The notes under the pieces were generated by a model, which was given only the letters and a program-made list of their open reading frames with translations, did no database searches and was not told where the DNA came from. Below, in pieces: positions 1-64,000 of a stretch of DNA of 64,000 nucleotides. The DNA lies in NCBI GenBank assembly GCA_964496815.1, contig CAZCAO010000001.1, forward strand, positions 17,803 through 81,802. The letters are read 5' to 3'. This stretch comes from an uncultured Candidatus Saccharibacteria bacterium (lineage in GTDB: Bacteria; Patescibacteriota; Saccharimonadia; CAILAD01; JADZBC01). Within the stretch, counting starts at the first letter, position 1; each line of letters starts with the position of its first letter. Made by a program: the position numbers and the translations under genes.

Positions 1-18
1 TCGCCCTTTTTATTTTAT

Positions 19-1170
19 TTATTTACTCCGGACGATGTAGTAGCCGTTTTGTGCCGCGGGGTCGGTACTGTCCTCTAGTTTGGCGGCGACTGTAAAGCTT
101 GTGCCGTTGGACTGATAGGCGTATTTAATTTTAACATCTGCCGTGCTTGAAGGATCATAGTTGACAACCGTAATGTAGGGGGGCGTGGTGTACTGGAGTG
201 GGTAGATGACCTTAATGTCATCACCAGCCGGATAGCGGCCTTGCTGCTGCTTGTAGACCTCTAATGCTGCGGAGATGGTATTGAGGTCGTCTTTGCGCTT
301 TTGATCGCGGGAGATGGCCTCTGATGACGCCTTAGGTGGCCCTGGAACTTGTGGCTGATTGGTTTTTGTTACGGCTGGCACTACTCGATTGGCGTTTTGA
401 CGTGCTAGCATCCATGCTCCGATTCCGGCTACAAGCGCTAGGCAAAGCACCGTGCCTGCTAGCAACGCGACTTGTTTGCCCTTGGATTTTTTCGGCTCAT
501 TGGCTGGATCTACTTTGGTATCAGAGTGTGTTGCTCTATTCTGAGTGTTAGCTAATTGGCGATTCGTGAGTACTGTAGGCAGCATGTCGTTTTCTGCAAT
601 TTCTTCGGCAAGTTGATATGCCTTAGTATGCCTTGATGCTTCGATTTCTGCCGAACCCGGTGGTGTAGTCGGCAGCGTCTCGTCGGCAATTTTGTTGGCT
701 AATTTAGGTTCAACGGGGAGGGAGCCGATAGCTGCACGATCGGGTGGAGTGTCATTCAACTTTGCAGCCATGGGTTGGCTCAGCTCAGGGTCTGAGAGTG
801 AGCTCGGTAATTCAGGTTCATCTAGCATGCTTGGTAGTTCCGGTACGACCAGGCGCCTTAGTCGAGCTTTGAGTCGATGTCGAAAGCGTATGGCGTCTTT
901 TACTGTTACTTCTGGAGCCGTCTGCTCATGACTAGTTGGGCTTGTTATCTCTTGCGAGCCGGACGTTCTGATGGGGCTGGGCGGTAAGGGGTCTTCTGCT
1001 AGGCTAGGCGCCACATGATTAGCAGTCGGAGGCGTACTTGGTTGGCGACTTTCAGTCTGGCCATGCCTAATCAAGGTGCCACATTCCATACATACGTCGC
1101 CAACGGCGGTATGAACCATTGGTTGCTTGCAGTTGGGGCAGAGTGGGGCTGTATGCTGGTCGTCTATCAT
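19..1170 (-). CDS. Membrane protein with N-terminal zinc-ribbon, one TM helix and C-terminal type IV pilin/PulG-like globular domain
   Basis: N-terminal CPNC...CMEC motif; single hydrophobic span (VALLAGTVLCLALVAGIGAWML); C-terminal 'SRDQKRKDDLNTISAALEVYKQQQGRYP' resembles the conserved motif after the pilin N-terminal helix. Start moved to internal ATG (MIDDQ...) preceded by TATAAT. Confidence 0.5.
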   Translation of the reverse strand: MIDDQHTAPLCPNCKQPMVHTAVGDVCMECGTLIRHGQTESRQPSTPPTANHVAPSLAEDPLPPSPIRTSGSQEITSPTSHEQTAPEVTVKDAIRFRHRLKARLRRLVVPELPSMLDEPELPSSLSDPELSQPMAAKLNDTPPDRAAIGSLPVEPKLANKIADETLPTTPPGSAEIEASRHTKAYQLAEEIAENDMLPTVLTNRQLANTQNRATHSDTKVDPANEPKKSKGKQVALLAGTVLCLALVAGIGAWMLARQNANRVVPAVTKTNQPQVPGPPKASSEAISRDQKRKDDLNTISAALEVYKQQQGRYPAGDDIKVIYPLQYTTPPYITVVNYDPSSTADVKIKYAYQSNGTSFTVAAKLEDSTDPAAQNGYYIVRSK

Positions 1171-1338
1171 GATAATTCTTACGGTTATTATACCTTTTCT
1201 TAGGAAATTTGCCCAGAAAGTACCCCGCCAAGACAAAAATTGTTCAAAAAAACTGTTGTATTTTAGACTGTTGTAGATTTATACTAAGTAGTAAGTAATT
1301 TAAGTTTTAAACAAAAGAAAAGTAGACAAAAAAACAAT

Positions 1339-1611
1339 ATGCTAAAGCTCTTCATAACATCAAAAACAAGACGAAAAATCATTACGATTTACAGTAAATA
1401 TCCTGACTACCGCGTACACGTTCGGGGTTTGGCTAAGATCTTGCGTGAAGATCCTGGCAATATTCAGCGTGAATTGGCCCGTATGGAAAAGATTGGCTAT
1501 GTTAAATCTGCCAAAGAAGGCAACGCCAAGGTGTATTGGGTGAATCAGCAGTTCCTACTCTTTAAAGAGCTACAGAGTATGGTTCTTAAAACATCAAGGA
1601 AGAAATCTTAA
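1339..1611 (+). CDS. Small winged-helix DNA-binding protein (putative transcriptional regulator)
   Basis: 90 aa; HTH-like 'GLAKILREDPGNIQRELARMEKIGYV' pattern typical of winged-helix regulators. Confidence 0.45.
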   Translation: MLKLFITSKTRRKIITIYSKYPDYRVHVRGLAKILREDPGNIQRELARMEKIGYVKSAKEGNAKVYWVNQQFLLFKELQSMVLKTSRKKS

Positions 1612-1840
1612 AAAATGAGTATTCTCGCCAAAATCAAAAATCAATTTTCGAAACAAGACATATACCGACAAAAGGCTGAAAAGATGGCTCAAACCCAGCG
1701 CTTTTTGTACGCCCATCGACAGGTATATCGATCTGAGACTCCCTTGGGCTTTAAGGCTCGTTCTGAAGGTAGCTACCACTTAGCTCGCGCAGGCCGATAG
1801 TCTTGTTTGGCTCGGGCATATAATCCTCTATACTGAGGGT

Positions 1841-3562
1841 ATGTCAGGCAAATATCAGCAAAAATCAACAGATTCGATTACGCCATACACATGGCGTTTT
1901 CTCGCAGAGCCCGACGCATTAGCTAGGAGCCCGATTGAATTACGTGAACTTATTCTGCAGCAGCGCGGCATAGGTAAAGACCAGCAGACCAGCTTCGTCT
2001 CGCCGCAGTATGAGGAGTTACATGCCCCGGATTTACTAAGTGGTATGGACGTCGCCGTGGCAAGGATTAGTCGTGCATTAGAGGGCGAGGAGCGGATTGT
2101 CGTCTATGGCGACTATGATATTGACGGCATAACGGCCACTGCCTTATTGGTTGATGTGCTTGAGCAGTTAGGTGCTCATGTTCGGCCGTATATTCCTGAT
2201 CGGTTCGAAGAAGGCTACGGACTCAATACCGAGGCCCTTACTACACTGCGATCCGACGGCACTGATTTGCTCATTAGTGTGGATTGCGGTATTTCTTCGG
2301 CTGCGGAAGTTGCTGCAGCGCAGAAGCTTGGACTCGACATTATCGTAACTGACCATCACAGCGTGCCCGAGGTAACCCCTGAGGCGGCAGTGGCCTGCAT
2401 AAATCCACGTATAGGCGCCGATGCGTATCCATTTAAGGATCTCGCTGGTGTTGCTGTAGCGTTTAAACTGGCCGTGGCTTTGGCAGCAGCACATCCTGGC
2501 AAAATCAAACCAGGTCGTGAAAAATGGCTACTTGATCTTGTCGCCCTTGGTACCGTCTGCGATGTTGTGCCACTCGTGGGCGAGAATCGGGCGCTGGTGC
2601 AGTTTGGGCTGACCGTGTTGCGCAAAAGCCCTCGTCCCGGACTGCGGGCACTAGCCGAGGTTAGTGGGGTTGAATTAGAGAGCGTTCAAGCTTCGGACCT
2701 AGGCTTTCGCTTCGGACCTCGCCTGAACGCTGCCGGACGATTGGAACATGCTGCACAAGCGCTAGAACTGATTACTACCAAGGACACAGGTCGGGCGAAA
2801 GAATTGGCCGAGGGACTAAATATTCTAAATCGCGAGCGACAAGATGAAACGGCGCGGGTATTTGCAGAAGCCATGGAGCAGGCGGAGGGTTACTCGGATG
2901 ATGCAATCTTGGTGCTGTCCGGCCCGGGTTGGTCGCACGGTATCGTCGGGCTGGTAGCTAGTCGGGTGAGTGAAGCTAGGCACAAACCTACGATTATTTT
3001 GCAGCAGCTTGGTGCGATTACCAAAGGTTCAGCTCGAAGCATGGGGGCTTTTAATATCATCGAAGCAATTACGAGTGCCCGGCAGCACCTCGAGCGTTAT
3101 GGTGGGCATGCCTTTGCTGCTGGTATGACACTGAAAACGGATAAGATAGCCGATTTTCGCAAGGCTCTAAACTCATATGCAGCTCTGCATTCGTCCGAGC
3201 TAGGTAAACAAAAGGAGCTTGTTATAACCTGCCGGCTTGATAGTACTACCCTTACTACTAGTCTTTTGGATGAACTCGAACTACTGGAGCCATATGGGAA
3301 CGCCAACCCACAGCCAGTATTTATGTCGCAGTTGAAGCTCGTGCGCATGCGTCCGGTTGGGGCTGATCAGAAGCATTTACAGATGAACTTTGACGCAGGC
3401 CGAGGGCAAATTGGTGCAATTGCCTTTAGCGCCGCCGGACGCTGGCCATGGCTGGAAATTGACCAAGAGGTCGAGGTGGCCTACCGAGCGTCAAAAAACG
3501 TTTGGAATGGGGTAGAGAGCTTGCAGTTAGAGGTGGTAGACATTCGACCTATTGGGGCTTGA
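1841..3562 (+). CDS. recJ: Single-stranded-DNA-specific exonuclease RecJ
   Basis: DHH/DHHA1 motifs (VVYGDYDIDGITATALL, DHH...); 573 aa; -10 TATACT 6 bp upstream of ATG. Confidence 0.9.
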   Translation: MSGKYQQKSTDSITPYTWRFLAEPDALARSPIELRELILQQRGIGKDQQTSFVSPQYEELHAPDLLSGMDVAVARISRALEGEERIVVYGDYDIDGITATALLVDVLEQLGAHVRPYIPDRFEEGYGLNTEALTTLRSDGTDLLISVDCGISSAAEVAAAQKLGLDIIVTDHHSVPEVTPEAAVACINPRIGADAYPFKDLAGVAVAFKLAVALAAAHPGKIKPGREKWLLDLVALGTVCDVVPLVGENRALVQFGLTVLRKSPRPGLRALAEVSGVELESVQASDLGFRFGPRLNAAGRLEHAAQALELITTKDTGRAKELAEGLNILNRERQDETARVFAEAMEQAEGYSDDAILVLSGPGWSHGIVGLVASRVSEARHKPTIILQQLGAITKGSARSMGAFNIIEAITSARQHLERYGGHAFAAGMTLKTDKIADFRKALNSYAALHSSELGKQKELVITCRLDSTTLTTSLLDELELLEPYGNANPQPVFMSQLKLVRMRPVGADQKHLQMNFDAGRGQIGAIAFSAAGRWPWLEIDQEVEVAYRASKNVWNGVESLQLEVVDIRPIGA

Positions 3563-3634
3563 AGAAGTCGTGGTTTTAGCGTATAATCGCTTCTGAAATT
3601 GATTTATTAGCTAGTAGAAAAACAAGGAGTTAGT

Positions 3635-3844
3635 TTGATCCAAGTAACAGCCAAAGAAAAAGAGTCGGCCGAGAGCTTATTGCGCCGCTTCAACAAGAAG
3701 GTAATCCAGTCTGGAGTATTGGGCGAAGCTCGCCGTAAGCGATATTTTGAAAAGCCAGTTTCTAAGACCGAGCAACGTTCGATTGCAATCCGCAAAGCAC
3801 GCCGCAAAGAGCAGAAAGCTCGCGAAATTCTAGGGATCAAGTAA
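3635..3844 (+). CDS. rpsU: 30S ribosomal protein S21
   Basis: 'ESLLRRFNKKVIQSGVL...RKRYFEKP' S21 signature; TTG start preceded by AAGGAG. Confidence 0.85.
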   Translation: MIQVTAKEKESAESLLRRFNKKVIQSGVLGEARRKRYFEKPVSKTEQRSIAIRKARRKEQKAREILGIK

Positions 3845-4284
3845 TGCACGTTCTCGAGCAGCTGGAAAAAGATCTCGCAGCTGCCATGCGAGAGCGAGAC
3901 CAGATCCGCCTCCAGGTTTTGAGGCTGCTTAAGAATGCTCTCAAAAACTATCAGATTGAAGTCGGCCATGAACTCAGTTCTCAGGAAATGATGCAAGTTT
4001 TGCAAAAGGAAGCAAAAAAGCGCCGTGACTCTATCGAAGCATACACAAAAGCCAACCGTGATGATTTGGTGGCTGAGGAAACAGCTGAGCTCAAAGAAAT
4101 TGAGCACTACCTGCCAGCGCAAATGAGTGATGAGCAGGTGCGCGCAATTGTGCAAGAAGTCCTTGCCGCCAATCCTGACGCACAGATGGGACAGGTAATC
4201 GGTCAGGTTTTAGCTAAGACTAATGGCCAGGCAGACGGTGGCGTGGTGAGTCGCATCGTGAGTGACGAACTTAATACTAAGTAG
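3844..4284 (+). CDS. GatB/YqeY domain protein
   Basis: 146 aa with YqeY-like helical pattern; start overlaps rpsU stop (translational coupling). Confidence 0.75.
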   Translation: MHVLEQLEKDLAAAMRERDQIRLQVLRLLKNALKNYQIEVGHELSSQEMMQVLQKEAKKRRDSIEAYTKANRDDLVAEETAELKEIEHYLPAQMSDEQVRAIVQEVLAANPDAQMGQVIGQVLAKTNGQADGGVVSRIVSDELNTK

Positions 4285-4289
4285 TAGTC

Positions 4290-4766
4290 ATGGCATTGAG
4301 TCTAGAGTTTGCCACTGACGTTCCGACTGAGGTAAGCCAGGGTGATCTACGAATGGCGCTTGATTTGGTCGAAGTTGCCACCGACACTACGGTAGACGGA
4401 GTGATTAGTTTGGTTTTTACCGATGAGTCGACGGCTCGCGAGTTGAACCATCGCTATGCCGGTAATGACTATGCTACTGATGTGCTGAGTTTTAACTACT
4501 ATGAGCATGAGACGGTTGAGCCTACTACTGACGATATACTGGGCGAGGTTGTGATTTGCTTGCCCATAGCTCAAAAGCAAGCCGCTGAACACAATCAGAC
4601 TGTGCGCTCTGAGCTCTTATTGCTTACTGTGCATGGCATGATGCATGTACTGGGGTTTGACCACGCAGATACGGCTCAGAAGACTAGCTTCGCACATATG
4701 CAAAGTGCTATATTAAGTAAGCTTAAGATTGATGCAAGGGATATATTCAATGGTAACACTCGGTAG
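4290..4766 (+). CDS. ybeY: rRNA maturation endoribonuclease YbeY
   Basis: 'HGMMHVLGFDH' zinc-binding motif. Confidence 0.9.
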   Translation: MALSLEFATDVPTEVSQGDLRMALDLVEVATDTTVDGVISLVFTDESTARELNHRYAGNDYATDVLSFNYYEHETVEPTTDDILGEVVICLPIAQKQAAEHNQTVRSELLLLTVHGMMHVLGFDHADTAQKTSFAHMQSAILSKLKIDARDIFNGNTR

Positions 4767-5109
4767 TCTTCGTCACGCTTTCAAAGGTCTTCGCGCAGTC
4801 GTAAGTCGTGAGCGTAATGCGCGTATTCATCTGGGCTTCGCCCTGCTTGCCGTGTTGGCTAGTTGGTTCTTTAAGATCTCTATCTTCCAGCTCTCTCTGG
4901 TTATTCTAGCGATTATCTTGGTGTTCTTTGCCGAGATTACGAATACAGCAGTGGAGCGCACTCTAGATCTTATTACTACTGAGCGCAATCAGGTAGTTCA
5001 GCTTGTTAAAGATATGACAGCAGGTGGCGTGTTCGTTTGTGCCCTCGGTGCGCTTGCCATAGGTGTTTGCATCTTCGGCCCACGTATTTACGAAATGTTG
5101 GTGCGATGA
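4750..5109 (+). CDS. dgkA: Diacylglycerol/undecaprenol kinase family membrane protein
   Basis: 3 TM helices, 'NTAVERTLD' DgkA-like motif; start assigned to internal ATG at 4750. Confidence 0.7.
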   Translation: MVTLGSLRHAFKGLRAVVSRERNARIHLGFALLAVLASWFFKISIFQLSLVILAIILVFFAEITNTAVERTLDLITTERNQVVQLVKDMTAGGVFVCALGALAIGVCIFGPRIYEMLVR

Positions 5110-5654
5110 GCCGACGTATTATCGTTCTAGGTATGCCAGGGGCCGGCAAAGATACGCAATGTGACATGCTTGCCAAAGAGCTGGGTGGGGTTATTATCAA
5201 GACCGGCGATATCGCTCGGCAGCTCGCTAAAACGAATACAAAAATTGCACAAATACTGCGTGAAGGCGGCTTAGTTGAAGATGACATTATCAACGCCAGA
5301 CTCGTAGAAAAGCTTAAAGAATTAGGTTCTGAACCTGACATTATCTTCGATGGCTTCCCTCGCAGGGTTGAGCAGGCACGTTGGCTTGATGAAATTTTAG
5401 GGCAAAAAGCTGCGCAGGACTTGCACGTATATTATCTGCGTATTAGTGCACAGTCTGCACTTAAACGCCTAATGAAACGTGGTCGAGCAGACGACACCGA
5501 TGCTATAGTGCGTAATCGTTTGCGTGTTTTTGCCGAGCAAACTGAGCCCGTATTGGCCTATTATCAGGCAAGCCATCGCTTGGTAGAAATTGACGGCGAA
5601 CCTAGCCCGTCAGAGATTCAGACAGAACTGCAGCATAAGATAAAGGAGCAGTAA
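5106..5654 (+). CDS. adk: Adenylate kinase-family nucleoside monophosphate kinase
   Basis: P-loop 'GMPGAGKDTQ', 'GFPRRVEQARWLDEIL' LID/NMP-binding pattern; ATGA overlap with dgkA stop. Confidence 0.7.
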   Translation: MSRRIIVLGMPGAGKDTQCDMLAKELGGVIIKTGDIARQLAKTNTKIAQILREGGLVEDDIINARLVEKLKELGSEPDIIFDGFPRRVEQARWLDEILGQKAAQDLHVYYLRISAQSALKRLMKRGRADDTDAIVRNRLRVFAEQTEPVLAYYQASHRLVEIDGEPSPSEIQTELQHKIKEQ

Positions 5655-5655
5655 T

Positions 5656-6408
5656 ATGATGACTCAGGTAAAAACAGAAGCAGAGATTGCTGCTATGAGG
5701 TATGGTGGCAAGATACTTGGGCAGACACTACAGACGCTGAAGGCAAAGGCTACTCCGGGTATGATGACCCAACAGATTGACCAACTAGCTCGGGATCTTT
5801 TAGCGGAGCAGGGCGTTGAACCAGCTTTCTTGGGTTTTGACGGTTTTCCCGCCGCAATTTGCATTTCGATTAATGAAGAAATAGTACATGGCATACCTGG
5901 GAGTCGGGTTCTCCGTGAGGGTGATCTGGTGAAGTTTGACTTTGGGGTTAAGCACGAAGGCATGATTACAGACAGTGCCATTAGTTTTGTACTTGGGGCA
6001 ACTACGAACTCGAAGGCTGAAAAACTGATCCGTGCCACCGAAGAAGCACTTAGTCGCGCCATTGATAGCTTGCATGACGGCGTGCGAGTGGGCGACATTA
6101 GTGCTGTGATCGGTACTACCATCCAGAAACATGGTTTTTCCGTGCTGCAGTCATTGGGCGGCCACGGCGTGGGTCATAGGCTTCATGAAGACCCCTGGAT
6201 AGGTAATGACGGGGTGGCTGGAACCGGGCAGATGCTCAAAGCAGGCATGACGATTGCCTTGGAACCGATAGCCTCAATTGGCACAGAAGACCTTGTGATG
6301 GCCGATGATGGCTGGACTTGCATAACTGACGATGGTTCACTGGCGGCACAGAGCGAACACACAATTTTAATCACTGAGTCTGGGGCAGAAATATTAACTC
6401 TTCCTTAG
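5656..6408 (+). CDS. map: Methionine aminopeptidase type I
   Basis: MetAP fold motifs (ISINEEIVHGIP, FVLG, HGVGHRLHE); AGGAG RBS. Confidence 0.9.
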   Translation: MMTQVKTEAEIAAMRYGGKILGQTLQTLKAKATPGMMTQQIDQLARDLLAEQGVEPAFLGFDGFPAAICISINEEIVHGIPGSRVLREGDLVKFDFGVKHEGMITDSAISFVLGATTNSKAEKLIRATEEALSRAIDSLHDGVRVGDISAVIGTTIQKHGFSVLQSLGGHGVGHRLHEDPWIGNDGVAGTGQMLKAGMTIALEPIASIGTEDLVMADDGWTCITDDGSLAAQSEHTILITESGAEILTLP

Positions 6409-6477
6409 GCGGATTGCACCAATAGTTTGCGCAACCACGACGGTCGTGTATATAATGGAAGACATTAAGGCAGGGTT

Positions 6478-7710
6478 ATGGCGGCAAAAAACGAATCAAC
6501 ATTTGTAGGTTTAGACATCGGCACAAGCAAAGTAGCTTGTGTGGTTGGCTTGCATCAGGATGATATGGCTGAGCCGAGTATCATAGGCCTTGGCGTGGCG
6601 CCTACGACGGGTTTGCGCCGCGGAACGGTCTCGGACGTAGAGGAGACTGTTGCGTCGATTACGGCTGCCCTTGAAGAGGCCGAGCGGATGAGCGGCGTGA
6701 CGATTGAGCACGCTACGATCAGTGTCGATGGTGCGCATATCCAAAGTCTCAACTCACGCGGTGTCATAGCTGTCAGTCGCGCTGATCACGAGATATCACG
6801 TGAGGATCTCGCTCGCGTTGAGGAAGCGGCGGCTGCTATTCAGATGGATAGTAATCGTCAGATCCTTCAGGTAATACCTCGTAGTTATACCGTAGATGGT
6901 CAGACAAACGTCACCGACCCCGTTGGCATGAACGGTGTTCGTCTTGAAATTGATACACATATAATCACCGCTGCTTCACCAGCCATGAAGAACCTGACTA
7001 ACGCAGTTTTTCGCGCTGGGATTACGATTGACGATCAGCTTTTGGTGCCGCTGGCCGCTGCACGAGCTGTTCTAACAAAACGACAGTTCGAGCTCGGCGT
7101 CGTCCTCCTTGATATCGGTGCCGAAACGACTGGTATTGTGGTTTTCGAAGAGGGTAGCATTGCTTTTACAACTATTCTACCTGTAGGGTCAAACCATATA
7201 ACTAAGGATCTGGTATATGGCTTGCGCACAAATATTGATGTAGCCGAGAAGCTCAAGCTAGCGCGGGCTTCTGCTATGAAGGAGAAGGGCCGACCGAACG
7301 AAAAAATCGACCTAGCTGACTTTGGCGGTAGTGGTACAGTCAGCCAGAGCGAGGTTGATAAGATTGTAACCTCACGCTGCGAAGAGATCTTCACCATGGT
7401 TGCCACAGAGCTACGTAAGGCAGGTAAGGACTCAATGTTGGCCGGCGGAGCAGTTTTGACTGGCGGCGGTGCTAAATTGCCTGGAATTGATAAGCTGGCC
7501 CAAAACACCCTCAAACTTAATGCTGTAGTGGCATCGCCACGCGGCTTCGGTGGGATTAGCGACAGGGTAAAAGACCCAGCTTATGCAGCTGCGGTCGGTC
7601 TTATGCTCGAGGATATGCATCATACACCAACTGGCCATGGCGGGATAAACTCTGCTATCAGCGGAATTGTTTCACAGGTAAAGGGGATTTTTAAGAACTT
7701 CTTGCCATAG
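6478..7710 (+). CDS. ftsA: Cell division protein FtsA
   Basis: Actin-like ATPase 'VGLDIGTSKVACVVG', 410 aa, directly upstream of ftsZ. Confidence 0.9.
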   Translation: MAAKNESTFVGLDIGTSKVACVVGLHQDDMAEPSIIGLGVAPTTGLRRGTVSDVEETVASITAALEEAERMSGVTIEHATISVDGAHIQSLNSRGVIAVSRADHEISREDLARVEEAAAAIQMDSNRQILQVIPRSYTVDGQTNVTDPVGMNGVRLEIDTHIITAASPAMKNLTNAVFRAGITIDDQLLVPLAAARAVLTKRQFELGVVLLDIGAETTGIVVFEEGSIAFTTILPVGSNHITKDLVYGLRTNIDVAEKLKLARASAMKEKGRPNEKIDLADFGGSGTVSQSEVDKIVTSRCEEIFTMVATELRKAGKDSMLAGGAVLTGGGAKLPGIDKLAQNTLKLNAVVASPRGFGGISDRVKDPAYAAAVGLMLEDMHHTPTGHGGINSAISGIVSQVKGIFKNFLP

Positions 7711-7741
7711 TACCGATAAATTTACAAAAAACCATCAATAA

Positions 7742-7773
7742 ACAGCCCTGCACTAGCAGGGCTGTTGTGTATT
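7742..7773 (+). terminator. Intrinsic terminator after ftsA
   Basis: ACAGCCCTGC-acta-GCAGGGCTGT hairpin followed by TGTGTATT. Confidence 0.6.
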
Positions 7774-7845
7774 GAACACGACATAAATATTATTGAACAC
7801 AAAATTTAACAGATGTAAAAGGTCCAAATATTTCGAGCAAAATAT

Positions 7846-7874
7846 TTGCATTACTTGTGCAATTTGGTTATACT
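7846..7874 (+). promoter_or_regulatory. sigma70-like promoter for ftsZ
   Basis: TTGCAT-17 bp-TATACT. Confidence 0.5.
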
Positions 7875-7992
7875 TTTGGCTATACCGGTTGAGTAGCGGT
7901 ATGTGTGTGGTAAGGACTCCCATTAGGTTGGGAAAGCTTCGATCGCTCGACAAGAGCGTTCAACGCCATTATATAAAGGAGTCACAAACAGC

Positions 7993-9396
7993 ATGGCAGA
8001 AATTCGACCCGAAATTGAGACATTTGCACGCATCAAAGTAGTTGGTGTGGGTGGCGGTGGCAATAACGCCCTAAACCGTATGATTCAATCGAGCATACGC
8101 GGCATTGATTTTGTAGCGGTTAATACGGATGCTCAGGCATTGCATTATTCCCAGGCTGCGAAGAAAGTCCACATCGGCAAAGAAGCTACACGTGGACTAG
8201 GAGCTGGCGCAAACCCTGAAGTAGGCAAAATTGCGGCAGAAGAAAGCGAAGAAGACATATTCGAGGCTCTAAAGGGTAGCGAAATGGTATTTATAACTGG
8301 TGGTTGTGGTGGTGGTACTGCAAGTGGTGCTGCACCAGTAATCGCCCGGATTGCGCGAGAGATCGGTGCTCTAACTGTAGCGATTATGACGAAGCCATTT
8401 GCCTTCGAAGGTGATCGACGACGCAAGATTGCTGAGGCTGCGATTGAAGAACTTCGTGACAAAGTCGACACTTTAATTATCATCCCGAACGACCGCATAT
8501 TGCAGATTATTGATCGCAAGACCTCTTTGCTTGATGCTTTTGGGGCAGTAGACAACGTTCTACGTCAGGGCGTGCAAGGCATCTCAGACCTTATTACCGT
8601 TAATGGTTTGGTCAACTTGGACTTCGCTGACGTCAAATCGATTATGAGTAATGCTGGTAGCGCCCTGATGGGAATTGGCCATGGTTCTGGTGATAATCGT
8701 GCCGTCGAGGCTGTAAAGCAGGCAATGGACTCACCATTGCTCGAAGTTTCGATCCAGGGTGCTAAGGGCGTGCTGATTAACTTTACCGGCGGTAGAGATA
8801 TGGGCATGCATGAGATCGAAGAGGCTGCCAAGCTGATTCATGACTCAGTTGATCCTGAAGCAAATATTATCTGGGGTACAGTTCTTGATGAGAACACTAC
8901 TGGCGAAATCAAGGTAACGTTGGTTGCAACGGGTTTTGACGCGTCACGATCGCCAGCTACGAAGGCTAATAGCTTCTCGGGCTTTGGTGTTGCCTCAAGT
9001 AATGTCGCGAGCAGCGAAAACTATACCCAGCCAGCTCCGCATGTCGAGGAAGTTTATACCGAGCCAGAACCAGAAGCAATCCCATTTATTCGCGAGCAGC
9101 CGCGTCCTGTATTTCAGTCTGACGACCTTGAGCCACTTGTAAAGGCCGAACCTGAAGCACCAAAGACTATGATGGATGACCCGATTACTGGCTTTGACCT
9201 TGAAGAACCTGCCTTAGAAGAGTCGGTAGTAGAGCCTACAGCGCCGGCAACTCCAGCTCAGCCGATTATCGAACGAGCCGCTGGCTTTAGTGGTGATGAA
9301 GACGATCTCGATAAGCCTGCCTATCTGCGTCAAGGCGTAACGTTAGAACAAGACGTTGACGATGACATTCCTAGTTTCGTAAAGAAAAAGATGTAA
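7993..9396 (+). CDS. ftsZ: Cell division GTPase FtsZ with long acidic C-terminal tail
   Basis: '[13 protein letters not shown]' tubulin signature; T7 loop; 467 aa. Confidence 0.95.
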
Positions 9397-9418
9397 TAGG
9401 TTAGGAGGGTGCGAAAAA

Positions 9419-9889
9419 GTGAAGTGTCCACGCTGTCGATCTCAGGAGAGTCGGGTTTTAGAATCCCGCGAAGTAGAGCAGGATAATGTAATACGCCGGC
9501 GTAGAGAGTGCTTGAGCTGTCAGCATCGTTTCACTACCTATGAACGCATTGAGGCTGCTCATTTGATGATTGTTAAGAAGAATGGTGAACGTGAGCTGTT
9601 TGATCGAGCCAAGTTAGCTAATGGCATATATAGCGCCTTCCAGAAGCGTCCTGTATCAGCCGACCAAATTGAAGGCATCATCACTGCCATCGAACAAGAG
9701 TTAAAGTCAACAGGTGATCATGAGATCGCAAGTAGTAAGATTGGCGAATTAGTCATGAACAAACTGCGCGAAAGCGACGATGTCGCCTATGTTCGCTTTG
9801 CTAGTGTTTATCGTAGCTTCGCTGATATAAAGAGCTTCGAGGCTGAACTCAACCGCCTTAAGAACGAGGCAAAAAAGAAGGTCGATTAA
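9419..9889 (+). CDS. nrdR: Transcriptional repressor NrdR
   Basis: 'MKCPRCRSQESRVLESR' zinc ribbon plus ATP-cone; GTG start after AGGAGGG. Confidence 0.9.
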   Translation: MKCPRCRSQESRVLESREVEQDNVIRRRRECLSCQHRFTTYERIEAAHLMIVKKNGERELFDRAKLANGIYSAFQKRPVSADQIEGIITAIEQELKSTGDHEIASSKIGELVMNKLRESDDVAYVRFASVYRSFADIKSFEAELNRLKNEAKKKVD

Positions 9890-9910
9890 CTCTCATGCTA
9901 TACTAAAAGC

Positions 9911-10141
9911 ATGAGAACGATTGGATTATATCGGGGGCCTACCCCAGATGAGATGAAAAATTACAGTGCTGAACTGATCGAAGCAGATTCGCGTGAGGGC
10001 CAGGTGGTATCACGGCTGTATGGCGTGGTAGAATACCCAGCACTTGTCGTGACACAAGATGACGGCCGACTCGTTGCGATTTGGCAAGAAAAATTACCGA
10101 CCAGAGCGGATTATTTGCACGTCGCTAACCCTCTTAATTAA
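9911..10141 (+). CDS. Hypothetical small protein (76 aa)
   Basis: ORF with TGcTATACT -10 element 6 bp upstream of ATG (leaderless-type promoter). Confidence 0.4.
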   Translation: MRTIGLYRGPTPDEMKNYSAELIEADSREGQVVSRLYGVVEYPALVVTQDDGRLVAIWQEKLPTRADYLHVANPLN

Positions 10142-10188
10142 GCTGTTGATACTCCATATTGTATAAATATAGTACTCAAATTGAATAT

Positions 10189-11754
10189 TTATTCAACGCG
10201 CAGAATTCGGACAGTATCAGTACCGCCTGTTATGCCATGATGCTTGCCAAAAGCGCTGACGACATAGTCGCCTTTGCGAATACTACCACGCTCTTTGTAT
10301 TCCGCTAGAACGAGCTCGCTAACGGCTTGCTGACGGGGCACTAAGGTTGGCTTGCCACCCCATACGATTGCAAGTTTATTGCAGACATGGCGATCTGGAC
10401 TAGCCATGATGATCGGGGCACTTGGTCGTAGGCTTGAAATACTATAGGCGGTATGACCCGTTAGGGTTTCGGCAAGAATAAGCTTAGCTGGAATCTGTTC
10501 AGCCAAGGTAATTGCTGCGAGTGAAACGCTGGCGGCAATGCGCTGATCGGTATTCTCTTTCAGGTTTGCTTCAATCTGATGCTGTTCGAATACAATTCGC
10601 GTCGTATCGTGGATTTTCTGCAAATTTGGCTTGCTGACATAGGCGGTCTGCAGTTCGGAAGTGCTATCCTCTGACGATGAGAAGCTTAGATTGATCATGC
10701 CAGAGATTGCATACTGTTCTGCTTTAAGGATAATGCGTTTCATCATTTGCACTGTTTCAACAGGAAACTTTCCTATCGCTGTTTCACCCGACAGCATTAC
10801 GCTATCAACTCCGAGTAATACTGCGGTTGAGACGTCATTCGCCTCCGCTCTTGAGGGCTGAGTAGAAGTCATCATACTCTCCAACATTTGCGTCGCCATA
10901 ATAACTGGCTTATGAGCAGATCGTGCCAGCTCGATAATACGGCGGCCTACGATTGGAACGTTTTCGGCTCCTATTTCTATGCCTAAATCACCACGCGCGA
11001 TCATGATCGCGTCTGCAGCTTCGATGATCTCTTCGATATTATTTATGGCTGCTTTGGTTTCAATCTTGGCAATGATGTGGATCGGTTGCGGGGCGGGCCT
11101 GAGGAGTCTGCGTAATTCCTTCACGTTAGCAGCGGACTGAATAAACGACAGCGCGACATAGTCAACATCCTCCTTGAGCGCAAAGGCAATGTCTTCGCGA
11201 TCTTTTGGGGTAATGACGGAGTTCTTAAAGGTGGTATCCGGTAGGTTTATGCCGTGATGCGTCATGACGGTACCCGCGTTAAGTGCCTTGGCAGTCACGA
11301 TGCCGCCCTTGATAGATTTGATAACAAGCTTTATTTGGCCATCACGTAAGAAAAGGTGCTCACCAACGCTGACTTCGTGGCTAAAGTCATACTGTGAAGG
11401 TAGTAAGCCAATTTCTTCGTCGTAGTCATCTTCGAAACTGAAGCCAACCATATCACCGCGCTTGATTGTGATGCCACCCTCGGGTAGGTCTCCAAGGCGG
11501 ATCTTTGGTCCAGAGAGGTCTTGGATAATGGCTAGGCCACGCGCTAGCTCACGGGATGCCTGGCGGGCTATAGTAAGATTCTTTTTGTGTGTTGCATAGC
11601 TGCCATGGGAGAAGTTTAGCCGAATTCCGTTTACTCCGGACTTCAAGAGTGACGGAATGTGTCCTTCGCTCGCTGGACCAATCGTCGCAATGATCTTTGT
11701 TTTTTTATAGGTTGTGGCGTCGCGCTTCATGACTTCCATTGTAGCTGTCAACAC
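10189..11754 (-). CDS. pyk: Pyruvate kinase
   Basis: 'KIIATIGPAS', 'MIARGDLGIEI', 'MLESM' PK motifs; 521 aa. Confidence 0.9.
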   Translation of the reverse strand: MLTATMEVMKRDATTYKKTKIIATIGPASEGHIPSLLKSGVNGIRLNFSHGSYATHKKNLTIARQASRELARGLAIIQDLSGPKIRLGDLPEGGITIKRGDMVGFSFEDDYDEEIGLLPSQYDFSHEVSVGEHLFLRDGQIKLVIKSIKGGIVTAKALNAGTVMTHHGINLPDTTFKNSVITPKDREDIAFALKEDVDYVALSFIQSAANVKELRRLLRPAPQPIHIIAKIETKAAINNIEEIIEAADAIMIARGDLGIEIGAENVPIVGRRIIELARSAHKPVIMATQMLESMMTSTQPSRAEANDVSTAVLLGVDSVMLSGETAIGKFPVETVQMMKRIILKAEQYAISGMINLSFSSSEDSTSELQTAYVSKPNLQKIHDTTRIVFEQHQIEANLKENTDQRIAASVSLAAITLAEQIPAKLILAETLTGHTAYSISSLRPSAPIIMASPDRHVCNKLAIVWGGKPTLVPRQQAVSELVLAEYKERGSIRKGDYVVSAFGKHHGITGGTDTVRILRVE

Positions 11755-11789
11755 CCATGTGCGTAAAGCTTATGCTAGAAAATCTTCAT

Positions 11790-11818
11790 TTGCTAGGTAC
11801 GAACCAATATGGTATTAT
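11790..11818 (+). promoter_or_regulatory. sigma70-like promoter upstream of ileS leader
   Basis: TTGCTA-17 bp-TATTAT. Confidence 0.45.
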
Positions 11819-11824
11819 TAGCCT

Positions 11825-12043
11825 CAAGATGCACTTTGCCCCTCCAGGGCAGATGAGCGGTTATCAGCCGCGAAGCAGCAGAAAGAACAAGGCCAAGCCT
11901 TCAGTAGAATCTGCCGGACATCAGCCCGCTGCTGACAATTAAGCGCCAGAGAGATGCCTCTCTTGGAAACTGGATGGTACCGTCCGCGAGCACGCGGATT
12001 CCAGTAGCCAAGAGAGGTATTTGTATAATAAGGAGTCACAGCC
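11825..12043 (+). promoter_or_regulatory. Candidate T-box leader (Ile-specific) upstream of ileS
   Basis: ~215 nt structured leader; 'GGATGGTACCG..CCGCG' resembles the T-box consensus GGGTGGTACCGCG including a UGGU bulge; ATC-A in a stem-I-like context; competing 10-bp CCTCTCTTGG/CCAAGAGAGG helix. Confidence 0.4.
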
Positions 12044-14968
12044 ATGGTAGACGATAAACAGCCAGAAAAATCTCAGCAAGCCAAGCTCGAAGAGCAGATT
12101 TTGGCATTGTGGACAAAAGAAGATACGTTTGCGCAGTCAATGCAGCAACGTAAAGGCCAGCCGGTATATAGCTTTTACGACGGTCCGCCATTTGCAAATG
12201 GCTTGCCGCACTTTGGGCACTCATTGGTAACCAGCATTAAGGATTCGATGCTACGTTATAAGACGATGCGCGGTTATTACGTGCCGCGTCGTAATGGTTG
12301 GGATTGCCATGGTCTGCCTGTAGAATTTGCGATCGAAAAGGAATTCGGGGTAAGTGGCAAAAAACAGATTCTCGAGCTTGGTATTGAAAAGTTTAATGCC
12401 GCCTGTAGTGACTCGGTTTTTCAATACAAAGGTGAGTGGGAGGAATTATTAAAGCGCTTGGGTCGCTGGAGTGAGTATGATAATTACTATGCCACAGTAG
12501 ACAGCACTTATACCGAGAGTGTTTGGTGGGCTTTGGCACAGGTTCATAAAAAGGGCTTACTATACAAAGGCTATAAGAGCACGCCGTACTGCCCACGTTG
12601 TGAGACGCCATTATCGAATTTCGAGGTCAACGATGGCTACAAAGACAACGTACCTGACCCAAGTCTGTATGTCATGTTTCCCCTTGCGGACGAAGACGCA
12701 TATTTGCTGGGTTGGACTACCACACCATGGAGTTTGCCTGGTAACGCGGCAGTTGCCGTAAACCCAAGCGAGCGATATGTATATGTAGAGCTGACTGACG
12801 AATCGGCTGGCCAGACAGTTATTTTGGCCCAGAAGAGATTGGCGGCACTTGGCCACGATAATTATCGGGTAGTAAAAGAGCTCGATGGTCACGAGCTGGT
12901 AGGCAAGACCTACGCTCCTGTATTTGAAGTCGATGGCCTTGACGGGCTTGAAGGCGCTGAAAACCTCTACAAGGTTTGGTCGGCTGACTTTGTGAGTATA
13001 GAAGACGGCACCGGAGTACTACATGTAGCACCGGCTTTTGGCGAAGACGATTTAAACCTAGGCCAACAGCACAATATCCCTGTACTACAAACAATTGATG
13101 CCAGTGGTAAAGTTACGCCGCAGGCAGGTGTGCCGGAGGCTGCTGGTAAGTTCTTTAAAGGTGCTGACAAGCTTATTATCGAAAATCTTACCCAGAGGGG
13201 ATTGGTCTATCTGGCAGAGACTAAAGAGCATACCTATCCATTTTGCTGGCGCTGCGAAACTCCATTAATGTACTATGCCATTTCAAGTTGGTTCATTCGG
13301 GTATCGAGTATCCGTGATCAGCTCATGAAGACGGCTGAGGACATTCACTGGACGCCTGCTCATATTAAATCAGGACGATTTGGTCAGTGGATTGAGGGTG
13401 CGCGTGATTGGGCGATATCACGTAATCGCTACTGGGGCGCACCAATGCCAGTATGGGTAAATACGGAGGATGAGTCGGATTATATCGTGGTGGAAAGTTA
13501 TGACGAGCTTCGCCAGCTAGCTGGCGATGATTCGCTTGATACGCGTGATGTGCATCGCCCGATTATCGACAACGTTGTGATTGAACGAAACGGCAAGACC
13601 TACCGACGTGTCGAAGAGGTGCTTGACTGTTGGTTTGAATCTGGGGCCATGAGTTTAGCGCAGCACCATTATCCTTTCGAAAACAAAGACGCCTTCCAGC
13701 AGGCTTTTCCCGCCGACTTTATTATCGAAGGCTTGGACCAAACTCGCTTGTGGTTCTACGTTCAGCACGTCGTTAACACCATCTTGTTTGATGCTCCGGC
13801 CTACAAGAACGTTATTGTAAACGGCATGATTATGGCGGCAGACGGCGAGAAATTGAGTAAGCGGCTCAAAAACTATCCGCCGGTTGAAGAGGTTTTTAAT
13901 CAGGAGGGGGCAGATAGCTTGAGACTGTATTTGCTCTCGAGCCACCAAGCCAGCGAGACGGCGGAATACATTCGCTTTAATCGTGATGCTATGCGTGACA
14001 TCCAACGTAATGTACTAGGCACCCTGCTTAATTCGCAGAGATTTTTCACCATGTACGCTAACATTGATAGCTGGAAGCCAGCTCGGGCTGGGGAGCGACC
14101 AGCCAGTGGCAACGTCCTCGACCAGTGGATGCTTGCCCGAGTCGATGAGGCTATAACTGAAGTTACGAAAGAAGCTGATAATTATCAAATTGCCCACGCG
14201 ATAGCACCAATCTTTAGCCTGGTAGACGACATGAGTAATTGGTATATCCGACGCTCTCGTCGACGTTTCTGGAAGAGTGAGGACGACGGCGATAAGGCCA
14301 TGGCTTATGAAACATTGTGGTATACATTGATAAGGCTTTGCCAGCTCCTTGCTCCATGGGCGCCGTTCGTAGCTGATTATGTATGGAGAGAGCTGGTCGA
14401 GGGTACGACCATGCCAAGCTCCGTTCACTTAAGTGATTGGCCCGAAGCCAGTCGGCCCGATGCAAGTCAACTTGCCCAGATGGCAGTCGTTCGCGATACG
14501 ATTAAGGAGGCTCTGGCTGCTCGTGCCGATGCAGGCATTAAAGTTCGCCAACCGCTGGCCCATCTGCTCGTCAGTTCTAAACAGGAGCTTGACGCACAGT
14601 ACCTGGATATCATTCGCGATGAGGTCAACGTAAAATCAGTCAAGATTAAGCTAGTGAATACCCCGGCAGCTCCAGAACTTGATACGGTCGTTACTCCAGA
14701 GTTACGTCGTGAGGGGATCATGCGAGACGTGGTGCGTCTTGTGCAGAACGCTCGTAAGCAAGCTGGCCTAGAGGTCGATGATCGGATTGAGCTCGGGTTG
14801 CGCTGCGAGGACGAAGACATTAGCCGGGCGATTGCAGAGCATAAGGAGACAATTCAAGCCGAAACCCTTGCCTCTACGTTACAAAAGACTGTAGAAGGCA
14901 ATGTAGTGAGCGCGAAGATAGACGGTGTAGAAATTACGATTAGCCTCCGCAAAGCCGAGTCTCTATAA
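12044..14968 (+). CDS. ileS: Isoleucyl-tRNA synthetase
   Basis: 'PFANGLPHFGHSL' HIGH region, 'KLSKR' KMSKS variant, 974 aa. Confidence 0.95.
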   Translation: MVDDKQPEKSQQAKLEEQILALWTKEDTFAQSMQQRKGQPVYSFYDGPPFANGLPHFGHSLVTSIKDSMLRYKTMRGYYVPRRNGWDCHGLPVEFAIEKEFGVSGKKQILELGIEKFNAACSDSVFQYKGEWEELLKRLGRWSEYDNYYATVDSTYTESVWWALAQVHKKGLLYKGYKSTPYCPRCETPLSNFEVNDGYKDNVPDPSLYVMFPLADEDAYLLGWTTTPWSLPGNAAVAVNPSERYVYVELTDESAGQTVILAQKRLAALGHDNYRVVKELDGHELVGKTYAPVFEVDGLDGLEGAENLYKVWSADFVSIEDGTGVLHVAPAFGEDDLNLGQQHNIPVLQTIDASGKVTPQAGVPEAAGKFFKGADKLIIENLTQRGLVYLAETKEHTYPFCWRCETPLMYYAISSWFIRVSSIRDQLMKTAEDIHWTPAHIKSGRFGQWIEGARDWAISRNRYWGAPMPVWVNTEDESDYIVVESYDELRQLAGDDSLDTRDVHRPIIDNVVIERNGKTYRRVEEVLDCWFESGAMSLAQHHYPFENKDAFQQAFPADFIIEGLDQTRLWFYVQHVVNTILFDAPAYKNVIVNGMIMAADGEKLSKRLKNYPPVEEVFNQEGADSLRLYLLSSHQASETAEYIRFNRDAMRDIQRNVLGTLLNSQRFFTMYANIDSWKPARAGERPASGNVLDQWMLARVDEAITEVTKEADNYQIAHAIAPIFSLVDDMSNWYIRRSRRRFWKSEDDGDKAMAYETLWYTLIRLCQLLAPWAPFVADYVWRELVEGTTMPSSVHLSDWPEASRPDASQLAQMAVVRDTIKEALAARADAGIKVRQPLAHLLVSSKQELDAQYLDIIRDEVNVKSVKIKLVNTPAAPELDTVVTPELRREGIMRDVVRLVQNARKQAGLEVDDRIELGLRCEDEDISRAIAEHKETIQAETLASTLQKTVEGNVVSAKIDGVEITISLRKAESL

Positions 14969-14977
14969 TAGAGACAT

Positions 14978-16084
14978 ATGTTTGGATTACGCTTTCTACG
15001 CAAACTTGATCTTGTCACGGCCGTAAGTACTTTTGTACTTTTGGTCATAGGGCTGACCGTGTTGTATTCCTCCGGTATTAAGCCGGCACAGGTTGCTACT
15101 GAGATTGATCCAACTCGACAGTTTTTGTACGGGGGGATTGGGGTTGTCGTCATGTTGTTTTTCGCGCGTTTGGATTATAGGGTATTGCGCAATTACGGCG
15201 TGGTATTGTATATCCTCTCAATTCTTTCGCTTTTGTACGTCGATGTTGCTGGCGCAACACGACTTGGTGCGACGCGCTGGATTGACATTGGTTTTTTTCA
15301 ATTCCAGCCCTCAGAGTTTGCGAAGCCAATTCTGGCGATTATGTTAGCTAATCATTTTTCTAAGTATTATGATCACGTCAACGAGTGGAGGTATTGGCTT
15401 GGTTCGTTGGCATATCTCGTGATGCCACTTATGCTGGTTCTCGCACAGCCAGATTTGGGCACCGGCATGGTGTTTGGCGCCATTTGGTTCTCTATGGCTA
15501 TTGCTGCACGAGTGCGTTGGCAGTATTTGGTGGGTCTCGTGGTGAGTGCCGCTGCTATGGTACCCTTGATCCTGCCAAGGCTCCAGCCGTATCAGCGCGA
15601 GCGCATTACGACGTTTCTTAACCCCGCTGCTAATCCTGCCACAACTGGCTATAACGTAAACCAGGCAATTATTGCGGTTGGTAATGGCGGTTGGTTTGGC
15701 CAAGGCCTCGGGTCAGGCAGTCAGAGTCAAGGCAACTTTTTACCTTCGCAGCAAACTGACTTTATCTTTGCTGTTCTCGCTGAAAAGCTAGGCTTTTTTG
15801 GCGGACTATTGACCTTAACTGCGTTTTTGGCGCTTGTTTTACGCGCCTACTGGATTACAAAGTTGGCAGCTGATAAATTTGGTGGTTTATTGGGGGTTGG
15901 CTTGACGAGTATGCTTTTGTTTCATGTCTTTATTAATGTCGGCATGAATTTGGGTATCATGCCGGTTACCGGTATTCCGTTGCCATTTATTTCCGCCGGT
16001 GGTTCAAGCATGATTGTTACAATGTTTGCCGTCGGTACAATCCAAAGTATTTATATTCGTCGCAAAAAACGAGAATTGGCATGA
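14978..16084 (+). CDS. FtsW/RodA/SpoVE family peptidoglycan glycosyltransferase
   Basis: 10-TM SEDS pattern, 368 aa; TATAAT 8 bp upstream of ATG. Confidence 0.85.
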   Translation: MFGLRFLRKLDLVTAVSTFVLLVIGLTVLYSSGIKPAQVATEIDPTRQFLYGGIGVVVMLFFARLDYRVLRNYGVVLYILSILSLLYVDVAGATRLGATRWIDIGFFQFQPSEFAKPILAIMLANHFSKYYDHVNEWRYWLGSLAYLVMPLMLVLAQPDLGTGMVFGAIWFSMAIAARVRWQYLVGLVVSAAAMVPLILPRLQPYQRERITTFLNPAANPATTGYNVNQAIIAVGNGGWFGQGLGSGSQSQGNFLPSQQTDFIFAVLAEKLGFFGGLLTLTAFLALVLRAYWITKLAADKFGGLLGVGLTSMLLFHVFINVGMNLGIMPVTGIPLPFISAGGSSMIVTMFAVGTIQSIYIRRKKRELA

Positions 16085-16638
16085 GTCGTAAAAAGCGGTT
16101 AGGGATATTAATGGCAATGTTTTTGGCTTGTTTGAGTGTCTACCGTGGACTAACACTTCAGCAGCAGTCATCAGCCAAGCAATCTAGCACCGAAGTCGGA
16201 CAATACCGAGTAGAGCATGTCGTGGACGGTGATACGATCGAAGTTCGGATTGATGGTCGCATGCAAAAAATTCGCTTGATTGGTATGGATACGCCGGAGG
16301 TGGTTGACCCGCGCAAGACCGTGCAGTGCTTTGGGCGCGAGGCATCAGCACAAGCTCATAGGTTGCTCGAGGGACAAGTGGTGCGCTTGGAGTATGATGT
16401 GCAAGTTGGTGAACGAGACAAATACAATCGTTTGCTCGGCTATGTATTTCTGATTGATGGTACCAACTACGCCGAAAAGATGATCCGCGAAGGCTACGCG
16501 CATGAGTACACCTATCAGGGCCAGGCTTATAAGTATCAGGCTACCTACAAGGCTGCTGAGGCCGAAGCTGAGGCAACTGGTCGGGGCTTTTGGTCAAGCA
16601 CTACGTGCAGTGGAGATACAAAGCAGCCCGCAAGATGA
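16081..16638 (+). CDS. Secreted thermonuclease (SNase-like)
   Basis: Signal/anchor then 'VVDGDTIEVRIDGRMQKIRLIGMDTPE' SNase motif. Confidence 0.8.
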   Translation: MSRKKRLGILMAMFLACLSVYRGLTLQQQSSAKQSSTEVGQYRVEHVVDGDTIEVRIDGRMQKIRLIGMDTPEVVDPRKTVQCFGREASAQAHRLLEGQVVRLEYDVQVGERDKYNRLLGYVFLIDGTNYAEKMIREGYAHEYTYQGQAYKYQATYKAAEAEAEATGRGFWSSTTCSGDTKQPAR

Positions 16639-16698
16639 TGTGTTAAATTGCCCCATAACTCGAAATGTGGTTCAATGAAATAGTTAAGCTTGAGCATA

Positions 16699-18036
16699 AT
16701 GACTAAGCCTATTCGTGGCCGCAATGGAAATTTTGTTCGCCACACCCCCGTTAATGTATTAAAGCACCATGTCCGTTCACGACGCCTTGCCGTGCCAATT
16801 ATCTTGGCTGCTGTAGGATTTGGTGTATTCGTTGTTTTTCAAAGCATGGCTTCTACTCGTGCGTTTACAAGGATGGAGTGTCTCGGTACTGAAAGAAAGG
16901 GTTATGCTACCGCGGAAGATTGCTACCTTGGGAGTGCTGAAGGAGTTGCAAGTAAGTACTTTATTACCATTTTTGGGAGGCGGCCAAATGTGGACAGCCT
17001 GAAATTTTGGTCAAACACGCTAAGTGGGCTGTCTACACCTGCCGAGTATCGGCTTGCAGTTAAGATGCTCGATTCTACAGAGGCAAAACGAAAGTTCACA
17101 GCCCTACCTAGTGACAAGGATAAAATAGAGTACTTGTACTTCAACGCACTTGGTCGTAAGCCTGATCCCGCCGGCTTAAATTACTGGTCTGCAAGAGCAA
17201 AGCGCGAAAAGAATTGGGCAAAAATAGTCACATTATTTATATCTAGACCAGAGGTTGCTAGAAAAATTCGACCGGAGGTATTGATCTCGGTCAACGCCTT
17301 ACCTATGAATTGGTGGCCGACTCGAGTGCCAGCTTCCGTTTCTCCGAGGGGTGTTTATTCGGGCTGGAACTGGAATGCGTCCGCCAGTGGTTATAAGAGT
17401 TTTGAGCATAGCCTGGTGGTCGATAGCTACAAGCCAGGTTCGAGTTACTTCTGGTCGCACCAGTTCGGCTTTGTTGGTGGAGATGGTGGTTATATTGGCC
17501 TTCAGTCTACCGGGGCCGCAGGTAGAAGAAGCGGAGAGTATCGTAAGACGGCTATTTTTTCTATTTTTAAAGCCGCAATTGCAACCGACACGCCAGGCTG
17601 TACGATATCTTACGACACTTTCGATGGCGCCCCTGGGTCGGGTACAAGTTGTATTATCACCTATAATTGGGTTAAGGGTCGGACATATAAACTGCGAACA
17701 GAAATGGGCGCACGTGAAGCTAATGGGACCTGGTGGTCTGGTTGGGTGGTAGACACCACCTCGGGCGCAAAAACACTAATTGGTAGAATAAAAGTACCAG
17801 CTACGTGGAAGGGCCACAGAAACAATTCGGTGATGTGGACTGAGAATTTCTTTTCTACAGCTCGTACATGTAATGACATCCCTTATTCTAAGGTTCGTTT
17901 TTCTAAGCCAATAGCGGACTCTTCGATTAGGCCGATTGGTTCATCGCAGACGCTTTCGAATACGTACCAGTGCAATAATTCTCGTATTACGCCTCGGGGC
18001 GATGGGGTAACTCAAGAAGTCGGCCGCAGTCGCTAA
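16699..18036 (+). CDS. Membrane-anchored protein with DUF4214-type repeats and unknown C-terminal domain
   Basis: 'YFITIFGRRPNVDSLKFWSNTL' and 'LYFNALGRKPDPAGLNYWS' repeats; N-terminal TM anchor. Confidence 0.55.
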   Translation: MTKPIRGRNGNFVRHTPVNVLKHHVRSRRLAVPIILAAVGFGVFVVFQSMASTRAFTRMECLGTERKGYATAEDCYLGSAEGVASKYFITIFGRRPNVDSLKFWSNTLSGLSTPAEYRLAVKMLDSTEAKRKFTALPSDKDKIEYLYFNALGRKPDPAGLNYWSARAKREKNWAKIVTLFISRPEVARKIRPEVLISVNALPMNWWPTRVPASVSPRGVYSGWNWNASASGYKSFEHSLVVDSYKPGSSYFWSHQFGFVGGDGGYIGLQSTGAAGRRSGEYRKTAIFSIFKAAIATDTPGCTISYDTFDGAPGSGTSCIITYNWVKGRTYKLRTEMGAREANGTWWSGWVVDTTSGAKTLIGRIKVPATWKGHRNNSVMWTENFFSTARTCNDIPYSKVRFSKPIADSSIRPIGSSQTLSNTYQCNNSRITPRGDGVTQEVGRSR

Positions 18037-18090
18037 ACAGTTCTTGTAATCTACAGGGTGACTGATGACATTATTTGCTATAATAGAGCT

Positions 18091-19014
18091 ATGAGTATAA
18101 TACATGACGTAATTATTATTGGCGCAGGACCAGCTGGGTATACAGCCGCGATTTATACGGCGCGGGCGAGTTTAAGTACCCTGATGATAGCAGGCGATAC
18201 CCCCGGCGGTCAGTTGCTCCTTACCGGCGACGTTGAGAACTTTCCGGGCTTTAAGGATGGCATTAGTGGCCCGGCACTGATGGAAGAGATGAAGGCGCAG
18301 GCCAAGCGATTCGGCACTGAGCTGATAAGCGAGTTCGTAACTAAGGTTGAACTTCAAGGGAAAGTTAAAACGGTTTGGGTGCGTGAAGAGAAGTACCAAG
18401 CCAAGACGATTATCATCTCGACCGGCGCATCTGCTAATTGGTTGGGACTCGACAATGAACAGCGCCTTATGGGGCATGGTATTAGTGCCTGTGCCACTTG
18501 CGATGCGTTCTTTTTCCGCGACAAGGAGGTTGTAGTAGTGGGCGGTGGTGATGTGGCTATGGAGGAGGCCCATGCGCTGACAAAGTTTGCGAGCAAAGTA
18601 TACGTCGTGCATCGTCGTGACACGTTGCGGGCGAGCAAGATTATGCAGAAGCGCGCTATGGATGATCCTAAGATCGAGTTTATTTGGAACGCTGAGGTGT
18701 TTGATGTGTTGGGCAAAGATGCTGTAGAGGGTGTTCGGCTGCGTGACACGCAGAATGGCAGCGAAAGAGATTTTGCCTGTCAGGGTATGTTTGTAGCGAT
18801 TGGTCATACGCCGGCCACGAGCTTGTTCAAAGAAATGCTTGCGTTGGACGCAAAAGGCTACATTAAGGCCAAAGACTCTGTTTTGACCGACATTCCTGGT
18901 GTTTTTGCAGCTGGCGATGTGGTTGATGCCCGATACCGACAAGCGATTACCGCTGCTGGTGATGGCTGCCGAGCGGCACTCGAAGTTGAACATTACCTTG
19001 CAGATCAAGAGTAG
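18091..19014 (+). CDS. trxB: Thioredoxin reductase
   Basis: 'IIGAGPAGYTAAIY', redox CATCDAFFF, second GGGD Rossmann; start at internal ATG 6 bp after TATAAT. Confidence 0.9.
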   Translation: MSIIHDVIIIGAGPAGYTAAIYTARASLSTLMIAGDTPGGQLLLTGDVENFPGFKDGISGPALMEEMKAQAKRFGTELISEFVTKVELQGKVKTVWVREEKYQAKTIIISTGASANWLGLDNEQRLMGHGISACATCDAFFFRDKEVVVVGGGDVAMEEAHALTKFASKVYVVHRRDTLRASKIMQKRAMDDPKIEFIWNAEVFDVLGKDAVEGVRLRDTQNGSERDFACQGMFVAIGHTPATSLFKEMLALDAKGYIKAKDSVLTDIPGVFAAGDVVDARYRQAITAAGDGCRAALEVEHYLADQE

Positions 19015-19016
19015 CT

Positions 19017-19610
19017 ATGGCTTCAGACGAGGCGTACAAGGCACAAATAGAACGACTTAAGCGACGCGTGGCGGAACTTGAGCAGCAGGTTCAGACCGAT
19101 GAGCTTATGGGCGTACTCAATCGGCGAGGCTTAATGCAGGTGCTAAACACTTTTGTTCGTGAGGTAGAGTTTCAGCTTAAGAATCCCGATAGAAGACAAT
19201 TCCTGATCATAAAGTCGTTGAGTATTTTGTTTGTCGATGTGGATAACTTCAAGCAAATCAATGATCAGTACGGGCATGGGTTAGGCGACATTGTGCTTCG
19301 GGAAATAGCCACAGTTATTCGCGACTCTCTACGCGGTATTGATGTCGTAGGTCGGTACGGTGGCGAAGAAATTGTCGTTGGTCTGGTGGGCGCTCATGTG
19401 GAAGCGGCGGTTAAAATTGCCGAGGATTTGCGATCCCGTATCGCGGCTTTAGAGTTTCCAGGAGAAATTAGTGCACTTCGGGTGACGGCTTCGTTTGGGG
19501 TTGCGGCAATGGAGCCTGGTGCTACGCTCGATGAGCTACTTGCGAATGCCGACAAGGCTTTGCGACGGGCGAAAGAAAACGGCAAGGATCGGATTGAGGT
19601 CTATGGCTAA
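19017..19610 (+). CDS. GGDEF-domain diguanylate cyclase (coiled-coil N-terminus)
   Basis: 'VDVDNFKQINDQYGH', 'RYGGEEIV' GGEEI active-site motif. Confidence 0.8.
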   Translation: MASDEAYKAQIERLKRRVAELEQQVQTDELMGVLNRRGLMQVLNTFVREVEFQLKNPDRRQFLIIKSLSILFVDVDNFKQINDQYGHGLGDIVLREIATVIRDSLRGIDVVGRYGGEEIVVGLVGAHVEAAVKIAEDLRSRIAALEFPGEISALRVTASFGVAAMEPGATLDELLANADKALRRAKENGKDRIEVYG

Positions 19611-20097
19611 ACAGCTCGATGGCCCTTACCAGCTCAAATATATTCGACCTCATCATAGCGTGACGCTCGCTCGGCTGTTTCGATTTGCGCTCGATAGTGA
19701 CTTTACTTACTACAGTCCTTCATATTTAGAGCAAACTCGACGTCAAAACAGCGCCTTCCGCTTGGCGCTAGGATGTATGCGTTCAAGTCGCCTCATTCTT
19801 GGTCTATGGGATGACACCGAGCTCGTTGGCTACATTATTGGTGGTACGCGGCCAAATCAGGATTGCGGTGATATTTTCTGGCTCTACATTGATCCCGCTC
19901 ATCGCGGACGAGGGCTTGGTGCGAATTTGCTGACAGAGGCAATCCACTGGCTGCGGCTCAAAAAACTTTCGGCCGTAGAGCTTGTAACCTACGATCACGC
20001 CGAGTTTTATAAACGGTATGACTTTAAGCCCGAGCGCTTGGCTGAGGGCTTTATCGGCGGACAAGATGTGTATATTATGAAGAGGTCACTGGTATGA
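19603..20097 (+). CDS. GNAT family N-acetyltransferase
   Basis: 'YIDPAHRGRGLGANLL' acetyl-CoA binding motif; ATGGCTAA overlap with upstream stop. Confidence 0.7.
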   Translation: MAKQLDGPYQLKYIRPHHSVTLARLFRFALDSDFTYYSPSYLEQTRRQNSAFRLALGCMRSSRLILGLWDDTELVGYIIGGTRPNQDCGDIFWLYIDPAHRGRGLGANLLTEAIHWLRLKKLSAVELVTYDHAEFYKRYDFKPERLAEGFIGGQDVYIMKRSLV

Positions 20098-21497
20098 AAA
20101 AATCATCTACAAATAAGAAATCACCGGCTCGGCATAACACTCCAATCTACATGCCACCTATGCCACGTCGTCAGCGCGCCAAGTCTCGTCATCGTTTGGC
20201 TAAGGCGGCGGGGTGGTTTGGTATCACCTTCGGCTTAATGGGTGTCGTGTATTTTTCTTACGCTGTTTTAATGGGGGGCAATACACCACAGAGCCGCAAT
20301 ATTCTCACTAGGCTCGTGAGCCCTCAGAGCCCGCAGCCAAAATTTGGCAAGATTTTGTTGACCGAGCCTGCAATTAGCTATGATACTAATGCCACCAAGG
20401 CGCTCATCTTCCAGGCCAACAAAGGCTATGTTCTGCCGGTTCAGACAGGCATTAGTAAGCAGGTGATTCGCTACACGTCGTCCGATGAAGAGGGTCGTGA
20501 GGTGCCAGTTTATGCACGTGTATATACACCTACCAGCCCTACGCCAAATAAGAATTTGCCGGTGTTTGCCTTCGCACCAGGGACTACTGGGATTGATGAC
20601 CGTTGTGCTGCGAGTTTGGAAAAACCAGCCGTTGCGAATTGGGCCAATTATGACTCACTGATGGCTGCTTATGCTGCGCAGGGTTACGCCGTGGTCATTA
20701 CAGACTATCAGGGCATGCGAGATCCCGATCGTATGCATCATTACATGATTGGGGCACAGGAGGGTCGAGCTGTTCTTGATAGCGTCCGAGCGCTCAAAAA
20801 CCTCCCAACTACCAAGGACACCATAGATAGTAAGAATATCTTCGTATCAGGCTATTCTCAGGGTGGGCACGCCGCTTTATGGGCCGATATGATAGCTGAT
20901 AATTATGCTCCGGAAATTGACCTGAAGGGCTTAGTCGGCTTTGGCCCCGTAAGCGACGTGCAGACAACTTTGGCTGACATTACCCGCGGGGCTAATATCA
21001 ACTGGTTTGGGCCATTTATCCTTACCTCTTATCAGGACTTTTATCGTACCAATTACAATTTAAGTTCTTTCTTGCTGCCGAAGTGGCAACAGAGTATCAA
21101 AACAGATATTGCCACGCAGTGTATTAATACCGTGATTCCACATTGGGGTAAAAATCCTGCAGCAATTTATCAACCGGAGTTCCTAGCCGCGCTGACACGA
21201 GGTGATCTGTCGGGTAATTATAGCGATCTGGCACGTGATCTGGCCAAAAATCGTGCTGGCACGGTCGCTACACCAACCGCCAAGCTTATTAACCACGGTC
21301 AGAAGGATAATGTAGTACTGCCAAGCCAATCCGAGGCTTTGAGACAACGCCTGTGCTTGATTGGCGGAGGTAGTTTGAGTGTTAAGTTGTATCCTACCGC
21401 GACGCATTACGATACGATGGCACAGAGTTTTAATGACACGATGAACTGGATGTCGGCGGTTCGATCCAATCAACCTCTGCCTTCAAGTTGCCAATGA
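20094..21497 (+). CDS. Membrane-anchored alpha/beta hydrolase (secretory lipase-like)
   Basis: 'VSGYSQGGHAALWA' GxSxG nucleophile elbow; N-terminal TM. Confidence 0.65.
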   Translation: MKKSSTNKKSPARHNTPIYMPPMPRRQRAKSRHRLAKAAGWFGITFGLMGVVYFSYAVLMGGNTPQSRNILTRLVSPQSPQPKFGKILLTEPAISYDTNATKALIFQANKGYVLPVQTGISKQVIRYTSSDEEGREVPVYARVYTPTSPTPNKNLPVFAFAPGTTGIDDRCAASLEKPAVANWANYDSLMAAYAAQGYAVVITDYQGMRDPDRMHHYMIGAQEGRAVLDSVRALKNLPTTKDTIDSKNIFVSGYSQGGHAALWADMIADNYAPEIDLKGLVGFGPVSDVQTTLADITRGANINWFGPFILTSYQDFYRTNYNLSSFLLPKWQQSIKTDIATQCINTVIPHWGKNPAAIYQPEFLAALTRGDLSGNYSDLARDLAKNRAGTVATPTAKLINHGQKDNVVLPSQSEALRQRLCLIGGGSLSVKLYPTATHYDTMAQSFNDTMNWMSAVRSNQPLPSSCQ

Positions 21498-21901
21498 ATG
21501 TATTTGTTTCGGGCAGAATCGATGATATAGAGAGTGTTCGCGAAGTAATGCGAAAGATTGTTGCGTCGGGGCATAAAATTACTCACGACTGGACTAGGAC
21601 GGACACGTTTTTGGGCGGAGCGGTCGATAAGCTGAATAATATCGCCGAGTCAGGTTTGCGTGCCTCGAAGGACATTCAGGGCGTACTCGATGCTGACGTC
21701 TATCTATTGGTAAGTAGTAACGCTACCCTTGGTAAAGGCATGTATGTAGAACTCGGTGCGGCGCTCGCAGCGCATCAATTGTTAAATAAGATACAGGTCT
21801 ATATTATTGGGCCAATGAATCACCTCTCGGTTTTCTATTTACACCCCGCGGTTATACATAAAGATACTATAGAAGAGGTCCTCGCTCACCTAAAAAGTTA
21901 G
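21488..21901 (+). CDS. Nucleoside 2-deoxyribosyltransferase-like protein
   Basis: 'NVFVSGRIDD' and 'GKGMYVELGAALAAHQ' NDT-like motifs. Confidence 0.45.
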   Translation: MPMNVFVSGRIDDIESVREVMRKIVASGHKITHDWTRTDTFLGGAVDKLNNIAESGLRASKDIQGVLDADVYLLVSSNATLGKGMYVELGAALAAHQLLNKIQVYIIGPMNHLSVFYLHPAVIHKDTIEEVLAHLKS

Positions 21902-22417
21902 TAGCACAATGAACATTTGCAGATAGAATAGGTTGATGTTTATTATTTGAAGAATCCAAAAGTACTTATATGGCAGCATGGTCACCATGGGGTATCCTGC
22001 GAGGATGATAAGCTCTATACCAAGTAATAGAAAACGGGTAGCTGTAGGTAGTGGTAGTCCAAATATCGCACCAATGCTCAGCAATATTATAAAGCCACTC
22101 ATGGCAAATGCCAGGGCGGTATGGATAACGCCGTACTTTCCCTTGTCCGGCACAACCGCTTGTGCCCACTGAGTCAGCACACCGGCAAAGGCTAGACTTG
22201 TCAGGACTAAATTTGAGTTTTGAAGCCAAAATATGTTGTAGGCAAAAACTCCGAATGCCAGGCCGCCTATCATGTGGGCAAAAACATAGGCCATATAAGT
22301 GAGGCGGTGCTGTACGGCACGCTCGCTCAAGGTGGATCTGCCGTTGCCCCGTTCATGTAGCACTAAATAGCCGTGGACGATGTTGGTAGCCATAAATGAG
22401 ATTAAAAGCGCCTGCAT
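21890..22417 (-). CDS. Hypothetical polytopic membrane protein
   Basis: 175 aa with ~5 hydrophobic spans. Confidence 0.5.
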   Translation of the reverse strand: MQALLISFMATNIVHGYLVLHERGNGRSTLSERAVQHRLTYMAYVFAHMIGGLAFGVFAYNIFWLQNSNLVLTSLAFAGVLTQWAQAVVPDKGKYGVIHTALAFAMSGFIILLSIGAIFGLPLPTATRFLLLGIELIILAGYPMVTMLPYKYFWILQIININLFYLQMFIVLLTF

Positions 22418-22425
22418 AGTGCTAT

Positions 22426-22458
22426 TTTACCCCAAACAAAAACCGCCCTGCTATGTAT
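22426..22458 (-). terminator. Intrinsic terminator after rplU
   Basis: CCGCCC-N10-GGGCGG hairpin followed on the minus strand by TTTTTGTTT. Confidence 0.55.
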
Positions 22459-22473
22459 GGGCGGAAGTTTTAC

Positions 22474-22779
22474 CTAGGCCTTAATGTCAGTAATGGTCAC
22501 TTCGGAGTACTTTTGACGGTGACCAGTCTTGGTGCTCTGTCGTTTCTTGGCTTTGTACTTTAGTATAACGACCTTCTTGCCCTTTACGGCTTCTTCGGCG
22601 ACTGTGGCCTTGACGACGGCGTTTTCAAGTACAGGCTTGCCAACCTGGACGTTATCTCCGTCGATGATCATTAGGGGCTTAAACTCAACAGTCTTCTCGT
22701 TGCCAAGAAGTTCGGTTTGGATCGTTTGACCCTTTTGGACGATGTACTGCTTTGAGCCAGCTTCGATTACTGCAATCAT
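22474..22779 (-). CDS. rplU: 50S ribosomal protein L21
   Basis: 'MIAVIEAGSKQYIVQKGQ...KYKAKKRQ..GHRQKYSEV' L21 signature. Confidence 0.9.
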   Translation of the reverse strand: MIAVIEAGSKQYIVQKGQTIQTELLGNEKTVEFKPLMIIDGDNVQVGKPVLENAVVKATVAEEAVKGKKVVILKYKAKKRQSTKTGHRQKYSEVTITDIKA

Positions 22780-22914
22780 GTGATTCCTCGTTTTTTGTTA
22801 GTCAATAAACAATCTTAGCAGATTTGGCAGTGTTTGTAAACGCCTTGAGCACCAGTAAAATACCTAGTCGTATCTGTTGGTACATGCTAAAATAGGTAGG
22901 ACAAAGGAGGGTGA

Positions 22915-23676
22915 GTGTCTCATATAATTGCTATTGCCAACCAGAAAGGAGGGGTAGGTAAAACTACCACCAGTATCAACCTGGGCGCCTACTTGGCTAA
23001 ACAAGGCCAAAAGGTATTAATTGTCGACTTGGATCCTCAAGGCAATAGTTCGAGCGGCCTGGCGATTGCCAAAAATCAATTACCGGCTACGGCATACAAT
23101 GTACTGATCGAAGGCGTTGTAGCAAGCGATGCCATTCAGGCTACTGGCGTGCCAAAACTCGATGTGCTACCGGCCAATGCCGTCTTAGCAGCTGCCGAAT
23201 TAGAGCTATCGACCATGCAACAAAGAGAATACCAGCTGCGCAAGGCACTCGGCGGTTTAGACTATGACTACATCCTGATTGACTGCCCCCCTTCGCTCGG
23301 GCTACTGACGCTCAATGGGCTCGTTGCGGCGACTCACTTGCTTATACCTGTTCAGTCTGAGTATTATGCCCTTGAGGGCCTCGGCCAGCTCTTAACAACA
23401 GTAAAAAGGGTGCGACAAGGCCTTAACCCACAGCTCACGCTGCTTGGTGTGGTCATCACAATGCATTCATCACGAACGAGTTTAGCCGCTCAGGTACAAA
23501 AGGAATTGAAACATCATTTTCCAGATACATTGTTTGATACAATAATTCCACGTAATATTAGATTAGCAGAGGCGCCAAGCCACGGCCGACCGATAAGCCA
23601 GTATGATAGGTTTTCCAAAGGCGCCCAGAGTTATAAGAAGCTTGCGAAGGAGGTAATGCAGCGTGTCAGCAAATAG
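22915..23676 (+). CDS. parA: Chromosome partitioning ATPase ParA/Soj
   Basis: 'KGGVGKTTT' deviant Walker A; GTG start after AAAGGAGGG. Confidence 0.9.
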   Translation: MSHIIAIANQKGGVGKTTTSINLGAYLAKQGQKVLIVDLDPQGNSSSGLAIAKNQLPATAYNVLIEGVVASDAIQATGVPKLDVLPANAVLAAAELELSTMQQREYQLRKALGGLDYDYILIDCPPSLGLLTLNGLVAATHLLIPVQSEYYALEGLGQLLTTVKRVRQGLNPQLTLLGVVITMHSSRTSLAAQVQKELKHHFPDTLFDTIIPRNIRLAEAPSHGRPISQYDRFSKGAQSYKKLAKEVMQRVSK

Positions 23677-24559
23677 TCAGAATACTAATCGACTGGGTAG
23701 GGGGCTTGAGAGCCTTATACCGACAGATATTGATGAGTTTGCCGCCCCTTCGATGCCGAAGGAGCTGATAAAAGAAGGCGCTCGAGTCGAAGACTTAGGT
23801 ATCAACGATATTGTGCCGAACCCAAATCAGCCACGTTCAACTTTTTCCGATGAGCAACTGGGCGAAATGGCACAATCAATTAAGGAGCATGGCATCGTTC
23901 AGCCGCTCGTGGTGGTGCGCGACGGCAGTACCTATCAGTTGATTGCTGGCGAGCGGAGATTGCGTGCTGCTAAGCTCGTTGGCCTAAAGACCGTGCCCGC
24001 AATAGTACGTAGCTTTTCGCAGCAAGAGCAGCTCGAGGTGGCTTTGATTGAAAACATTCAGCGTAGTGAGCTCAATGCCTTGGAGCTCGCTAGTGCCTAC
24101 GCCAAGTTGGCCGATCAGTTTAGCATGACGCTCGAGCAGATATCGCAGCGTGTTGGTAAAGCGGTTTCTACAGTGGGCAACATTATGCGCTTGCTGAACC
24201 TGCCACACGAAGCCAAAAAGGCTCTCAATGAGGGCCTAATCACCGAGGGCCATGCCAGGCAGATCCTTGCCGTGACAGATCCGGAGGATCAACTGATCTT
24301 TCTCGACATGATTATCAAGGGCGGACTGAATGTGCGTCAGGCCGAGGAATTGGCCCGTAATTTCAAAAAGGAAGGTAAAGCGGCGGTTAAGAAGGTGGTT
24401 GAAAAGCAAACCTACAATGCGCAACTAACTGCCGATCTCGGCAGGTATCTTGGTACCAAAGTAGATGTCCAAAAGACCGCCAAGGGTGGCAAGCTGGTGA
24501 TTGAATTCTATTCCGACGAGGAGCTTGGTCGTCTGTATCATCAAATCCTAGGGGAGTAA
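23663..24559 (+). CDS. parB: Chromosome partitioning protein ParB/Spo0J
   Basis: 'GERRLRAAKLVGL' ParB box, HTH. Confidence 0.9.
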   Translation: MSANSQNTNRLGRGLESLIPTDIDEFAAPSMPKELIKEGARVEDLGINDIVPNPNQPRSTFSDEQLGEMAQSIKEHGIVQPLVVVRDGSTYQLIAGERRLRAAKLVGLKTVPAIVRSFSQQEQLEVALIENIQRSELNALELASAYAKLADQFSMTLEQISQRVGKAVSTVGNIMRLLNLPHEAKKALNEGLITEGHARQILAVTDPEDQLIFLDMIIKGGLNVRQAEELARNFKKEGKAAVKKVVEKQTYNAQLTADLGRYLGTKVDVQKTAKGGKLVIEFYSDEELGRLYHQILGE

Positions 24560-24561
24560 AA

Positions 24562-25017
24562 ATGGCAATTCGAGTACATGAACTCGGGCACATAGTGCTT
24601 TATGTGCGCAACGTGATTCGCTCCTCAGAATTTTACGAGAAGGTTTTAGGCTGGGAAAGACTGTCTAGCTCAGCTGATTTGCCGGTTGCTTTGTTCTCAA
24701 GTGGTCGAACTCATCATGAGTTGTTACTAATTGAGGTTGGCGAAGCTGCGGGCAGAGTTAGGGGTGGCTATCGAACAGGGTTGTACCACTTTGGGCTTAA
24801 GGTGGGTGACAGTGATGACGAACTCAGAGAGGTCGCCCGTGTATTACGTAAAAATGGAATAGAAGTTGCTGGGGCAACAGATCATAACGTGACGCACAGC
24901 TTGTACATTGAAGACCCTGATGGCAACGAAATTGAGTTATACATTGATGTGCCAGGTGTTGACTGGAGGTCTAATCCAGGCTTGATTATGGCCCCGCCTA
25001 AGCCCCTAGAGCTATGA
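24562..25017 (+). CDS. VOC family protein (glyoxalase/bleomycin-resistance/dioxygenase fold)
   Basis: 'HIVLYVRNVIRSSEFYEKVLGWE' and 'HSLYIEDPDGNEIELY' VOC pattern. Confidence 0.75.
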   Translation: MAIRVHELGHIVLYVRNVIRSSEFYEKVLGWERLSSSADLPVALFSSGRTHHELLLIEVGEAAGRVRGGYRTGLYHFGLKVGDSDDELREVARVLRKNGIEVAGATDHNVTHSLYIEDPDGNEIELYIDVPGVDWRSNPGLIMAPPKPLEL

Positions 25018-25862
25018 ATGTAGACAGCTTCATTCCCTTTGATAAATCTTGGCTAATCCGTTTAGGTGTTTTGGATATTATTAACGGTAGAGATCAGATA
25101 ATTAGGGTTCTAGAGAGAGCGCCGGCCAGGTCTTTAGGTTCCGACCTCGAGGCACTACTGCGAGCAGCGCGTTTTTGGCATATAGGTACAGAGATTGATG
25201 TCGGAGAGTCGGGTACATTGTATCGCTTTTTAATGTTCGCAAATTGGAAGTTTGGCATGGGCGTTCATTTTAAGACCAAGGGCACATTACAGGAGAGAAA
25301 ACTAACGGTCGATGACTCTGTTATAGGTATGTCCGTTAAGGATTTACTTAAACTTGATTCTCATACGTCGCAGTGGGCTAGCGCGGCTGTGCTATTTACT
25401 GACACGCCGAGACCCCCTGGAACTCTGCCATACCATCTAGAGATGACCTTCAAAGCAAAGGAGCATTGGAACGAACGAATTGATAATGGTTTGGATTGGT
25501 TACCTCGTAGGGATGCCACAATCTTGCGTCAGGCACACGCTTATAAGTTTTATTGTGATAGTGGAGTTATGGAGTTTACGCCAATCCAGGCAGAGGACTA
25601 TTGCTTTGCGCGCGCCTTTGGCCTAATGACTGCCAGTGATGGCGAAGCGCGATGGCCGAGTTTGCGGCAACACGAGAGCGATCGTATTGCCGAAATGGAG
25701 CGGCTCTTAGTAGCCGATGCAATAGATTCTCATGACCATCGAGTCGTACAGGCGCTTGCAATGTTGGGTGTGAAAAAATCACGCTTTAGCGATCCTGCCT
25801 GTGTTGCCAAGACCTGGCCACAGTTCTGGGATTATTTGGATGCCGTTGCAGTTCGAACTTAG
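25014..25862 (+). CDS. Truncated EPSP-synthase (AroA/EPT-fold)-like protein
   Basis: N-terminal 'DKSWLIRLGVLD...IDVGESGTLYRFL' resembles AroA 'SKSisnR...LDcGNSGTamRLL'; C-terminal 'HESDRIAEM...DHRVVQALAMLG...DPACVAKTWPQFWDYL' resembles AroA 'KESDRI..DHRmAM...dpkCtaKTfPdyF'; only 282 aa (AroA ~430). Confidence 0.5.
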   Translation: MNVDSFIPFDKSWLIRLGVLDIINGRDQIIRVLERAPARSLGSDLEALLRAARFWHIGTEIDVGESGTLYRFLMFANWKFGMGVHFKTKGTLQERKLTVDDSVIGMSVKDLLKLDSHTSQWASAAVLFTDTPRPPGTLPYHLEMTFKAKEHWNERIDNGLDWLPRRDATILRQAHAYKFYCDSGVMEFTPIQAEDYCFARAFGLMTASDGEARWPSLRQHESDRIAEMERLLVADAIDSHDHRVVQALAMLGVKKSRFSDPACVAKTWPQFWDYLDAVAVRT

Positions 25863-26674
25863 TACGTAGGGTGCTTGAGTGGGCCGAGTTCATTAATTGG
25901 TAGTAAGCGTGCGGTGGCAACTCCAACGATATCAAATCTGGGTAGTTGTCCCCATTCGCGTGAATCAAAGCTACCATTCGGTGAACGATTATCGCCAACT
26001 ACAAAATATTTATCATCCTCGATAACTTCGTCGATCTCGCCCTGTGTGGTTAGAGATTGGTCTATATAGGGCTCATTCAGCACGAGGCCACCGGGATTTT
26101 CCTTGTTATATATAGTGAATTTACCATCCTTCAAAACTACACGCTCGCCCGGTAGGCCGATAAGGCGTTTAATGAAGAACGTACCAGGGCTGTTTGGGTA
26201 ACGAAACACCAAGACGTCGCCGCGTTTGAGATCTAAGCGCGTATCCATGCCAAGCGTTGCTTTGATAGTTGTAAGAGTGAAACCTACCTTGTCGATAATG
26301 AGGTAATCCCCATCTTGGAAATCAGGGTTCATACTGCTCCCCGATACATAGAAGGCCTGGAAGACGAAACTGTGCAAGAATAAGACAATGAGACCTGGAA
26401 GCACAACCCAACTAAAAATCGTTTTAAGCACGCCAAGGATTGCACTGGCTGGTCTTCCCTCGTCCTCGAAATCATCCTCGGCTTCTTGGGTGACTGCCTG
26501 CTCGGCCGCGGGCTTGATAGGCGGAGCTAACTTTGTCTGGTGTGCTGGCGTTGGACTTTGGTGAGGAGGCATGCTGGTCGGCTGCACAGGTGCTGCGGCC
26601 TGAGCCGGTGTTGGAGTCGGCTTTGGTTGGGGCTGCACTGGATGAGATTCGGGGTCTTGTTGCATAGCTATCAT
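25859..26674 (-). CDS. lepB: Signal peptidase I with Pro/Ala-rich N-terminal extension
   Basis: 'GSSMNPDFQDGDYLIIDK' S26 Ser box, 'VVGDNR' box; true start may be Met4 at 26665 (TATAAT 7 bp upstream). Confidence 0.85.
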   Translation of the reverse strand: MIAMQQDPESHPVQPQPKPTPTPAQAAAPVQPTSMPPHQSPTPAHQTKLAPPIKPAAEQAVTQEAEDDFEDEGRPASAILGVLKTIFSWVVLPGLIVLFLHSFVFQAFYVSGSSMNPDFQDGDYLIIDKVGFTLTTIKATLGMDTRLDLKRGDVLVFRYPNSPGTFFIKRLIGLPGERVVLKDGKFTIYNKENPGGLVLNEPYIDQSLTTQGEIDEVIEDDKYFVVGDNRSPNGSFDSREWGQLPRFDIVGVATARLLPINELGPLKHPTY

Positions 26675-26749
26675 TATAGCTTGGCATAACCAGGATTGAA
26701 AGTGCCATAAGCTTTACGAATAGAGTGCGGAGTCAGTATAATAGGGCTA

Positions 26750-28237
26750 ATGCGCCAGAAAAAACCTACAAGGGGGGTGAGTATAGCAACGAGTCGTAAC
26801 AGTGGAGGAGGCGACCCGGCTTTTATTTATGACCCAAAGCGTCGCAAGGTTAAGAGTGAGCATGGCTTAAGGACAGCTTTGGTGATTGGGATGCTCGTGT
26901 TGCTAGCGGGGGGGAGTGCTTTTGCCGCCAAAAGCTATTTATCGCTCGGCAAAGTTATTCAACGCAACACGGGTGTGAGCGCCAGTGGGCTTAAGGGCAA
27001 ACTTCAGCTCTCGCAGCTAAAAGGCGAAGGCGAGGGCAGGGTAAACATTTTGCTTCTAGGCGTTGGAGACAGTAACCATTCGGGAGCGCAATTAAGCGAC
27101 ACGATGATGGTTCTAAGTATTGACCCTCAGACGAACGACGTGGCTATGCTTGGGATCCCACGGGATCTTTGGGTGAATATACCTGGCTTCGGCTATAGCA
27201 AGATTAACGCCGCACATGCCTACGGCGAACAGCTGAAGAAAGATGGTGGTCCAGAGATGGCCAAGAAAGTAGTGAGTACGACATTAGGAGTGCCGATTCA
27301 TTACTTTTTCAGAGCCGACTTTACGGCCTTTAAGCAGGCGGTTGATTCGGTGGGGGGCGTAGATATTGATGTCAAACAGGCCCTCTATGACCAGGAATAC
27401 CCATGTGAGAGAAACGAGAATTTATCATGCGGATTTCGTTTGAAGGCCGGACTTCAGAAAATGGATGGTACCACGGCACTGCGTTATGTACGTTGTCGTA
27501 AGGGGAATTGTGGGGACGATTTCGGACGTGCTCAGCGACAACAGCAAATCATCCTAGCACTTAAAGCTAAGGCACTCAGTATGAAGACATTGCTTGACCC
27601 TACTAAGCTATCAGGCCTGATTGATACTGTGGGTGACAATATTCGACTTGATATGCAGATTGCTGAAATCCAACGCCTGATTGATATTAGTAAGAAAGTC
27701 GATGCTTCCAAAATCGTGAATGCTGTACTTGATAATGATGCAGATAAGGGTACGAACTTGGTGCGGACGGCCAATATCGGCGGTGCAAGCGTGGTTGTGC
27801 CTACAGCAGGAATTGGAAATTACGGTCAAATTCAGCGTTACGTGAAGTCAATATTTGTCGATGGCTACATACAGCAGGAAAAAGCGCGAGTCGAGGTACA
27901 GAACGGCACTGCTCGACCTGGACTTGCTCTGAATGCCGCCAACATGTTGAAAGGTTACAATTACAATGTTATAAATACTGTGTCAGCTGATCGATCTACC
28001 TATACAAAAACTCAGATCGTGGACTATAGTGGTGGTAAGGTTCCTTACACTTTACGCTACCTAGAAAAGAGATTTGGCGTGAAGGCAACACGAGCTCAAA
28101 CTGTAGCTCAACAGTCAAATACACAGAATCAGACCGCAGCCAATGTCCGACCAGCCACAGGATCGCTGACGACAGCACAGCCTCAGATTGTGATCATCAT
28201 AGGCGCTGATTACAAGCCGACTAACCTATACGAATGA
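26750..28237 (+). CDS. LytR-CpsA-Psr (LCP) family cell-envelope phosphotransferase
   Basis: 'NILLLGVGD...DTMMVLSIDPQTNDVAMLGIPRDLWV' LCP core; N-terminal TM; TATAAT 7 bp before ATG. Confidence 0.85.
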   Translation: MRQKKPTRGVSIATSRNSGGGDPAFIYDPKRRKVKSEHGLRTALVIGMLVLLAGGSAFAAKSYLSLGKVIQRNTGVSASGLKGKLQLSQLKGEGEGRVNILLLGVGDSNHSGAQLSDTMMVLSIDPQTNDVAMLGIPRDLWVNIPGFGYSKINAAHAYGEQLKKDGGPEMAKKVVSTTLGVPIHYFFRADFTAFKQAVDSVGGVDIDVKQALYDQEYPCERNENLSCGFRLKAGLQKMDGTTALRYVRCRKGNCGDDFGRAQRQQQIILALKAKALSMKTLLDPTKLSGLIDTVGDNIRLDMQIAEIQRLIDISKKVDASKIVNAVLDNDADKGTNLVRTANIGGASVVVPTAGIGNYGQIQRYVKSIFVDGYIQQEKARVEVQNGTARPGLALNAANMLKGYNYNVINTVSADRSTYTKTQIVDYSGGKVPYTLRYLEKRFGVKATRAQTVAQQSNTQNQTAANVRPATGSLTTAQPQIVIIIGADYKPTNLYE

Positions 28238-29016
28238 CAAAAACACAGCGTACTATAATACTATTTATACCAATTCAGGCTTTGGTAGTTTTTCTATTCT
28301 TCTACCTAACTCGTTATTGGGTGGCTGGATTGGCAATTCAGGCCGGATTAACACTCATTATGACACGTCGCTTGTTGACTGCAGGCAACCGAGCAGTTAT
28401 TGCTGCTAAGTCCCTTCAGCCATTTTTATTCATAGGGACCGCATCCCTTTATAGCGTGCTACTCGTTCAGCTTTATGGTGTTAGTATACCTTTCTTCGTA
28501 CTCCAGACACTCATTATTAGCACATGTTTTGGCCTTGTTAGTTATGCGGCCTTGCGTTCACGTATTCCAGTTTGGGCCAGTAGTATAATCAGCCTTGTCC
28601 AGGTTGGATTGGTTGCGAATTTTGCTTTACTCAGCATGGCTTATTGGCGTGTGCCAAGTTTCTTGATATTGCCTTTGCTGTTTGTGGCTCTCGGCTATGT
28701 TGCGTTGTGGTGGATCATTGAAGTTGGACGGGCGGAAGATGCCCCAACGTTGTATGCTTCGACCTTTGCCCTATTAGCTGCTGAGCTGGTCTGGGCGTAT
28801 TCTCATTGGGTCTTGGTTTATCAATTGCCCCGTCTCAATATTGTAATTTCTCAAGCTGCTATAATCATCGGTGCCCTGGCCTATACTACTGGAGGTATAC
28901 ATTTGCATCGCAGCAGTAAGCGCTTGCGACCGCAGCTGATTTTTGAATACCTAGCTGTATTTGCAGTAGTATTTTTAGCAACGTTCTTAACTACTCGCTG
29001 GGTGAGTGGGCTTTAA
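28234..29016 (+). CDS. Hypothetical polytopic membrane protein
   Basis: 260 aa, ~8 TM helices; ATGA overlap with LCP gene. Confidence 0.5.
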   Translation: MTKTQRTIILFIPIQALVVFLFFYLTRYWVAGLAIQAGLTLIMTRRLLTAGNRAVIAAKSLQPFLFIGTASLYSVLLVQLYGVSIPFFVLQTLIISTCFGLVSYAALRSRIPVWASSIISLVQVGLVANFALLSMAYWRVPSFLILPLLFVALGYVALWWIIEVGRAEDAPTLYASTFALLAAELVWAYSHWVLVYQLPRLNIVISQAAIIIGALAYTTGGIHLHRSSKRLRPQLIFEYLAVFAVVFLATFLTTRWVSGL

Positions 29017-29064
29017 GGTACTCTTCAGCTTGGTGTAGATAATAGAATTGAACAAAGGAGTAGC

Positions 29065-30282
29065 ATGAACAGTAGTCAACAAGCAAAACCTAAAACCTCA
29101 CGTTCGGCTGCTGACACAAAGGCAATGGAGAAGCCAATCGAGAGACAGGTTGGTAATAGTCTCGACCAACACCTGACAACCAAAAAGCGTGTGGTTGCCT
29201 TGTTGAGCGGGGTGGGGCTATGTCTGGTGGCTGGTTTCGTAGGTGCCTGGTTATACCTGGGATTCCTGGGTGGCACAACTCGACTTGTGGAGGAACGCAA
29301 AAGCCTTTTGATTAAAGAGGATTCGGCAGTTATTAATGTGGCGCAACAGGTCTCGCCCAGCGTCGTGAGTATTACCGCTAACAGTAATTCGGTTGATTTC
29401 TTTGGGCAGAATCAAACCGAGGCATCTTCTGGAACGGGTATTATTCTCAAATCCGATGGCTTAATTTTGACAAACAAGCACGTGGTAGAGGGTGGTGATA
29501 GTTTTATGGTGATTACGAGCGACGGCAAAGAATATAAAGACGCCAAGGTAGTCGCAAAGGATCCGAGCAATGACATTGCTTTTCTCAAGATTGACGCCAA
29601 AGGCCTGACAGCAGCTAGCTTGGGTGACTCATCGAAGGTACAAGTTGGTCAGAGGGTTATCGCAATTGGTAACGCCCTGGGTCAGTTTCAGAACACCGTA
29701 ACGACTGGTGTGATATCTGGCAAAAGTCGACCAATTACTGCCACCGGCGGCAATGGCACGGAGAGCCTACAAAACTTGTTCCAGACTGACGCTGCGATTA
29801 ACCCTGGTAATTCTGGCGGCCCCCTCGTGAACATCGCCGGTGAAGTTATAGGCATTAATACAGCCGTGGCTGGCAACGGCGCCGAGAACATCGGCTTCGC
29901 CATACCGATTAATGAGGCCAAGAAAGACATTGCAACGGTAGCAGCGAATGGTAAGATCACGCGCGCTTACCTGGGTGTACGCTATGTCCCGGTAACGCAG
30001 GATGTTGCGGTGCGGAGTGATATTTCGGAAAAGGCAATTGGTGGCGCGTTGGTCGCAGGCCGTGATGGTAGTGGCGTTCTGCCGGGCAGCCCTGCTGACA
30101 AAGCCGGCATCAAGCAAGGCGATGTTATTACCCGGCTTAACGATACAGTACTCGATGAAAACAACTCACTCGCTTCGGTTATTGCGAAATTTAGCGTTGG
30201 TGACACAATCCGTATCACCGTTTTACGCGACAACAAAGAAGTAGTCCTGCGGGCTAAATTGGCCGAGGCGCCTGCACAGTAA
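29065..30282 (+). CDS. htrA: HtrA/DegP-family serine protease with PDZ domain
   Basis: 'GTGIILKSDGLILTNKHVV', 'GNSGGPLVN' catalytic Ser; AAAGGAG RBS. Confidence 0.9.
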   Translation: MNSSQQAKPKTSRSAADTKAMEKPIERQVGNSLDQHLTTKKRVVALLSGVGLCLVAGFVGAWLYLGFLGGTTRLVEERKSLLIKEDSAVINVAQQVSPSVVSITANSNSVDFFGQNQTEASSGTGIILKSDGLILTNKHVVEGGDSFMVITSDGKEYKDAKVVAKDPSNDIAFLKIDAKGLTAASLGDSSKVQVGQRVIAIGNALGQFQNTVTTGVISGKSRPITATGGNGTESLQNLFQTDAAINPGNSGGPLVNIAGEVIGINTAVAGNGAENIGFAIPINEAKKDIATVAANGKITRAYLGVRYVPVTQDVAVRSDISEKAIGGALVAGRDGSGVLPGSPADKAGIKQGDVITRLNDTVLDENNSLASVIAKFSVGDTIRITVLRDNKEVVLRAKLAEAPAQ

Positions 30283-30286
30283 ACAG

Positions 30287-31093
30287 CTAGGAGCCTAGCT
30301 TGAATCCAAGAATGAAATAACCTTCCTTAATTAGGTTCAGGCCGATGCCTGTGGCTTCGGTCGCTAAAGCTTCTTGCTGCCAAGGGTCACATTCGGTAAA
30401 CAGTAAGCCGCCTGGATTTAGATGTAAGGGTAGTTCTTTGAGGAAACGACGATAAATATCTAGGCCATCTGGGCCTCCGAACAGGGCTACACCGGGCTCC
30501 TTCTGAACCTCGGGCATCAGGTCGGCTTTGTCGGCCAGATAGGGCAAGTTACACACCACGACATCAAACTTTTCTTTTATACCATCAAACAAGTCCGCTT
30601 CCCTGAGTGTAATACTTATTTGACGGAGTGAAATATTCTTTTTGGCAACCGCCAGGGCTTCGGGACTCACTTCGGTGGCCCAGACCCTTAGATCTGGTCG
30701 GTGTTGTGCAATTGCGATTGCAATTGCTCCACTGCCCGTACCAATATCGATCAGGCAACTGTTGGCCGGGGCATGCTTGATCGCAAGCTCGACCATTTGT
30801 TCCGTTTCGACTCGCGGGGTGAGAACATGCTCGTTAATATAGAGTTCGATGCCGTAGAATTCTCGTTTGTTTGTTAGATGTACCACCGGCGTGTGTGTGG
30901 CACGGTCACGAATCAGGCGTTGAAATTCTTTGAGTTGAGAGTCGTTTAACTTGGTGGTGTCGTGCGCCAAGAGCCATACTCTGTCGCGACCTAAGACATG
31001 GCAGAGTAGGAGCTCGCTGTCGAGGTGAACCGAATTAACCTTGGCCGCCAGAAGCTCCCTCCGTGCGGCCTGCAGGGCATCTCGGATCATCAT
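30287..31093 (-). CDS. prmC: Release-factor glutamine N5-methyltransferase PrmC/HemK
   Basis: 'IDIGTGSGAIAIA' SAM motif, 'NLPY' NPPY-like; start abuts prfA stop. Confidence 0.85.
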   Translation of the reverse strand: MMIRDALQAARRELLAAKVNSVHLDSELLLCHVLGRDRVWLLAHDTTKLNDSQLKEFQRLIRDRATHTPVVHLTNKREFYGIELYINEHVLTPRVETEQMVELAIKHAPANSCLIDIGTGSGAIAIAIAQHRPDLRVWATEVSPEALAVAKKNISLRQISITLREADLFDGIKEKFDVVVCNLPYLADKADLMPEVQKEPGVALFGGPDGLDIYRRFLKELPLHLNPGGLLFTECDPWQQEALATEATGIGLNLIKEGYFILGFKLGS

Positions 31094-32161
31094 TTAGTAC
31101 TGGCCTTGTTGCTCAAGCGCTTTTGTAATGTCGGCCTCGCGCAGTTGTTCGAGCATGTCATCGATGTCGCCATCCATGAAGCCAGGCAGGTTGTGACGAG
31201 TGTAGCCAATTCTGTGGTCCGTCACTCGGTCTTGCGGAAAGTTGTAAGTGCGGATTTTTTCGCTTCTGTCACCAGTGCCGATTTGTGACAGACGGGCCTC
31301 ACCAAGCTCTTTGCGTTTTTGTTCTTCCTGAACTGCTAGTAGCCGAGAACGAAGAATACTCATGGCTTTTAGTTTGTTTTTAAGTTGAGACTTCTCATCC
31401 TGGCAGGTCACGACAGTATTGGTAGGAATGTGAGTTAGGCGTACGGCGCTGTCTGTGGTGTTTACACTTTGGCCGCCGTTACCGCTCGAACGATAGACAT
31501 CTACTCTCAGGTCACTTGGGTCAATCTCAATTTCGTTTTCCTCGGCTTCGGGCAGGACTGCGACAGTTACGGTCGAGGTGTGAATCCGTCCGGCCGATTC
31601 GGTAGCAGGAATGCGCTGTACTCTATGCACGCCCGATTCATATTTCATAACGCCATAGGCATTTGGCCCAGTTATTTCGGCGATAAATTCTTTATAACCT
31701 CCCGATGTGCCTGGGTTGTCATTCATGATGGTGAGCTTAAGCCCGTGTCGCTCGGCAAAGCGAGCATACATACGCGCAAGCTCGCCCGAAAAAAGGCTTG
31801 ATTCGTCGCCGCCAGCCCCGGCTCGAATCTCTAGAATAGCATCTTTGCTGTCGTGCGGATCTTTTGGTACGAGGGCGCTACGGACTCGTTGCTTGAGGCC
31901 CTCGAGCCTATGTTCGAGTTCGGGGATCTCTAGTTTGGCTAACTCGGACATCTCTGGATCGTTGAGGAGCTCTTTTGAATCAGCCAATTGCTGCTCGGTA
32001 TGTATGACGTCCTGGAATAATTCTAGTCGCGCCTGGAGTTCGCGCTGCTCAGCAACGAGCTTAGCTGATTTTGAAGATGCGTATACGGTAGGGTTACTGA
32101 GCTCTTTGCTTAGTTCAGCTAGTCTGTCTTCGAGTTGTTGAATGGTTTCTTGGTCGATCAT
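31094..32161 (-). CDS. prfA: Peptide chain release factor 1
   Basis: 'GGQSVNTTDSAVRLTHIPT' GGQ motif; 355 aa. Confidence 0.95.
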   Translation of the reverse strand: MIDQETIQQLEDRLAELSKELSNPTVYASSKSAKLVAEQRELQARLELFQDVIHTEQQLADSKELLNDPEMSELAKLEIPELEHRLEGLKQRVRSALVPKDPHDSKDAILEIRAGAGGDESSLFSGELARMYARFAERHGLKLTIMNDNPGTSGGYKEFIAEITGPNAYGVMKYESGVHRVQRIPATESAGRIHTSTVTVAVLPEAEENEIEIDPSDLRVDVYRSSGNGGQSVNTTDSAVRLTHIPTNTVVTCQDEKSQLKNKLKAMSILRSRLLAVQEEQKRKELGEARLSQIGTGDRSEKIRTYNFPQDRVTDHRIGYTRHNLPGFMDGDIDDMLEQLREADITKALEQQGQY

Positions 32162-32175
32162 CGTTAGGCTCCTAA

Positions 32176-32212
32176 ATACAAAACAACGCTCAGGCTATTA
32201 TAGCAAAAAGAG
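32176..32212 (-). terminator. Hairpin/terminator between rpmE and prfA
   Basis: ACAACGCTC...GAGCGTTGT 9-bp stem; TTTTGTATTT follows on minus strand. Confidence 0.4.
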
Positions 32213-32230
32213 CGTTGTCAGGTTGTTGAG

Positions 32231-32560
32231 TTACTGGTCTTGCTTAGGTGCGTCAGTCGGTACGGTCGCGTCGCTGATTTCTTCTTTGATTTCTGCTAAT
32301 TTGGCTTTGGCGTCTTTTTCTTCAGTCGCCTTGGCCTTTTTAACGGCTTTGCCAGGATTGGCCTTCTCTTGCTTAGCACGGAATCGGTCTACACGCCCTG
32401 CAGTATCGATCAGCTTTTGTTTACCGGTATAGAAAGGATGGCATTTTGAGCATAATTCAACATTCATCTCCTCTACGGTAGACATTGTATCGAAGGTAGT
32501 CTTGCAGCCAAGGCACGTAACCTTGGTTTTTTTGATGTCGGGGTGAATTCCTGCTTTCAT
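32231..32560 (-). CDS. rpmE: 50S ribosomal protein L31 with lysine-rich C-terminal extension
   Basis: 'MKAGIHPD..Cxx[13 protein letters not shown]' L31 zinc-ribbon. Confidence 0.85.
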
Positions 32561-32626
32561 AACCTGACTATAGTATCACTTATAGACCAGTTGGTCAACT
32601 CCTACTGGGCTAGCAGGCTGAGGGTT

Positions 32627-33073
32627 TTAGCCCTCGAGGTCGGCTTCTGGCTTACCCATTTTGGCAGTTAATACCACCTGGCGAGTTTCGCCCTCATTGT
32701 CTTTAATCTGGGTTTTTTGCGTTTCGTTGTAGTAGGTGACTAAATAATGACTCATGATTTCTTGCAAATCCTTGAGTTTTGCTCGGTAGTCCTCTACATC
32801 GGCGCTGACTTTTTGGTAATCAGCGTCGGCTTGCAGGATTTTTTTGGCAGTTTGCCGCTTGGTGCTGAGCTCACTAATCTCATCTTTGAGTTGTTGATAT
32901 TCTTCGTTTTGCTGTTCAACGTCTTTGAGCTGTTCTCGTACTGTCTTGAGCTTGTCTTTGGTTTCACGAATTTCCGGTAGTAAACGATGGATTGCTTCGA
33001 GAGTGTTGCGATCTTCAATTGGCTTATCTAGTTTTTCTGGTTTTGCTTCAGGCGTTACGGTTTCGTCAGCCAT
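32627..33073 (-). CDS. Hypothetical coiled-coil protein
   Basis: 148 aa, highly charged heptad-rich sequence. Confidence 0.45.
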   Translation of the reverse strand: MADETVTPEAKPEKLDKPIEDRNTLEAIHRLLPEIRETKDKLKTVREQLKDVEQQNEEYQQLKDEISELSTKRQTAKKILQADADYQKVSADVEDYRAKLKDLQEIMSHYLVTYYNETQKTQIKDNEGETRQVVLTAKMGKPEADLEG

Positions 33074-33143
33074 GTTTTGTCTCCTTTAAGTATTTTGATT
33101 ATGATATGGGATAGATTATAGAGCTTATGGTCTTATCTGCCAA

Positions 33144-34322
33144 TTATTCTGTGCCAACGATGGTGAGTTCTGTTTCGGCGCGAGTTACTGCGGTGTAGAG
33201 CCAGCGTCGCCAGTCATCATCGCTCATCTTTGGAAAGCGCTCTTCGAATAACAGAACACGTGGCGACTGCGAGCCTTGTGCCTTATGCACCGTCAATGCA
33301 TAACCAAAGTCGAATAATGCGCCGGTGTTGTCACCAGGTGCTTTTGGCGGTCGTTGAACAGTTTCTTTCGCACCAAACTGTTCACGCAGGGTGTAGCCCG
33401 AGAACGTCATATTCTCATTATCGAAGTAGATCTCGGTCCAGAACCACTGATTTGTCTCGTCGTCCGGAGCAGGCTCTATACTTACGATAGTGCCAATCAG
33501 TCCATTATAGAGATGTTCACTACGCATATTGCGCAAACAAACCACTACGTCGCCCACAGTCGGCTCTTCGGTTTCTATGTCTCGAAGCGAGCGAATATGT
33601 TTATTTAGAGATACGCGAGTGTGGTTATAGCCGCAAAGCACCATGAGGTCTCCTCGCCAATTTGCCAAGGTGTCTTCGACGATCTGACCGGTTTCTGAAT
33701 CGTATTTGTTTAGCTTTGTTACGCCTGGTCCATAGTCCTTGATCGCAATACTGCCAGTTGTTCTGGCTTGTTGAGCAACTTGAATAATTGGGCTCTCGGC
33801 TTCCTGTCGGAAAATTTGTTCGAGCCGAAGCTGCGGTTCGGCCATGAGATTGAAGTTTGAATTGATAGGGGGAAGCTGGCCGTGATCGCCAACGGCGAGA
33901 ATCGGGATGTCAAAGCTCAAAAGGTCGTTCCAGATCAGCTCATCGACCATGCTCGCCTCATCTACGATAATGATATTGTAGGCGAGTTCATCTTTTAGAC
34001 TCCAGCTCGTGTGGCCTTCGGCAGTCGTGGAGCTGTTGTAGATAAGTGAGTGAATCGTCGATACGTTATCGCCACGGCGTAGGGTCCTTTGTTCTCGGAG
34101 CTTTTGCTTGAGTACCTGCGACGCCTTACCGGTATAGGCACAAAAGGCGACCTTAACATCGCTGTCGTACTCGTGGAGTGCCTGCCGAAGGAGAGCGATA
34201 AGGGTAGTTTTGCCGGTACCAGCATAGCCACCCAGCGTTAAAAACGGTGCTTGTTTTTCGCGATACCAGGCGCCGATGGCCGCCAGTGCTTTAGCTTGGT
34301 TTTGAGAGAGTGTATATGTCAT
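33144..34322 (-). CDS. RecD/PIF1-like SF1 DNA helicase
   Basis: Walker A 'GYAGTGKTT', 'IIIVDEASMVD', C-terminal UvrD_C-like 'ALTVHKAQGSQ'. Confidence 0.8.
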   Translation of the reverse strand: MTYTLSQNQAKALAAIGAWYREKQAPFLTLGGYAGTGKTTLIALLRQALHEYDSDVKVAFCAYTGKASQVLKQKLREQRTLRRGDNVSTIHSLIYNSSTTAEGHTSWSLKDELAYNIIIVDEASMVDELIWNDLLSFDIPILAVGDHGQLPPINSNFNLMAEPQLRLEQIFRQEAESPIIQVAQQARTTGSIAIKDYGPGVTKLNKYDSETGQIVEDTLANWRGDLMVLCGYNHTRVSLNKHIRSLRDIETEEPTVGDVVVCLRNMRSEHLYNGLIGTIVSIEPAPDDETNQWFWTEIYFDNENMTFSGYTLREQFGAKETVQRPPKAPGDNTGALFDFGYALTVHKAQGSQSPRVLLFEERFPKMSDDDWRRWLYTAVTRAETELTIVGTE

Positions 34323-34378
34323 GAGGTTTCATTGTAGCAAATATCTTAAAGCCATGATGCTTATGGTAAAATAAGACT

Positions 34379-36802
34379 ATGAGTCTGGCTGAACTAACAT
34401 CCCAACCCAAAAGAGATTTTGAAGGCTCTCAGTCAGATCCCGACAGGGCTCATGCTCCAGTCGAGGGCTTTACCAAGGCTGATTCTGGCTTGTTGCTGCC
34501 AGTTGATCACAGCGGTGACGCGCGGCCAACGAAGTCGGTCGAGCGTGACGCGCTACGGGTTGGTATGGCCGAAGGCAGAGGGTCTTACAGGTATAGTGAC
34601 AAGCTATCAGAACGTGAACAGGAAGAAAAACGGCAAGATTATTTTTCTGATATTCGCAAAATGTCACCCGGTAGTTTGGTAACCGATGAAGAGGCCCAGA
34701 CTATGCATGTGGCAAAAACCCACTCGGAGCTAGAGCGTGAGGCAGCCGTACTTCCTAAGATTATCAATGAGGCAAGGGCCAGGCACGAGCCGACTTCTGA
34801 AGCGGAGCTATATTACGAAGATGTACAGCGGCGGCTTGCTGAGGCAAAGACTGCTGGCGGCAGCGAGGTGCCAAAGCCGCACTTTTACCCAGGTGTGGGC
34901 TTGTCTGGCAAGCTAGAGGCTGCAGCCCAAGCAACTGCCGGCGCGACACCATTACCAGAGGACAAACCAGGTGGCGAAACACCGCAGGAAAACCCCGAGA
35001 CTAAACCAGAAAACGAAACGGTTTGGAAGCCAACGGTGCGCATCACGTCTGATTTGGGTATGAACTCAAAGGACGAATCGGCTGCGGGTGAGCCTGCAAA
35101 GCCTCAACAAGCTATCCGACCAGAGCACCCTGGGGTTTGGAAGCCAACTGTCCGTCCGACATTGGCAGTTGGGTTTGACACAAAGCCCGACTCTCCTGAT
35201 GTCAGTAAGGATAAGCCCAAGGCTGAAAGGCCGAGCGAGGCTGATCATAGTGCGGAGGCTACGAAGGATCGGCTTCTGCCTAGTAAAGCTTGGGATGATG
35301 TGGTGGCACGCGGGAAGGAGTCTGCACGAAAGTTGGGCTTAACTTCTTCGCCAACTACTACTGGCCAGGGATCAGCTGTGGAGCGTCCGACTGAAAGCGC
35401 AAACGATGCTGTGCCTCCTGCCGAGGATACTCCACAGGCCGACAAAGTCTCTGACGCACAGCACAGGCCGGGAAGGGCTTATCACGAACCAATGGATATT
35501 CGGACTCGCCCGGCGTTTGTGTACGACTCTGACCCAGAGGTATTACGCAGTAGTACAGTAACTATTTCTAGTGTCGAAGAACGGTTTCTACATGATGCGG
35601 ATGGTATGCGTAGAGAGTTCTTTAGTCCTAACTCCTGGCACGGCCCGGATTTCAGTCCAATAACCAGTCATGTTGAACGCGTGCACGAAGCGTGTTTGGC
35701 CTTTACTCGTGAAATCATCAATAACCCCAACCAGCCGGATCTGACACGAGAACTATTGCGTGATCAAGATTACGCCCCGGTAAGTTCTGTACTCGTCGGT
35801 GATAGGGAATTCTACTTGAGCAAGGTGTTTGTTGCTGGCTCACGAAGTATGGCCCTCGGCTATACTTTGCTTGATTCTGGCCAGGTTGCGCCACGTATTT
35901 TTTATAAATCAATGTCGAGTGGTGGTTGGCGTGCTCCAGAATACGTTGCTCCAAATGGTCACCTAGGCAAAGGTGGAGACCCTAGGGTGTATACGAACGG
36001 CACACAGGTTCGGGGTGAGTTGGCGACTATGCTTGATGGCCTCGAAGATCAAGGCTTCGTCGTAGCATCTTCTAGGCTGGATGAGGATAGCAGTAAATGG
36101 TATACACCCTATTCTCCTGGGCAGAGTTTTGAATATCGTGGTCCTGTTTTGGGCCGAGAGCTGCTTACATGGGCAAAAGAAGTACAGGTTTTAGCCCCCG
36201 ATCAGAAATTTGAAGATCAAACCAGTGCCTTCTTGCCGGGCTATGGCTTTCGAACAGAAGCTGGGGCGAGGGCTCGTGACTACTTTGCGGCGCTTTCAAC
36301 AGAGCTCGATGATGCCGTTGAGTCAGCTTTTGCTCGGCCACCTCGTCGAATTGATTATGACGGCCACACCTTGCTTGGCCCGATATTCCGTGAGACCTAT
36401 CAGGTGCCATTGCCAACAGCTTGGCTTGAAAACTTACGGACAGCTACAGGCAGTGGCGACATAGGCTCACTAGATATTGAGATGTGCTTTGATAATGAAG
36501 GCCGCACTTGGGTTGGTAACATCCGTTATAGTGGCGCCCCGGTAACCAGTTACGGCACCGATGCATTTGTGATTCCAGGAGGCATGTTGCTCAACAAGCC
36601 ACTTGAATACTCATCACAGGTGATGGGCTTAGAGCCAGGCGTAGACTACGAGCCATTTGAGGGCAGCCAATACGTTGATATTTCACCACTTATCGAGAAG
36701 CTTAAAATCATTAGACTGTTTAAGCGTCTGCGAGTGATTCCAGCCACTCGCCGAGATACTCGCGAAGAAGATACGCAATACTTTCCAGTAGAATCAACCT
36801 AG
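34379..36802 (+). CDS. Large hypothetical protein: ~380-aa disordered acidic/Pro-rich N-terminus plus ~430-aa globular C-terminal domain
   Basis: 807 aa, no signal peptide, no recognisable motifs; TGgTAAAAT 6 bp upstream of ATG. Confidence 0.55.
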   Translation: MSLAELTSQPKRDFEGSQSDPDRAHAPVEGFTKADSGLLLPVDHSGDARPTKSVERDALRVGMAEGRGSYRYSDKLSEREQEEKRQDYFSDIRKMSPGSLVTDEEAQTMHVAKTHSELEREAAVLPKIINEARARHEPTSEAELYYEDVQRRLAEAKTAGGSEVPKPHFYPGVGLSGKLEAAAQATAGATPLPEDKPGGETPQENPETKPENETVWKPTVRITSDLGMNSKDESAAGEPAKPQQAIRPEHPGVWKPTVRPTLAVGFDTKPDSPDVSKDKPKAERPSEADHSAEATKDRLLPSKAWDDVVARGKESARKLGLTSSPTTTGQGSAVERPTESANDAVPPAEDTPQADKVSDAQHRPGRAYHEPMDIRTRPAFVYDSDPEVLRSSTVTISSVEERFLHDADGMRREFFSPNSWHGPDFSPITSHVERVHEACLAFTREIINNPNQPDLTRELLRDQDYAPVSSVLVGDREFYLSKVFVAGSRSMALGYTLLDSGQVAPRIFYKSMSSGGWRAPEYVAPNGHLGKGGDPRVYTNGTQVRGELATMLDGLEDQGFVVASSRLDEDSSKWYTPYSPGQSFEYRGPVLGRELLTWAKEVQVLAPDQKFEDQTSAFLPGYGFRTEAGARARDYFAALSTELDDAVESAFARPPRRIDYDGHTLLGPIFRETYQVPLPTAWLENLRTATGSGDIGSLDIEMCFDNEGRTWVGNIRYSGAPVTSYGTDAFVIPGGMLLNKPLEYSSQVMGLEPGVDYEPFEGSQYVDISPLIEKLKIIRLFKRLRVIPATRRDTREEDTQYFPVEST

Positions 36803-36817
36803 TAGCCAAGAAGGTAT

Positions 36818-37513
36818 CTAGTGAGAGGTCGTGTGACGCTTTGGTAGCGTTGCAGCTAGGTCGAGAATCTCGTCTTCATCATCCATAATGTGAAACATCT
36901 CAAGATCGCTCTCGGCAATCGTGCCATAATCTTCTAAGAAAGTTGTCCGCATCATGCGCTCAAGCGGCCGCCAAAAATGAGAGCCAACACACACGATAGG
37001 GATAGGGGGGATTTTGTGCTCTTGTTTGAGTGTGACAAGCTCAAAGAACTCATCCATGGTACCAAAGCCACCGGGGAGTACAATATATAGTCGTGCGGCA
37101 AATGCCAGCATTACCTTGCGAGCGAAGAAGTAATGAAAGTCAATTTGATCCGTTAGAAAACGGTTCGGGGCCTGGTGGTGTGCCTCGAGCTCTATGGTAA
37201 AGCCGACTGATCGACCTCCAGATTCAAATGCACCGCGGTTTGCTGCTTCCATAATGCCAGGTCCTCCACCTGTTACAACGGTGTAGCCAAGTTCTTTTAC
37301 CAGCCGGCTTGAAAGTGTTTGGGTTTTTTTATACAGATCGTGATCTGGATTAATTTGCTTTGACCCAAAGAAAGATACAACCTTATTCATGTCTTCAACC
37401 ATGCGGAAGCCATCGTTGAATTCTTGGGTAATTTCGCACATTCGGGCATCGTCGGCTGTGCCGGTGGCTTTGCAGACATCGCGAATTTCTTGTAGTGTCC
37501 ATGGTTTTTGCAT
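36818..37513 (-). CDS. LOG family protein (cytokinin riboside 5'-monophosphate phosphoribohydrolase-like)
   Basis: 'VVTGGGPGIMEAANRGA', 'PGGFGTMDEFFE' LOG motifs; start assigned to internal Met (MQKPW) to remove overlap. Confidence 0.8.
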   Translation of the reverse strand: MQKPWTLQEIRDVCKATGTADDARMCEITQEFNDGFRMVEDMNKVVSFFGSKQINPDHDLYKKTQTLSSRLVKELGYTVVTGGGPGIMEAANRGAFESGGRSVGFTIELEAHHQAPNRFLTDQIDFHYFFARKVMLAFAARLYIVLPGGFGTMDEFFELVTLKQEHKIPPIPIVCVGSHFWRPLERMMRTTFLEDYGTIAESDLEMFHIMDDEDEILDLAATLPKRHTTSH

Positions 37514-37571
37514 ATTTGTAGTATACGGCAAACTACTTATGTTAGACCAGGCCTCGTGATAGAATCTAGCT

Positions 37572-39368
37572 ATGCGCAAACGCTTTTTGGGAATGTATTG
37601 GATTGTATTGCTGGCTGCTCTCGTTGGTGCTGTTTTTTTATCCCGCCCAGCTCGCGCGAGTGTGGACGACTTTAGTTTCAAGAGCTTCGAGGCTGATTAC
37701 TATCTTTCGCGCGACGATCAGAACGTCGCACAGTTGAAAGTGGTAGAAAAGCTCGTGCCGATTTTTCCTAGCTACGACCAGAATCATGGCTTGCGACGTG
37801 CGATTCCCCAGTCGTACAAGGGTCGCAACCTGGACGTTCGTATTGTCTCGATTGTTGACGACAAAGGCATGCCAAGGCCGTATGAAACACGTAGTGAAAA
37901 CAGTAATCTGGTCGTTTCAATCCGCAGTGATGAATACCTGCATGGTGAACAGACCTATGTTATCACTTATACAATCCGTGACGTGATAACGTTTTACAAT
38001 GATTACGATGAATGGTATTGGGACGTCAACGGTGATCAGTGGCAACAGCAGTTCGGTAGTGTGTTGGCACGTATCCATATTCCAGCTAGTCTTGCCACAG
38101 AGCTCCAACAGCAGCAGAGGTGTTTTTCCGGATCCTATGGATCAACCGAGCAAACTTGTTCGATTATTCGCAAACCGTCTACTGAAGGGGTCGTAGTCGA
38201 AGTAGCTGCGACACGTACACTCCAAGCAGGCGAAAACCTTAGTTTTGTATTAGCTTTTAATAAAGCGACATTTGCAGCTTATAAATTACCTATATGGATG
38301 ATATGGGGAATTATCGGGGGCGGATTCCTGCTTTTTATTTTGCCGCCACTAGTGGCTTTCGTTGTAATGTTGCGACGTTGGCTAAAGTTTGGACGTGACC
38401 GAAAAGGGCGTGGCGTGATTATCGCACAGTATGCACCTGAGCCAGGCGTCCATCCGCTTGTGGCCGATATGTTGCAACATGAGCATTTAGAGACAAATGC
38501 AATTACAGCCTGTTTAATAGACCTTTGCATTCAGGGTTATATCAGGCTGTATGAAATAGAGAAGAAAAAACTATTTGGTAAAAAAACAGACTACGAGCTT
38601 GAACTAAGAGGGAAAGACATAATGGCTTTGACTGAATCTCAGCGCCAAGTAGTGAAGGCAGTGTTTGGTGACACTAATTCCGGTAGTCGCATTAAATTAA
38701 GCGATCTTTCGGGGGAGATATATAAGAAATTTCAGCCAATTGATACAGCAGTGGCGAAAGAAGCCACCGAGCAGGCTCTTTTTGTGGCTGATCCTTCTAA
38801 AGTGCGAGAGCAATATCGTAAAAAAGCCCTATGGCTGATTGTTCCATCTGTCATTATTTTTTTCATTCCAGGAGTCGGCTGGTTTAGTCTCGGGTTTCTG
38901 GTGGCGGGCATTGTGGTTGTTGCCTTTGCCCAGGTTATGCCAGCGAGATCCGCCAAAGGGGCAGCCAGCCTCGAGTACTTAAAAGGCATGCGCCTGTATA
39001 TGCAGATGGCGGAGGCCGACCGAATTAAGATGCTGCAAAGCCCCGAAGGTGCAGAAAAAATTAACATTGATCCAGCCAATAAAGCGCAATTAGTTAAGCT
39101 TTATGAAAAGCTTCTGCCCTATGCTATATTATTCGGCATAGAATCACAGTGGGCAAAACAGTTCTCAGAACTATATTCGCAGCCGCCAGATTGGTATGTG
39201 GGCCGTGGTTCTTTTAATGCCGTGGCATTCTCACATGCAGTAAGTGACTTTAGTAGTGTCTCATCGGAGAGTTTTAGCCCACCATCAAGTTCTGGGTCGA
39301 GTGGATTCTCAGGAGGCGGTGGATTCTCAGGAGGCGGCGGCGGTGGTGGTGGCGGCGGAGGCCTTTAG
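37572..39368 (+). CDS. DUF2207-family membrane protein with poly-Gly C-terminal tail
   Basis: Signal peptide, extracellular domain, TM helices, C-terminal 'SGFSGGGGFSGGGGGGGGGGGL' typical of DUF2207. Confidence 0.7.
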   Translation: MRKRFLGMYWIVLLAALVGAVFLSRPARASVDDFSFKSFEADYYLSRDDQNVAQLKVVEKLVPIFPSYDQNHGLRRAIPQSYKGRNLDVRIVSIVDDKGMPRPYETRSENSNLVVSIRSDEYLHGEQTYVITYTIRDVITFYNDYDEWYWDVNGDQWQQQFGSVLARIHIPASLATELQQQQRCFSGSYGSTEQTCSIIRKPSTEGVVVEVAATRTLQAGENLSFVLAFNKATFAAYKLPIWMIWGIIGGGFLLFILPPLVAFVVMLRRWLKFGRDRKGRGVIIAQYAPEPGVHPLVADMLQHEHLETNAITACLIDLCIQGYIRLYEIEKKKLFGKKTDYELELRGKDIMALTESQRQVVKAVFGDTNSGSRIKLSDLSGEIYKKFQPIDTAVAKEATEQALFVADPSKVREQYRKKALWLIVPSVIIFFIPGVGWFSLGFLVAGIVVVAFAQVMPARSAKGAASLEYLKGMRLYMQMAEADRIKMLQSPEGAEKINIDPANKAQLVKLYEKLLPYAILFGIESQWAKQFSELYSQPPDWYVGRGSFNAVAFSHAVSDFSSVSSESFSPPSSSGSSGFSGGGGFSGGGGGGGGGGGL

Positions 39369-39370
39369 CA

Positions 39371-39622
39371 CTAGCTTTGAGTATCGGTCTTTTTGGACTT
39401 TTTCTGCAGAACCTTGGCTTTGGCGGCGTCGTATTTGAGCTTGGCTTTGTGAAGCAGGCCTTTAGCCCAGGCGAATTCAGTAGCAAGAATTGCTAGGCCA
39501 ATAATGACAAACAAAAAGCCCGGCCCTGGTAATACAAAAAACATAAAGCCTACGATGACGACTGTGCCGCCAATCAGGCCGATTGCGAAACGCTTGGTGT
39601 GTCTAAATATAAAATCAACCAT
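39371..39622 (-). CDS. PGPGW-motif small transmembrane protein
   Basis: 'FVLPGPGFLFVIIGLAILATEFAWAK'. Confidence 0.55.
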   Translation of the reverse strand: MVDFIFRHTKRFAIGLIGGTVVIVGFMFFVLPGPGFLFVIIGLAILATEFAWAKGLLHKAKLKYDAAKAKVLQKKSKKTDTQS

Positions 39623-39679
39623 TACGGCTATTATAGCAGCTTACTAGTAGCCCGTGGCTTTACGGGCTATAATAAAGTT

Positions 39680-40414
39680 ATGATTGAAGTAAAGAACGTG
39701 TGCAAAACGTATGGCGAGGGCGATAGCGCCTTCACTGCTTTATATAATGTCCATGTTTCTATTCCAGAGGGCAGTACGGCGGCAATAATTGGCAAAAGTG
39801 GCTCTGGCAAGTCGACGCTAATGCATATCATGAGCGGGCTTGATCACGCCACGAGCGGCGACGTCATCGTGAGCGGCAAAAATTTGCATGATCTTAAGCC
39901 CAAACAAATGGATGCCTTCCGTGCTACTGAAATGAGCTTTATCTTCCAAGCCTTTTTTATTGAAGCCAACCAGACGTGCCTGCAGAACGTAATGCTGCCA
40001 CTTGAAATATCCAAGGCGACGCGACGCACTCGACGTAAACGCGCAGAGGAAGCCTTGGCAGCCGTGGACTTAAGTGAAAAAAGAGACACTTTGGCCGGCA
40101 ATTTATCCGGCGGCCAGAAGCAGCGCCTGGCCATAGCGCGGGCGATTGTGAACAAGCCAAAGTTAATCTTCGCCGATGAACCAACGGGCAACCTAGATAG
40201 CACGACGGGCGAGATGATTATAAAATTGCTGTTTGAGCTCAATCGACAGCTTGGCTGTACGCTCGTGATTGTCACGCACGACGAGGAGTTGGCTGATCGC
40301 TGCCAAATGAAGATCTATATGAAGGATGGCGAGATTAGTGCAGTACATGGGCCTAAGGCGCAGGCTAAGGCCAAGACGACTGTATCAAAGGCTAAACCTA
40401 AGAGGCGTGTCTAA
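39680..40414 (+). CDS. ABC transporter ATP-binding protein (MacB/LolD-type)
   Basis: Walker A 'GKSGSGKSTL', signature 'LSGGQKQR', Walker B 'IFADEPTGNLD'; TATAAT 6 bp before ATG. Confidence 0.85.
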   Translation: MIEVKNVCKTYGEGDSAFTALYNVHVSIPEGSTAAIIGKSGSGKSTLMHIMSGLDHATSGDVIVSGKNLHDLKPKQMDAFRATEMSFIFQAFFIEANQTCLQNVMLPLEISKATRRTRRKRAEEALAAVDLSEKRDTLAGNLSGGQKQRLAIARAIVNKPKLIFADEPTGNLDSTTGEMIIKLLFELNRQLGCTLVIVTHDEELADRCQMKIYMKDGEISAVHGPKAQAKAKTTVSKAKPKRRV

Positions 40415-41748
40415 TGGTTATTCGCGATATTATTCGTCGTTCCGGCCGGAGCCTAAAGAGTGCTAAAGCACGCACGCTCCTTACAGCTCTGGCCATCGCA
40501 GTTGGGGCTTTTGCACTAACGCTAACCTTGGCAGCTAGTAACGGGGCTACGCAATACATAAACAAAATTATTTCTGAAAACTTCGACCCAGCTGAATTGT
40601 TGGTGGGTAAAGATGAAGCAATCTTTGGCCGCGGTGATAATTCCAAGCCCAAGGAATACGATGCCAACTATTCAACTGCCTTAAGCCGGGCTGGCGCAAA
40701 TACTCAAATTAAGCAGCTCGACGAGAATGACATTGCGACCATTAAGGCCCTGGATGGCGTCTCGAGAGTGCGCGAAAGCATCACTGCGAATTTACAGTAT
40801 GTAACTCGTCCTGGTCAGAAAAGGTACATCGGCAACGCCCAGGCTTTTAGCCCCTACAGCAAGCCAGAAGTTTTGGCGGGCAAGGTGCCAGACCCACTGA
40901 GTAATAAGCAGATTCTACTTCCCGAGGGCTACCTGTCTGTCCTAGGCTTTAGCGGTGCGGAGGATGCCATTGGCAAGCAAGTTACCCTGGCCGTAGCTAA
41001 ACCAGCTACCTTAGGCAGCGGTCGACCAACGCCGACTGAGGGCAATACGGTGTTAACAGACTTTACCATAGCTGCCGTACTGAAGCGGCCAAGTACGGCG
41101 CAGCCTGGAACGGAGTTGTACATGTATGTCGGGCTTGATGATGCACGCGAGCTGCAAGACATTACTACCTTCGGAACCCCAAATTATCGTAAATATACGT
41201 TTGTATTTACCCAGGTGGCGAATGGGGCTAACGATCCGCAGGCGCTCAAGGTTGTCCAGGATAAACTGAAGTCCAAGGGCTATGTGGCGCAGTCGGTCAA
41301 AGATACTCAGCAAACGCTGACTGGCTTCATTACTGTATTGCAGGGCATTGTGGCGGGTTTTGGTATGATCGCGATTATTGCCTCTGTTTTTGGTGTGATT
41401 AATACGATGTACATTAGCGTGCTGCAACGCACGCGAGAGATAGGGCTGATGAAGGCATTGGGTATGCGCAAACGTGATATTGGTCGTCTGTTTCGCTTCG
41501 AGGCAGCTTGGATTGGCTTTTTAGGAGGAATGATTGGTTCGTTGCTGGCTGTCGCCCTCGGTACGGCGCTTAATCCGTTTATCACTAAAAGCCTGAATCT
41601 GGGATCGGGTAATTATCTGCTCATATTCAAGCCAGTTGAGGTAGTAGAACTGGTCGTAGCGCTTATGTTGGTCTCCATACTGGCTGGCTGGTTGCCGTCG
41701 CGCAAAGCCGCTAAGCTTGATCCAATTGAAGCATTAAGAACGGAATAG
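40414..41748 (+). CDS. ABC transporter permease, FtsX/MacB-like
   Basis: N-terminal TM, large periplasmic domain, C-terminal 3-TM FtsX module. Confidence 0.85.
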   Translation: MVIRDIIRRSGRSLKSAKARTLLTALAIAVGAFALTLTLAASNGATQYINKIISENFDPAELLVGKDEAIFGRGDNSKPKEYDANYSTALSRAGANTQIKQLDENDIATIKALDGVSRVRESITANLQYVTRPGQKRYIGNAQAFSPYSKPEVLAGKVPDPLSNKQILLPEGYLSVLGFSGAEDAIGKQVTLAVAKPATLGSGRPTPTEGNTVLTDFTIAAVLKRPSTAQPGTELYMYVGLDDARELQDITTFGTPNYRKYTFVFTQVANGANDPQALKVVQDKLKSKGYVAQSVKDTQQTLTGFITVLQGIVAGFGMIAIIASVFGVINTMYISVLQRTREIGLMKALGMRKRDIGRLFRFEAAWIGFLGGMIGSLLAVALGTALNPFITKSLNLGSGNYLLIFKPVEVVELVVALMLVSILAGWLPSRKAAKLDPIEALRTE

Positions 41749-41756
41749 GAGGGGTC

Positions 41757-42008
41757 ATGCTGATCGACGTTCGAACACCAGAGGAGTATGCCGAGGCTCA
41801 TTTGGAAGGGGCAGTCAATGTAGAGCTGAGCCCTGATATGGTAGAGCTGATTCCGGCAGAAGCAAGGCAAGAGACTATAAAGCTCTATTGCCGTAGTGGC
41901 GGCAGGGCAGGAACAGCCGCACGATTATTAGCACAGGCAGGCTACCAAGTGAAGAATATTGGCGGGATTGATGATTTAGTGGCTCAGGGATATAGTAAGG
42001 CTAAGTAA
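41757..42008 (+). CDS. Rhodanese-domain sulfurtransferase
   Basis: 'IDVRTPEEYAEAHLEGAVNV', active-site 'YCRSGGRAG'. Confidence 0.8.
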   Translation: MLIDVRTPEEYAEAHLEGAVNVELSPDMVELIPAEARQETIKLYCRSGGRAGTAARLLAQAGYQVKNIGGIDDLVAQGYSKAK

Positions 42009-42023
42009 TTAGGAGAATACCTA

Positions 42024-42202
42024 TGGATGACAAGAAAAAGAAAGACCTCGAAGAGCAAAAGCGCGGTGGCCTGTTCGTACCCGCTGGTGTCTTGCTGGGC
42101 ACCGGCCTGGGCTTTGCTTATGGTAATATCCCGGCGGGAGCACTGATTGGCTTGGGTGTAGGCTTTACTATCTTTGCCCTCATTAGCGTTTTCAAAAAAT
42201 AG
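42024..42202 (+). CDS. Small membrane protein (59 aa)
   Basis: Not in ORF track (<60 aa); AGGAG 7 nt upstream; Gly-zipper TM 'GVLLGTGLGFAYGNIPAGALIGLGVGF'; ends at terminator hairpin. Confidence 0.45.
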
Positions 42203-42216
42203 TGTCTTGGTATAAA

Positions 42217-42263
42217 CGAAGAAGACCCCCGAACGAATCGGGGGTCTTCTTCGTTCAGGGGTC
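42217..42263. terminator. Bidirectional intrinsic terminator, repeat-family copy 1
   Basis: CGAAGAAGACCCCCGA-acgaa-TCGGGGGTCTTCTTCG then TTCAGGGGTC. Confidence 0.7.
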
Positions 42264-42289
42264 AAACATAGTTGCTGTCGGAGTGTATA

Positions 42290-42727
42290 CTACAGTTCCA
42301 GTTCTAGGCCGAACGCGGCCAGCTGGGCCTGTATGAACTCCACGCTACCTGCATCAAGAGAGGTAGTGTTGAGCAGGAAGGTGGCGCGATACTTCATCAG
42401 CTCGCCAACGGTGTTGATACCGGATTGGTTGCGCAAGCAAGCGGCCGTTCGAGTCCTCAGCAGCTGCGGAAACTCGCGTCCCTCATGCTTCAAATCCAGC
42501 AGGTCTTCGATGCTCATCTCGAGAATCTCGCGCATTTTACCGACGAGCTCGGTTGTGACGCGTATTTCCTCGACCTTGATGGTGGCCATCACGTCGAGAC
42601 CGAAGTAGGTGTCTTCTAGTCTCCTGATGGTCTCGAGGGCTTCCAGTATGGCACTGGGGCTCCCTGTGAGGACGAGTTGCACGTGTGCTTTGTGCGGTAC
42701 GACTTCGGTTCCTTCGATGTCGGGCAT
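42290..42727 (-). CDS. Stand-alone RNA polymerase alpha-subunit C-terminal-domain-like protein
   Basis: C-terminal 'LRTRTAACLRNQSGINTVGELMKYRATFLLNTTSLDAGSVEFIQAQLAAFGL' aligns with alphaCTD '[51 protein letters not shown]'; own promoter TTGACT..TATATT. Confidence 0.55.
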   Translation of the reverse strand: MPDIEGTEVVPHKAHVQLVLTGSPSAILEALETIRRLEDTYFGLDVMATIKVEEIRVTTELVGKMREILEMSIEDLLDLKHEGREFPQLLRTRTAACLRNQSGINTVGELMKYRATFLLNTTSLDAGSVEFIQAQLAAFGLELEL

Positions 42728-42830
42728 TGCTAGGGCCTTTTGTTCTCTGCGGGGCTACCGCAGCACATCCACGGTGGATGATTAGCAGATAATATAACAA
42801 AATTAGTAAAAAGTCAATATTCTTATTAAG

Positions 42831-42873
42831 AAAGGACCCCCGAACGAATCGGGGGTCCTTTCGTTCGGGGGTC
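42831..42873 (-). terminator. Intrinsic terminator, repeat-family copy 2
   Basis: AAAGGACCCCCGA-acgaa-TCGGGGGTCCTTT then CGTTCGGGGGTC. Confidence 0.7.
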
Positions 42874-42894
42874 GGATTGTTGGTGGCCGCTTGC

Positions 42895-43272
42895 TCAGCG
42901 GCCGAGGATGACCGTACAGGACGGATTGTCCTGGATCAGCCAGTCGCCGTCGTACTGCACCAGCTTGCCATCGCAGACCTTGCTGGTCTTGGAGCCGTCT
43001 GTCACGGTGTAGCGCACGGCCCTCTTCCAGACCGAGAGCTCGACCACGTGGATCTTGTCGTAGTGCGACTCGACCTCCGTCGTGACACGGGCATCTTCCT
43101 TGGCCCGGCTCTCATCCACGAGGTACATGCCATTGGCGAAGACCACGAAGATGACGGCCAGTACCCCGAAGGCGATGGCTGGCTTCCAGTGTTTCTTGGA
43201 GATCAGCAGGACACCGGTGGCGACTGCGAGCACTCCCGCCATCATCAGTGCGACGATTACTTCTGCGCTCAT
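42895..43272 (-). CDS. Hypothetical two-TM membrane protein with C-terminal soluble domain
   Basis: 125 aa; AAGGAGG RBS; own promoter TTGTAT-18-TAATAT; GC-rich codon usage. Confidence 0.5.
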   Translation of the reverse strand: MSAEVIVALMMAGVLAVATGVLLISKKHWKPAIAFGVLAVIFVVFANGMYLVDESRAKEDARVTTEVESHYDKIHVVELSVWKRAVRYTVTDGSKTSKVCDGKLVQYDGDWLIQDNPSCTVILGR

Positions 43273-43367
43273 GGCGCCTCCTTGTTCGGGGCCTCAGATT
43301 TAAGGCTGAAGGGTATATTAGCATATTATGCAATAAAAGTAAATACATACAAGGTTTTTGTGTAATA

Positions 43368-43413
43368 ACGAAAAGACCCCCGAACGAATCGGGGGACTTT
43401 TCGTTCAGGGGTC
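43368..43413 (-). terminator. Intrinsic terminator, repeat-family copy 3
   Basis: GAAAAGACCCCCGA-acgaa-TCGGGGGACTTTTC then GTTCAGGGGTC. Confidence 0.7.
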
Positions 43414-43426
43414 GGGCTGTGCCGGC

Positions 43427-43846
43427 TCAGCCGGAGGTGATGACCAGCCTGATGTCGGCGAAGGCATTGGTCAGCGCCTGCTCGAACTCGAGGTTCTCGC
43501 CGATTCCGTGGCCGAAGTGCTCTCGAACGTCGACGGCTCGGATCACCTCGGTCTCCTTGAGCACGCTCAGGGCGTGGTCGATGATCTGTGCCTTGAGCTT
43601 CTCCTGCGGATCGCTCCGCTTGGCGTCGATCAGGACCACACGGTTGTGCAGCTGGCTGAGCTTCTCGTGCTTCTCGTGGAGTCGGCCCTCGACGTTGATC
43701 ACTGCATGTTCTGCAAGGATCTGGAAGCGCCCAGAGGTCACGATGGTCTGGATCTGGCCATCGTCACCCGTGAAGCGCAGGCTTCCGTCGGGCATGGTGG
43801 CCAAGAGGCCTACCTGCAGGGCAGGCGTGGTTGCAGTTGCAGCCAT
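43427..43846 (-). CDS. Hypothetical soluble protein (139 aa)
   Basis: AAGGAG RBS 5 nt before ATG; own promoter TTGACT-16-TATAAT; GC-rich. Confidence 0.5.
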   Translation of the reverse strand: MAATATTPALQVGLLATMPDGSLRFTGDDGQIQTIVTSGRFQILAEHAVINVEGRLHEKHEKLSQLHNRVVLIDAKRSDPQEKLKAQIIDHALSVLKETEVIRAVDVREHFGHGIGENLEFEQALTNAFADIRLVITSG

Positions 43847-43970
43847 GTCAGTTCTCCTTGGTCGGTGGATGACTAAATAATTATATACTAAATCGAAAAA
43901 TAGTCAATGTATTGAGTGTTTTATATCAAGCCTACTTTCCGCTATACTGTTGTAAAGAAAAGGAGCCAGT

Positions 43971-45284
43971 ATGGCACGGGTAACACCACGTATCCTCAGC
44001 GGTTTTGTTGAGCTTCTGCCCGAGGATCAGATCCAATTTAATAAGATGTTCGATACAATTCGTAGTGTGTACGAAAGCTATGGCTATGCACCGATTGAGA
44101 CACCGGCAATCGAGTTGGGAGAGGTTTTGCTCGCTAAGGCAGGCGGTGAGACCGAGAAGCAAATCTACAAAATCGCTCGGGACAAAGACGACAAAGAGAT
44201 GGCATTACACTTTGACCTAACTGTGCCCCTGGCGCGCTATGTAGCTCAGCACGAAGGTGAGTTGGTTTTGCCGTTTAGGCGCTATCAAATGCAAAAAGTC
44301 TGGCGTGGCGAACGCAGTCAGGCAGGACGATACAAGGAGTTCTACCAATGCGACATCGACGTCGTTGGCAGTAGCAATGTGCTCTATGACGCTGAAATGC
44401 CTGCTGTTATTTCGAGCGTATTCCGCCAGCTTAATATCGGTAGCTTCACGATTCGAATCAATAATCGAAAGATCTTACAGGGTTACTTGGAAAGCATTGG
44501 TGCACATCACATTTCGGCAGAAGTACTGCGTGTAATTGATAAGCTAGAAAAGATTGGCGAAGCTGCGGTGGTCTCTGAGCTCGTTAAGCTCGGCGTTGAA
44601 GAGCAAGCAACCCAAAAGCTACTGACATTCTTACGTACGGCAGGAACTGTGGACGAGGTGCTTGAGCAGCTTAGGCAAGTAGACACACAAAACACCCGCT
44701 ATCTAGCTGGGTTAGAGGAACTGAGTGGTGTGATTGACGGTATGCGTCGCCTAGGAGTGCCAGCCGAAGACTACGTGATCGATTTAAAGATTGCTAGGGG
44801 GCTAGATTATTACACCGGTACTGTTTACGAAACAAACCTGGATGACTTCCCAGGGGTAGGCAGTGTGTGTTCTGGTGGCCGTTATGACGATTTAGCGAGC
44901 TATTATACCAAGAGCAAACTGCCTGGAGTTGGAGTATCTATTGGCTTAACTCGGCTGTTTATGCAGCTTAAAGAAATTGGCCTGGTGAGTGCTGGAGCTA
45001 AGACCACCAGTCAGGCGGTGATCTTGCCTCTTAACCCCGCCGCAACTGCTCGCGCACTCGAAGTAGCTAGTGAGCTTCGCAATGCTGGTATCACAGTCGA
45101 AGCATACATGGAGCAGTCGCAGCCAAGCAAGATGATGCGCTACGTGGACCGCCTTGGCGCGCCCTATGCTATCGTGATCGGCGAGGATGAGTTGGCGAGT
45201 GGGGAAGTAGTGCTGAAGAATATGACAACGGGCGAACAGCCGGTGGTGAGCATACAGGAAGTGATCAAGCGCCTAAAGGGCTGA
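43971..45284 (+). CDS. hisS: Histidyl-tRNA synthetase
   Basis: Class II motifs, 'FDLTVPLARY', C-terminal anticodon-binding domain; AAGGAG RBS. Confidence 0.9.
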   Translation: MARVTPRILSGFVELLPEDQIQFNKMFDTIRSVYESYGYAPIETPAIELGEVLLAKAGGETEKQIYKIARDKDDKEMALHFDLTVPLARYVAQHEGELVLPFRRYQMQKVWRGERSQAGRYKEFYQCDIDVVGSSNVLYDAEMPAVISSVFRQLNIGSFTIRINNRKILQGYLESIGAHHISAEVLRVIDKLEKIGEAAVVSELVKLGVEEQATQKLLTFLRTAGTVDEVLEQLRQVDTQNTRYLAGLEELSGVIDGMRRLGVPAEDYVIDLKIARGLDYYTGTVYETNLDDFPGVGSVCSGGRYDDLASYYTKSKLPGVGVSIGLTRLFMQLKEIGLVSAGAKTTSQAVILPLNPAATARALEVASELRNAGITVEAYMEQSQPSKMMRYVDRLGAPYAIVIGEDELASGEVVLKNMTTGEQPVVSIQEVIKRLKG

Positions 45285-45398
45285 CAACTAGCCTCGAATC
45301 TGCTATAATATTGAGCGAAAGATACGCGCCACATTGTGTGTCAATGTAGGCGCATTTATTTTGCTCAAATCTAAGATAATTACCCTGAAAGGTACTAC

Positions 45399-47234
45399 AT
45401 GGAAGCTGCCCAAAAAACCGAGAATATTCGTAACATCGCAATTATTGCCCACGTAGATCATGGCAAGACAACCTTGGTCGACGGCTTGCTTAAGCAATCC
45501 AAGACGTTCCGTGAGAACCAAGCCGAAATGGCTCAAGAGCTCATCATGGATAGTGGCGACCAGGAAAAGGAACGTGGCATTACCATTACCGCTAAAGTCA
45601 CTGCTGTGCAGCACGGTGATTACCGTATTAATATTATTGACACCCCGGGGCACGCGGATTTTTCTGGCGAGGTAGAACGTACACTCAATATGGCCGACGG
45701 CTGCTTGCTCATCGTCGATGCTCAAGAAGGCCCAATGCCACAGACGAAGTTCGTGCTTACTAAGGCATTGGCCGGTGGACTCAAGCCAATTGTGGTGATT
45801 AATAAGATTGACAAGCCAGGTAGTAGAATCGCAGAAGTAGAAGAAGAGCTAGCGGATCTGTTCTTGGAGCTTGCTGTACACGAAGACCAGCTTCACTACC
45901 CCGTGTATTATGCAATTGGTCGTGAAGGTAAAGCCTGGAAGGACGCCCCAAGCGATCCGACTGACGCGGGTGATCTAGAGTGTATCTTCGATGCAATTAT
46001 AAGCGACGTGCCCGCTCCAAAAGTCGAGCTTGATGCACCATTCCAGATGCTCGTGACCGCTCTGGCTCACGATACTTATAAGGGCAAATACGCCGTTGGG
46101 CGCATTAACCGCGGCTCAGTTAAGGCTGGTGATACGGTTTCACTCTGTCAAAAAGACGGCAAAATATCTAAAGCCAGAGTCGAGGCTGTGTTTATGAGTC
46201 ATGGCGTGAGTAAATTCGAAGTGCCTGGTGGAATTGCTGGTGACATCGTCCAGCTGACCGGCATTAGCGCTGTGCAGATTGGCGAAACGATCGCTGACGC
46301 CGAAAAGCCAGAAGCCCTGCCCGTACTCGAGGTAGAAGCACCAACCCTGAAAATTTACATTGGCCCCAATACCAGTCCACTCAAGGGCCTAGAGGGTGAG
46401 TTTACTACCAGCCGACAGATTGATGAGCGCTTGCACAAAGAGTTGGAAACGAACATTGGCTTGCGCGTCGAAGACGGTGGGCTTGGATTCTTGGTTTCTG
46501 GTCGTGGCGAGCTTCATTTGAGCGTGTTAATCGAAACGCTACGTCGTGAAGGTTTTGAGCTCGAAGTCGGTCGCCCCCAAGTTGTCACGAAGGAAGAAAA
46601 TGGGCAGACCATGGAGCCGGTTGAAGAATTGATCATCGAAGTGCCGGCCGAACACGTTGGTGCGGTTCAGATGGAGCTTGGGGCGCGTCGCGCAACCCTG
46701 AAGGAACAGTTCGCCAGTCCTAAGGGTGTAACGAAGTTGGTGTATGAATTGCCGACCCGCGTGTTACTTGGTTTGCGCAACATCCTGCTGACCAACACCA
46801 AGGGAACGGTGATTATGAATAGCCTAATGATTGGCTATCAGCCGCTTGGGCCAGCTATGCAGCAGCTTCGTAGTGGTGTGTTGATTGCTTTCGAAGCTGG
46901 CACAACTACTCCGTATGCTCTGCAGACGGTTGAGCAACGAGGTACGTGCTTTGTCGGTCCAGGTGAGAAGGTTTATGCCGGCCAGATTATTGGTCTGAAC
47001 GCGCGTTCTGATGATATGGAAATCAACGTTTGCAAAGAAAAGCATCTAACCAATATGCGTTCTAGTTCGAGTGATGGTGTAGTGCAGCTAACTCCGCCCG
47101 TCATCTTTAGTCTCGAAGAGTGCATCGACTTTATCGAGAACGACGAGCTGCTAGAAGTCACGCCAAAGAGTTTGCGACTTCGTAAGCGCGAGCTTGATCA
47201 CAATATGCGCAAGCGTCAGAACAACAAACGCTAG
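45399..47234 (+). CDS. typA: Translational GTPase TypA/BipA
   Basis: 'IAIIAHVDHGKTTL', 'DTPGHADF', 'NKIDK'; 611 aa. Confidence 0.95.
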   Translation: MEAAQKTENIRNIAIIAHVDHGKTTLVDGLLKQSKTFRENQAEMAQELIMDSGDQEKERGITITAKVTAVQHGDYRINIIDTPGHADFSGEVERTLNMADGCLLIVDAQEGPMPQTKFVLTKALAGGLKPIVVINKIDKPGSRIAEVEEELADLFLELAVHEDQLHYPVYYAIGREGKAWKDAPSDPTDAGDLECIFDAIISDVPAPKVELDAPFQMLVTALAHDTYKGKYAVGRINRGSVKAGDTVSLCQKDGKISKARVEAVFMSHGVSKFEVPGGIAGDIVQLTGISAVQIGETIADAEKPEALPVLEVEAPTLKIYIGPNTSPLKGLEGEFTTSRQIDERLHKELETNIGLRVEDGGLGFLVSGRGELHLSVLIETLRREGFELEVGRPQVVTKEENGQTMEPVEELIIEVPAEHVGAVQMELGARRATLKEQFASPKGVTKLVYELPTRVLLGLRNILLTNTKGTVIMNSLMIGYQPLGPAMQQLRSGVLIAFEAGTTTPYALQTVEQRGTCFVGPGEKVYAGQIIGLNARSDDMEINVCKEKHLTNMRSSSSDGVVQLTPPVIFSLEECIDFIENDELLEVTPKSLRLRKRELDHNMRKRQNNKR

Positions 47235-47277
47235 GACTCATTTATTACTACCGGGCTCGGTCTTGTATAATACTTGT

Positions 47278-47727
47278 ATGAAGAAACCCAAACTGGCAAT
47301 CTGCGCAAGCGCAGCCGTATATGATAGAGCTATACCGTTAAGCGATCAGGTTGCTGAGCTTGGGTTTGAGGTCATCTTGCCAGCTACCGCACAAGCTATG
47401 AAGTCTCGCGGCGCGGCGAATACAGAGGCGGCGGTTGACTGGTCGCAAATAGCCGACAAGTATGAGTACAAGGCGGAACTTATTCGCGGTCATTTTGATG
47501 TAATCACTGATGCAGATGCGGTGTTGGTCATGAATCTCGAGAAAGACGGCAAGCCCGACTACATCGGCGGCAATGTTCTCATGGAAATGACGTTAGCATT
47601 TTATCTCCATAAGCCGATATACGTGTATGGATCTGTGCCCAAGGACTCCCCCCTTATTGATGAGATTCTCGGCATGCAGCCGATCTTCTTGAATAGTAGT
47701 CTCGATAGACTCCAGGACTTGTTATAA
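47278..47727 (+). CDS. Nucleoside 2-deoxyribosyltransferase-like protein
   Basis: 'KLAICASAAVYD', 'GGNVLMEMTLAFYLHKPIYVY'; TATAAT 6 bp before ATG. Confidence 0.45.
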   Translation: MKKPKLAICASAAVYDRAIPLSDQVAELGFEVILPATAQAMKSRGAANTEAAVDWSQIADKYEYKAELIRGHFDVITDADAVLVMNLEKDGKPDYIGGNVLMEMTLAFYLHKPIYVYGSVPKDSPLIDEILGMQPIFLNSSLDRLQDLL

Positions 47728-47734
47728 TACTGCC

Positions 47735-49198
47735 ATGAAAGCGCTAACCCTCATTGCTCAGGCAGAGCATCACTATGCCCCAGAACAGATCGCGCGCCTT
47801 AAGGCCGCTGTGGAGCTTGCAACGCGCGCCCATGCTGGCCAAAAGCGTAAGAGTGGGGAGCCTTATATTACCCACCCGTTGCACGTAGCGTCATTATTGA
47901 TCGATTGGAAGCTTGATATTGATTCGGTTATTGCCGGTGTGTTACACGATACGGTAGAAGACACGACCACAACTATGGAAGATGTGCGAGCGCAGTTTGG
48001 TGACGATGTGGCATTTTTGGTTGATGGTGTTACTAAGGTTGGCAAAGTACGCAGTGGCATGCGTAGCATGGATGAGTATCGACCCGAAACTAGGGAGAAT
48101 CTTAGTAAGCTGCTGATCGCAGTAGGGCAGGACCTGCGCGTCATTATCATTAAACTAGCCGATCGGCTACATAACCTACAGACATTGCGCTATTTGAGCG
48201 AGGAAAAGCAACATAAGATAGCCCGCGAATCTCTCGATGTCTTCGCACCACTAGCAGACAGAATGGGTATGGGGCGGCTGCGCGTACAGATCGAAGAATT
48301 AGCTTTTTCTTACTTGGAGCCCGAGGCTTATAAGGAGCTTCAGTCCACTATCAAAAAACGTGTGCGGCAGGCTCACAAAAATCTCGAGAACGTGCGTTTG
48401 AAAGTTGAGCAGACGTTTCGTTCGGCTGGTTTGCAGGCACGGCTCGAGGGGCGAATCAAAAGCGTGTATTCTTTGCACAAAAAGCTCAAAAAGGTCGGTG
48501 GTGACTTCGATGATATTTACGATCTCATAGCACTCAGGGTGCTCGTAGAGGATGTCGAGGATTGCTACCGAGCACTTGGTCTACTGCATAGTCTCTATCA
48601 ACCCCTGCCGACGCGGATTAAGGACTATATATCGGTGCCTAAGCCCAATGGCTACCAGTCGCTTCACACGACGGTTTTGACACCTGAGGGCCAGGTGGTG
48701 GAGTTTCAGATTCGTACCGAGGAGATGCACACACATGCTGAGCGCGGTTTAGCAGCGAGCTTTCACTATAACGAGCAGAAGCTTGCTAAGAACTACGTGC
48801 GAGGTGAAGCTTCGCGTCTGCCACGCAACATGCAATGGGTTGTGACCTTGCAGGATGCTATTGCTTCACTCGATGGCGACAGCTCGGCATACGAGCGACT
48901 TAAAGTTGATTTATTCGCAGATCGAATCTTTACTTACTCACCCAAAGGTGATATCTATGACCTGCCCGAAGGAGCAACGGCACTCGATTTTGCTTTTGCT
49001 GTACACTCCGATATTGGTTTGCAAGCGCATACTATTAGGGTGAATCATAAAATCGCCTCGTTCGACAAAGAACTCAACAATGGCGATATTGTAGAAGTGG
49101 TTACTCAGAAGCGGGCACACCCGAGTATGGAATGGGTGAACTTTTTACGAACCGATAAGGCGCGCAGCAAGGTGCGGGCCTACCTACACAGTCGGTGA
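47735..49198 (+). CDS. Short RelA/SpoT homologue (HD hydrolase + synthetase + TGS; no C-terminal ACT region)
   Basis: HD 'HPLHVA..HD', synthetase 'YQSLHTTV', TGS 'DRIFTYSPKGDIYDLPEGATALDFAFAVHSDIG'; TATAAT 6 bp before ATG. Confidence 0.85.
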   Translation: MKALTLIAQAEHHYAPEQIARLKAAVELATRAHAGQKRKSGEPYITHPLHVASLLIDWKLDIDSVIAGVLHDTVEDTTTTMEDVRAQFGDDVAFLVDGVTKVGKVRSGMRSMDEYRPETRENLSKLLIAVGQDLRVIIIKLADRLHNLQTLRYLSEEKQHKIARESLDVFAPLADRMGMGRLRVQIEELAFSYLEPEAYKELQSTIKKRVRQAHKNLENVRLKVEQTFRSAGLQARLEGRIKSVYSLHKKLKKVGGDFDDIYDLIALRVLVEDVEDCYRALGLLHSLYQPLPTRIKDYISVPKPNGYQSLHTTVLTPEGQVVEFQIRTEEMHTHAERGLAASFHYNEQKLAKNYVRGEASRLPRNMQWVVTLQDAIASLDGDSSAYERLKVDLFADRIFTYSPKGDIYDLPEGATALDFAFAVHSDIGLQAHTIRVNHKIASFDKELNNGDIVEVVTQKRAHPSMEWVNFLRTDKARSKVRAYLHSR

Positions 49199-49432
49199 TT
49201 ACTTCAATATAGGCTTAGGGCACTGCTTTTCTATAAGGTCACTGCTAGCAGCCGGATTAACTTGTTTCATGCCGTTGACACAGTCTTTATATTTGCTATA
49301 GGTAGCTTTAAAGTTATTTGGCGCCAGAAATACGAGCGTTATAAAGAGTGCTACGACAACGAGAGCAGCCTGTATAATCAAGCAGATGTAAGCAATCGTC
49401 CTGTAGTCATGTTTGGCGTTGATTTTAGACAT
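49199..49432 (-). CDS. Hypothetical small single-TM protein
   Basis: 77 aa, one hydrophobic helix; weak. Confidence 0.3.
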   Translation of the reverse strand: MSKINAKHDYRTIAYICLIIQAALVVVALFITLVFLAPNNFKATYSKYKDCVNGMKQVNPAASSDLIEKQCPKPILK

Positions 49433-49460
49433 AGTGGCTTGTCTTGATTATAATACGCTT

Positions 49461-49898
49461 ATGGTAAAAAAGAAAAACACCCGTGCTAGCCTCGTTGCTA
49501 TGGAAGGTCGAATTGTCGATAGGATGATGGGCATGGTTTCTGTTGTCGGGCCAGTTAGTGCATCCCCGCAAGTAGTGGAGATCTTTTCTAAGCAGAGTGC
49601 TCAGGGTGTGTCGCTGCTATCATGGGTCATGTATCTTATGCTGGGGGTTGTGTCGTTGTCCTATGGATTGTTTCACAAGCTCAAACCTATAATTGTTAGC
49701 CAAGTGCTGTGGACAATTATGGACATCGTAGTGATCGTGGGTATCCTGATGTACAGTCGCGGTGTCGTGCCTAACTTGTCATTTGATGCGCTCGTAGTCT
49801 TAAATAACCTCGGCAAAGTTCTAATTATTATGAGTTTCATGAGTGGTGGACTGGCAATTTTATACTTCATGAAAGCTCGTCAGCTCAAGCAGGTATAA
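49461..49898 (+). CDS. PQ-loop (SemiSWEET-like) small membrane protein
   Basis: 'SPQVVEIFSKQSAQGVSLLSW' matches PQ-loop motif; 3-4 TM; TATAAT 6 bp before internal ATG. Confidence 0.5.
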   Translation: MVKKKNTRASLVAMEGRIVDRMMGMVSVVGPVSASPQVVEIFSKQSAQGVSLLSWVMYLMLGVVSLSYGLFHKLKPIIVSQVLWTIMDIVVIVGILMYSRGVVPNLSFDALVVLNNLGKVLIIMSFMSGGLAILYFMKARQLKQV

Positions 49899-49979
49899 TT
49901 ATAGAAAAGTACTTGCATACACTACCCATAGTGGTATCATTAGTATCATAAGCACTATAAACAAAAGGAGGTACGGAGG

Positions 49980-50117
49980 GTGAGCGAAGTAGTAGATACA
50001 GTGGAGCAGCAGGAAAGCGTCAAAGTTGAGGCTGTCGAGCAAGAGCAAGATGACTTTCTGGCAGGTGTCCAGGCGGCGGATGCCGAAAGCTTTAATGTTT
50101 GCATATCTTGCGATTAA
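49980..50117 (+). CDS. Small acidic peptide (45 aa) ending in Cys-x-x-Cys
   Basis: GTG start 6 nt after AAAGGAGGTACGGAGG; sequence VSEVVDTVEQQESVKVEAVEQEQDDFLAGVQAADAESFNVCISCD; followed by terminator. Confidence 0.35.
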   Translation: MSEVVDTVEQQESVKVEAVEQEQDDFLAGVQAADAESFNVCISCD

Positions 50118-50121
50118 AAAA

Positions 50122-50160
50122 TCACAGGTAAAACAAATACCCCTACGGAAAATCCGAGGG
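50122..50160. terminator. Bidirectional terminator between peptide ORF and rpf-like gene
   Basis: ATACCCCTaCGG-aaaat-CCGaGGGGTAT followed by TTGCGTTTT. Confidence 0.55.
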
Positions 50161-50183
50161 GTATTTGCGTTTTAGCCTAGGGC

Positions 50184-50768
50184 TTAGAGCAAACCAAGCT
50201 TACGGGCACAGGCGGGCCATGGACTCCAGCCGCGGGCGGCTTGGGTTTCGCGCGCTTTAGCGTCCTGAACTTCAGGAGGTGCTAAGTGCGGATAGGCGTA
50301 ACCACCATAGTTGGCCCAGGTACCGAGGTTGTACTGGTAGGCGCCATAGTAACCGTTGCCCGAGTTGCGGGTATAGTCACCACCGGCTTCACAAAGGCGC
50401 AATTGCTCCCAGACGTCACCAGTCGCAACACCGATTTTTCGGTTCGATTGGTCGTCGATCTGTGCACTAGCCAGTGTAATCTGTACTGCCTGAGCAGCTG
50501 CAACCTTGGCTTCAGCTTCGGCTTGAGCCTTGGCGGCTTGAGCAGCCTTGATCGGAGCCATGACTTCTTGGTCGAAGTCGGGCTTCTGGGCTACAAGCTC
50601 TACAGCCTGAGGCGAATTTGTATTGATGTTTAGATTGTATGTTACTTTTGGTCTACTTACAGCTTGGGCGGCAGCCTCGGCTGTAGCGGTGGCGGGAATG
50701 TGTAGGGGGTTGGCCACCTGGGTTGCAAATAGTACTGCTACTATGAGCGATTGGATGTGTTTATACAT
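50184..50768 (-). CDS. Secreted resuscitation-promoting-factor (Rpf)-like transglycosylase
   Basis: Signal peptide; 'WEQLRLCEAGGDYTRNSGNGYYGAYQYNLGTW...RGWSPWPACARKLGL' aligns with Rpf domain '[27 protein letters not shown]...QGWGAWPLCSQKLGL'. Confidence 0.8.
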   Translation of the reverse strand: MYKHIQSLIVAVLFATQVANPLHIPATATAEAAAQAVSRPKVTYNLNINTNSPQAVELVAQKPDFDQEVMAPIKAAQAAKAQAEAEAKVAAAQAVQITLASAQIDDQSNRKIGVATGDVWEQLRLCEAGGDYTRNSGNGYYGAYQYNLGTWANYGGYAYPHLAPPEVQDAKARETQAARGWSPWPACARKLGLL

Positions 50769-50934
50769 GTGTATCTACGTATAGATACCCTCCTAAACTA
50801 CGTCCTTTTCCTAGTTAATGCTCCGCCCTAAAAATTTGGGCATTCGCGCACTTGGCTTAGAAACAAAAACGACCGTATTAAGGTAATCCTAACAGGTCGA
50901 GAGATATCTAAAATCAAGTGAACGCAGCTATATT

Positions 50935-50963
50935 AGCATGACGTAAGCACTTTGTCAAGCATT
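50935..50963 (-). promoter_or_regulatory. sigma70-like promoter for rpf-like gene
   Basis: Minus strand TTGACA-17-TAATAT. Confidence 0.45.
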
Positions 50964-51004
50964 TTGAAGCACTTTTTACCACCTAAAGAAAAGACGAATT
51001 TTTG

Positions 51005-51300
51005 TAAAAAAAGAACCACCTTGGCTATGAAGGTGGCAACGTAGCCTGGGAGGGGGTGGAATCCTCCCAGGCTACGCGAGCATTGACGAGGTGTGTCCCC
51101 CTCTTGCACACCTGACTGCTCTGGGGCGAAGTGACAGGGGCTGAGGGCCCGAAGCAGGAGGCCTGGCCTGGTGCCCATCAGCGGGTGTAAAGCGCTATCG
51201 ATGGGTGGGGCCTTTGCTCCGGGCCGACAGCTGTCGACTCTACGTTGAGTCGACTGAGGCGGTTTCCCCTGGTTTCCTCTAGCCAGATGGCTTGGTTGTC
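51005..51300 (-). ncRNA. GC-rich structured RNA with intrinsic terminator upstream of rpf-like gene; candidate ydaO-type c-di-AMP riboswitch
   Basis: Minus-strand RNA contains GGGGAAACCGCC, CCCGGAGCAAAGG, CCCCACCCAUCGAUAG blocks and several perfect hairpins; ends in CCACCTT..AAGGTGG + U7 terminator; possible promoter TTGACA-16-TAGAAT at ~51415-51448 (minus). Confidence 0.35.
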
Positions 51301-51479
51301 ACGAGCTTCTGAGCTTCGTCGGTTAGGTTTTTATCCAGCTCCTGCGTCTGGTCCGAACGAACTGTTTTGGAGAAGCTTGTGAAACGAGGCCGTTTGGCTT
51401 GAGTTGGTTTTATTCTACTCCGCTTACGTTTCGTGTCAACGCTTTTTTCGCGCCCAGGGTACTGCTATACTGGTAAGAT

Positions 51480-53264
51480 ATGAGAGACATCATTAAGATT
51501 ATTCGTTACTCCTGGAAGCTCTGGCGTTATTACCTATCAATTGCTTTTTTGGTCATCGTAGTAGCCTTGCTTGGTCTGGCTTCGCCGTTCTTGGTCAAGA
51601 TGATTGTAGACGGCTTGGTGGCAAACAGCTCCGGCGGTAATTATCAGGTAGGCTACTTTATAGTTATCGTTGCCCTTATCTTATTGAGCGACGTAGCGGG
51701 GACGATCATTTCGAACATCAATGGCCACCTGGGGGACATGATGTCTGTTAAACTCAACACATTGCTGAGCCAGCGCTATTACGATCACCTCATGTCATTG
51801 CCAATTGAATACTATGACAATGAAATCACCGGCAAAATCACGGCACGCTTAGAGCGTACGATTGGCACGATTAGCACGCTCATGCAGACCATGGCCAACA
51901 ACTTTGCCCAATTCTTCCTGACAACACTTATCACACTAGTATTTATTAGTATTTACTCCTGGCCAGTTGCGCTGCTGCTCATCGTGATTTTTCCTACCTA
52001 TATTTACATTACGCAGCTGTCGAGTCGGCGTTGGCAGCACGCACAGGAGGGCATCAATCAAGACCTAGATGTGGCGAACGGGCGTTTTGTTGAATCAGTT
52101 GGACAGATTAGGGTTGTCAAATCATTTGTAACTGAGGCTATGGAATCAGCATTCTTCCGTGGTAAGCGACGCAGCATTGAAGACCAGACCAAAGGCCAAT
52201 CTATAGTTTGGCATAAATACGACGTAGCCCGTAGGCTAGTGCTCAACGTCGTTTTTGCTTTGATCTACTGTTTTATTACTTGGCAGGCGTTCAAAGGGGA
52301 AATTACGCTTGGCGAATTCACCTTGCTATTGCAGCTTGTAACACAGGCTCAAATGCCGCTATTTGGCTCGTCATTCATTGTAGACGCTCTGCAGCGCGCT
52401 AAGGCGGGAAGTAAGGATTATTTTGGCGTTATGGCTCTTGAGCCAAGCATTAGTGATCAGGCTGATGCTAAGCCACTGAAGGTTAGCCGCGGTAAGGTAA
52501 GTTACCAGGCAATTTCGTTTGGCTATAGCCAGGGTAAGCAAGTTCTGAATGACATTAGCTTTGATATAGAGCCAGGACAAAAGATCGCGTTGGTGGGCGA
52601 GAGTGGTGAGGGTAAGAGTACGATTGCTAACATCATGCTACGCTTTTACGAGCTTGATGGTGGACGGATTCTGATCGACGACAAGGATATTAGCCAGGTT
52701 ACCCAGACGAGTCTGCGCAAGAACATTGGCGTGGTTTTCCAGGAGCCTGCCTTGTTTTCTGGCACCATCGCCGAAAACATAACATATGGTAGCGGCAAGG
52801 TGTCACGACAAAAGTTAGAGGCTGCGGCGAAGGCCGCTAACGCCCTCGGCTTTATTAAAAAACTCGAACATGGCTTTGATACTCAAATAGGCGAGCGTGG
52901 TGTGAAGCTGTCGGGTGGTCAAAAGCAGCGTATTGCCATCGCTCGGGCAATCCTCAAGGATGCCCCAATTCTTATTCTTGATGAGGCTACGAGCTCGCTG
53001 GATAGTAAGGCTGAGCGGGAAGTGCAAACAGCACTTGAGCGGCTCATGCAGGGGCGCACCACAATGATTATTGCTCACCGTTTGAGCACGATTGCTAACG
53101 TCGATGCAGTAGTCGGCATCCGTGGTGGCAAGATTGTAGAGATGGGCTCACCTGCCCAGCTGGCAAAAGGCAATGGTATTTATGCAGAGCTCCTAAGGCT
53201 ACAATCTGGCGCGGCAACCAAAGCTACCAAGGCTAAGCTTAAACAATTCGAGATCGTTAAGTAG
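51480..53264 (+). CDS. ABC exporter, fused permease/ATPase (MsbA-like)
   Basis: 6 TM + Walker A 'GESGEGKST', 'LSGGQKQR', 'ILILDEATSSLD'. Confidence 0.9.
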   Translation: MRDIIKIIRYSWKLWRYYLSIAFLVIVVALLGLASPFLVKMIVDGLVANSSGGNYQVGYFIVIVALILLSDVAGTIISNINGHLGDMMSVKLNTLLSQRYYDHLMSLPIEYYDNEITGKITARLERTIGTISTLMQTMANNFAQFFLTTLITLVFISIYSWPVALLLIVIFPTYIYITQLSSRRWQHAQEGINQDLDVANGRFVESVGQIRVVKSFVTEAMESAFFRGKRRSIEDQTKGQSIVWHKYDVARRLVLNVVFALIYCFITWQAFKGEITLGEFTLLLQLVTQAQMPLFGSSFIVDALQRAKAGSKDYFGVMALEPSISDQADAKPLKVSRGKVSYQAISFGYSQGKQVLNDISFDIEPGQKIALVGESGEGKSTIANIMLRFYELDGGRILIDDKDISQVTQTSLRKNIGVVFQEPALFSGTIAENITYGSGKVSRQKLEAAAKAANALGFIKKLEHGFDTQIGERGVKLSGGQKQRIAIARAILKDAPILILDEATSSLDSKAEREVQTALERLMQGRTTMIIAHRLSTIANVDAVVGIRGGKIVEMGSPAQLAKGNGIYAELLRLQSGAATKATKAKLKQFEIVK

Positions 53265-53326
53265 CCTTTAGATTTGCGAGATATTTTTGCCCTTTTGGGC
53301 TATCTGAGTATAGTCATTTATGAAAC

Positions 53327-53355
53327 GGGCTCCGAGAGGAGCCTTTGTTATTATT
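53327..53355 (+). terminator. Intrinsic terminator after ABC exporter
   Basis: GGGCTCC-gaga-GGAGCC followed by TTTGTTATTATT. Confidence 0.6.
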
Positions 53356-53504
53356 GAGAATTGGCTGTATTATATTCGTGTCCGCAACTGTGCCCGGAGG
53401 TACAAAATGAACATTCCTGCTTGGGGCATCGTGGCTCCACCCCAGAGCGACTTGAGAAATATCTCGGGTCGCTTCTCCATTCTATAAAAATCCCCTAAAT
53501 ACTA

Positions 53505-53533
53505 TTGACAAGCGTAAGCGACTATGCTATTAT
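53505..53533 (+). promoter_or_regulatory. Near-consensus sigma70 promoter
   Basis: TTGACA-17 bp-TATTAT. Confidence 0.6.
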
Positions 53534-53539
53534 ACATTC

Positions 53540-53953
53540 AACGTCATCGGCAGTGCGCACAGCGCGCGTCGTTGGCCACCCTCACGGAGAGGGGACGTGA
53601 CCCGGTATGCGGGCTTGGTCTTCGGACACACGTTTCAGCTGAGTCCTCGGACACGAGGTATGATCTAGGGCTGCTCGAAGCCCGCGGTCAAAAGCTCACT
53701 CCAAGTGACCCACGAGTCACTTGGTAGTCGGGAACATGTTCCTGACTAGTTTTGCGATCGGGTCGAGATGCGTGGCTTTGTCCACCACCCGAAAACAATC
53801 GAGAGGATGCAGTTCTGTGATCGCACACAGAATCCTTTCTTAGACGGGCTCTTCATCGAGTCGGCTCCCTTCGGGGTAGTTATCTCGATGAATCCCGTCA
53901 ATCCTATTTGAATTATCTACAAGAGGACTCCTTTCGGAGTCCTCTTGTTATTT
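53540..53953 (+). ncRNA. Unclassified ~415-nt GC-rich structured transcript with own promoter and terminator
   Basis: ~65% GC in a ~50% GC genome; many stems (CCAAGTGA/TCACTTGG, GGGCT/AGCCC, GGAACATGTTCC, GCGATC...GATCGC); ends with AAGAGGACTCC-tttc-GGAGTCCTCTT + GTTATTT; no credible ORF. Confidence 0.45.
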
Positions 53954-54186
53954 ACCTAGCTAATTACTACGGCAGTAGCCTAAACCATCTTGCTCATAAA
54001 AAACCTGTCCATTAGGGGTATGCCCCTAAGCGGCTTGAAATCTCCCAGCCCGTTTTGGTTATGCCTGAATCCATATTGCTGCTGGGGCGTATTCTCAGGT
54101 ATAATAATCAGCATAAGCTTTTATATTTTGTTCAATAAAGTGAGGGTGATATCACTAAGAAATTAGTACAAAAGGCGGCCACTACT

Positions 54187-57100
54187 ATGCGACGCGCAGC
54201 AGAGCGTGGTCGTACTGTATTTGTTCGTACTAAAATCCCGCATCACGCTAAACGTGCTCGCGTAGTGGTAGCTGCGCATGCCAGGCGCGCCCATAGTGCG
54301 ACGTTGGGCAGGGCCCATTCGCACTTGGTCACTAGAGTGCCGATGTATAGCAAGTGGCATGGCTGGAAGCACCATAAACATGTTCATCACGGTGTTTTGG
54401 CGGCCGTCTTGGTGGCTGGAACTCTAAATATTTTATTATTCCGCTCGGCTTTTGCCCTTTCGGATATTACTCAGTTGTGGAACTTTTCTAGCCAGTCTGA
54501 CTACACGCTGTCAGATACCAATGCACTGGAATATAGCGGCAATAGTGTGCGCCTAAAAGCCCAGAATTATACGAGTGACGCTAATACCATGGCCCTGTAC
54601 CATCTGGATGAATCAAATGGCACTTCGGCAAGTGACGATTCAAGTAATAACAATACAGGCTTGCTAGCTAATGCGCCGGCGTGGGGAGCTGGGAATCTCA
54701 ACAATGCCCTTACCCTAAACGGCACGAACCAAAGTGTTAGTGCAGCCGATTCAAGCTCGCTTTCGCTTTCGCAGAGCAATAGTTTAGAGGCTTGGTCAAA
54801 GTTAGGTTCTAGCTTTTCGGCCAATTCTCAGCAGAACGACCAAGTGATTATGGATAAGGGTAGTTATAAACTCTATTATGATCACGAGACTGGTAAGCCA
54901 ACCTATGAGCTAGAGAACTCGTCGGCTACAAGCTGGACTCCGCAGGCGGGTAACGGCCAGAATAACAGTTGGAATACCTCTGGCCCGACCGCTACAAAAG
55001 CATCAGTCGTTCACGATAACAATCTATACATTGGCACAGCAGGCGGCGCAGGTTACGCTCAAGTTTGGGGCTATACAGGTTCAGCTTGGACTAAAATTGG
55101 CGGTGATGGCATAAACTCAGGCTGGGCAGCAAACACGTATGAGGAGGTCGACTCCCTTACTTCAGATGGAACATATCTATATGCTGGCCTCGGTACAACT
55201 ACAGGTGATGGTGAGGTGTGGCGTTGGAATGGTTCTAGCTGGAGCAAAATTGGAGGTGATGGCATAAACTCAGGCTGGGCAGCAGCTACCTATGAGTCTG
55301 TGGCTAGCATGACATATATGGGGGGTAATCTCTACGCCGGGCTAGGTGCAAGTGGAGGTGACGGCGAGGTATGGAAATGGAACGGAACGAGCTGGACTAA
55401 GATTGGCGGCGACTCAATTAACTCTGGTTTTAATATCGGAACTGTCGTAAGCCTTGCGAATGATGGAACGTACGTTTATGCCGGCACAGGTACTGCTGCA
55501 GGAGATGCCGATGTCTGGAGATGGGACGGCGCAATTTGGACCCAGCTCGGCGGCGATGGACTAAACTCAAGTTGGGCGGCGGGCACCTATCAGCAGGTGT
55601 TAAGTATGTTTGTACAGGGCGGACAGTTGTATGTTGGTACGGGTGCCGGCACGAGCTTGGGTGAAGTTTGGAAGTGGAGTGGTAGTGCTTGGGCCAGGCT
55701 GGCTAGTAGCGGAACGGGATTCCCGGCAGCCACGTATGAGGGTGTATGGAGTATCACGGGCGACGGAACTAATCTTTATGTTGGCACTGGCAATAGTCAG
55801 AATGACGGTGATGTATATAAATACAACGGTTCTACATGGTCGCAAATCGGTGGTGACGCCCTAAGCTCTGGTTGGACGCAGGGATACATCGTCTATTCAC
55901 TTACTTGGTTCAACGGAAAACTTTATGCCGATGCGACTCAAGCTTCCAGTGGCGATGTCTTTTACTCTTGGAATGGTTCTGCTTGGACGCGTGAAGGTGG
56001 TATGTACTATGGTGGTAGTTGGGGAATGATTAATCTCAATAGTGTGCGGTCTATGACAACTGCCAACGGCAAGTTATATGCTGGCCTTGCAGGGAATTCC
56101 AACGCCAGCGTGTTTGAATACACAGGATCAGCTTGGCGGATTATTGGTGCGCCTGGGCTTAATTCCGCCTGGGGCGTGAGCCAAATTAGCGAGGTTAATG
56201 CCATGACATCAATGGGGGGACAGCTATATATCGGCACAAGTGGCGGGCAGAATGGTGATGCGGAATTGTGGCGTTGGAATGGCACGAGTTGGGCTCAGGT
56301 AGGCGGCGATGGCATAAATTCAAGCTGGAATGGTTCTTATACACGTATTTATGCAATGGCATCAGATGGTACCAATCTTTATGCCGGGGTCGGTTCCACC
56401 GGAGGCAATGGTGAAGTGTGGCGCTATTCGGGCTCAACCTGGACGCGGATAGGCGGCGCAGGGGCCAACGGTAGCTGGAATGGAACTTACCGAAATATAT
56501 ACTCTTTAGTCGTTTCGGAGGGAAATCTTTATGTAGGTAGCTATGGATCAACCAATAATAGTGCCGATGTGTGGAAGTGGAATGGGTCAAGCTGGACTCA
56601 AATTGGTGGCGATGGATTGAATTCCGGTTGGAATTTCAGCTCTATAGGTAATGGTGAGGTTGGTTCGCTCGCAGTTTATGGTAATAAGTTGTATGCAGGG
56701 ATAGGCTCTCTAAGCGCTGGAGATGCCTCGGTTTGGTCTTGGGATGGAGCTGCCTGGACCAAGGTGGGGGGCGATGACGTTAATGGCAGTTGGACGACCA
56801 GCACCTATGAACGTGTCGCTAGTATGGTTGTATATAACGGCCAGCTTTATGCCGGCCTGGGTTCAACAGGCAGTAATGGCGAACTCTGGCGTTATAATGG
56901 TTCAACCTGGACGCAAGTCGGCGGCGACAGTCTCAATGGCGGCTGGAGTTCGTCGATTGAAAGCGTGCGCTCTCTAGCGGTCTATAAAGGTAAGCTTTTT
57001 GCGGGTCTTGGTGACACTCAGAATTCGGATGCCCTGATTTATTCGTATGGTAATAATGGCTTCCTGCAGGGTTCTACAAGCAGTTTCGACACTGCTTGGC

Positions 57101-60100
57101 GGCATATCGCGGCGACATACGACGGTAGCACGATGAAGCTGTATATTAATGGCGCACTTGATGCTTCGGGCGCAACTTCTTTATCGATGCCCGACACAAA
57201 TACCAGCCTCTATATTGGGCGATCGTATGGCACGCAGGGTTCGAGTGGGAATCAAGCATACTATAACGGCAGTTTAGATGAGATTCGTATTAGCAATAGC
57301 GTTCGAACGAGTTTTACATCGAAACCCTATACTGCCAGTCGGGTGGGTGTTCGACTCACTAATCCAGTTTATACGAGCGGCATTGCCAGTTGGGATGGTT
57401 TGGCGAGTAGTTATAGCGCCGATGGTGGCAGTGTGCTGTTTAGACTTTCTATAGACGGCGGAACAACCTGGCGATATTGGGATGGCTTTGCTTGGCAAAC
57501 GTCAGCGGGGCTAGAACAGGCAAACGCAATTGCCGATATTAACGCCAATATACCCTCGATTGGAGTTACATCGGGAGGGATTGTGTGGCAAGCTGTGTTA
57601 CAGGGCGATGGCAATCAGCGTCCATCGATAAGCTCGACTACCCTAACTGCCACAGCGGACACAACTGCCCCTGGTCAAAACGCGGCTAATACCATTATGA
57701 AGACGTCTCCTACCGGAGCGACGGTTGCCGAAGGGGCCTGGACCAATGCGGCCACACCGTACTTTAGTTGGGATGCCGCAATCGACACCCAGTCGACAAT
57801 TAAGGCATATTGCCTCTACCTGGGCCAGTCAAACAGTGATGACCCTCTGACGTCGAAAGGTCTGCTCGGTACGAGTCCGATTGACCTGACAAATACTTGC
57901 CCATTTGCCGTTTCAGGGCAGGACCTTGATCTTGCCACGAATGGGTTGTTGGCGAGTGTGCTGACAAGTTCTTCGAACCCATATTATCTAAACATTAAGG
58001 CAATTGATAACGCTGGCAATGTTGCGGCTAATAGTGAGCAATTTTCATTCCGCTATGATGGAATCGTCCCATCAAACCCCCTCTTCGTTTCCACTCCGTC
58101 GCAATTTGTGGCCAACAAGCAGGTGACGATTACCTGGCCGACCGTCGGGGGAGATGCGGCGCTTGATCAGCATTCCGGGGTTGTAGGCTTGCAATATCGC
58201 ATTGGTACCAATGGTACTTGGTATGGCGACAGTCATACCGGTGCGCAAGACAGTACTGATCTGCTGGCAAACGACGGTAGTTATCAGACGATTGATCCAA
58301 CTGACTTTGATACCTTGCAGGATGGTAATAATACCGTTTACTTTAGGACCTGGGATGCGGCGGGCAATGTGTCGAATGCATATGTTACTGGCGTGATTAA
58401 GATAAATACATCATCACCTTCTGTTCCCCAGAATTTATCAGCTACACCGACGACAAATACGACGAATAGCTTTGCCTTTGATTGGCTCGCGCCGGCTAGT
58501 TTTGGCGGTTCAGCGGCTAACTTAACGTACTGTTATACAATAAATACTCTGCCTTCAGCTAACACGTGTAGCTTCACGGCTGCCGGCGTAACGAATTTGA
58601 TTGCCAACGCTTATGCCACGCAGCCAGGAGCCAACACGATGTATGTGGTAGCTAAGGATGAGGCGGGTAATATAAATTATGCCACTTATGCCTCGGTTAC
58701 CTTTACGGCCAACACGTCAGCGCCTGGACTGCCGCTCAATGCAGATATCGCCGACATCAGCGTCAAGGCTACATCAAATTGGAAGTTGGCAGTATCTTGG
58801 GAAGAGCCAACTGACGTCGGAGCAGGTGTTGCTCAATATCGAGTCTATCGATCTGTCGACGATATTACCTATACGCAGATAGCGAGTACCTCGGGTGCTA
58901 GCTATGTTGACACCGGCCTTTCTCCAATACGGTATTACTATAAAGTTAAAGCCTGCGACTCTGCTAATAACTGCGGCGCCACGACGCTGCAGGTTAATCA
59001 AAAGCCAACAGGTAAATTTACTACCCCTGCTAGCTTGGTTTCTGATCCGGTCGTGTCTGACGTGAGTACGCGACGAGCTACCGTGAGCTGGTCGACTGAT
59101 CGTGATAGTGATAGCCGTATTCAATTTGGCAAAAGTTCTGGTAACTACTTTGCTACAGAAGTCGCAAGCTCTGCACAGACCACGAGTCACAACATAACGA
59201 TTAACAATTTAACCTCGGGAACAACCTATTATGCTCGTGCTCGCTGGACCGACGAGGACGGCAACATCGGTACTTCTGAGGAGTTTATGTTTAGTACCAG
59301 TCCAGCACCGACAGTCAAAGAAGTAACCAATAAACAGATTGGACTTGGTAGTGCTACAGTCCAATTTACATCCAAGGAGGCCACCAAGGTCAAGGTGCTT
59401 TATGGTAAATCAGAGAGTTTTGGCGGGGCGCAGGAGATTAATACAGCCACGCAAGAATCTACTTACACGACCGTGCTATCGAACTTAGAGGATGGTACGA
59501 AGTATTACTATAAGCTCAACACCTATGATAGCGAAGATAATGAGTATGAAGGCAATGTCTACTCGCTTACAACTCCTGCCCGACCTCGTATTAGCAACCT
59601 GCGCTTCGAGCCAGTTGAAGGCGAGCCTACAAGTACGCAGCGGGTCTCGTGGACTACCAACGTACCGACAAGCTCCGAGGTAAGCTACGGCGCGCAGGGT
59701 CAGTCATCTCAAGAACAGTTAGACAGTCAATTAACCCTTGATCACAGCATTGTGATTCGCGGCCTGACTGATGATAGCATATATTCCCTGGTTGCACGTT
59801 CTCGAGATAGCCAGGGCAACGCCGCAGTAAGTGAGACGCAGACATTCCGTACCGCACTAGACACCCGTCCGCCGAAGATAAGTAGCGTTGTGGTCAAAAG
59901 TGCGGTGCGTGGTAGCGGGGCCGATGCACGGGGACAAGTTATTGTAAGCTGGCAGACTGATGAGCCGGCAACCAGCCAAGTGGCGTTTAGTCAGGGCTCT
60001 TTGGGCGGGGAGTTGGCTTCAAGGACCGCAGAAGACGCAAAGTTGGTTACCGACCACCTAGTGATCGTATCTGACCTGACCCCGTCGAAGGTCTACCAAG

Positions 60101-60237
60101 TTCAGGCTTTATCGAAGGATCGTAGTAGTAATCCGGCGAAATCACTCGATCAAACAACAATTGTTGGTAAGGCTCCAGCCAGTATTTTTGACATCGTATT
60201 TAAAACGCTACAGAGCATATTTAGCTTTGTAAAATAG
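54187..60237 (+). CDS. Giant cell-surface protein: N-terminal anchor, LamG-like domains, ~18 tandem ~55-aa beta-propeller-type repeats, C-terminal FN3-like domains
   Basis: 2016 aa; repeats 'GDGEVWRWNGSSWSKIGGDGINSGWAA..Y..V.S......LYAG'; LamG-like 'LYHLDESNGTSASDDSSNNNTGLL...'; FN3-like 'ATVSWSTDRDSDSRIQFG'; true start possibly internal (MYSKWHGW...). Confidence 0.85.
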   Translation: MRRAAERGRTVFVRTKIPHHAKRARVVVAAHARRAHSATLGRAHSHLVTRVPMYSKWHGWKHHKHVHHGVLAAVLVAGTLNILLFRSAFALSDITQLWNFSSQSDYTLSDTNALEYSGNSVRLKAQNYTSDANTMALYHLDESNGTSASDDSSNNNTGLLANAPAWGAGNLNNALTLNGTNQSVSAADSSSLSLSQSNSLEAWSKLGSSFSANSQQNDQVIMDKGSYKLYYDHETGKPTYELENSSATSWTPQAGNGQNNSWNTSGPTATKASVVHDNNLYIGTAGGAGYAQVWGYTGSAWTKIGGDGINSGWAANTYEEVDSLTSDGTYLYAGLGTTTGDGEVWRWNGSSWSKIGGDGINSGWAAATYESVASMTYMGGNLYAGLGASGGDGEVWKWNGTSWTKIGGDSINSGFNIGTVVSLANDGTYVYAGTGTAAGDADVWRWDGAIWTQLGGDGLNSSWAAGTYQQVLSMFVQGGQLYVGTGAGTSLGEVWKWSGSAWARLASSGTGFPAATYEGVWSITGDGTNLYVGTGNSQNDGDVYKYNGSTWSQIGGDALSSGWTQGYIVYSLTWFNGKLYADATQASSGDVFYSWNGSAWTREGGMYYGGSWGMINLNSVRSMTTANGKLYAGLAGNSNASVFEYTGSAWRIIGAPGLNSAWGVSQISEVNAMTSMGGQLYIGTSGGQNGDAELWRWNGTSWAQVGGDGINSSWNGSYTRIYAMASDGTNLYAGVGSTGGNGEVWRYSGSTWTRIGGAGANGSWNGTYRNIYSLVVSEGNLYVGSYGSTNNSADVWKWNGSSWTQIGGDGLNSGWNFSSIGNGEVGSLAVYGNKLYAGIGSLSAGDASVWSWDGAAWTKVGGDDVNGSWTTSTYERVASMVVYNGQLYAGLGSTGSNGELWRYNGSTWTQVGGDSLNGGWSSSIESVRSLAVYKGKLFAGLGDTQNSDALIYSYGNNGFLQGSTSSFDTAWRHIAATYDGSTMKLYINGALDASGATSLSMPDTNTSLYIGRSYGTQGSSGNQAYYNGSLDEIRISNSVRTSFTSKPYTASRVGVRLTNPVYTSGIASWDGLASSYSADGGSVLFRLSIDGGTTWRYWDGFAWQTSAGLEQANAIADINANIPSIGVTSGGIVWQAVLQGDGNQRPSISSTTLTATADTTAPGQNAANTIMKTSPTGATVAEGAWTNAATPYFSWDAAIDTQSTIKAYCLYLGQSNSDDPLTSKGLLGTSPIDLTNTCPFAVSGQDLDLATNGLLASVLTSSSNPYYLNIKAIDNAGNVAANSEQFSFRYDGIVPSNPLFVSTPSQFVANKQVTITWPTVGGDAALDQHSGVVGLQYRIGTNGTWYGDSHTGAQDSTDLLANDGSYQTIDPTDFDTLQDGNNTVYFRTWDAAGNVSNAYVTGVIKINTSSPSVPQNLSATPTTNTTNSFAFDWLAPASFGGSAANLTYCYTINTLPSANTCSFTAAGVTNLIANAYATQPGANTMYVVAKDEAGNINYATYASVTFTANTSAPGLPLNADIADISVKATSNWKLAVSWEEPTDVGAGVAQYRVYRSVDDITYTQIASTSGASYVDTGLSPIRYYYKVKACDSANNCGATTLQVNQKPTGKFTTPASLVSDPVVSDVSTRRATVSWSTDRDSDSRIQFGKSSGNYFATEVASSAQTTSHNITINNLTSGTTYYARARWTDEDGNIGTSEEFMFSTSPAPTVKEVTNKQIGLGSATVQFTSKEATKVKVLYGKSESFGGAQEINTATQESTYTTVLSNLEDGTKYYYKLNTYDSEDNEYEGNVYSLTTPARPRISNLRFEPVEGEPTSTQRVSWTTNVPTSSEVSYGAQGQSSQEQLDSQLTLDHSIVIRGLTDDSIYSLVARSRDSQGNAAVSETQTFRTALDTRPPKISSVVVKSAVRGSGADARGQVIVSWQTDEPATSQVAFSQGSLGGELASRTAEDAKLVTDHLVIVSDLTPSKVYQVQALSKDRSSNPAKSLDQTTIVGKAPASIFDIVFKTLQSIFSFVK
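55050..57040 (+). repeat. Tandem intragenic repeats (DNA and protein level)
   Basis: e.g. 'ggtgatggcataaactcaggctgggcagca' occurs near-identically at ~55095 and ~55257. Confidence 0.7.
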
Positions 60238-60247
60238 GGAAAAGATT

Positions 60248-61018
60248 ATGCAATATTTGATTGAATTTAAAAACGTAGAAAAGAGCTTTGAGGTAGAAGA
60301 GCGCCAAGTTCCAGTATTGCATGATATCAATTTGGCCATCAAGCCGAATTCGTTTGTTATTGTGTATGGCCCTTCGGGCAGCGGCAAAAGTACATTGCTT
60401 AACATCATGATGGGCCTAGAGCCTCCTACGAGAGGGTCTGTACGCATCGACGGCCAAGAGATTTATAACGAGTCCGCCCGTTCACGAGCACTCTATAGGT
60501 CAAAAAATCTAGGGGCTATTTATCAGTCAATGTACTGGATAAAAAGCCTTTCGGTAATTCAAAACGTAGCGCTACCACTTATGTTGGCGGGCCAGACTCG
60601 TGCTCAGGCGCAAGCTACTGCAATGCAAAAGCTTAAGCTCGTTGGTATGGACAAGTTTTCACGTTATGCGCCCAGCTTGCTATCGGGTGGTCAGCAGCAA
60701 AGGGTCGCTATGGCAAGGGCTTTGGTTTCTGAGCCATCAATTCTGGTAGCAGATGAGCCAACGGGCAATTTAGATAGTAAGACAGGAGATGAGGCCATGC
60801 GTCTGCTGCATAATTACCACAAATCAAGCGGCTGTACGATTATACTTGTTACGCATAACTTAGAATATCTCTCAATGAGCAAAGAGCGTTATTACATGCA
60901 GGATGGACGTCTAAAGCAAGATAGGGATATGCACACCGAGCATGTCAGCCGACTTGTAAGCCAAATGCGCAACCGTCTTGATCGAAACCAAGCAGGGCCC
61001 GAAAGGAAAATGCAGTAA
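60248..61018 (+). CDS. ABC transporter ATP-binding protein (MacB/FtsE-type)
   Basis: Walker A 'GPSGSGKSTL', 'LSGGQQQR', 'LVADEPTGNLD'. Confidence 0.85.
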   Translation: MQYLIEFKNVEKSFEVEERQVPVLHDINLAIKPNSFVIVYGPSGSGKSTLLNIMMGLEPPTRGSVRIDGQEIYNESARSRALYRSKNLGAIYQSMYWIKSLSVIQNVALPLMLAGQTRAQAQATAMQKLKLVGMDKFSRYAPSLLSGGQQQRVAMARALVSEPSILVADEPTGNLDSKTGDEAMRLLHNYHKSSGCTIILVTHNLEYLSMSKERYYMQDGRLKQDRDMHTEHVSRLVSQMRNRLDRNQAGPERKMQ

Positions 61019-62268
61019 TGCTGAGTAGAGTTAAACGTGTATTGCCAAACAGGAAGGGTGAAAAAGGTCAGCCGCGCCTAAGTTTCTTGCTGTCGATGGC
61101 ATTGAGTAACTTGCGCTTCAAAAAACTCCGTACCTCGCTGACTGTTGCAGGGGTGGTCATTGGTATTGGATCAATCGTATTCTTGGTATCACTTGGCATG
61201 GGTTTACAGAACTTAGTTACCAAACGAGTTGTCAGCTCTGATTCGGTAAGGACAATCGAGGTGACAACACCCGACCCTACGCTGGTTAAGCTCAACGATC
61301 GTGCAGTTGATCAGTTTAGGAACTTTGGTTCGTTTCTAAACGTAACGCAAATCTATTCTTACCCTGGCAATATCAGTGCCGATGCTGCTCTTACGGACAG
61401 TGTCGTGTATGGTATCGATAGTGCTTACACTAAAGTTGTATTACCCCAAAAACTAGCAGGTGATGTCGTGAAAGATCTCGGACCGAATGATGTGGTTATA
61501 GGGAGCTCTTTATTGCAGCCACTTAACATTAGCTCTGCCCAAAAGGCAATAGGTAAGGCAATTAAGATAAGCATAGTCGTGCCGGATGTTCAGGGTCAAA
61601 CTAAAGCAGGCAAGACGGTAATGCAGGAGTTCGTCATCCGTGGAGTAGTGGAGAGTGGTGCTGGGACTGACGTCTATATCAGTCAAAGGATTTTTAAGGA
61701 CCTCAGTTTAGGAGAGTACGAGCAGGTTAAGCTAGTAGTAAAAGAACAGAGCGCTACTCCCGATATTCGCAAGCGTATTGAGGCGCTCGGTTTTGCGACA
61801 GCCTCGCCTATAGACACATTGCAGCAGATCAATCAGCTTTTCACCTTCTTTAACTTCATTCTCGCCGGCTTTGGTAGTATTGGTATGCTAATCGCGGTTC
61901 TAGGCATGCTAAATACCCTAACTATTTCCCTTTTGGAGCGAACGCAAGAAATTGGCTTGATTGTGTCACTTGGTGGAACTGAGACCGACATAAAAAAGCT
62001 ATTTGTATCCGAATCTCTAATCCTGTCAGTTGCAGGCGGCGCTTTAGGGATTTTGATGGCCTATGGCGGCGGCGGAGTTATCGATCTAGCTCTCAACGGT
62101 TTAGCTAAGCGCCAAGGCTTGACTGAGGAATTCAGTTTGTTCTCGTTACCTTTAACTCTGATTGTAGCCGTTGTAGTATTCATGATAGTGGTTGGCTTGG
62201 CAGTCGTTTATATTCCGGCACGTCGTGCTGCGCGCATTAATCCGATTATTGCCCTGAGAAGAGAGTAG
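61018..62268 (+). CDS. ABC transporter permease, FtsX/MacB-like
   Basis: N-terminal TM, extracytoplasmic domain, C-terminal 3-TM FtsX module; ATGA-type overlap. Confidence 0.85.
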   Translation: MLSRVKRVLPNRKGEKGQPRLSFLLSMALSNLRFKKLRTSLTVAGVVIGIGSIVFLVSLGMGLQNLVTKRVVSSDSVRTIEVTTPDPTLVKLNDRAVDQFRNFGSFLNVTQIYSYPGNISADAALTDSVVYGIDSAYTKVVLPQKLAGDVVKDLGPNDVVIGSSLLQPLNISSAQKAIGKAIKISIVVPDVQGQTKAGKTVMQEFVIRGVVESGAGTDVYISQRIFKDLSLGEYEQVKLVVKEQSATPDIRKRIEALGFATASPIDTLQQINQLFTFFNFILAGFGSIGMLIAVLGMLNTLTISLLERTQEIGLIVSLGGTETDIKKLFVSESLILSVAGGALGILMAYGGGGVIDLALNGLAKRQGLTEEFSLFSLPLTLIVAVVVFMIVVGLAVVYIPARRAARINPIIALRRE

Positions 62269-62285
62269 ACCTTATAATATTAACC

Positions 62286-62654
62286 ATGAAAGAAAAATCT
62301 CAAACGTATGCTTTTGATTTTGACGGTGTGATAGCCGAGTACGATGGCTTTAAGGGGCATGATCATTTTGGCAATCCCATTGAGGCCACCGTTGAAGTAA
62401 TAAAAACACTTAAAAATCAAGGACACAAAATTCTCATTTATAGTACGCGCAGTGCAGAGTCCCTGAGCAAATACTGTACACAACATAGTATTCCTGTCGA
62501 TTACTACAATGAAAACCCAGAAGTCAGGACTGATAGCCCGAAGCCCGTAGCCTATTTATATATCGACGATCGATCAATAAGATTTGATGGACAATCAGCT
62601 GATCAGCTTCTGGAAGAAATTGATTCGTTCAAGGTCTATTGGAAGAAGTCCTAA
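62286..62654 (+). CDS. Small HAD-superfamily phosphatase-like protein
   Basis: 'FDFDGVI' HAD motif I, 'LIYSTRS' motif II-like; TATAAT 7 bp before ATG. Confidence 0.5.
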   Translation: MKEKSQTYAFDFDGVIAEYDGFKGHDHFGNPIEATVEVIKTLKNQGHKILIYSTRSAESLSKYCTQHSIPVDYYNENPEVRTDSPKPVAYLYIDDRSIRFDGQSADQLLEEIDSFKVYWKKS

Positions 62655-62677
62655 GAAGGCAGACGCCCCAAAAGATA

Positions 62678-62706
62678 TTGACTAATTAGTATATTTATAG
62701 TAAAAT
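62678..62706 (+). promoter_or_regulatory. sigma70-like promoter upstream of ppdK
   Basis: TTGACT-17 bp-TAAAAT. Confidence 0.5.
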
Positions 62707-62880
62707 ATACCCCTATTTATTACGACTTTTAAATCTATCTTGTCGGGTAAATCGTGCGACGAAGAATGTCGTTTTGACAGATGAATAGTTCTTTAGTGTG
62801 TTGATATGGGCAGGCGAATCAGCGATTAGTCTACAGGGTGAATGACTGCTCGCTGATTCGACTATCCCTTAGGAGGAACC

Positions 62881-64000
62881 ATGTCAGCATCACGTCAAGT
62901 GGTTTTCCTCTTCAACGAGGGGGATGAAGCCACCAGGACCCCTGCGTTTCGTGGGGGTAAGGGTGCAGGTTTGGCGGATATGGTGGCTCTCGGGCTGCCC
63001 GTTCCACCAGGCTTCACCATTGCTACCTCGGTTGCACGTGCATTCGCCGAAACCGGTCAGCTGCCCAAGCGGCTTGAAGGCCAGATTCGGCGGTCGATGC
63101 GCGTGATCGAGAAGTTGACCGGTCAGAAGTTTGGCGACACCGCGAGCCCCTTGCTGGTTTCGGTGCGCTCCGGCGCTCCCGTTTCCATGCCCGGCATGAT
63201 GGATACCGTCCTGAATGTCGGCTTGCGAAGGGAGATGCTTGGTTCACTCGAAAGTGCCAGCGGTCGAGAGTTCGCTGATGACACTTACGAGCGGTTCCTG
63301 CGTCAGTTCGGTTCTGCCGTTCTGGACCTTCCAGTCCAGGATGATCAGTTGCTCATCAAGGAGTCCGAAGGTCTTGTACCCGAAGATCCCTATGAGCAGC
63401 TGATGATGGCGATCCGAGCAGTCCTGCTTTCCTGGAATAGCGAGCGTGCTCGCACGTATCGCGACAACCAGGGGATCCCGCATTGGTGGGGAACTGCGGT
63501 AACCATTCAGGCAATGGCCTTTGGTAACCGAGATGATCAGTCGGCTACTGGTGTGGTGTTTAGCCATGACGTCAACACCGGCGCAGAGGTTCTCACCGGA
63601 GAATTCCTTGTTCGCGCCCAGGGTGAAGACATCGTGAGCGGCACCACGACGCCACAGTCGATCAATCGCATGCAGGCATGGAATCCGCAGCTCTACCAGG
63701 AGCTGCTGAACAGTGTCAGGCTGCTCTCTGATCATCTTGACAGCATGGTTGATGTCGAGTTCACCGTGGATAACGGCAAGCTCTTCATCCTCCAGGTTCG
63801 TCGTGCTACCCGTACGCCCCACGCCGCGGCTGCGTTCGCGGTTCGCCGAGTGTGGAGCCAGCGGTGGACGCACGTCGAGGCTGTCACGAGCCTCAGTGAA
63901 GCCGAACTCGAACAGCTCGAGGACGGTCAGGCCATGATGGAAGGAGATTCTACGCAACTGATTGCTGCCGGTATGCCCGCCTCGAACGGATGTGCTGTTG
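62881..64000 (+). CDS. ppdK: Pyruvate, phosphate dikinase (N-terminal part; runs off window end)
   Basis: Open frame from ATG at 62881 (AGGAGG 6 nt upstream) to window end; 'GGKGAGLADMVALGLPVPPGF', 'FGDTASPLLVSVRSGAPVSMPGMMDTVLNVGL' match PPDK N-terminal nucleotide-binding domain; absent from ORF track because no stop in window. Confidence 0.85.
   Translation, partial: MSASRQVVFLFNEGDEATRTPAFRGGKGAGLADMVALGLPVPPGFTIATSVARAFAETGQLPKRLEGQIRRSMRVIEKLTGQKFGDTASPLLVSVRSGAPVSMPGMMDTVLNVGLRREMLGSLESASGREFADDTYERFLRQFGSAVLDLPVQDDQLLIKESEGLVPEDPYEQLMMAIRAVLLSWNSERARTYRDNQGIPHWWGTAVTIQAMAFGNRDDQSATGVVFSHDVNTGAEVLTGEFLVRAQGEDIVSGTTTPQSINRMQAWNPQLYQELLNSVRLLSDHLDSMVDVEFTVDNGKLFILQVRRATRTPHAAAAFAVRRVWSQRWTHVEAVTSLSEAELEQLEDGQAMMEGDSTQLIAAGMPASNGCAV

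Follow-up and report, generated by a model that had tools for sequence, protein, structure and literature searches.

A free-standing, diverged alphaCTD homologue in a conserved gene slot of one Saccharibacteria clade

We analysed a 64,000-nucleotide stretch of DNA from an uncultured Saccharibacteria bacterium (the window) and found that ORF145 is a genuine gene with a genuine but diverged homologue of the RNA polymerase alpha C-terminal domain (alphaCTD) at the C-terminus of its product. Our preferred reading, which we hold tentatively at a probability of about 0.4, is that ORF145 is a functional, accessory, clade-specific alphaCTD paralogue, a trans-acting alphaCTD mimic that would modulate transcription via protein contacts, a mechanism that we infer. 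The alphaCTD is the main docking platform for the activators and UP elements that recruit bacterial RNA polymerase (RNAP). Saccharibacteria are ultra-small epibiotic bacteria with very few regulators, and their known hosts belong to Actinomycetota.

Results

ORF145 carries a C-terminal alphaCTD-like domain

42290-42727, minus strand: ORF145, free-standing alphaCTD-like protein of type A (ORF listing, sequence, Pfam PF03118)
42293-42538, minus strand: alphaCTD-like (HhH)2 domain, residues ~64-145 (hhalign, Foldseek, pLDDT 85-88)
42317-42454, minus strand: Pfam-matched core of the alphaCTD-like domain, residues 92-137 (PF03118)

The reading frame of ORF145 runs from ATG to TAG and encodes 145 aa plus the stop, exactly as a first reading made from the sequence alone (the sequence-only reading) had described it. 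Its GC content by codon position is of the coding type (GC1 0.62, GC2 0.36, GC3 0.71), and the overlapping plus-strand ORFs are without support. A protein identical to ORF145 was found on 4-5 independent metagenome contigs. The protein is acidic overall, with a pI of 4.8 and a net charge of -9.

A single-sequence homology search returned ORF145 alone, and its relatives were found by an exhaustive HMMER search and then with the family profile. PF03118 matched residues 92-137 of ORF145 at 25.9 bits (gathering cut-off, 23.8 bits). Profile-profile comparison of the 13-member family with RpoA gave an hhalign probability of 99.6% and an E-value of 7.6e-25 over the last 56 columns only, and the family profile recovered hundreds of true RpoA CTDs at about 1e-12 from a database of 5.8 billion proteins. 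In the AlphaFold model of ORF145, the C-terminal domain was predicted with a pLDDT of 85-88. When this predicted structure was searched against the PDB with Foldseek, all of the 36 best matches were alphaCTD structures, with modelled superpositions at a target-normalised TM-score of 0.84-0.87 and an rmsd of 2.0-2.2 Å over about 78 columns.

The fold match begins near residue 64-70, at an IEDLL motif after which the domain carries a family-specific insertion of 11-13 residues; this gives the alphaCTD-like domain a length of about 80 residues instead of 60. The sequence-only reading, which had assigned the last ~60 residues to the alphaCTD, was thus correct in the homology (Pfam, hhalign, Foldseek) and too short in the length. 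The profile comparison, Foldseek search and AlphaFold model that it had proposed as checks all match alphaCTD.

A novel N-terminal module distinguishes ORF145 from RpoA

42554-42727, minus strand: N-terminal module (~58 aa), conserved in 13 family members, and the start of a poorly conserved tether

The N-terminal module is predicted to consist of a strand, a helix (residues 24-40) and a second strand. It is conserved in all 13 family members, with T21, G22 and I34 invariant or nearly so, and its models are of low confidence (pLDDT 60-84; 63 when modelled alone). Among the type B paralogues described below, dN/dS was 0.28 in the N-module, 0.47 in the CTD and 0.78 in the middle tether. The module matched no Pfam, NCBIfam, PHROG or PADLOC family, and hhalign profile-profile comparison gave no match to the RpoA N-terminal domain (NTD). 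One tblastn alignment hinted that the N-terminal part descends from the strand and helix that end the RpoA NTD; the profile-profile comparison did not support this origin, which we rejected. The claim that the N-terminal 80 residues are unrelated to the RpoA NTD accordingly stands as to kinship, and its extent shrinks to about 60 residues. ORF145 joins an alphaCTD-like domain to a novel N-terminal module.

ORF145 is not a bona fide RpoA. The RpoA model TIGR02027 scored 26 bits against it, in the CTD region only (cut-off, 227.8), and the alpha NTD domains PF01000 and PF01193 were absent from ORF145 in the Pfam scan. The gene is located outside the rpsM-rpsK-rpsD-rpoA-rplQ operon, in contrast to the true rpoA in L196. 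Searching the whole 64-kb window by tblastn with RpoA queries recovered the CTD alone, at 42299-42460, and no remnant of the RpoA NTD anywhere in the window; the genome's own rpoA is located elsewhere. Descent from a disrupted resident rpoA, which the sequence-only reading had named as a finding that would overturn it, was ruled out: the N-module and start codon are conserved in the 13 relatives, the slot is conserved in synteny, and the window holds no RpoA NTD remnant. A split-subunit arrangement is disfavoured, only indirectly, by the absence of ORF145 from close relatives.

Two subtypes differ in their DNA-contact residues

The family consists of ~13 proteins of 131-147 aa found in a single Saccharibacteria clade, and its genes always lie between hisS and a rhodanese/MacB-FtsX block. 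The ORFs are intact in 13/13 members, and the start (MPD...) is conserved. There are two subtypes: type A, which includes ORF145, and type B (P0005, P0010-P0017), the usual sole occupant of the hisS/rhodanese slot. ORF145 is the only family member kept in its genome. Both types have the same N-terminal module, length, slot, leader hairpin HP1 and terminator element, whereas identity between type B and ORF145 is only 30-35% and type B has a GC3 of 0.82-0.97. The type A CTD is 33-39% identical to the type B and RpoA CTDs.

Mutational and structural work has established that binding of UP-element DNA by alphaCTD depends on the '265 determinant' (R265, N268, C269, G296, K298 and S299 in E. coli numbering). 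Alignment to the E. coli alphaCTD showed that this determinant is incomplete in ORF145, which keeps R93 (R265), C97 (C269) and S128 (S299) and carries A96 in place of N268, D125 in place of G296 and G127 in place of K298. The helix-hairpin-helix spacing and the C-terminal GL.L motif are retained. The R265 equivalent is invariant throughout the family, and type B, in which all DNA-contact residues of alphaCTD are kept, has the equivalents of R265, N268, G296, K298 and S299. The loss of N268, G296 and K298 makes UP-element binding or site-specific RNAP recruitment by ORF145 unlikely, so the earlier suggestion that the protein recruits RNAP to specific sites probably fails for this member. The same loss weakens the claim of UP-DNA binding for ORF145, not the claim of alphaCTD homology.

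Expression signals are conserved around the gene

42789-42817, minus strand: sigma-70-like promoter of ORF145, TTGACT, 17 nt, TATTAT (consensus scan, 10/12 matches)
42747-42780, minus strand: ORF145 leader with two hairpins (sequence, RNA fold)
42766-42780, minus strand: HP1, CATCCAC-C-GTGGATG, about 2-3 nt past the likely transcription start
42747-42763, minus strand: HP2, CTGCGG-TAGCC-CCGCAG (sequence, RNA fold)
42213-42263, minus strand: 3' cassette element of ORF145, GACCCCTG then a 20-bp perfect hairpin (fold -39.2 kcal/mol, z = -8.7)

The sequence-only reading had reported an own promoter and a perfect leader palindrome, and both are present (TTGACT-17-TATTAT and HP1). HP1 occurs in all seven leaders of type A and type B genes, with 97% of cells paired and two pairs showing compensatory double changes, and its loop varies from 1 to 5 nt; HP2 occurs in 4/7 of these leaders. 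From its fold, the 3' element is predicted to be a bidirectional terminator common to ORF145 and the convergent gene for a 59-aa membrane protein. In the orthologous cassette of L005, the promoter and leader are ~93-95% identical to those of ORF145 and the CDS only 62%.

These signals bear on the possibility that the family acts as a small DNA-binding regulator or nucleoid-associated protein, in which dimers would form through the N-module and a pair of alphaCTD-like domains would read A/T-rich minor grooves or the gene's own leader palindrome, with autoregulation. The palindromic element lies directly past the -10 box in every family gene, the protein is built like two DNA readers on tethers, and type B keeps the full set of contact residues. 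However, ORF145 has lost N268, G296 and K298, places an Asp in the second hairpin and is strongly acidic, and the leader palindrome shifts in sequence while its pairing is kept, which is more in keeping with an RNA hairpin than with a conserved operator. We regard the regulator as unlikely.

The type A copy in the window might be a decaying duplicate with little or no function left: key contact residues are lost, the CTD has diverged far from type B and RpoA as given above, the Shine-Dalgarno sequence is weaker than those of neighbouring genes, identity to the nearest orthologue is 52%, and the raised type A dN/dS is also compatible with drift towards loss of function. Against this, three diverged type A orthologues (P0001, P0002 and P0009) keep the ORF intact, with dN/dS of 0.30-0.50 across all three regions (0.37 for ORF145 against P0002), the CTD model is confident, the promoter, leader and terminator are maintained, and ORF145 is the sole family member retained in its genome. 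Decay is quite improbable on this evidence. The intact ORFs, dN/dS values, conserved start, promoter, leader hairpin and terminator together mark ORF145, from sequence comparison, as a probably functional gene.

The gene occupies a slot of exchangeable cassettes

42895-43272, minus strand: neighbour cassette ORF125, two predicted TM helices and a small C-terminal domain (3' element 42837-42872)
43427-43846, minus strand: neighbour cassette ORF139, orphan soluble protein (promoter 43880-43907, 3' element 43377-43412)

ORF145 lies in a GC-rich island at 42.2-43.9 kb of the window, as had been noted from the sequence. It is flanked by the 59-aa membrane protein, rhodanese and MacB/FtsX genes on one side and by ORF125, ORF139 and hisS on the other. 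Each slot gene is a separate cassette with an AT-rich promoter, a leader, a GC3-rich CDS and a common terminator element of ~48 nt. Three copies of this 3' element occur in the window, all inside the island and one after each cassette; across 12 loci (168 kb) there are 17 copies, none of them outside the slot. A search of metagenome and viral contigs with the 19-nt hairpin core gave more than 120 single generic matches and none with the extended element, the core pattern being too unspecific. The same slot is present in at least 12 genomes, and its content varies among close relatives, even between genomes with 90-92% identical HisRS. An ORF125 homologue is the sole occupant in L013 and an ORF139 homologue in L014 and L190, where HisRS is 80-90% identical to that of the window; the ORF139 family comprises 5 clusters only, all in the same hisS/rhodanese slot.

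GC3 in the island is 0.70-0.84 (ORF125, 0.84; ORF139, 0.82) against about 0.5, and family genes reach 0.67-0.97 in genomes with a GC3 of about 0.5. Expression-linked codon bias was considered as the cause; the one gene compared, rpmE in the window, has a GC3 of 0.48 and does not support it. ORF125 and ORF139 are 96.8% and 97.6% identical in nucleotides to their copies in L005, a degree of identity that points to recent exchange of these two cassettes between species. The break-points of this exchange map to the promoter and the CDS 5' end rather than to the 3' element.

The sequence-only reading had proposed a host-takeover function of the kind that mobile elements encode, which would make ORF145 the cargo of such an element. 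The atypical composition, the variable presence, the recent transfer of part of the island between species and the existence of free alphaCTD proteins encoded by phage genomes are in keeping with this. However, no integrase, transposase, relaxase or phage gene was found in or adjoining the island, no direct repeats typical of insertion flank it, its neighbours are housekeeping genes, the same slot recurs across genomes, and the recombination break-points are not at specific sites. Searches of the phage collections gave no usable match either: ORF145 had insignificant matches only in PHROGs and no match in an INPHARED tblastn, and neither ORF145 nor the family profile had a usable match in IMG/VR. 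Type B gave three weak partial INPHARED matches to unannotated phage records (E about 2e-3, 27-48% of the query). Of the signs expected of a prophage, plasmid or transposon, an unusual composition and a presence that varies among close relatives were found, and adjacent mobile genes and phage-collection homologues were not. Mobile cargo is highly unlikely, and the family instead appears to be a chromosomal, clade-specific occupant of one conserved slot. An integron-type array, in which promoterless cassettes bounded by attC sites would lie beside an intI integrase, was likewise rejected: every cassette has its own -35/-10 promoter, the repeated 3' element forms a perfect terminator hairpin, and the 20 kb surrounding the slot contained no called integrase.

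Another candidate role is that of a decoy against phages or in another conflict, in which free alphaCTD at high abundance would titrate those phage factors that have to dock on the host alphaCTD or modify it. The hyper-variable content of small orphan cassettes exchanged between species, the fast evolution of the tether and the strong predicted expression signals agree with such a role. However, PADLOC-DB models gave no match to ORF145, ORF125, ORF139, P0005 or the 159-aa protein of L011, no known defence genes are adjacent, and the protein has no effector module. We know of no precedent for an alphaCTD anti-phage decoy and consider this role distinctly unlikely.

Type B resembles actinobacterial-type RpoA CTDs

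In sequence, type B closely resembles actinobacterial-type RpoA CTDs. Its CTD has 71-73% identity to that of RpoA from a 70%-GC organism whose rpoA lies in the canonical rpsM-rpsK-rpsD-rpoA-rplQ operon, 56-61% to the Mycobacterium and Streptomyces CTDs and only 39% to a CPR-like RpoA. The closest named RpoA matches to the family profile are from Acidimicrobiia. Nucleotide identity between type B and the high-GC rpoA is 76-78%; as independent proof of horizontal transfer this was rejected, about 75% being expected from 70% amino-acid identity and shared GC3 saturation.

This resemblance raises the possibility of a host-directed effector, a mimic of the alphaCTD of an actinobacterial host that would be delivered, for example, by the Saccharimonadia type IV secretion system and would disturb host transcription. 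The closeness of the type B CTD to high-GC rather than CPR-like RpoA, the Acidimicrobiia matches, the raised GC3 of the family genes, their fast evolution and their variable presence all favour it. Epibiotic growth requires the Saccharimonadia secretion system, and the absence of a relaxase from it suggests that its role is non-conjugative (PMC12102498). However, ORF145 has no signal peptide or known translocation signal, the nucleotide identity adds nothing beyond amino-acid identity and GC3 bias, and the unrelated neighbour cassettes, which have no actinobacterial homologues, are equally GC3-rich. A host-directed effector is unlikely. It is similarly improbable that the locus records a broader conflict, in which the epibiont would have acquired the CTD-coding part of an rpoA of actinobacterial type, possibly that of its host, joined a new N-module to it and kept it in a swappable-cassette slot with foreign-like codon usage; the product would then be a mimic injected into the host or an anti-phage decoy, and ORF145 a second allele with changed ligand specificity.

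Discussion

Under the preferred reading of ORF145 as a trans-acting alphaCTD mimic, the protein would work outside RNAP. Its small N-module, flexible tether and alphaCTD would copy the logic of RpoA, and this RpoA-like architecture would enable the free domain to take up ligands whose usual docking site is the alphaCTD of the polymerase itself, so that alphaCTD-dependent transcription would be damped or redirected. A decoy or anti-activator function, as suggested by the sequence-only reading, may apply. Proteins would be the likeliest ligands of type A, with activators, region 4 of sigma and factors of the Spx or NusA kind as candidates; type B may additionally bind A/T-rich DNA that resembles UP elements. 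Close relatives lack the gene, which is thus dispensable, and it evolves fast; this fits a modulatory or conflict-related role and not a core role.

Comparison with known systems places ORF145 close to RpoA in fold and apart from it in organisation. ORF145 shares its fold and ancestry with the alphaCTD of RpoA (PF03118; E. coli 1LB2/3K4G, B. subtilis 1Z3E, M. tuberculosis, S. coelicolor 7VPD), and a flexible tether precedes the domain in both proteins. Unlike RpoA, ORF145 has no alpha NTD, carries the 11-13-residue insertion, lacks N268, G296 and K298, and is encoded as a monocistronic cassette outside the ribosomal-protein/rpoA operon. The two rpoA paralogues of Francisella tularensis (alpha1/alpha2, PDB 6WMP), which were among the search matches, also provide a genome with a second diverged alphaCTD; these are full-length subunits that assemble into RNAP, whereas ORF145 is without the alpha NTD. 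The anti-alpha factor Spx of B. subtilis (PDB 1Z3E, 3GFK) may offer an analogy, and only that, in its interference with contacts between activators and alphaCTD. Spx binds alphaCTD, whereas ORF145 would imitate it, and there is no homology between them.

Small free alphaCTD proteins also have a precedent in phage collections. Four BFVD entries annotated 'RNA polymerase, alpha subunit, C-terminal' (A0A7T0M174, A0A6J5MNY7, A0A6J5QDR9 and A0A6J5NZM6) and P0018 have a free-standing alphaCTD fold in 111-214 aa and, like ORF145, no alpha NTD. They differ from ORF145 in being phage-encoded, in their N-terminal parts and in showing no sequence kinship beyond the alphaCTD; P0018 contains two alphaCTDs, proteobacterial in type. 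To our knowledge, none of these small phage proteins has a known tested function, and a literature search turned up no relevant work on free alphaCTD-like proteins.

An alphaCTD that is free and expressed on its own would provide a simple means, not yet characterised, of tuning the docking platform of RNAP or of sabotaging it. The family is of interest for its confinement to one ultra-small epibiont clade and for the resemblance of type B to the alphaCTD of high-GC Actinomycetota, the phylum of the known Saccharibacteria hosts. The slot is of interest for its unrelated, small, GC3-rich genes, which have common promoters, leaders and one terminator element and appear to be swapped between species. 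If the mimic idea is true, the locus would offer a testable handle on self-regulation or partner manipulation in CPR bacteria; if it is wrong, the locus still shows, in a clean natural case, how cassettes turn over where no recombinase can be recognised.

Coding status and alphaCTD homology of ORF145

The free-standing alphaCTD-like gene proposed by the sequence-only reading, ORF145, was recovered exactly at the coordinates given there. The promoter of its own, perfect leader palindrome and GC-rich surroundings described there were likewise located:

42727 to 42290, minus strand: ORF145, ATG to TAG, 438 nt, 145 aa
42817-42789, minus strand: ORF145 promoter, TTGACT-17-TATTAT, sigma-70-like
42780-42766, minus strand: leader palindrome, CATCCAC-C-GTGGATG, a few bases past the likely transcription start, followed by a second hairpin

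The codon-position GC profile (GC1 0.62, GC2 0.36, GC3 0.71) indicates a real coding sequence; the plus-strand ORFs that overlap it are of the kind commonly produced by GC-rich composition.

In Pfam, PF03118 (RNA_pol_A_CTD) matched residues 92-137 of ORF145 at 25.9 bits (curated cut-off 23.8), and the best phmmer matches among PDB sequences, all weak, were RpoA from several phyla. A 13-sequence family profile retrieved hundreds of true RpoA CTDs at ~1e-12 from a 5.8-billion-protein database, and hhalign of the family against an RpoA alignment gave a probability of 99.6% (E 7.6e-25), with the alignment confined to the final 56 columns. We then compared an AlphaFold model (mean pLDDT 73; C-terminal domain 85-88) with PDB structures, and its best 36 matches were all alphaCTD structures (target-normalised TM-score 0.84-0.87, rmsd 2.0-2.2 Å, ~78 columns). 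By these several independent tests, the C-terminal part of ORF145 is a true alphaCTD. The fold match starts at about residue 64-70, at an IEDLL motif that aligns to E. coli P256-L262, and the domain carries an 11-13-residue insertion of the family's own. The N-terminus is indeed unrelated to the RpoA N-terminal domain (NTD), over ~60 residues rather than the 80 first suggested, since the fold match begins earlier.

A remnant of a disrupted rpoA, which the sequence-only reading had considered, was ruled out: neither Pfam nor hhalign against RpoA detected an alpha NTD in ORF145, and tblastn with RpoA queries against the whole window found only the CTD of ORF145. TIGR02027 scored 26 bits (cut-off 227.8). 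The window's gene content includes recJ, ybeY, adk, map, ftsA, ftsZ, nrdR and pyk; a ribosomal-protein/rpoA operon is absent from it.

Family members and DNA-contact residues

HisRS-anchored loci assigned the organism to Candidatus Saccharibacteria/Saccharimonadia. An exhaustive HMMER search of 1.84 billion representatives returned only 8 proteins at E below 1e-3, three being relatives of 135-147 aa and the others long multi-repeat proteins aligned via the helix-hairpin-helix (HhH) motif only. With the profile search the family grew to 13 clusters (131-147 aa), and all members with readable context lay in one slot, with divergently transcribed hisS on one side and a rhodanese/MacB-FtsX block on the other. 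Separately, the very long proteins P0003, P0004 and P0006 (2126-2967 aa) and P0008 (738 aa) contain 3-12 repeated stretches matching the alphaCTD HhH region, with three clear alphaCTD-like tandem repeats at the P0008 N-terminus.

Table. Subtypes of the alphaCTD-like family.
Type A: ORF145, P0002, P0009; 30-35% identical to type B
Type B: P0005, P0010-P0017; sole slot occupant in five genomes, beside type A in a sixth
P0007: third form, A-like

Residue numbers and roles in the "265 determinant" follow the established mutational and structural literature for E. coli alphaCTD. In alignment to that domain, R265 is invariant across the family, and type B retains N268, G296, K298 and S299. In ORF145 the positions of N268, G296 and K298 are occupied by Ala, Asp and Gly, and only R265, C269 and S299 are kept; this copy lacks most UP-DNA contact residues. 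RpoA matches were much stronger for type B (NCBIfam E 1e-15; best PDB match Mycobacterium RpoA, 47-49 bits); of the two subtypes, the window carries the more degenerate one. A dimeric DNA-binding regulator, favoured by the contact residues kept in type B and opposed by the ORF145 substitutions, is an unlikely reading.

In type B, dN/dS was 0.28 in the N-terminal module, 0.47 in the CTD and 0.78 in the middle tether; the two modules are under purifying selection and the tether is nearly unconstrained. The type A coding sequence has diverged to about the level of the genome background (dN/dS 0.37). Beside these rates, and with the degenerate contact residues of type A on the other side, we regard a decaying duplicate as very unlikely. 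Among codons for identical amino acids, type B orthologues showed 0.09-0.32 synonymous differences per codon, where their codon bias would give 0.38-0.40 at saturation, and HisRS was essentially saturated (0.46-0.60 vs 0.63). Either horizontal exchange has therefore made type B genes younger than the species, or their synonymous sites are constrained. The type B gene P0010 (L005:6297-6728) has GC3 of 0.97 in a genome of GC3 ~0.47, and its tether includes a short stretch duplicated in tandem, SIEFIGDKSRIEFIGQ.

Origin of the CTD and the GC3 anomaly

With the clade's own RpoA not among the CTDs compared, the type B CTD was 71-73% identical to that of the L196 RpoA, from an organism of 70% GC with rpoA in the canonical rpsM-rpsK-rpsD-rpoA-rplQ operon. 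Identity fell from 56-61% with Mycobacterium/Streptomyces to 50-52% with B. subtilis and 41-43% with E. coli, and was 39% with a low-GC CPR-like RpoA (L090, a chance find). The closest named RpoA matches were Acidimicrobiia. Together with a type B GC3 of 0.82-0.97, these identities point to a putative source of actinobacterial type. The 76-78% nucleotide identity between type B and high-GC rpoA was rejected as independent evidence, being expected from the common GC3 bias and 70% amino-acid identity. A host-directed effector mimicking the alphaCTD of an actinobacterial host could be delivered, for example, through the relaxase-less Saccharimonadia T4SS, which is required for epibiosis (PMC12102498); we consider such an effector quite unlikely.

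Simple horizontal transfer, biased gene conversion and expression-linked codon bias each fail to account for the GC3 anomaly: cassettes unrelated to the alphaCTD family and without any actinobacterial homologue are equally GC3-rich, the enrichment ends at start and stop codons, and rpmE, the one gene compared, is unremarkable in GC3 (0.48). Another segment of unusual composition in this ~49% GC genome is a GC-rich gene at 62881-64000 (plus strand, window GC 0.586) that continues past the window end; by eye, its product's N-terminus looks pyruvate-phosphate-dikinase/PEP-synthase-like.

Cassette anatomy

The 42.2-43.9 kb island consists of three minus-strand genes (ORF145 and the orphans ORF125 and ORF139), which are separate cassettes, each with an AT-rich sigma-70-like promoter and short leader and with coding GC3 of 0.70-0.84 (genome average ~0.5). 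They share a ~48-nt 3' element, in which GACCCCYG precedes a perfect hairpin of 18-20 bp; for ORF145 it folds at -39 kcal/mol (z = -8.7). Its three copies in the 64-kb window are all within the island, and 168 kb from 12 related loci held 17 copies, one per cassette and none outside the slot; one carries a compensatory C-G to T-A stem change.

The first leader hairpin recurred in each of the seven leaders examined from type A and type B genes (97% of cells paired, two pairs with double compensatory changes) and the second in four of the seven; with so few sequences, related to one another, support for the structure is modest. As the sequence varies, pairing is preserved and the loop is 1-5 nt, a 5' stem-loop in RNA fits the palindrome better than a fixed operator. 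Convergent with ORF145, and with a common bidirectional terminator, is a conserved 59-aa glycine-rich membrane protein (42023-42202, plus strand), 93% identical in amino acids to its L005 copy (dN/dS 0.02) and found in only some clade genomes.

Slot turnover and inter-species exchange

Slot content varies even among genomes with HisRS 90-92% identical.

Table. Slot contents in the window and other loci.
Window, 42213-43907: ORF139, ORF125, type A
L005, 6140-8708: type B, ORF139, ORF125, type A
L008 (7853-8501) and L012: type B
L013, 5412-6000: homologue of the ORF125 membrane protein
L014 (2702-3533) and L190: ORF139 homologue
L193, 4865-6080: ORF139 homologue and unrelated 136-aa gene
L011: 159-aa gene and P0007

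The slot is a cassette hot spot of this Saccharibacteria clade, with at least six unrelated small genes (alphaCTD-like, ORF139 family, TM125 family, 136-aa, 159-aa and 152-aa), five of which have the common design of AT-rich promoter, GC3-rich coding sequence and identical ~48-nt terminator element. The ORF139 family equals the alphaCTD family in smallness and confinement to the slot. No recombinase was evident there.

Core genes of the window genome and L005 are synonymously saturated (dS 1.5-2.2; HisRS 79% amino-acid identity), whereas window 42690-43880 and L005:6860-8040 are 96-98% identical in nucleotides (dS 0.03-0.07). This block runs from the ORF139 leader through ORF125 and the ORF145 promoter and leader to ~35 nt into the type A coding sequence, beyond which identity falls abruptly to 62% (nucleotides) and 52% (amino acids). 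The contrast in dS indicates a recent exchange of part of the array across species through homologous recombination; one break-point lies ~35 nt inside the 5' end of ORF145 and the other in the ORF139 promoter. The clade HisRS (hisS, 43971-45284) shares 43-55% identity with the enzymes of Peptoniphilaceae, Anaerococcus, Finegoldia and Parvimonas and only 30-32% with other Saccharibacteria/Patescibacteria HisRS in the same scan, which suggests that hisS may have been replaced horizontally long ago.

Mobile-element context and free alphaCTDs of phages

The mobile-element setting envisaged by the sequence-only reading was not borne out: no integrase, transposase, relaxase or phage gene lay near the slot in any genome examined. 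PHROGs and PADLOC gave nothing usable, IMG/VR gave no match, and INPHARED tblastn found nothing for ORF145 and, for type B, just three partial HhH matches, all weak. Beside the slot's turnover, these searches leave mobile-element cargo a highly improbable reading.

Phages do encode free alphaCTDs. P0018 (214 aa; L188:6001-6645, on a phage-like contig, ERZ28594020) carries two alphaCTD-like domains in tandem, both of proteobacterial type, amid small ORFs, an AAA_24 gene, PolA+UDG and a helicase, and BFVD phage proteins of 111-139 aa are named "RNA polymerase, alpha subunit, C-terminal". They have the alphaCTD in common with the ORF145 family but are unrelated outside the domain, and seem to be an unstudied class. 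For ORF145, an anti-phage decoy is a distinctly improbable reading.

Interpretation

These results show that ORF145 is a two-module, separately transcribed, clade-specific alphaCTD paralogue under purifying selection and dispensable among close relatives. Our tentative reading (probability roughly 0.4) is that it would mimic an alphaCTD in trans and compete with that of the polymerase for its protein ligands; for type B, binding to A/T-rich DNA may be a further activity. The alphaCTD domain itself and auto-annotated free alphaCTD-domain proteins are already known; our literature searches found no characterised free alphaCTD protein. New in this family are the N-terminal module, the restricted distribution, the apparently foreign-type CTD and the unusual cassette slot. 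The identification as an alphaCTD homologue is solid, and the context of the locus is genuinely odd.

Follow-up and report, generated by a model that had tools for sequence, protein, structure and literature searches.

Saccharibacteria (TM7) are ultrasmall parasites of Actinobacteria. A gene in a 64,000-nucleotide stretch of one such genome (the whole stretch is hereafter called the window) was originally predicted to encode a transglycosylase of the resuscitation-promoting factor (Rpf) type, possibly acquired from an actinobacterial partner or host. The locus raises the question of whether a peptidoglycan-cutting enzyme of this kind was taken from such a host or is native to the lineage, and whether it acts on the wall of the host or on that of the cell that makes it. 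The best explanation of the whole, to which a probability of about 0.7 was assigned, is that of a native, long-resident Saccharibacterium gene for an exported Rpf-type lytic transglycosylase.

The predicted enzyme

The 194-residue open reading frame has an ATG start, with Met1 backed by the family alignment, and ends with a TAA codon at 50184-50186 (Table 1). In a Pfam profile search the protein matched PF06737 ('Transglycosylase-like') with E=1.2e-18 and 68 bits against a gathering cut-off of 27, over residues 115-187 and profile positions 2-77 of 77, which confirms the domain originally assigned. No other Pfam family had E <0.1; at this threshold neither the Firmicute Sps/YabE (3D-domain) family nor the Slt-type family PF01464 matched. 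DUF348 and G5 were likewise absent in the Pfam search, so that the domain make-up is not that of the RpfB type (KEGG K21688), nor is the RpfB-type position upstream of ksgA/rsmA seen: the neighboring genes encode a Rel/SpoT homologue, a PQ-loop protein and an ABC exporter. The NCBIfam equivalogs for Micrococcus luteus Rpf (NF046106) and Mycobacterium tuberculosis RpfC (NF046107) scored 65.7 bits against a required 180 and 52.3 against 200, respectively, and the likeness to these two proteins is at the level of the domain only. Overlapping open reading frames inside the coding sequence were rejected as shadow frames of a conserved gene. Proteins such as this one are already annotated in databases; a literature search on Rpf-type proteins in Saccharibacteria and Patescibacteria turned up no paper that deals with them. 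One RpfB match in the literature was to the unrelated RpfB of DSF quorum sensing.

The best matches among solved structures were M. tuberculosis RpfB, RpfC and RpfE (E=3e-17 to 5e-11), with Cys126-Glu127 aligned with the 'CEAGG' of RpfB and Cys187 with its second cysteine. The residue-for-residue match claimed originally thus stands for the catalytic glutamate and the paired cysteines; the canonical Trp that follows 'GGN' is replaced by Tyr132 (GGDY), and the domain is of a diverged 'YYGAYQY' subtype, not of the canonical Rpf type. Glu127, Cys126, Cys187 and the substrate-groove motif GNGYYGAYQ were invariant in all 59 of the aligned family members. The two cysteines are the only ones in the protein and are predicted to form a disulfide. 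By homology to the three M. tuberculosis proteins, the lysozyme-like domain would cleave the MurNAc-GlcNAc backbone through Glu127, with the Cys126-Cys187 disulfide stabilizing the fold; muralytic activity and substrate are assigned on this basis. Values of dN/dS against the six loci L001-L006 were 0.03-0.18, indicating purifying selection. The structure predicted with AlphaFold (AF2) was of moderate confidence overall (mean pLDDT 67, pTM 0.38), with pLDDT of ~53-88 in 10-residue blocks of the catalytic part. Foldseek searches of this model against the PDB returned only Rpf catalytic domains (RpfB, RpfC and RpfE chains) with probabilities of 0.96-1.00 and, for single-domain chains, target-normalized TM-scores of 0.49-0.67 (best match 1.00 and 0.67).

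The N-terminal half precedes this domain with three distinct regions. The signal-like segment consists of a basic n-region (K3; consensus MR/K), a hydrophobic core (IQSLIVAVLFATQVA) and then P-x-T...A-T-A/A-E-A motifs. Its Kyte-Doolittle maximum over 15 residues was 1.93, close to the family mean of 1.88; in most family members a single basic residue stands ahead of the core, and Q17 is nearly invariant. The basic n-region, the core of ~15 residues and the AxA motifs are conserved family-wide. Judged from hydropathy and these motifs, the segment would carry the protein across the membrane via the Sec pathway with probable cleavage, or it could alternatively be an uncleaved membrane anchor. The following module has the consensus NYxLxLNT...PxFDxxVLxPLxAAQA, with P72 and Q77 invariant, and in the AF2 model folds as a beta-hairpin and the first part of a long helix (strands at 44-48 and 56-60, helix at 65-100). 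No Pfam family and no actinobacterial protein matched residues 40-80 in the searches run, and the hairpin and long helix may together serve as a spacer or docking module. The Ala/Gln/Lys-rich linker continues the helix up to residue 100, has pLDDT <50 at residues 102-114 and differs in length across the family. The gene is real and encodes a probably secreted, predicted peptidoglycan-cutting enzyme of the Rpf type.

Table 1 Features of the rpf-like locus, in window coordinates.
Feature	Position	Strand	Basis
CDS, 194-aa Rpf-type protein	50184..50768	-	ORF list, Pfam PF06737, family alignment, dN/dS
Signal-like N-terminal segment, aa 1 to ~28	50685..50768	-	Hydropathy and motifs
Lineage-specific conserved module, aa ~40-80	50529..50651	-	Alignment, AF2; without Pfam match
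Ala/Gln/Lys-rich helical linker and low-confidence connector, aa 81-113	50430..50528	-	Composition, AF2
Rpf/PF06737 lysozyme-like catalytic domain, aa 114-194	50187..50429	-	Pfam, structure matches, alignment
Cys126 codon	50391-50393	-	Codon read directly
Catalytic Glu127 codon (by homology)	50388-50390	-	Codon read directly
Cys187 codon	50208-50210	-	Codon read directly
Promoter-like TTGACA-17-TAATAT with TG extension	50930..50958	-	Pattern match 10/12, alignment
5'-terminal nested stem-loop of leader	50845..50924	-	Folding, compensatory changes
Shine-Dalgarno AGGAGGG	50788-50794	-	Sequence
7-bp hairpin GTATCTA/TAGATAC between Shine-Dalgarno and ATG	50770-50787	-	Sequence, fold
Bidirectional intrinsic-terminator-like hairpin TACCCCT...AGGGGTA, T-runs on both strands	50130..50173	.	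Read from sequence

Predicted promoter, leader and terminator

The promoter-like site, including bases of its spacer (GCTTAYG), is conserved upstream of distant Saccharibacteria homologues. It was recovered by pattern at 27 of 29 homologous loci and by eye at the other two, and a regulon search of the window found the motif at the rpf site only. An 81-residue open reading frame at 50933..51178 on the minus strand was rejected as a gene; it traverses a terminator and this promoter. Downstream of the promoter, a 165-nucleotide segment (50760-50924; the 156-nucleotide leader and the first 9 nucleotides of the coding sequence) folded at -43.1 kcal/mol with z=-2.2, and the first 85 nucleotides of the leader gave z=-6.0. 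The nested stem-loop is formed by an outer stem around an inner hairpin (50870-50899) and is followed by a U-run (50861-50869), which makes it a candidate terminator-like attenuator. In close relatives both stems, outer and inner, show compensatory changes; the U-run is missing in one subclade (L008, L009, L013 and L017-L019). A covariance model of the 5' hairpin built from seven close relatives (R1) scored strongly only on its seeds, with weak matches to L016 and L025 (E=0.3-0.6). This model was too sequence-specific, and folding z-scores for each leader were therefore used instead: the mean over 27 leaders was -2.9, and 21 of them had z <-2. The arrangement of Shine-Dalgarno sequence, hairpin and AUG is seen again, though with other sequences, upstream of distant homologues (L007, L016 and L020-L025). 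The hairpin beyond the stop codon was read by eye, a simple terminator scan not having listed it; it would end the rpf-like transcript, and the gene is therefore taken to be monocistronic. The surroundings of the gene also include a structured unit of ~400 nucleotides at 51008-51406 and a 45-codon open reading frame at 49981-50118.

The ydaO riboswitch (RF00379) had no match at its gathering score in the window, nor had any Rfam family in the leader and the intergenic region upstream of it, and between 50700 and 51550 a search at E up to 10 returned only chance-level matches to miRNA and snoRNA models and no c-di-AMP riboswitch. Such a riboswitch was present upstream of six of the 12 Actinomycetota homologues scanned, compared with none of 11 Saccharibacteria loci. 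Transcription would start at a strong, conserved promoter and then probably be gated after initiation, by the 5' nested hairpin, often with its U-run, and subsequently by the Shine-Dalgarno-hairpin-AUG arrangement. In this arrangement the structured leader may replace the c-di-AMP riboswitch of those six actinobacterial relatives. Its regulatory role is suggested by structure and conservation.

Family, composition and origin

Searches gave 739 matches to the protein and at least 120 homologue clusters, mostly near-full-length at ~165-235 residues; all the named clusters among those listed come from Saccharibacteria-type genomes, and the genome matches (L001-L032) are almost all from Saccharibacteria. 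Matches in Actinomycetota mainly cover the catalytic domain only, with few extending into the Ala-rich linker. Loci with the same gene order and a 90-94% identical protein belong to metagenome-assembled genomes (MAGs) of Candidatus Saccharibacteria or Patescibacteria, in agreement with the original view of a non-actinobacterial genome. L001-L005 share the gene order Rel/SpoT, PQ-loop, rpf, ABC exporter, with no PQ-loop match in L004 and L005; on the short contig L006, Rel/SpoT is the one neighbor left beside rpf. The ABC exporter still adjoins rpf where identity has fallen to 55-62%.

The GC content of the gene, given originally as ~57%, was measured as 54.5%, compared with 49.1% for the window and an average of 49.2% (sd 3.4) for its genes. 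This excess of about 5 points over the window average lies at codon positions 1 and 2 and reflects a protein rich in Ala, Gly, Pro and Trp. At third positions the gene has a GC content (GC3) of 0.518, compared with 0.501 (sd 0.061) for the window genes, and by codon-choice log-likelihood it comes 39th of 49 in an order that begins with the most atypical gene. Both GC3 and codon usage are native to the window. In Saccharibacteria homologues, from genomes of 36-62% GC, GC3 ranges from 0.25 to 0.82 and tracks each genome; Actinomycetota homologues have values of 0.62-0.98, mostly >0.78.

PF06737 is widespread in Saccharibacteria, where it occurs in the short form, in an RpfB-like form (DUF348-G5-Rpf) and in a LysM-Rpf form, and small genomes keep up to three of these architectures. 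In a neighbor-joining tree (500 bootstraps, 83 columns), with an Actinomycetota sample biased to the nearest relatives of the query, a Saccharibacteria clade of catalytic domains was recovered with 75% bootstrap. It holds 33 sequences (32 from Saccharibacteria and one unnamed) and contains all three architectures, with low support for the branching inside it. With the closest RpfB-like or LysM-type domains of Saccharibacteria (L029, L031 and L030) the window domain shares 69-72% identity, compared with no more than 62% for Actinomycetota domains (53-62% for the nearest) and 46% for M. tuberculosis RpfB. Most of the catalytic domains of the paralogue set fall into a single clade, and the short form is therefore best taken as derived within the lineage. 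For the RpfB-like paralogues (DUF348-G5-PF06737), RsmA/KsgA follows in five of the nine loci checked. According to the supplement of PMC10633639, SEML1_0667 of Southlakia epibionticum (KEGG K21688, RpfB-like) adjoins SEML1_0666, an RsmA; the Southlakia annotation table there has a single PF06737 protein and the short form is absent from it. The rpfB/spsB-ksgA arrangement has been described as a conserved Gram-positive gene context (PMC1084345), and its presence in Saccharibacteria suggests that it is older than the Actinobacteria or was exchanged beyond them.

A recent horizontal transfer of the gene from an actinobacterial partner or host, as originally proposed, would be in keeping with Actinomycetota being the source of the nearest domain relatives outside Saccharibacteria (53-62% identity), with the 5-point GC excess over the window average, and with the cultivated Saccharibacteria living on Actinobacteria (PMC10633639). 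It is nevertheless very improbable. The GC excess lies at codon positions 1 and 2 and follows amino-acid make-up, while GC3 and codon choice are native; the GC3 of Saccharibacteria homologues tracks their genomes and differs from the high values of most Actinomycetota copies; synteny is kept over deep divergence; the family counts at least 120 clusters; and the module at residues 40-80 is without an actinobacterial match. A phage route was considered and rejected: PF06737 copies in phages, all in actinophages or unannotated fecal phage contigs, are just 36-44% identical, further than the cellular Actinomycetota copies. A deep, lineage-specific clade (neighbor-joining, 75%) combined with native composition is also the result that had been named beforehand as speaking against acquisition. 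The gene is best read from its sequence as a long-resident, vertically inherited Saccharibacterium gene with no recent import from a host, and the tempting but wrong story of host-to-parasite gene transfer is thereby removed. The Rpf repertoire of Saccharibacteria (short secreted, RpfB-like and LysM-Rpf) would accordingly consist of old native genes. Its deep origin may lie in vertical descent from a monoderm ancestor or in an ancient exchange with Actinomycetota; an ancient inter-phylum transfer may be part of the history of the gene.

Possible targets and known systems

Cleavage of glycan strands is needed by every walled bacterium. The window itself encodes FtsA, as originally noted, together with FtsZ, FtsW/RodA and a LytR-CpsA-Psr (LCP) protein, and hence machinery for a wall of its own. 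The pilin-like proteins noted alongside FtsA were not recovered, a strict type IV prepilin motif scan of the window giving no match. In our judgement the odds that the enzyme acts on the wall of its own cell are about even, with possible roles in growth, in division or in clearing space for envelope machines; action on the host wall where the epibiont attaches is distinctly less likely, and the rest is divided between action on both walls and signaling.

As a host-directed effector, the protein would be secreted at the contact between epibiont and host and would locally open the actinobacterial peptidoglycan, allowing the epibiont to attach, to pass pili or a secretion system through the wall, or to take up nutrients. 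This tentative possibility is consistent with predicted export and muralytic activity, the latter by homology, with the retention of up to three Rpf-type architectures in small genomes, and with the modeled long helical spacer, which could keep the domain away from the cell. In the supplement of PMC10633639 the RpfB-like SEML1_0667 was non-essential in Southlakia co-culture, and at least that copy is therefore dispensable for own growth. Yet the M. tuberculosis Rpf genes are dispensable in vitro although their products work on the wall of M. tuberculosis itself (PMC2229633), and non-essentiality therefore does not discriminate between own and host wall. Points against a host-directed role are that no such target is specified by the sequence, that the cell encodes peptidoglycan machinery for itself, that the location of the RpfB-like paralogue is the housekeeping rpfB-ksgA context, and that the annotation table of the cultivated Southlakia lacks the short form. 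It is improbable, on the other hand, that the protein is a signal mimic, through which Rpf itself or released anhydro-muropeptides would stimulate or wake dormant actinobacterial hosts and so provide the parasite with a metabolically active host. In Actinobacteria, growth and resuscitation are stimulated by Rpf proteins (PMC1084345); environmental bacteria are reported to become more culturable with M. luteus Rpf and with its putative product 1,6-anhydro-MurNAc (PMC10569661); and cultivated Saccharibacteria have actinobacterial hosts (PMC10633639). The mimicry itself is pure inference, the domain is of the diverged 'YYGAYQY' subtype, and the housekeeping context of the family favors an own-wall role. 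A protein that is catalytically inactive or does no more than bind the wall, using the Rpf fold as a peptidoglycan-binding module, might be suggested by the loss of the first cysteine in the relatives L045 and L049 ('RARESGG'), from which it follows that the scaffold tolerates change; with the glutamate, both cysteines and the groove motif invariant throughout the 59 family members and with low dN/dS, this reading is very unlikely.

A more speculative and rather doubtful proposal is that Saccharibacteria, obligate epibionts of Actinobacteria, keep a private, separately regulated Rpf arsenal turned on their hosts, as a port through the wall or as 'wake-up' mimicry, with the short form as the deployable effector and the RpfB-like form as housekeeping enzyme. 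If this were true, the strong promoter and attenuator-like leader of the short secreted form would suit such an effector, and the parasite would feed on a growing cell. Returning to the native lytic transglycosylase as the preferred reading, the Rpf genes are concrete candidates for the handling of peptidoglycan, own or host, by ultrasmall epibionts. The question of own versus host wall is testable, since SEML1_0667 is non-essential and, according to the supplement of PMC10633639, the strain that carries it is genetically tractable.

Rpf enzymes have traditionally been regarded as a hallmark of Actinobacteria (PMC1084345). The original statement that the domain is characteristic of that phylum holds as this historical view, but not in the light of its spread in Saccharibacteria and of Lactobacillus plantarum MltA, MltB and MltC, which are secreted PF06737 lytic transglycosylases acting as own-wall hydrolases in a non-actinobacterial monoderm (PMC3533731). 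These are likened to the window protein by description, not by sequence, and their accessory domains differ from those found here. M. tuberculosis RpfB (PDB 3EO5, 1XSF, 4EMN and 5E27), RpfC and RpfE share with the window protein the PF06737 lysozyme-like fold and, as predicted for the window protein, export; RpfB is 42% identical in the structural alignment, with a target-normalized TM-score of 0.67. The window protein has GGDY, YYGAYQY and QD where the M. tuberculosis proteins have GGNW, YYGGVQF and QI, its loop is shorter by four alignment columns, it is without the DUF348 and G5 of RpfB, and the phyla differ. The nearest relatives of the catalytic domain outside Saccharibacteria are the Actinomycetota 'YYGAYQF' proteins (53-62% identity), which have in common with it the short loop and the YGAYQ and QD motifs; their flanking regions are not homologous to those of the window protein. 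Both kinds of gene stand behind a structured 5' leader. In L041, L050, L052, L055, L056 and L067 (Frankia, Pseudofrankia and Actinomycetes/Actinomycetota MAGs) this leader has RF00379 immediately upstream of the gene, a regulation like that of RpfA, whereas the window and 11 Saccharibacteria loci are without RF00379 and carry in its place an unrelated nested hairpin close to the promoter. The Saccharibacteria RpfB-like proteins, for example SEML1_0667, belong to the same phylum-level lineage and, like the window protein, are predicted to carry an N-terminal export signal; the domains of L029 and L031 are 69-72% identical to the window domain and fall in the same clade. They differ in their length of ~380-410 residues, their ubiquitin-like and G5 domains and their position upstream of rsmA/ksgA, the window gene being by comparison a short paralogue at another locus with an N-terminal module of its own.

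Catalytic domain and layout of the protein

The open reading frame at 50184..50768 (-) was present as predicted, with an ATG start and 194 codons' worth of protein. The predicted Rpf (resuscitation-promoting factor) domain was confirmed with Pfam, where PF06737 ('Transglycosylase-like') matched residues 115-187 over the entire profile at 68 bits (gathering score 27; E=1.2e-18) and was the single significant family in the protein. The NCBIfam equivalog models for Rpf and RpfC gave domain-level matches only, far under their cut-offs; judged by sequence, the protein has an Rpf domain without being orthologous to M. luteus Rpf or M. tuberculosis RpfC. Its top matches among solved structures were M. 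tuberculosis RpfB, RpfC and RpfE (E=3e-17 to 5e-11). This structure-sequence match bore out the catalytic glutamate and paired cysteines, with Cys126-Glu127 matched to the 'CEAGG' motif and Cys187 to the second cysteine. The claimed residue-for-residue agreement did not extend to the conserved tryptophan, as tyrosine (GGDY) replaces the canonical Trp of 'GGNW'. Compared with RpfB, the protein is of a 'GNGYYGAYQY...QD' subtype with a loop four alignment columns shorter. An AlphaFold2 model built from the 59-sequence family alignment was of moderate confidence (mean pLDDT 67), and a Foldseek search with it retrieved, among solved structures, Rpf catalytic domains only (probability up to 1.00, target-normalised TM-score up to 0.67). 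The gene thus encodes an Rpf domain with conserved catalytic residues, and its product would be expected to cleave glycan strands. The N-terminal segment is a putative signal peptide or anchor, and the protein is probably exported.

Features of the rpf gene and its product
Feature	Position	Strand	Remarks
Near-consensus promoter	50958..50930	-	TTGACA-17-TAATAT with TG extension; about 155 nt upstream of the rpf gene
Bidirectional terminator-like hairpin	50130-50173	both	3' of the rpf stop codon; read from sequence
Glu127 codon	50388-50390	-	read in DNA
Cys126 codon	50391-50393	-	read in DNA
Cys187 codon	50208-50210	-	read in DNA
Signal-like segment	aa 1 to about 28		basic n-region, ~15-residue hydrophobic core, then P-x-T...AxA; kept family-wide
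Lineage-specific conserved module	aa about 40-80		P72 and Q77 invariant; modelled as beta-hairpin and start of long helix
Ala-rich helix and flexible connector	aa 81-113		family alignment, AlphaFold2 model
Catalytic domain	aa 114-194		Pfam, structure-sequence match, Foldseek

Origin of the gene and its relatives

The genome is non-actinobacterial, as had been supposed: the nearest relatives of the Rpf-domain protein, which share 90-94% identity and the same gene order, are on contigs named Candidatus Saccharibacteria or Patescibacteria. The headline of the original prediction was acquisition of the gene from a host, and it had named a deep lineage-specific clade with native composition as evidence to the contrary. 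Such a clade was found, together with native GC3 and codon choice and kept synteny, and by that standard the acquisition reading fails. The GC content of the gene was measured at 54.5%, not ~57%, and the excess is located at codon positions 1 and 2 because the protein is rich in Ala, Gly, Pro and Trp. GC3 carries no foreign signal (0.518 versus 0.501, sd 0.061, for 51 window ORFs), and when synonymous codon choice is scored with the usage pooled from the other window genes, the gene ranks 39 of 49 on a scale that starts at 1 with the most atypical gene. Across 40-odd loci, the GC3 of Saccharibacteria homologues spans 0.25-0.82 and follows the local genome GC, which is 0.36-0.62; in Actinomycetota homologues it lies at 0.62-0.98, mostly >0.78. 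Values of dN/dS against six relatives were 0.03-0.18. Housekeeping genes (HisRS, BipA/TypA, a Rel/SpoT homologue, a PQ-loop protein and an ABC exporter) flank the gene; gene order is kept in the homologous loci L001-L005, and the exporter still adjoins in relatives at 55-62% identity. The gene is native in composition, under purifying selection and conserved lineage-wide. Recent horizontal transfer from Actinobacteria is effectively excluded, and phage copies of the domain are more distant from the gene than cellular copies.

The real compositional outliers of the window are 42290-43880 and 63244-63957, and they could reflect a foreign islet or wrongly called frames. Three small ORFs (42290-42727, 42895-43272 and 43427-43846, all (-)) lie in a stretch of 53-56% GC; the first has GC3 of ~0.70 and a weak Pfam match to RNA_pol_A_CTD, and the plus-strand ORF 42877-43365 had no Pfam match. 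The final 1 kb has 58.6% GC and an unconvincing 237-aa ORF (GC3 0.67) with no Pfam match.

A search with the window protein gave 739 matches. The best 120 clusters were mostly full-length (about 165-235 aa), with identity going down to 47%; the few that bore a name were Saccharibacteria transglycosylase family proteins, apart from one assigned to Parcubacteria. Homologues, full-length or domain only, were also seen on contigs whose labels read Candidatus Parcubacteria, Candidatus Nanoarchaeia archaeon or Candidatus Woesebacteria (loci L007 and L049, protein P0168). Wrong binning or labelling of Saccharibacteria contigs is the probable explanation; should the labels hold, the family extends beyond Saccharimonadia.

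Three Rpf architectures occur in Saccharibacteria: the short form of the window, an RpfB-like form (DUF348-G5-PF06737, about 380-410 aa) and LysM-PF06737. In a neighbour-joining tree of catalytic domains (75 distinct sequences, 83 columns, 500 bootstraps), poorly resolved within Saccharibacteria and among Actinomycetota, 33 sequences (one unnamed, the other 32 Saccharibacteria) covering all three architectures formed a clade with 75% support, which does not favour a recent host origin. The closest Saccharibacteria RpfB-like or LysM-type domains (L029, L031, L030) share 69-72% identity with the window domain; no Actinomycetota domain of the set exceeds 62%, and M. tuberculosis RpfB has 46%. PF06737 had been called characteristic of Actinobacteria; it is not strictly so, having been reported in Lactobacillus plantarum too (PMC3533731). 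Three Saccharimonadales LysM-Rpf proteins (L059, L062, L065) have a canonical 'CESGGNW...FYGG.QF' domain, group with canonical Rpf (M. tuberculosis RpfB) at 93% bootstrap and are 74% identical to an actinobacterial sequence; gene GC exceeds that of the locus by 7-10 points in L062 and L065. They form a small separate group and are better candidates than the window gene for later transfer from Actinobacteria into Saccharibacteria.

With one RpfB-like protein as query, 3163 matches were obtained, of which the best 120 all had the three-domain architecture. Some of these were already titled 'resuscitation-promoting factor RpfB' by JGI, so Rpf in Saccharibacteria has been recorded by automatic annotation, and the window gene belongs to a known enzyme kind captured in this way; a literature search found no paper discussing Rpf in Saccharibacteria. 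The rsmA/ksgA gene follows the RpfB-like gene in five of nine Saccharibacteria loci checked (L029, L031, L034, L040, L064), PF00398 was confirmed for three downstream ORFs, and UvrD/PcrA-like and MetRS genes lie nearby in some loci. In PMC10633639, SEML1_0667 of the cultivated Southlakia epibionticum has PF07501, PF06737 and two PF03990 domains (KEGG K21688), lies directly upstream of SEML1_0666 RsmA and is listed as non-essential at all three Tn-seq time points. The same neighbourhood has long been known for rpfB/spsB in Actinobacteria and Firmicutes (PMC1084345, PMC6009663). Because Saccharibacteria RpfB-like genes retain it, the arrangement is suggested to be ancient and common to monoderm lineages. 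That most Saccharibacteria Rpf catalytic domains, of all three architectures, form one clade, with RpfB-like genes in the ancestral ksgA context, is modestly new.

Target of the enzyme

The predicted FtsA is encoded in the window together with FtsZ, a SEDS protein (FtsW/RodA) and a LytR-CpsA-Psr ligase, and the cell therefore makes its own wall. This machinery, the RpfB-like paralogue in its housekeeping context and the action of Rpfs on the cell's own wall in Actinobacteria (PMC2229633) slightly favour the own wall as target. Remodelling of the host wall is also plausible: the protein is probably exported, Actinobacteria are the hosts of cultivated Saccharibacteria according to PMC10633639, and lytic transglycosylases have been proposed to breach the host envelope in Patescibacteria (PMC11665869). 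More speculatively, the protein could mimic a host signal.

Candidates for an epibiont surface or host-interaction toolkit are a 2016-aa protein with Laminin_G_3/ConA-like and fn3/purple-acid-phosphatase-N domains (54187-60237 (+)), the MacB-type ABC pair after it (60248-62268 (+)) and a secretory-lipase protein (PF03583; 20094-21497 (+)). The predicted pilin-like proteins were not recovered in a strict prepilin-motif scan of the window.

Transcription unit and leader

The rpf gene is monocistronic. Its promoter, spacer bases included, is kept upstream of homologues in distant Saccharibacteria, and no second copy of the motif was found elsewhere within the window. The transcript would start with a nested stem-loop (50924-50845), whose inner hairpin resembles an intrinsic terminator because UUUUUGUUU directly follows. 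Both stems show compensatory changes among close relatives; one subclade keeps the nested stem without the U-run. In the 27 leaders with a promoter placeable by pattern, the first 85 nt had a mean z-score of -2.9 against dinucleotide shuffles, with z below -2 in 21 and -6.0 for the window leader. A small hairpin sits between the Shine-Dalgarno sequence and the AUG, an arrangement that recurs in other family members with different sequences. The Saccharibacteria short form has a conserved structured leader, which may act by attenuation.

Between the ABC exporter and the rpf promoter lies a possible unannotated structured RNA of ~400 nt (51008-51406 (-)), with a promoter-like site at 51439..51412 (11/12 consensus), its own terminator-like stem at 51037..51015 and a perfect 14-bp hairpin at 51040-51076. 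It folds with an MFE of -169 kcal/mol (z=-7.3 versus shuffles) and contains no credible ORF; an Rfam search relaxed to E of 10 gave no match. The core (GCUGUCGGCCCGGAGCAAAGGCCCCACCCAUC...) is kept in L001-L004, where some base pairs show compensatory changes. Convergent with the rpf gene is an unannotated 45-codon ORF (49981-50118 (+)) with a GTG start and AAAGGAGG 8 nt upstream, encoding an acidic peptide that ends ...DDFLAGVQAADAESFNVCISCD. Its C-terminal 21 residues are nearly invariant in L001-L006 and its N-terminal half is variable; the sequence suggests a conserved micro-protein, or else a precursor peptide whose C-terminus bears a CxxC. An insertion in L004 and at the homologous position of L005, in the region corresponding to the structured RNA, carries a 38-aa ORF (MQITKFNHFYFAGTVTSDTSAGLQFISPIASGTCEDCG; 5461-5577 (+) in L004) with CxxC at its end and no detected significant similarity to the 45-codon ORF.

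Actinobacteria are known to control rpf genes through their leaders: rpfA carries a ydaO riboswitch and M. tuberculosis rpfB a terminator-based RNA switch (PMC6009663). A c-di-AMP riboswitch (RF00379) lies directly upstream of the Rpf gene in 6 of 12 Actinomycetota loci and 0 of 11 Saccharibacteria loci, and none was found in the window leader even at E up to 10. The riboswitches score 44-55 bits at about 5640-5970 of L041, L050, L052, L055, L056 and L067, whose genes are the nearest non-Saccharibacteria relatives of the window protein; the lengths of these proteins are overestimated because mechanical ORF calls ran through the riboswitch in these high-GC loci. That the short form has a conserved, structured leader of its own where the actinobacterial genes have the c-di-AMP riboswitch is modestly new, and the Saccharibacteria leader would represent a different solution from those of Actinobacteria.

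Follow-up and report, generated by a model that had tools for sequence, protein, structure and literature searches.

RNAIII of Staphylococcus (hld), SR1 of Bacillus (SR1P) and SgrS of E. coli (SgrT) are dual-function regulatory RNAs, and in Actinobacteria rpf genes are preceded by ydaO riboswitches. Regulatory RNAs are, to our knowledge, almost uncharted in Saccharibacteria as in other ultra-small episymbiotic bacteria, and in the literature on sRNAs and structured RNAs of Saccharibacteria and Patescibacteria we found nothing that describes the element reported here. It lies upstream of an rpf-like gene in a stretch of 64,000 nucleotides from an uncultured Candidatus Saccharibacteria bacterium, which is referred to below as the window. 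A preliminary description of this stretch had taken the segment for a candidate c-di-AMP riboswitch of the ydaO type and had named, as a fallback, an independent sRNA with its own terminator. It is the fallback that is borne out, since promoter and terminator are conserved, the helices covary and purifying selection is seen; judged from these signals, the element appears to be a new, clade-restricted and independently transcribed structured RNA gene, equipped with its own promoter and terminator.

The segment between rpf and the ABC exporter gene

Syntenic loci were retrieved from Saccharibacteria MAGs by means of the flanking ABC exporter protein, with additional exact-protein look-ups. In 13 distinct related loci, several of them on short contigs, the element separates the rpf-like gene from the divergently oriented ABC exporter gene, and all evidence presented here is comparative. 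The 13 loci begin with relA/spoT and a small membrane protein (if the contig reaches that far); rpf and the element follow, both on the minus strand, and then the ABC exporter gene on the plus strand.

At its 5' end the folded segment of about 400 nt has a near-consensus promoter (51439-51412), at its 3' end an intrinsic terminator (51037-51006); its parts are listed in Table 1. The promoter at the 5' end had been overlooked in the preliminary description; its -35 hexamer and most of its -10 hexamer are invariant in alignment A1, and it was recovered by pattern in 12 related loci. The terminator with its U-run, on the other hand, is present just as had been described, reading GCCACCTT-CATAGCC-AAGGTGGT and then TCTTTTTTT from 51037 to 51006 on the minus strand. 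Compensatory changes occur in 3 of 7 pairs of its stem (helix 15), and a T-run lies 3' of the stem in every full-length homologue. About 1.7 promoter matches and 1.9 terminator matches are expected by chance per 2 kb, which makes a lone match not significant; the real evidence is the conservation of both signals across related loci, and both are intact in all seven copies that lack an open reading frame (ORF-less copies). The probable product is a discrete transcript. Its GC content, previously put at about 62%, amounts to 56% over 51005-51448, to 60% in the best 300 nt and to 69% in the core; the window as a whole has 49%. The predicted fold has a minimum free energy (MFE) of -169 kcal/mol (z = -7.4 versus 100 dinucleotide shuffles).

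Table 1. Features of the element and its surroundings (positions are those of the window)
Feature	Position	Strand	Details or basis
rpf-like gene, transglycosylase-like domain	50184..50768	-	PF06737, E = 1.2e-18
Structured 5' leader of rpf, ~155 nt	50769..50923	-	RNAalifold, 8 leaders
rpf promoter	50930..50958	-	TTGACA-17-TAATAT, TG extension
Inferred transcript, ~400 nt	51006..51406	-	5' end inferred from -10 box, 3' end from terminator U-run
Intrinsic terminator	51006..51037	-	8-bp stem, 7-nt loop, U-run (U7)
Hairpin Hc	51039..51077	-	14-16 bp helix, UUCCACCC-type loop
3' domain	51078..51126	-	GAGC/GCUC stem around hairpin Hd (GGUGUG..CACACC, 51090-51112)
Core hairpin, 92 nt	51140..51231	-	best-conserved module
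Core hairpin, outer helices			P1 GCUG/CAGC; P2 GGCCCGGAGCA/UGCUUCGGGCC; P3 AGGCC/GGCCU; then asymmetric internal loop
Core hairpin, apical helices			P4 CCCAUC/GAUGGG; P5 AGCG/CGCU, loop CUUUACACC
Hairpin Ha	51233..51254	-	GUCGACUC-AACGUA-GAGUCGAC
Linker	51255..51282	-	GAGGAA..CAGGGGAAACC; alignments A1, A3
5' domain	51283..51397	-	long irregular hairpin, four supported stem segments, variable apical part; RNAalifold, 7 sequences
RNA promoter, sigma-70-type	51412..51439	-	TTGACA-16-TAGAAT, 11/12 consensus positions
Probable extended -10 of ABC exporter gene	51463..51471	+	TGCTATACT; promoter assignment inferred

Neither neighbour seems to own the element as an untranslated region. The preliminary description had worried that the segment might be the 3' UTR of the ABC gene; as the ABC gene begins with an ATG at 51480 on the plus strand and is transcribed away from the element, it is not a UTR of that gene. 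The extended -10 motif (minus-strand reading AGTATAGCA) hardly varies in A1 and lies 8 nt before the ATG, the gene appears to have no Shine-Dalgarno sequence, and this suggests that the ABC mRNA is leaderless or nearly so, with a promoter that would stand back to back with that of the RNA. On the far side of the ABC gene, between it and a giant Laminin_G/fn3-type protein of 2016 residues, we also noted 922 nt (53265-54186) with no ORF of at least 120 codons and no Rfam match; gene callers place a 109-residue ORF in its counterpart in locus L080.

On the side of rpf, a second promoter had been reported at 50935-50963. The promoter is real, while its position had to be moved to 50958..50930. It is nearly invariant among relatives, and the loci L083 and L007, which have no element at this position, keep it along with the first hairpin of the rpf leader and the U-run. 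Because the promoter and leader of rpf persist without the element, the element is not the 5' UTR of rpf. The leader itself is structured, with a long-range helix around a terminator-like hairpin (CGACC..GGUCG plus a U-run, 50859-50900) and a second hairpin after it; RNAalifold on the 8 leaders gave 42 pairs, 9 of them compensatory, and no Rfam match was obtained for it. For any cis riboregulation of rpf, it is this leader of about 155 nt, and not the 400-nt RNA, that would be the candidate on the basis of the predicted folds. Between the GGAGG Shine-Dalgarno sequence and the AUG of rpf there is, moreover, a conserved 7-bp hairpin (GUAUCUA-UACG-UAGAUAC, 50766-50793, minus strand), in which one homologue shows a U-A to U-G change; such a hairpin would shorten the effective distance between Shine-Dalgarno sequence and AUG or would gate rpf translation.

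One further observation concerns the two promoters. In locus L005 (element promoter at about 3928-3961, minus strand) the sequence TTGACAAAGTGCTTACGG is common to the RNA promoter and the rpf promoter, and a weaker similarity is seen in the window. The RNA promoter may thus be a duplicate of the rpf promoter, or both may carry the site of a common regulator.

Structure, transcribed strand and selection

From 5' to 3', the RNA is predicted to consist of a long hairpin, a linker, hairpin Ha, the 92-nt core hairpin, a 3' domain, hairpin Hc and the terminator. In the 5' domain, 6 of the 14 pairs of helices 1-4 have changed on both sides. The linker sequence GAGGAA..CAGGGGAAACC is kept in 5 of the 7 ORF-less homologues, and its position is where the sister clade, to which we return below, has a small ORF. 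Hairpin Ha (helix 5) shows compensatory changes in 3 of 8 pairs, with a poor MAFFT alignment for L079, L001 and L086; the alignments are imperfect in the variable parts generally, that is, in Ha and in the apical region of the 5' domain. Helices 11-13 of the 3' domain are 86-97% paired. The Hd loop contains a conserved GGGG (51098-51101) that can form pairs with the CCCC at 51123-51126, and since RNAalifold picked the CCCC/GGGG pairing and the MFE fold picked the hairpin, we regard this as a candidate H-type pseudoknot. Hairpin Hc (helix 14) has both-side changes in 9 of its 16 pairs.

The individual stems named in the preliminary description are found again, as the hairpin GTCGACTC-AACGTA-GAGTCGAC is present at 51233-51254 and the 14-bp CGTAGCCTGGGAGG/CCTCCCAGGCTACG helix at 51040-51076. 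The three blocks which it had likened to conserved ydaO segments, namely GGGGAAACCGCC (51258-51269), CCCGGAGCAAAGG (51211-51223) and CCCCACCCATCGATAG (51195-51210), are likewise there.

RNAalifold on the seven ORF-less homologues gave 81 pairs, 25 of them compensatory. The cleaned structure has 91 pairs with 88.9% of cells paired, and the 26 pairs that changed on both sides compare with 10.3 +/- 2.4 in column shuffles (0 of 500 reached the observed number) and with 5-10 in slid-partner controls, statistics that come from few and related sequences (13 loci of one narrow clade, 7 of them ORF-less). The outer helix of the core could be followed in both clades, where it is 97.6% paired and has 4 pairs changed on both sides between G-C and A-U; its covariation score was reached by none of 500 shuffles. 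A manual helix table of the core holds 10 covarying pairs. With non-pairs set aside, the core helices contain 14 G-U cells versus about 3 genuine A-C cells, and this excess, along with a U-run found on the minus strand only, identifies the minus strand as the transcribed one.

The core is also where conservation goes beyond what pairing needs. It carries a sequence-invariant helix segment, CCCGGAG/CUYCGGG, and both this segment and its CAGCCC flank are conserved more strongly than pairing would require. The asymmetric internal loop is conserved, too. Compared with its relatives, the window shows only 30-39% identity at the 4-fold degenerate sites of the adjacent ABC gene, which are thus saturated, whereas the RNA as a whole is 48-83% identical to relatives, and the core 75-96% among ORF-less homologues. 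Conservation of the RNA next to saturated synonymous sites points to purifying selection at the RNA level.

Coding status, the sister clade and distribution

The preliminary description had called the segment ORF-free. Taken literally this does not hold, as there is an 81-codon ORF on the minus strand (50933-51178), yet this ORF passes straight through the terminator and is frameshifted in relatives. Homologues are separated by frameshifting indels, for example MGTRPGLLLRALSP in the window versus MGTRLRPPASGPQP in L004. The window element shows no 3-base GC periodicity, unlike the ORF of the sister clade, and no ATG occurs within roughly the first 230 nt. A coding reading of the window copy was dropped in view of the frameshifts and the lack of periodicity, and, given the latter together with the lack of an early ATG, the window copy is, on these sequence features, the RNA-only form.

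The situation is different in the sister clade (L003, L005, L006, L087, L089 and L090), where the transcript shares the promoter and the core hairpin, has a related 5' region and likewise a terminator, but carries an ORF of 37-46 codons (for instance L089:236-376) between the 5' region and the core. The peptides are diverse, with a common central G-x-SP motif and a C-terminal T/A-C-x-x-C(G). In the five ORFs that were measured (L090 was left out) GC3 is 0.91-1.00, as compared with 0.48-0.54 in the native genes of the window, and the periodicity is confined to the ORF. Homologues of the ORF differ mostly at codon positions 1 and 2; this codon-phased pattern is, as far as sequence can tell, a coding signature, with an unusual composition and a fast-evolving peptide. 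No match to the peptide was found in Pfam or NCBIfam, and a word-index search (5.8 billion) as well as an exhaustive search (1.8 billion) of two very large protein libraries returned only members of the same locus type.

The last codons and the stop of the ORF fall within a covarying hairpin (GCGAGA/UCUCGC versus GCGAGG/CCUCGC). We also observed that in L003 (157-753) and L090 (230-290) the end of the ORF (..CDGCG* or ..CDDCG*) is new, and that a copy of the older end (CACCTGCGAGAG..TGA) lies directly downstream as a non-coding hairpin arm. As the older end stays on as a hairpin arm, it is the hairpin that was kept and the coding end that was replaced in these two loci. As the outgroups are without the element, the ORF may have been either lost in the lineage of the window or gained in the sister clade.

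More distant relatives, with ABC proteins 64-69% identical, have no element at the syntenic position: L083 has a TetR gene and two fasciclin genes there, L007 has a short unrelated spacer, and the core covariance model (R1) found no match in either. The same model scores 104.6 bits in the window, where it finds only one copy, and it finds a single copy per locus in 11 of the 11 positive loci searched. A pattern scan of metagenomes for the core motif brought up 65 loci, none of them convincing by covariance model; the CTGNCGR prefix, which precedes CCCGGAG in every genuine core, is missing from all 65, and no further members of the family were obtained in this way. A pattern scan of viral contigs and blastn against phage and plasmid collections gave no match, so that these collections hold no sign of a mobile-element origin. 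Judging by the collections searched, the family occurs only in one narrow clade of Saccharibacteria and, as the metagenome scan added no members, it may be so young or so rare that strong claims are not warranted.

Two side observations belong here. In the tree of the ABC protein, L004 and L080 fall outside both clades (79-80% identity to the window), while by rpf protein (87-90%) and by RNA (72-83%) they group with the ORF-less type of the window, a discordance that suggests recombination or uneven rates within the locus. Furthermore, three low-GC metagenome contigs (L039, L060 and L073; e.g. L060:3040-3129) contain a hairpin, CCCGGAGCAAAG..TTACAC..CTCCGGGCTTCAGCCC, that looks superficially like the core. 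It has no covariance-model match, it lies directly downstream of an unrelated PAS-LuxR regulator gene, and it is probably unrelated to the core.

Possible roles of the RNA and comparison with known systems

No Rfam 15 family matched at gathering score anywhere in the 64-kb window, and relaxing the threshold to E<=10 over 50700-51700 brought up only generic hairpin noise (miRNA precursors). Nor was there a meaningful match in 12 related loci at gathering score or in four homologous contigs at E<=1. The ydaO hypothesis, in which an aptamer binds c-di-AMP and the terminator at 51037-51006 turns rpf transcription off, drew on a context like that of Actinobacteria, with an element and then a terminator upstream of an rpf-like gene. 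The preliminary description had itself proposed the Rfam search, taking a lack of matches to speak against a riboswitch, and RF00379 was found neither in the window nor in the homologous loci, at gathering score or at E<=10. A strong terminator and, downstream of it, a complete and conserved rpf promoter that relatives keep without the element separate the RNA from the gene it was supposed to control; the element does not sit in a 5' UTR with its platform coupled to a regulated gene. In addition, copies in the sister clade contain a translated-looking ORF, and alignment A3 offers no anti-terminator candidate that covaries with the terminator arms. We thus consider a ydaO-type riboswitch very improbable, and annotation by context ("rpf, so ydaO") is tempting but wrong here. 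An even smaller chance is left to a divergent housekeeping RNA (RNase P RNA, tmRNA, SRP RNA or 6S RNA) missed by standard models. It is true that the element is GC-rich, structured and about 400 nt long, and that its CCCGGAGCAAAGGCC resembles CCCGGAGCAAGGCC, a segment of E. coli M1 RNA. The RNase P idea was nevertheless dropped, as there is no covariance-model match and L001 and L086 do not keep the GAGGAA..CAGGGG block, a possible mimic of RNase P helix P4. ARAGORN found no tRNA or tmRNA in the window. Related genera, moreover, have no element at the syntenic site, and the element tolerates an ORF insertion, unlike an essential universal RNA.

It would also be conceivable that the element is a cis-acting leader of a new kind, in which read-through from the promoter at 51412-51439 past a regulated terminator (an attenuator) adds to rpf expression from tandem promoters. 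The common orientation, the mere 48 nt between the U-run and the rpf -35 hexamer, and the sequence common to both promoters in L005, which suggests common control, all speak for such a leader. We nonetheless find it unlikely, since the terminator is strong and conserved with no alternative anti-terminator pairing evident, rpf is served by a separate promoter and leader where genomes have no element at this locus, and the ORF-bearing variants look like complete monocistronic units. Quite unlikely, too, is a transcribed but functionless remnant, left to decay after a small-protein gene had lost its ORF. The narrow distribution would suit this reading, and so would the sister-clade ORF, whose place is taken in the window by no more than a short linker and one hairpin; a decaying sequence, however, would hardly show purifying selection and compensatory change among seven ORF-less copies next to saturated synonymous sites, or keep promoter and terminator in all of them. 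That the window copy encodes an unrecognised small protein is barely plausible: its 81-codon ORF and the peptides of sister-clade relatives may suggest it, but the passage through the terminator, the frameshifted homologues and the lack of codon-phase GC periodicity argue against it.

We therefore favour a functional stand-alone structured RNA that acts in trans, to which we give a probability of about 0.6, with most of the doubt resting on the action in trans. What is expected of an sRNA gene is found here in the form of sequence signals, i.e. an own promoter, an own intrinsic terminator, a non-coding transcript and a conserved structure under selection. In this model, a multi-hairpin, non-coding RNA of about 400 nt would be released as a discrete transcript and would serve as a protein-binding or base-pairing regulator rather than as a ligand-sensing leader of rpf. 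The conservation of the core sequence beyond pairing, together with the asymmetric internal loop, points to recognition by a protein, and RNA-RNA contacts could be made through the conserved loops that are rich in G or in C. As the promoters of the RNA and of the ABC exporter stand back to back, and the former lies just upstream of the rpf unit, the RNA is probably co-expressed with this cell-envelope locus. On the other hand, some read-through of the terminator into rpf is possible, and an RNAduplex search against the rpf leader, a crude one, returned only unrestricted long duplexes and is uninformative.

In the sister clade the transcript would encode a peptide of 37-46 residues as well, so that the family might be one of dual-function RNAs of which the window holds the RNA-only form. 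A more far-reaching version of this idea, and a long shot in our opinion, is a Saccharibacteria-specific dual-function family tied to the rpf/ABC-exporter locus, with the core hairpin as the functional agent, which would explain its survival in the window without the ORF, and with the sister-clade micro-ORF as an effector or signal peptide or even as an RNA adapted to the high-GC host. If this were true, the micro-ORF, fast-evolving and with a CxxC end, would be used in the interaction between epibiont and host; its GC3 of about 0.95 is actinobacterial-like, versus about 0.5 in the genes of its own genome. In any case, the locus provides a well-delimited RNA gene, supported by covariation, beside an Rpf-type transglycosylase and an ABC exporter, plausibly genes of the envelope and of host interaction. 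The coexistence of RNA-only and ORF-bearing forms amounts to a natural experiment on how the coding and non-coding functions of one transcript separate.

Among known systems, ydaO-yuaA (RF00379) is, like the element, structured and GC-rich, precedes an rpf-type cell-wall hydrolase gene and is followed by an intrinsic terminator. It differs in that the element has no covariance-model match, that a complete conserved promoter stands between the element and rpf, and that relatives' copies hold an ORF. The consensus obtained with RNAalifold and covariation, moreover, is a series of hairpins and would not follow the architecture of ydaO, whose fold is pseudo-two-fold symmetric with two ligand pockets. 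Precursor-peptide mRNAs whose 3' hairpins stabilise or attenuate, as in lantibiotic structural genes (e.g. nisA), recall the sister-clade arrangement of a tiny ORF followed by stable conserved hairpins and a terminator, beside an ABC exporter gene; no modification enzymes, however, were seen near the element, the peptide matches nothing in Pfam or NCBIfam, and the hairpin module persists without the ORF in the window, which stabilisation of an mRNA alone would not explain. With raiA, OLE, HEARO and ROOL, medium to large structured ncRNAs with no assigned function, the element has in common that it is a GC-rich, ORF-poor intergenic island in a lower-GC genome with extensive covariation, but it matches none of these Rfam families, is built more simply from serial hairpins, and has a far more restricted distribution (13 loci of a single Saccharibacteria clade).

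With RNAIII, SR1 and SgrS the likeness is one of organisation only, as there is no sequence or structural homology. These are independent multi-hairpin RNAs of several hundred nt, and here too some members carry a small peptide and conservation is higher in the RNA parts than in that peptide; the divergent orientation of the element relative to the neighbouring operon recalls that of RNAIII relative to agrBDCA. The window copy departs from them in being ORF-less, and thus lacks the small translated ORF within a structured RNA that defines a dual-function RNA. By analogy, the element would work most like a classical independently transcribed sRNA, with a likeness to dual-function RNAs at the level of the family.
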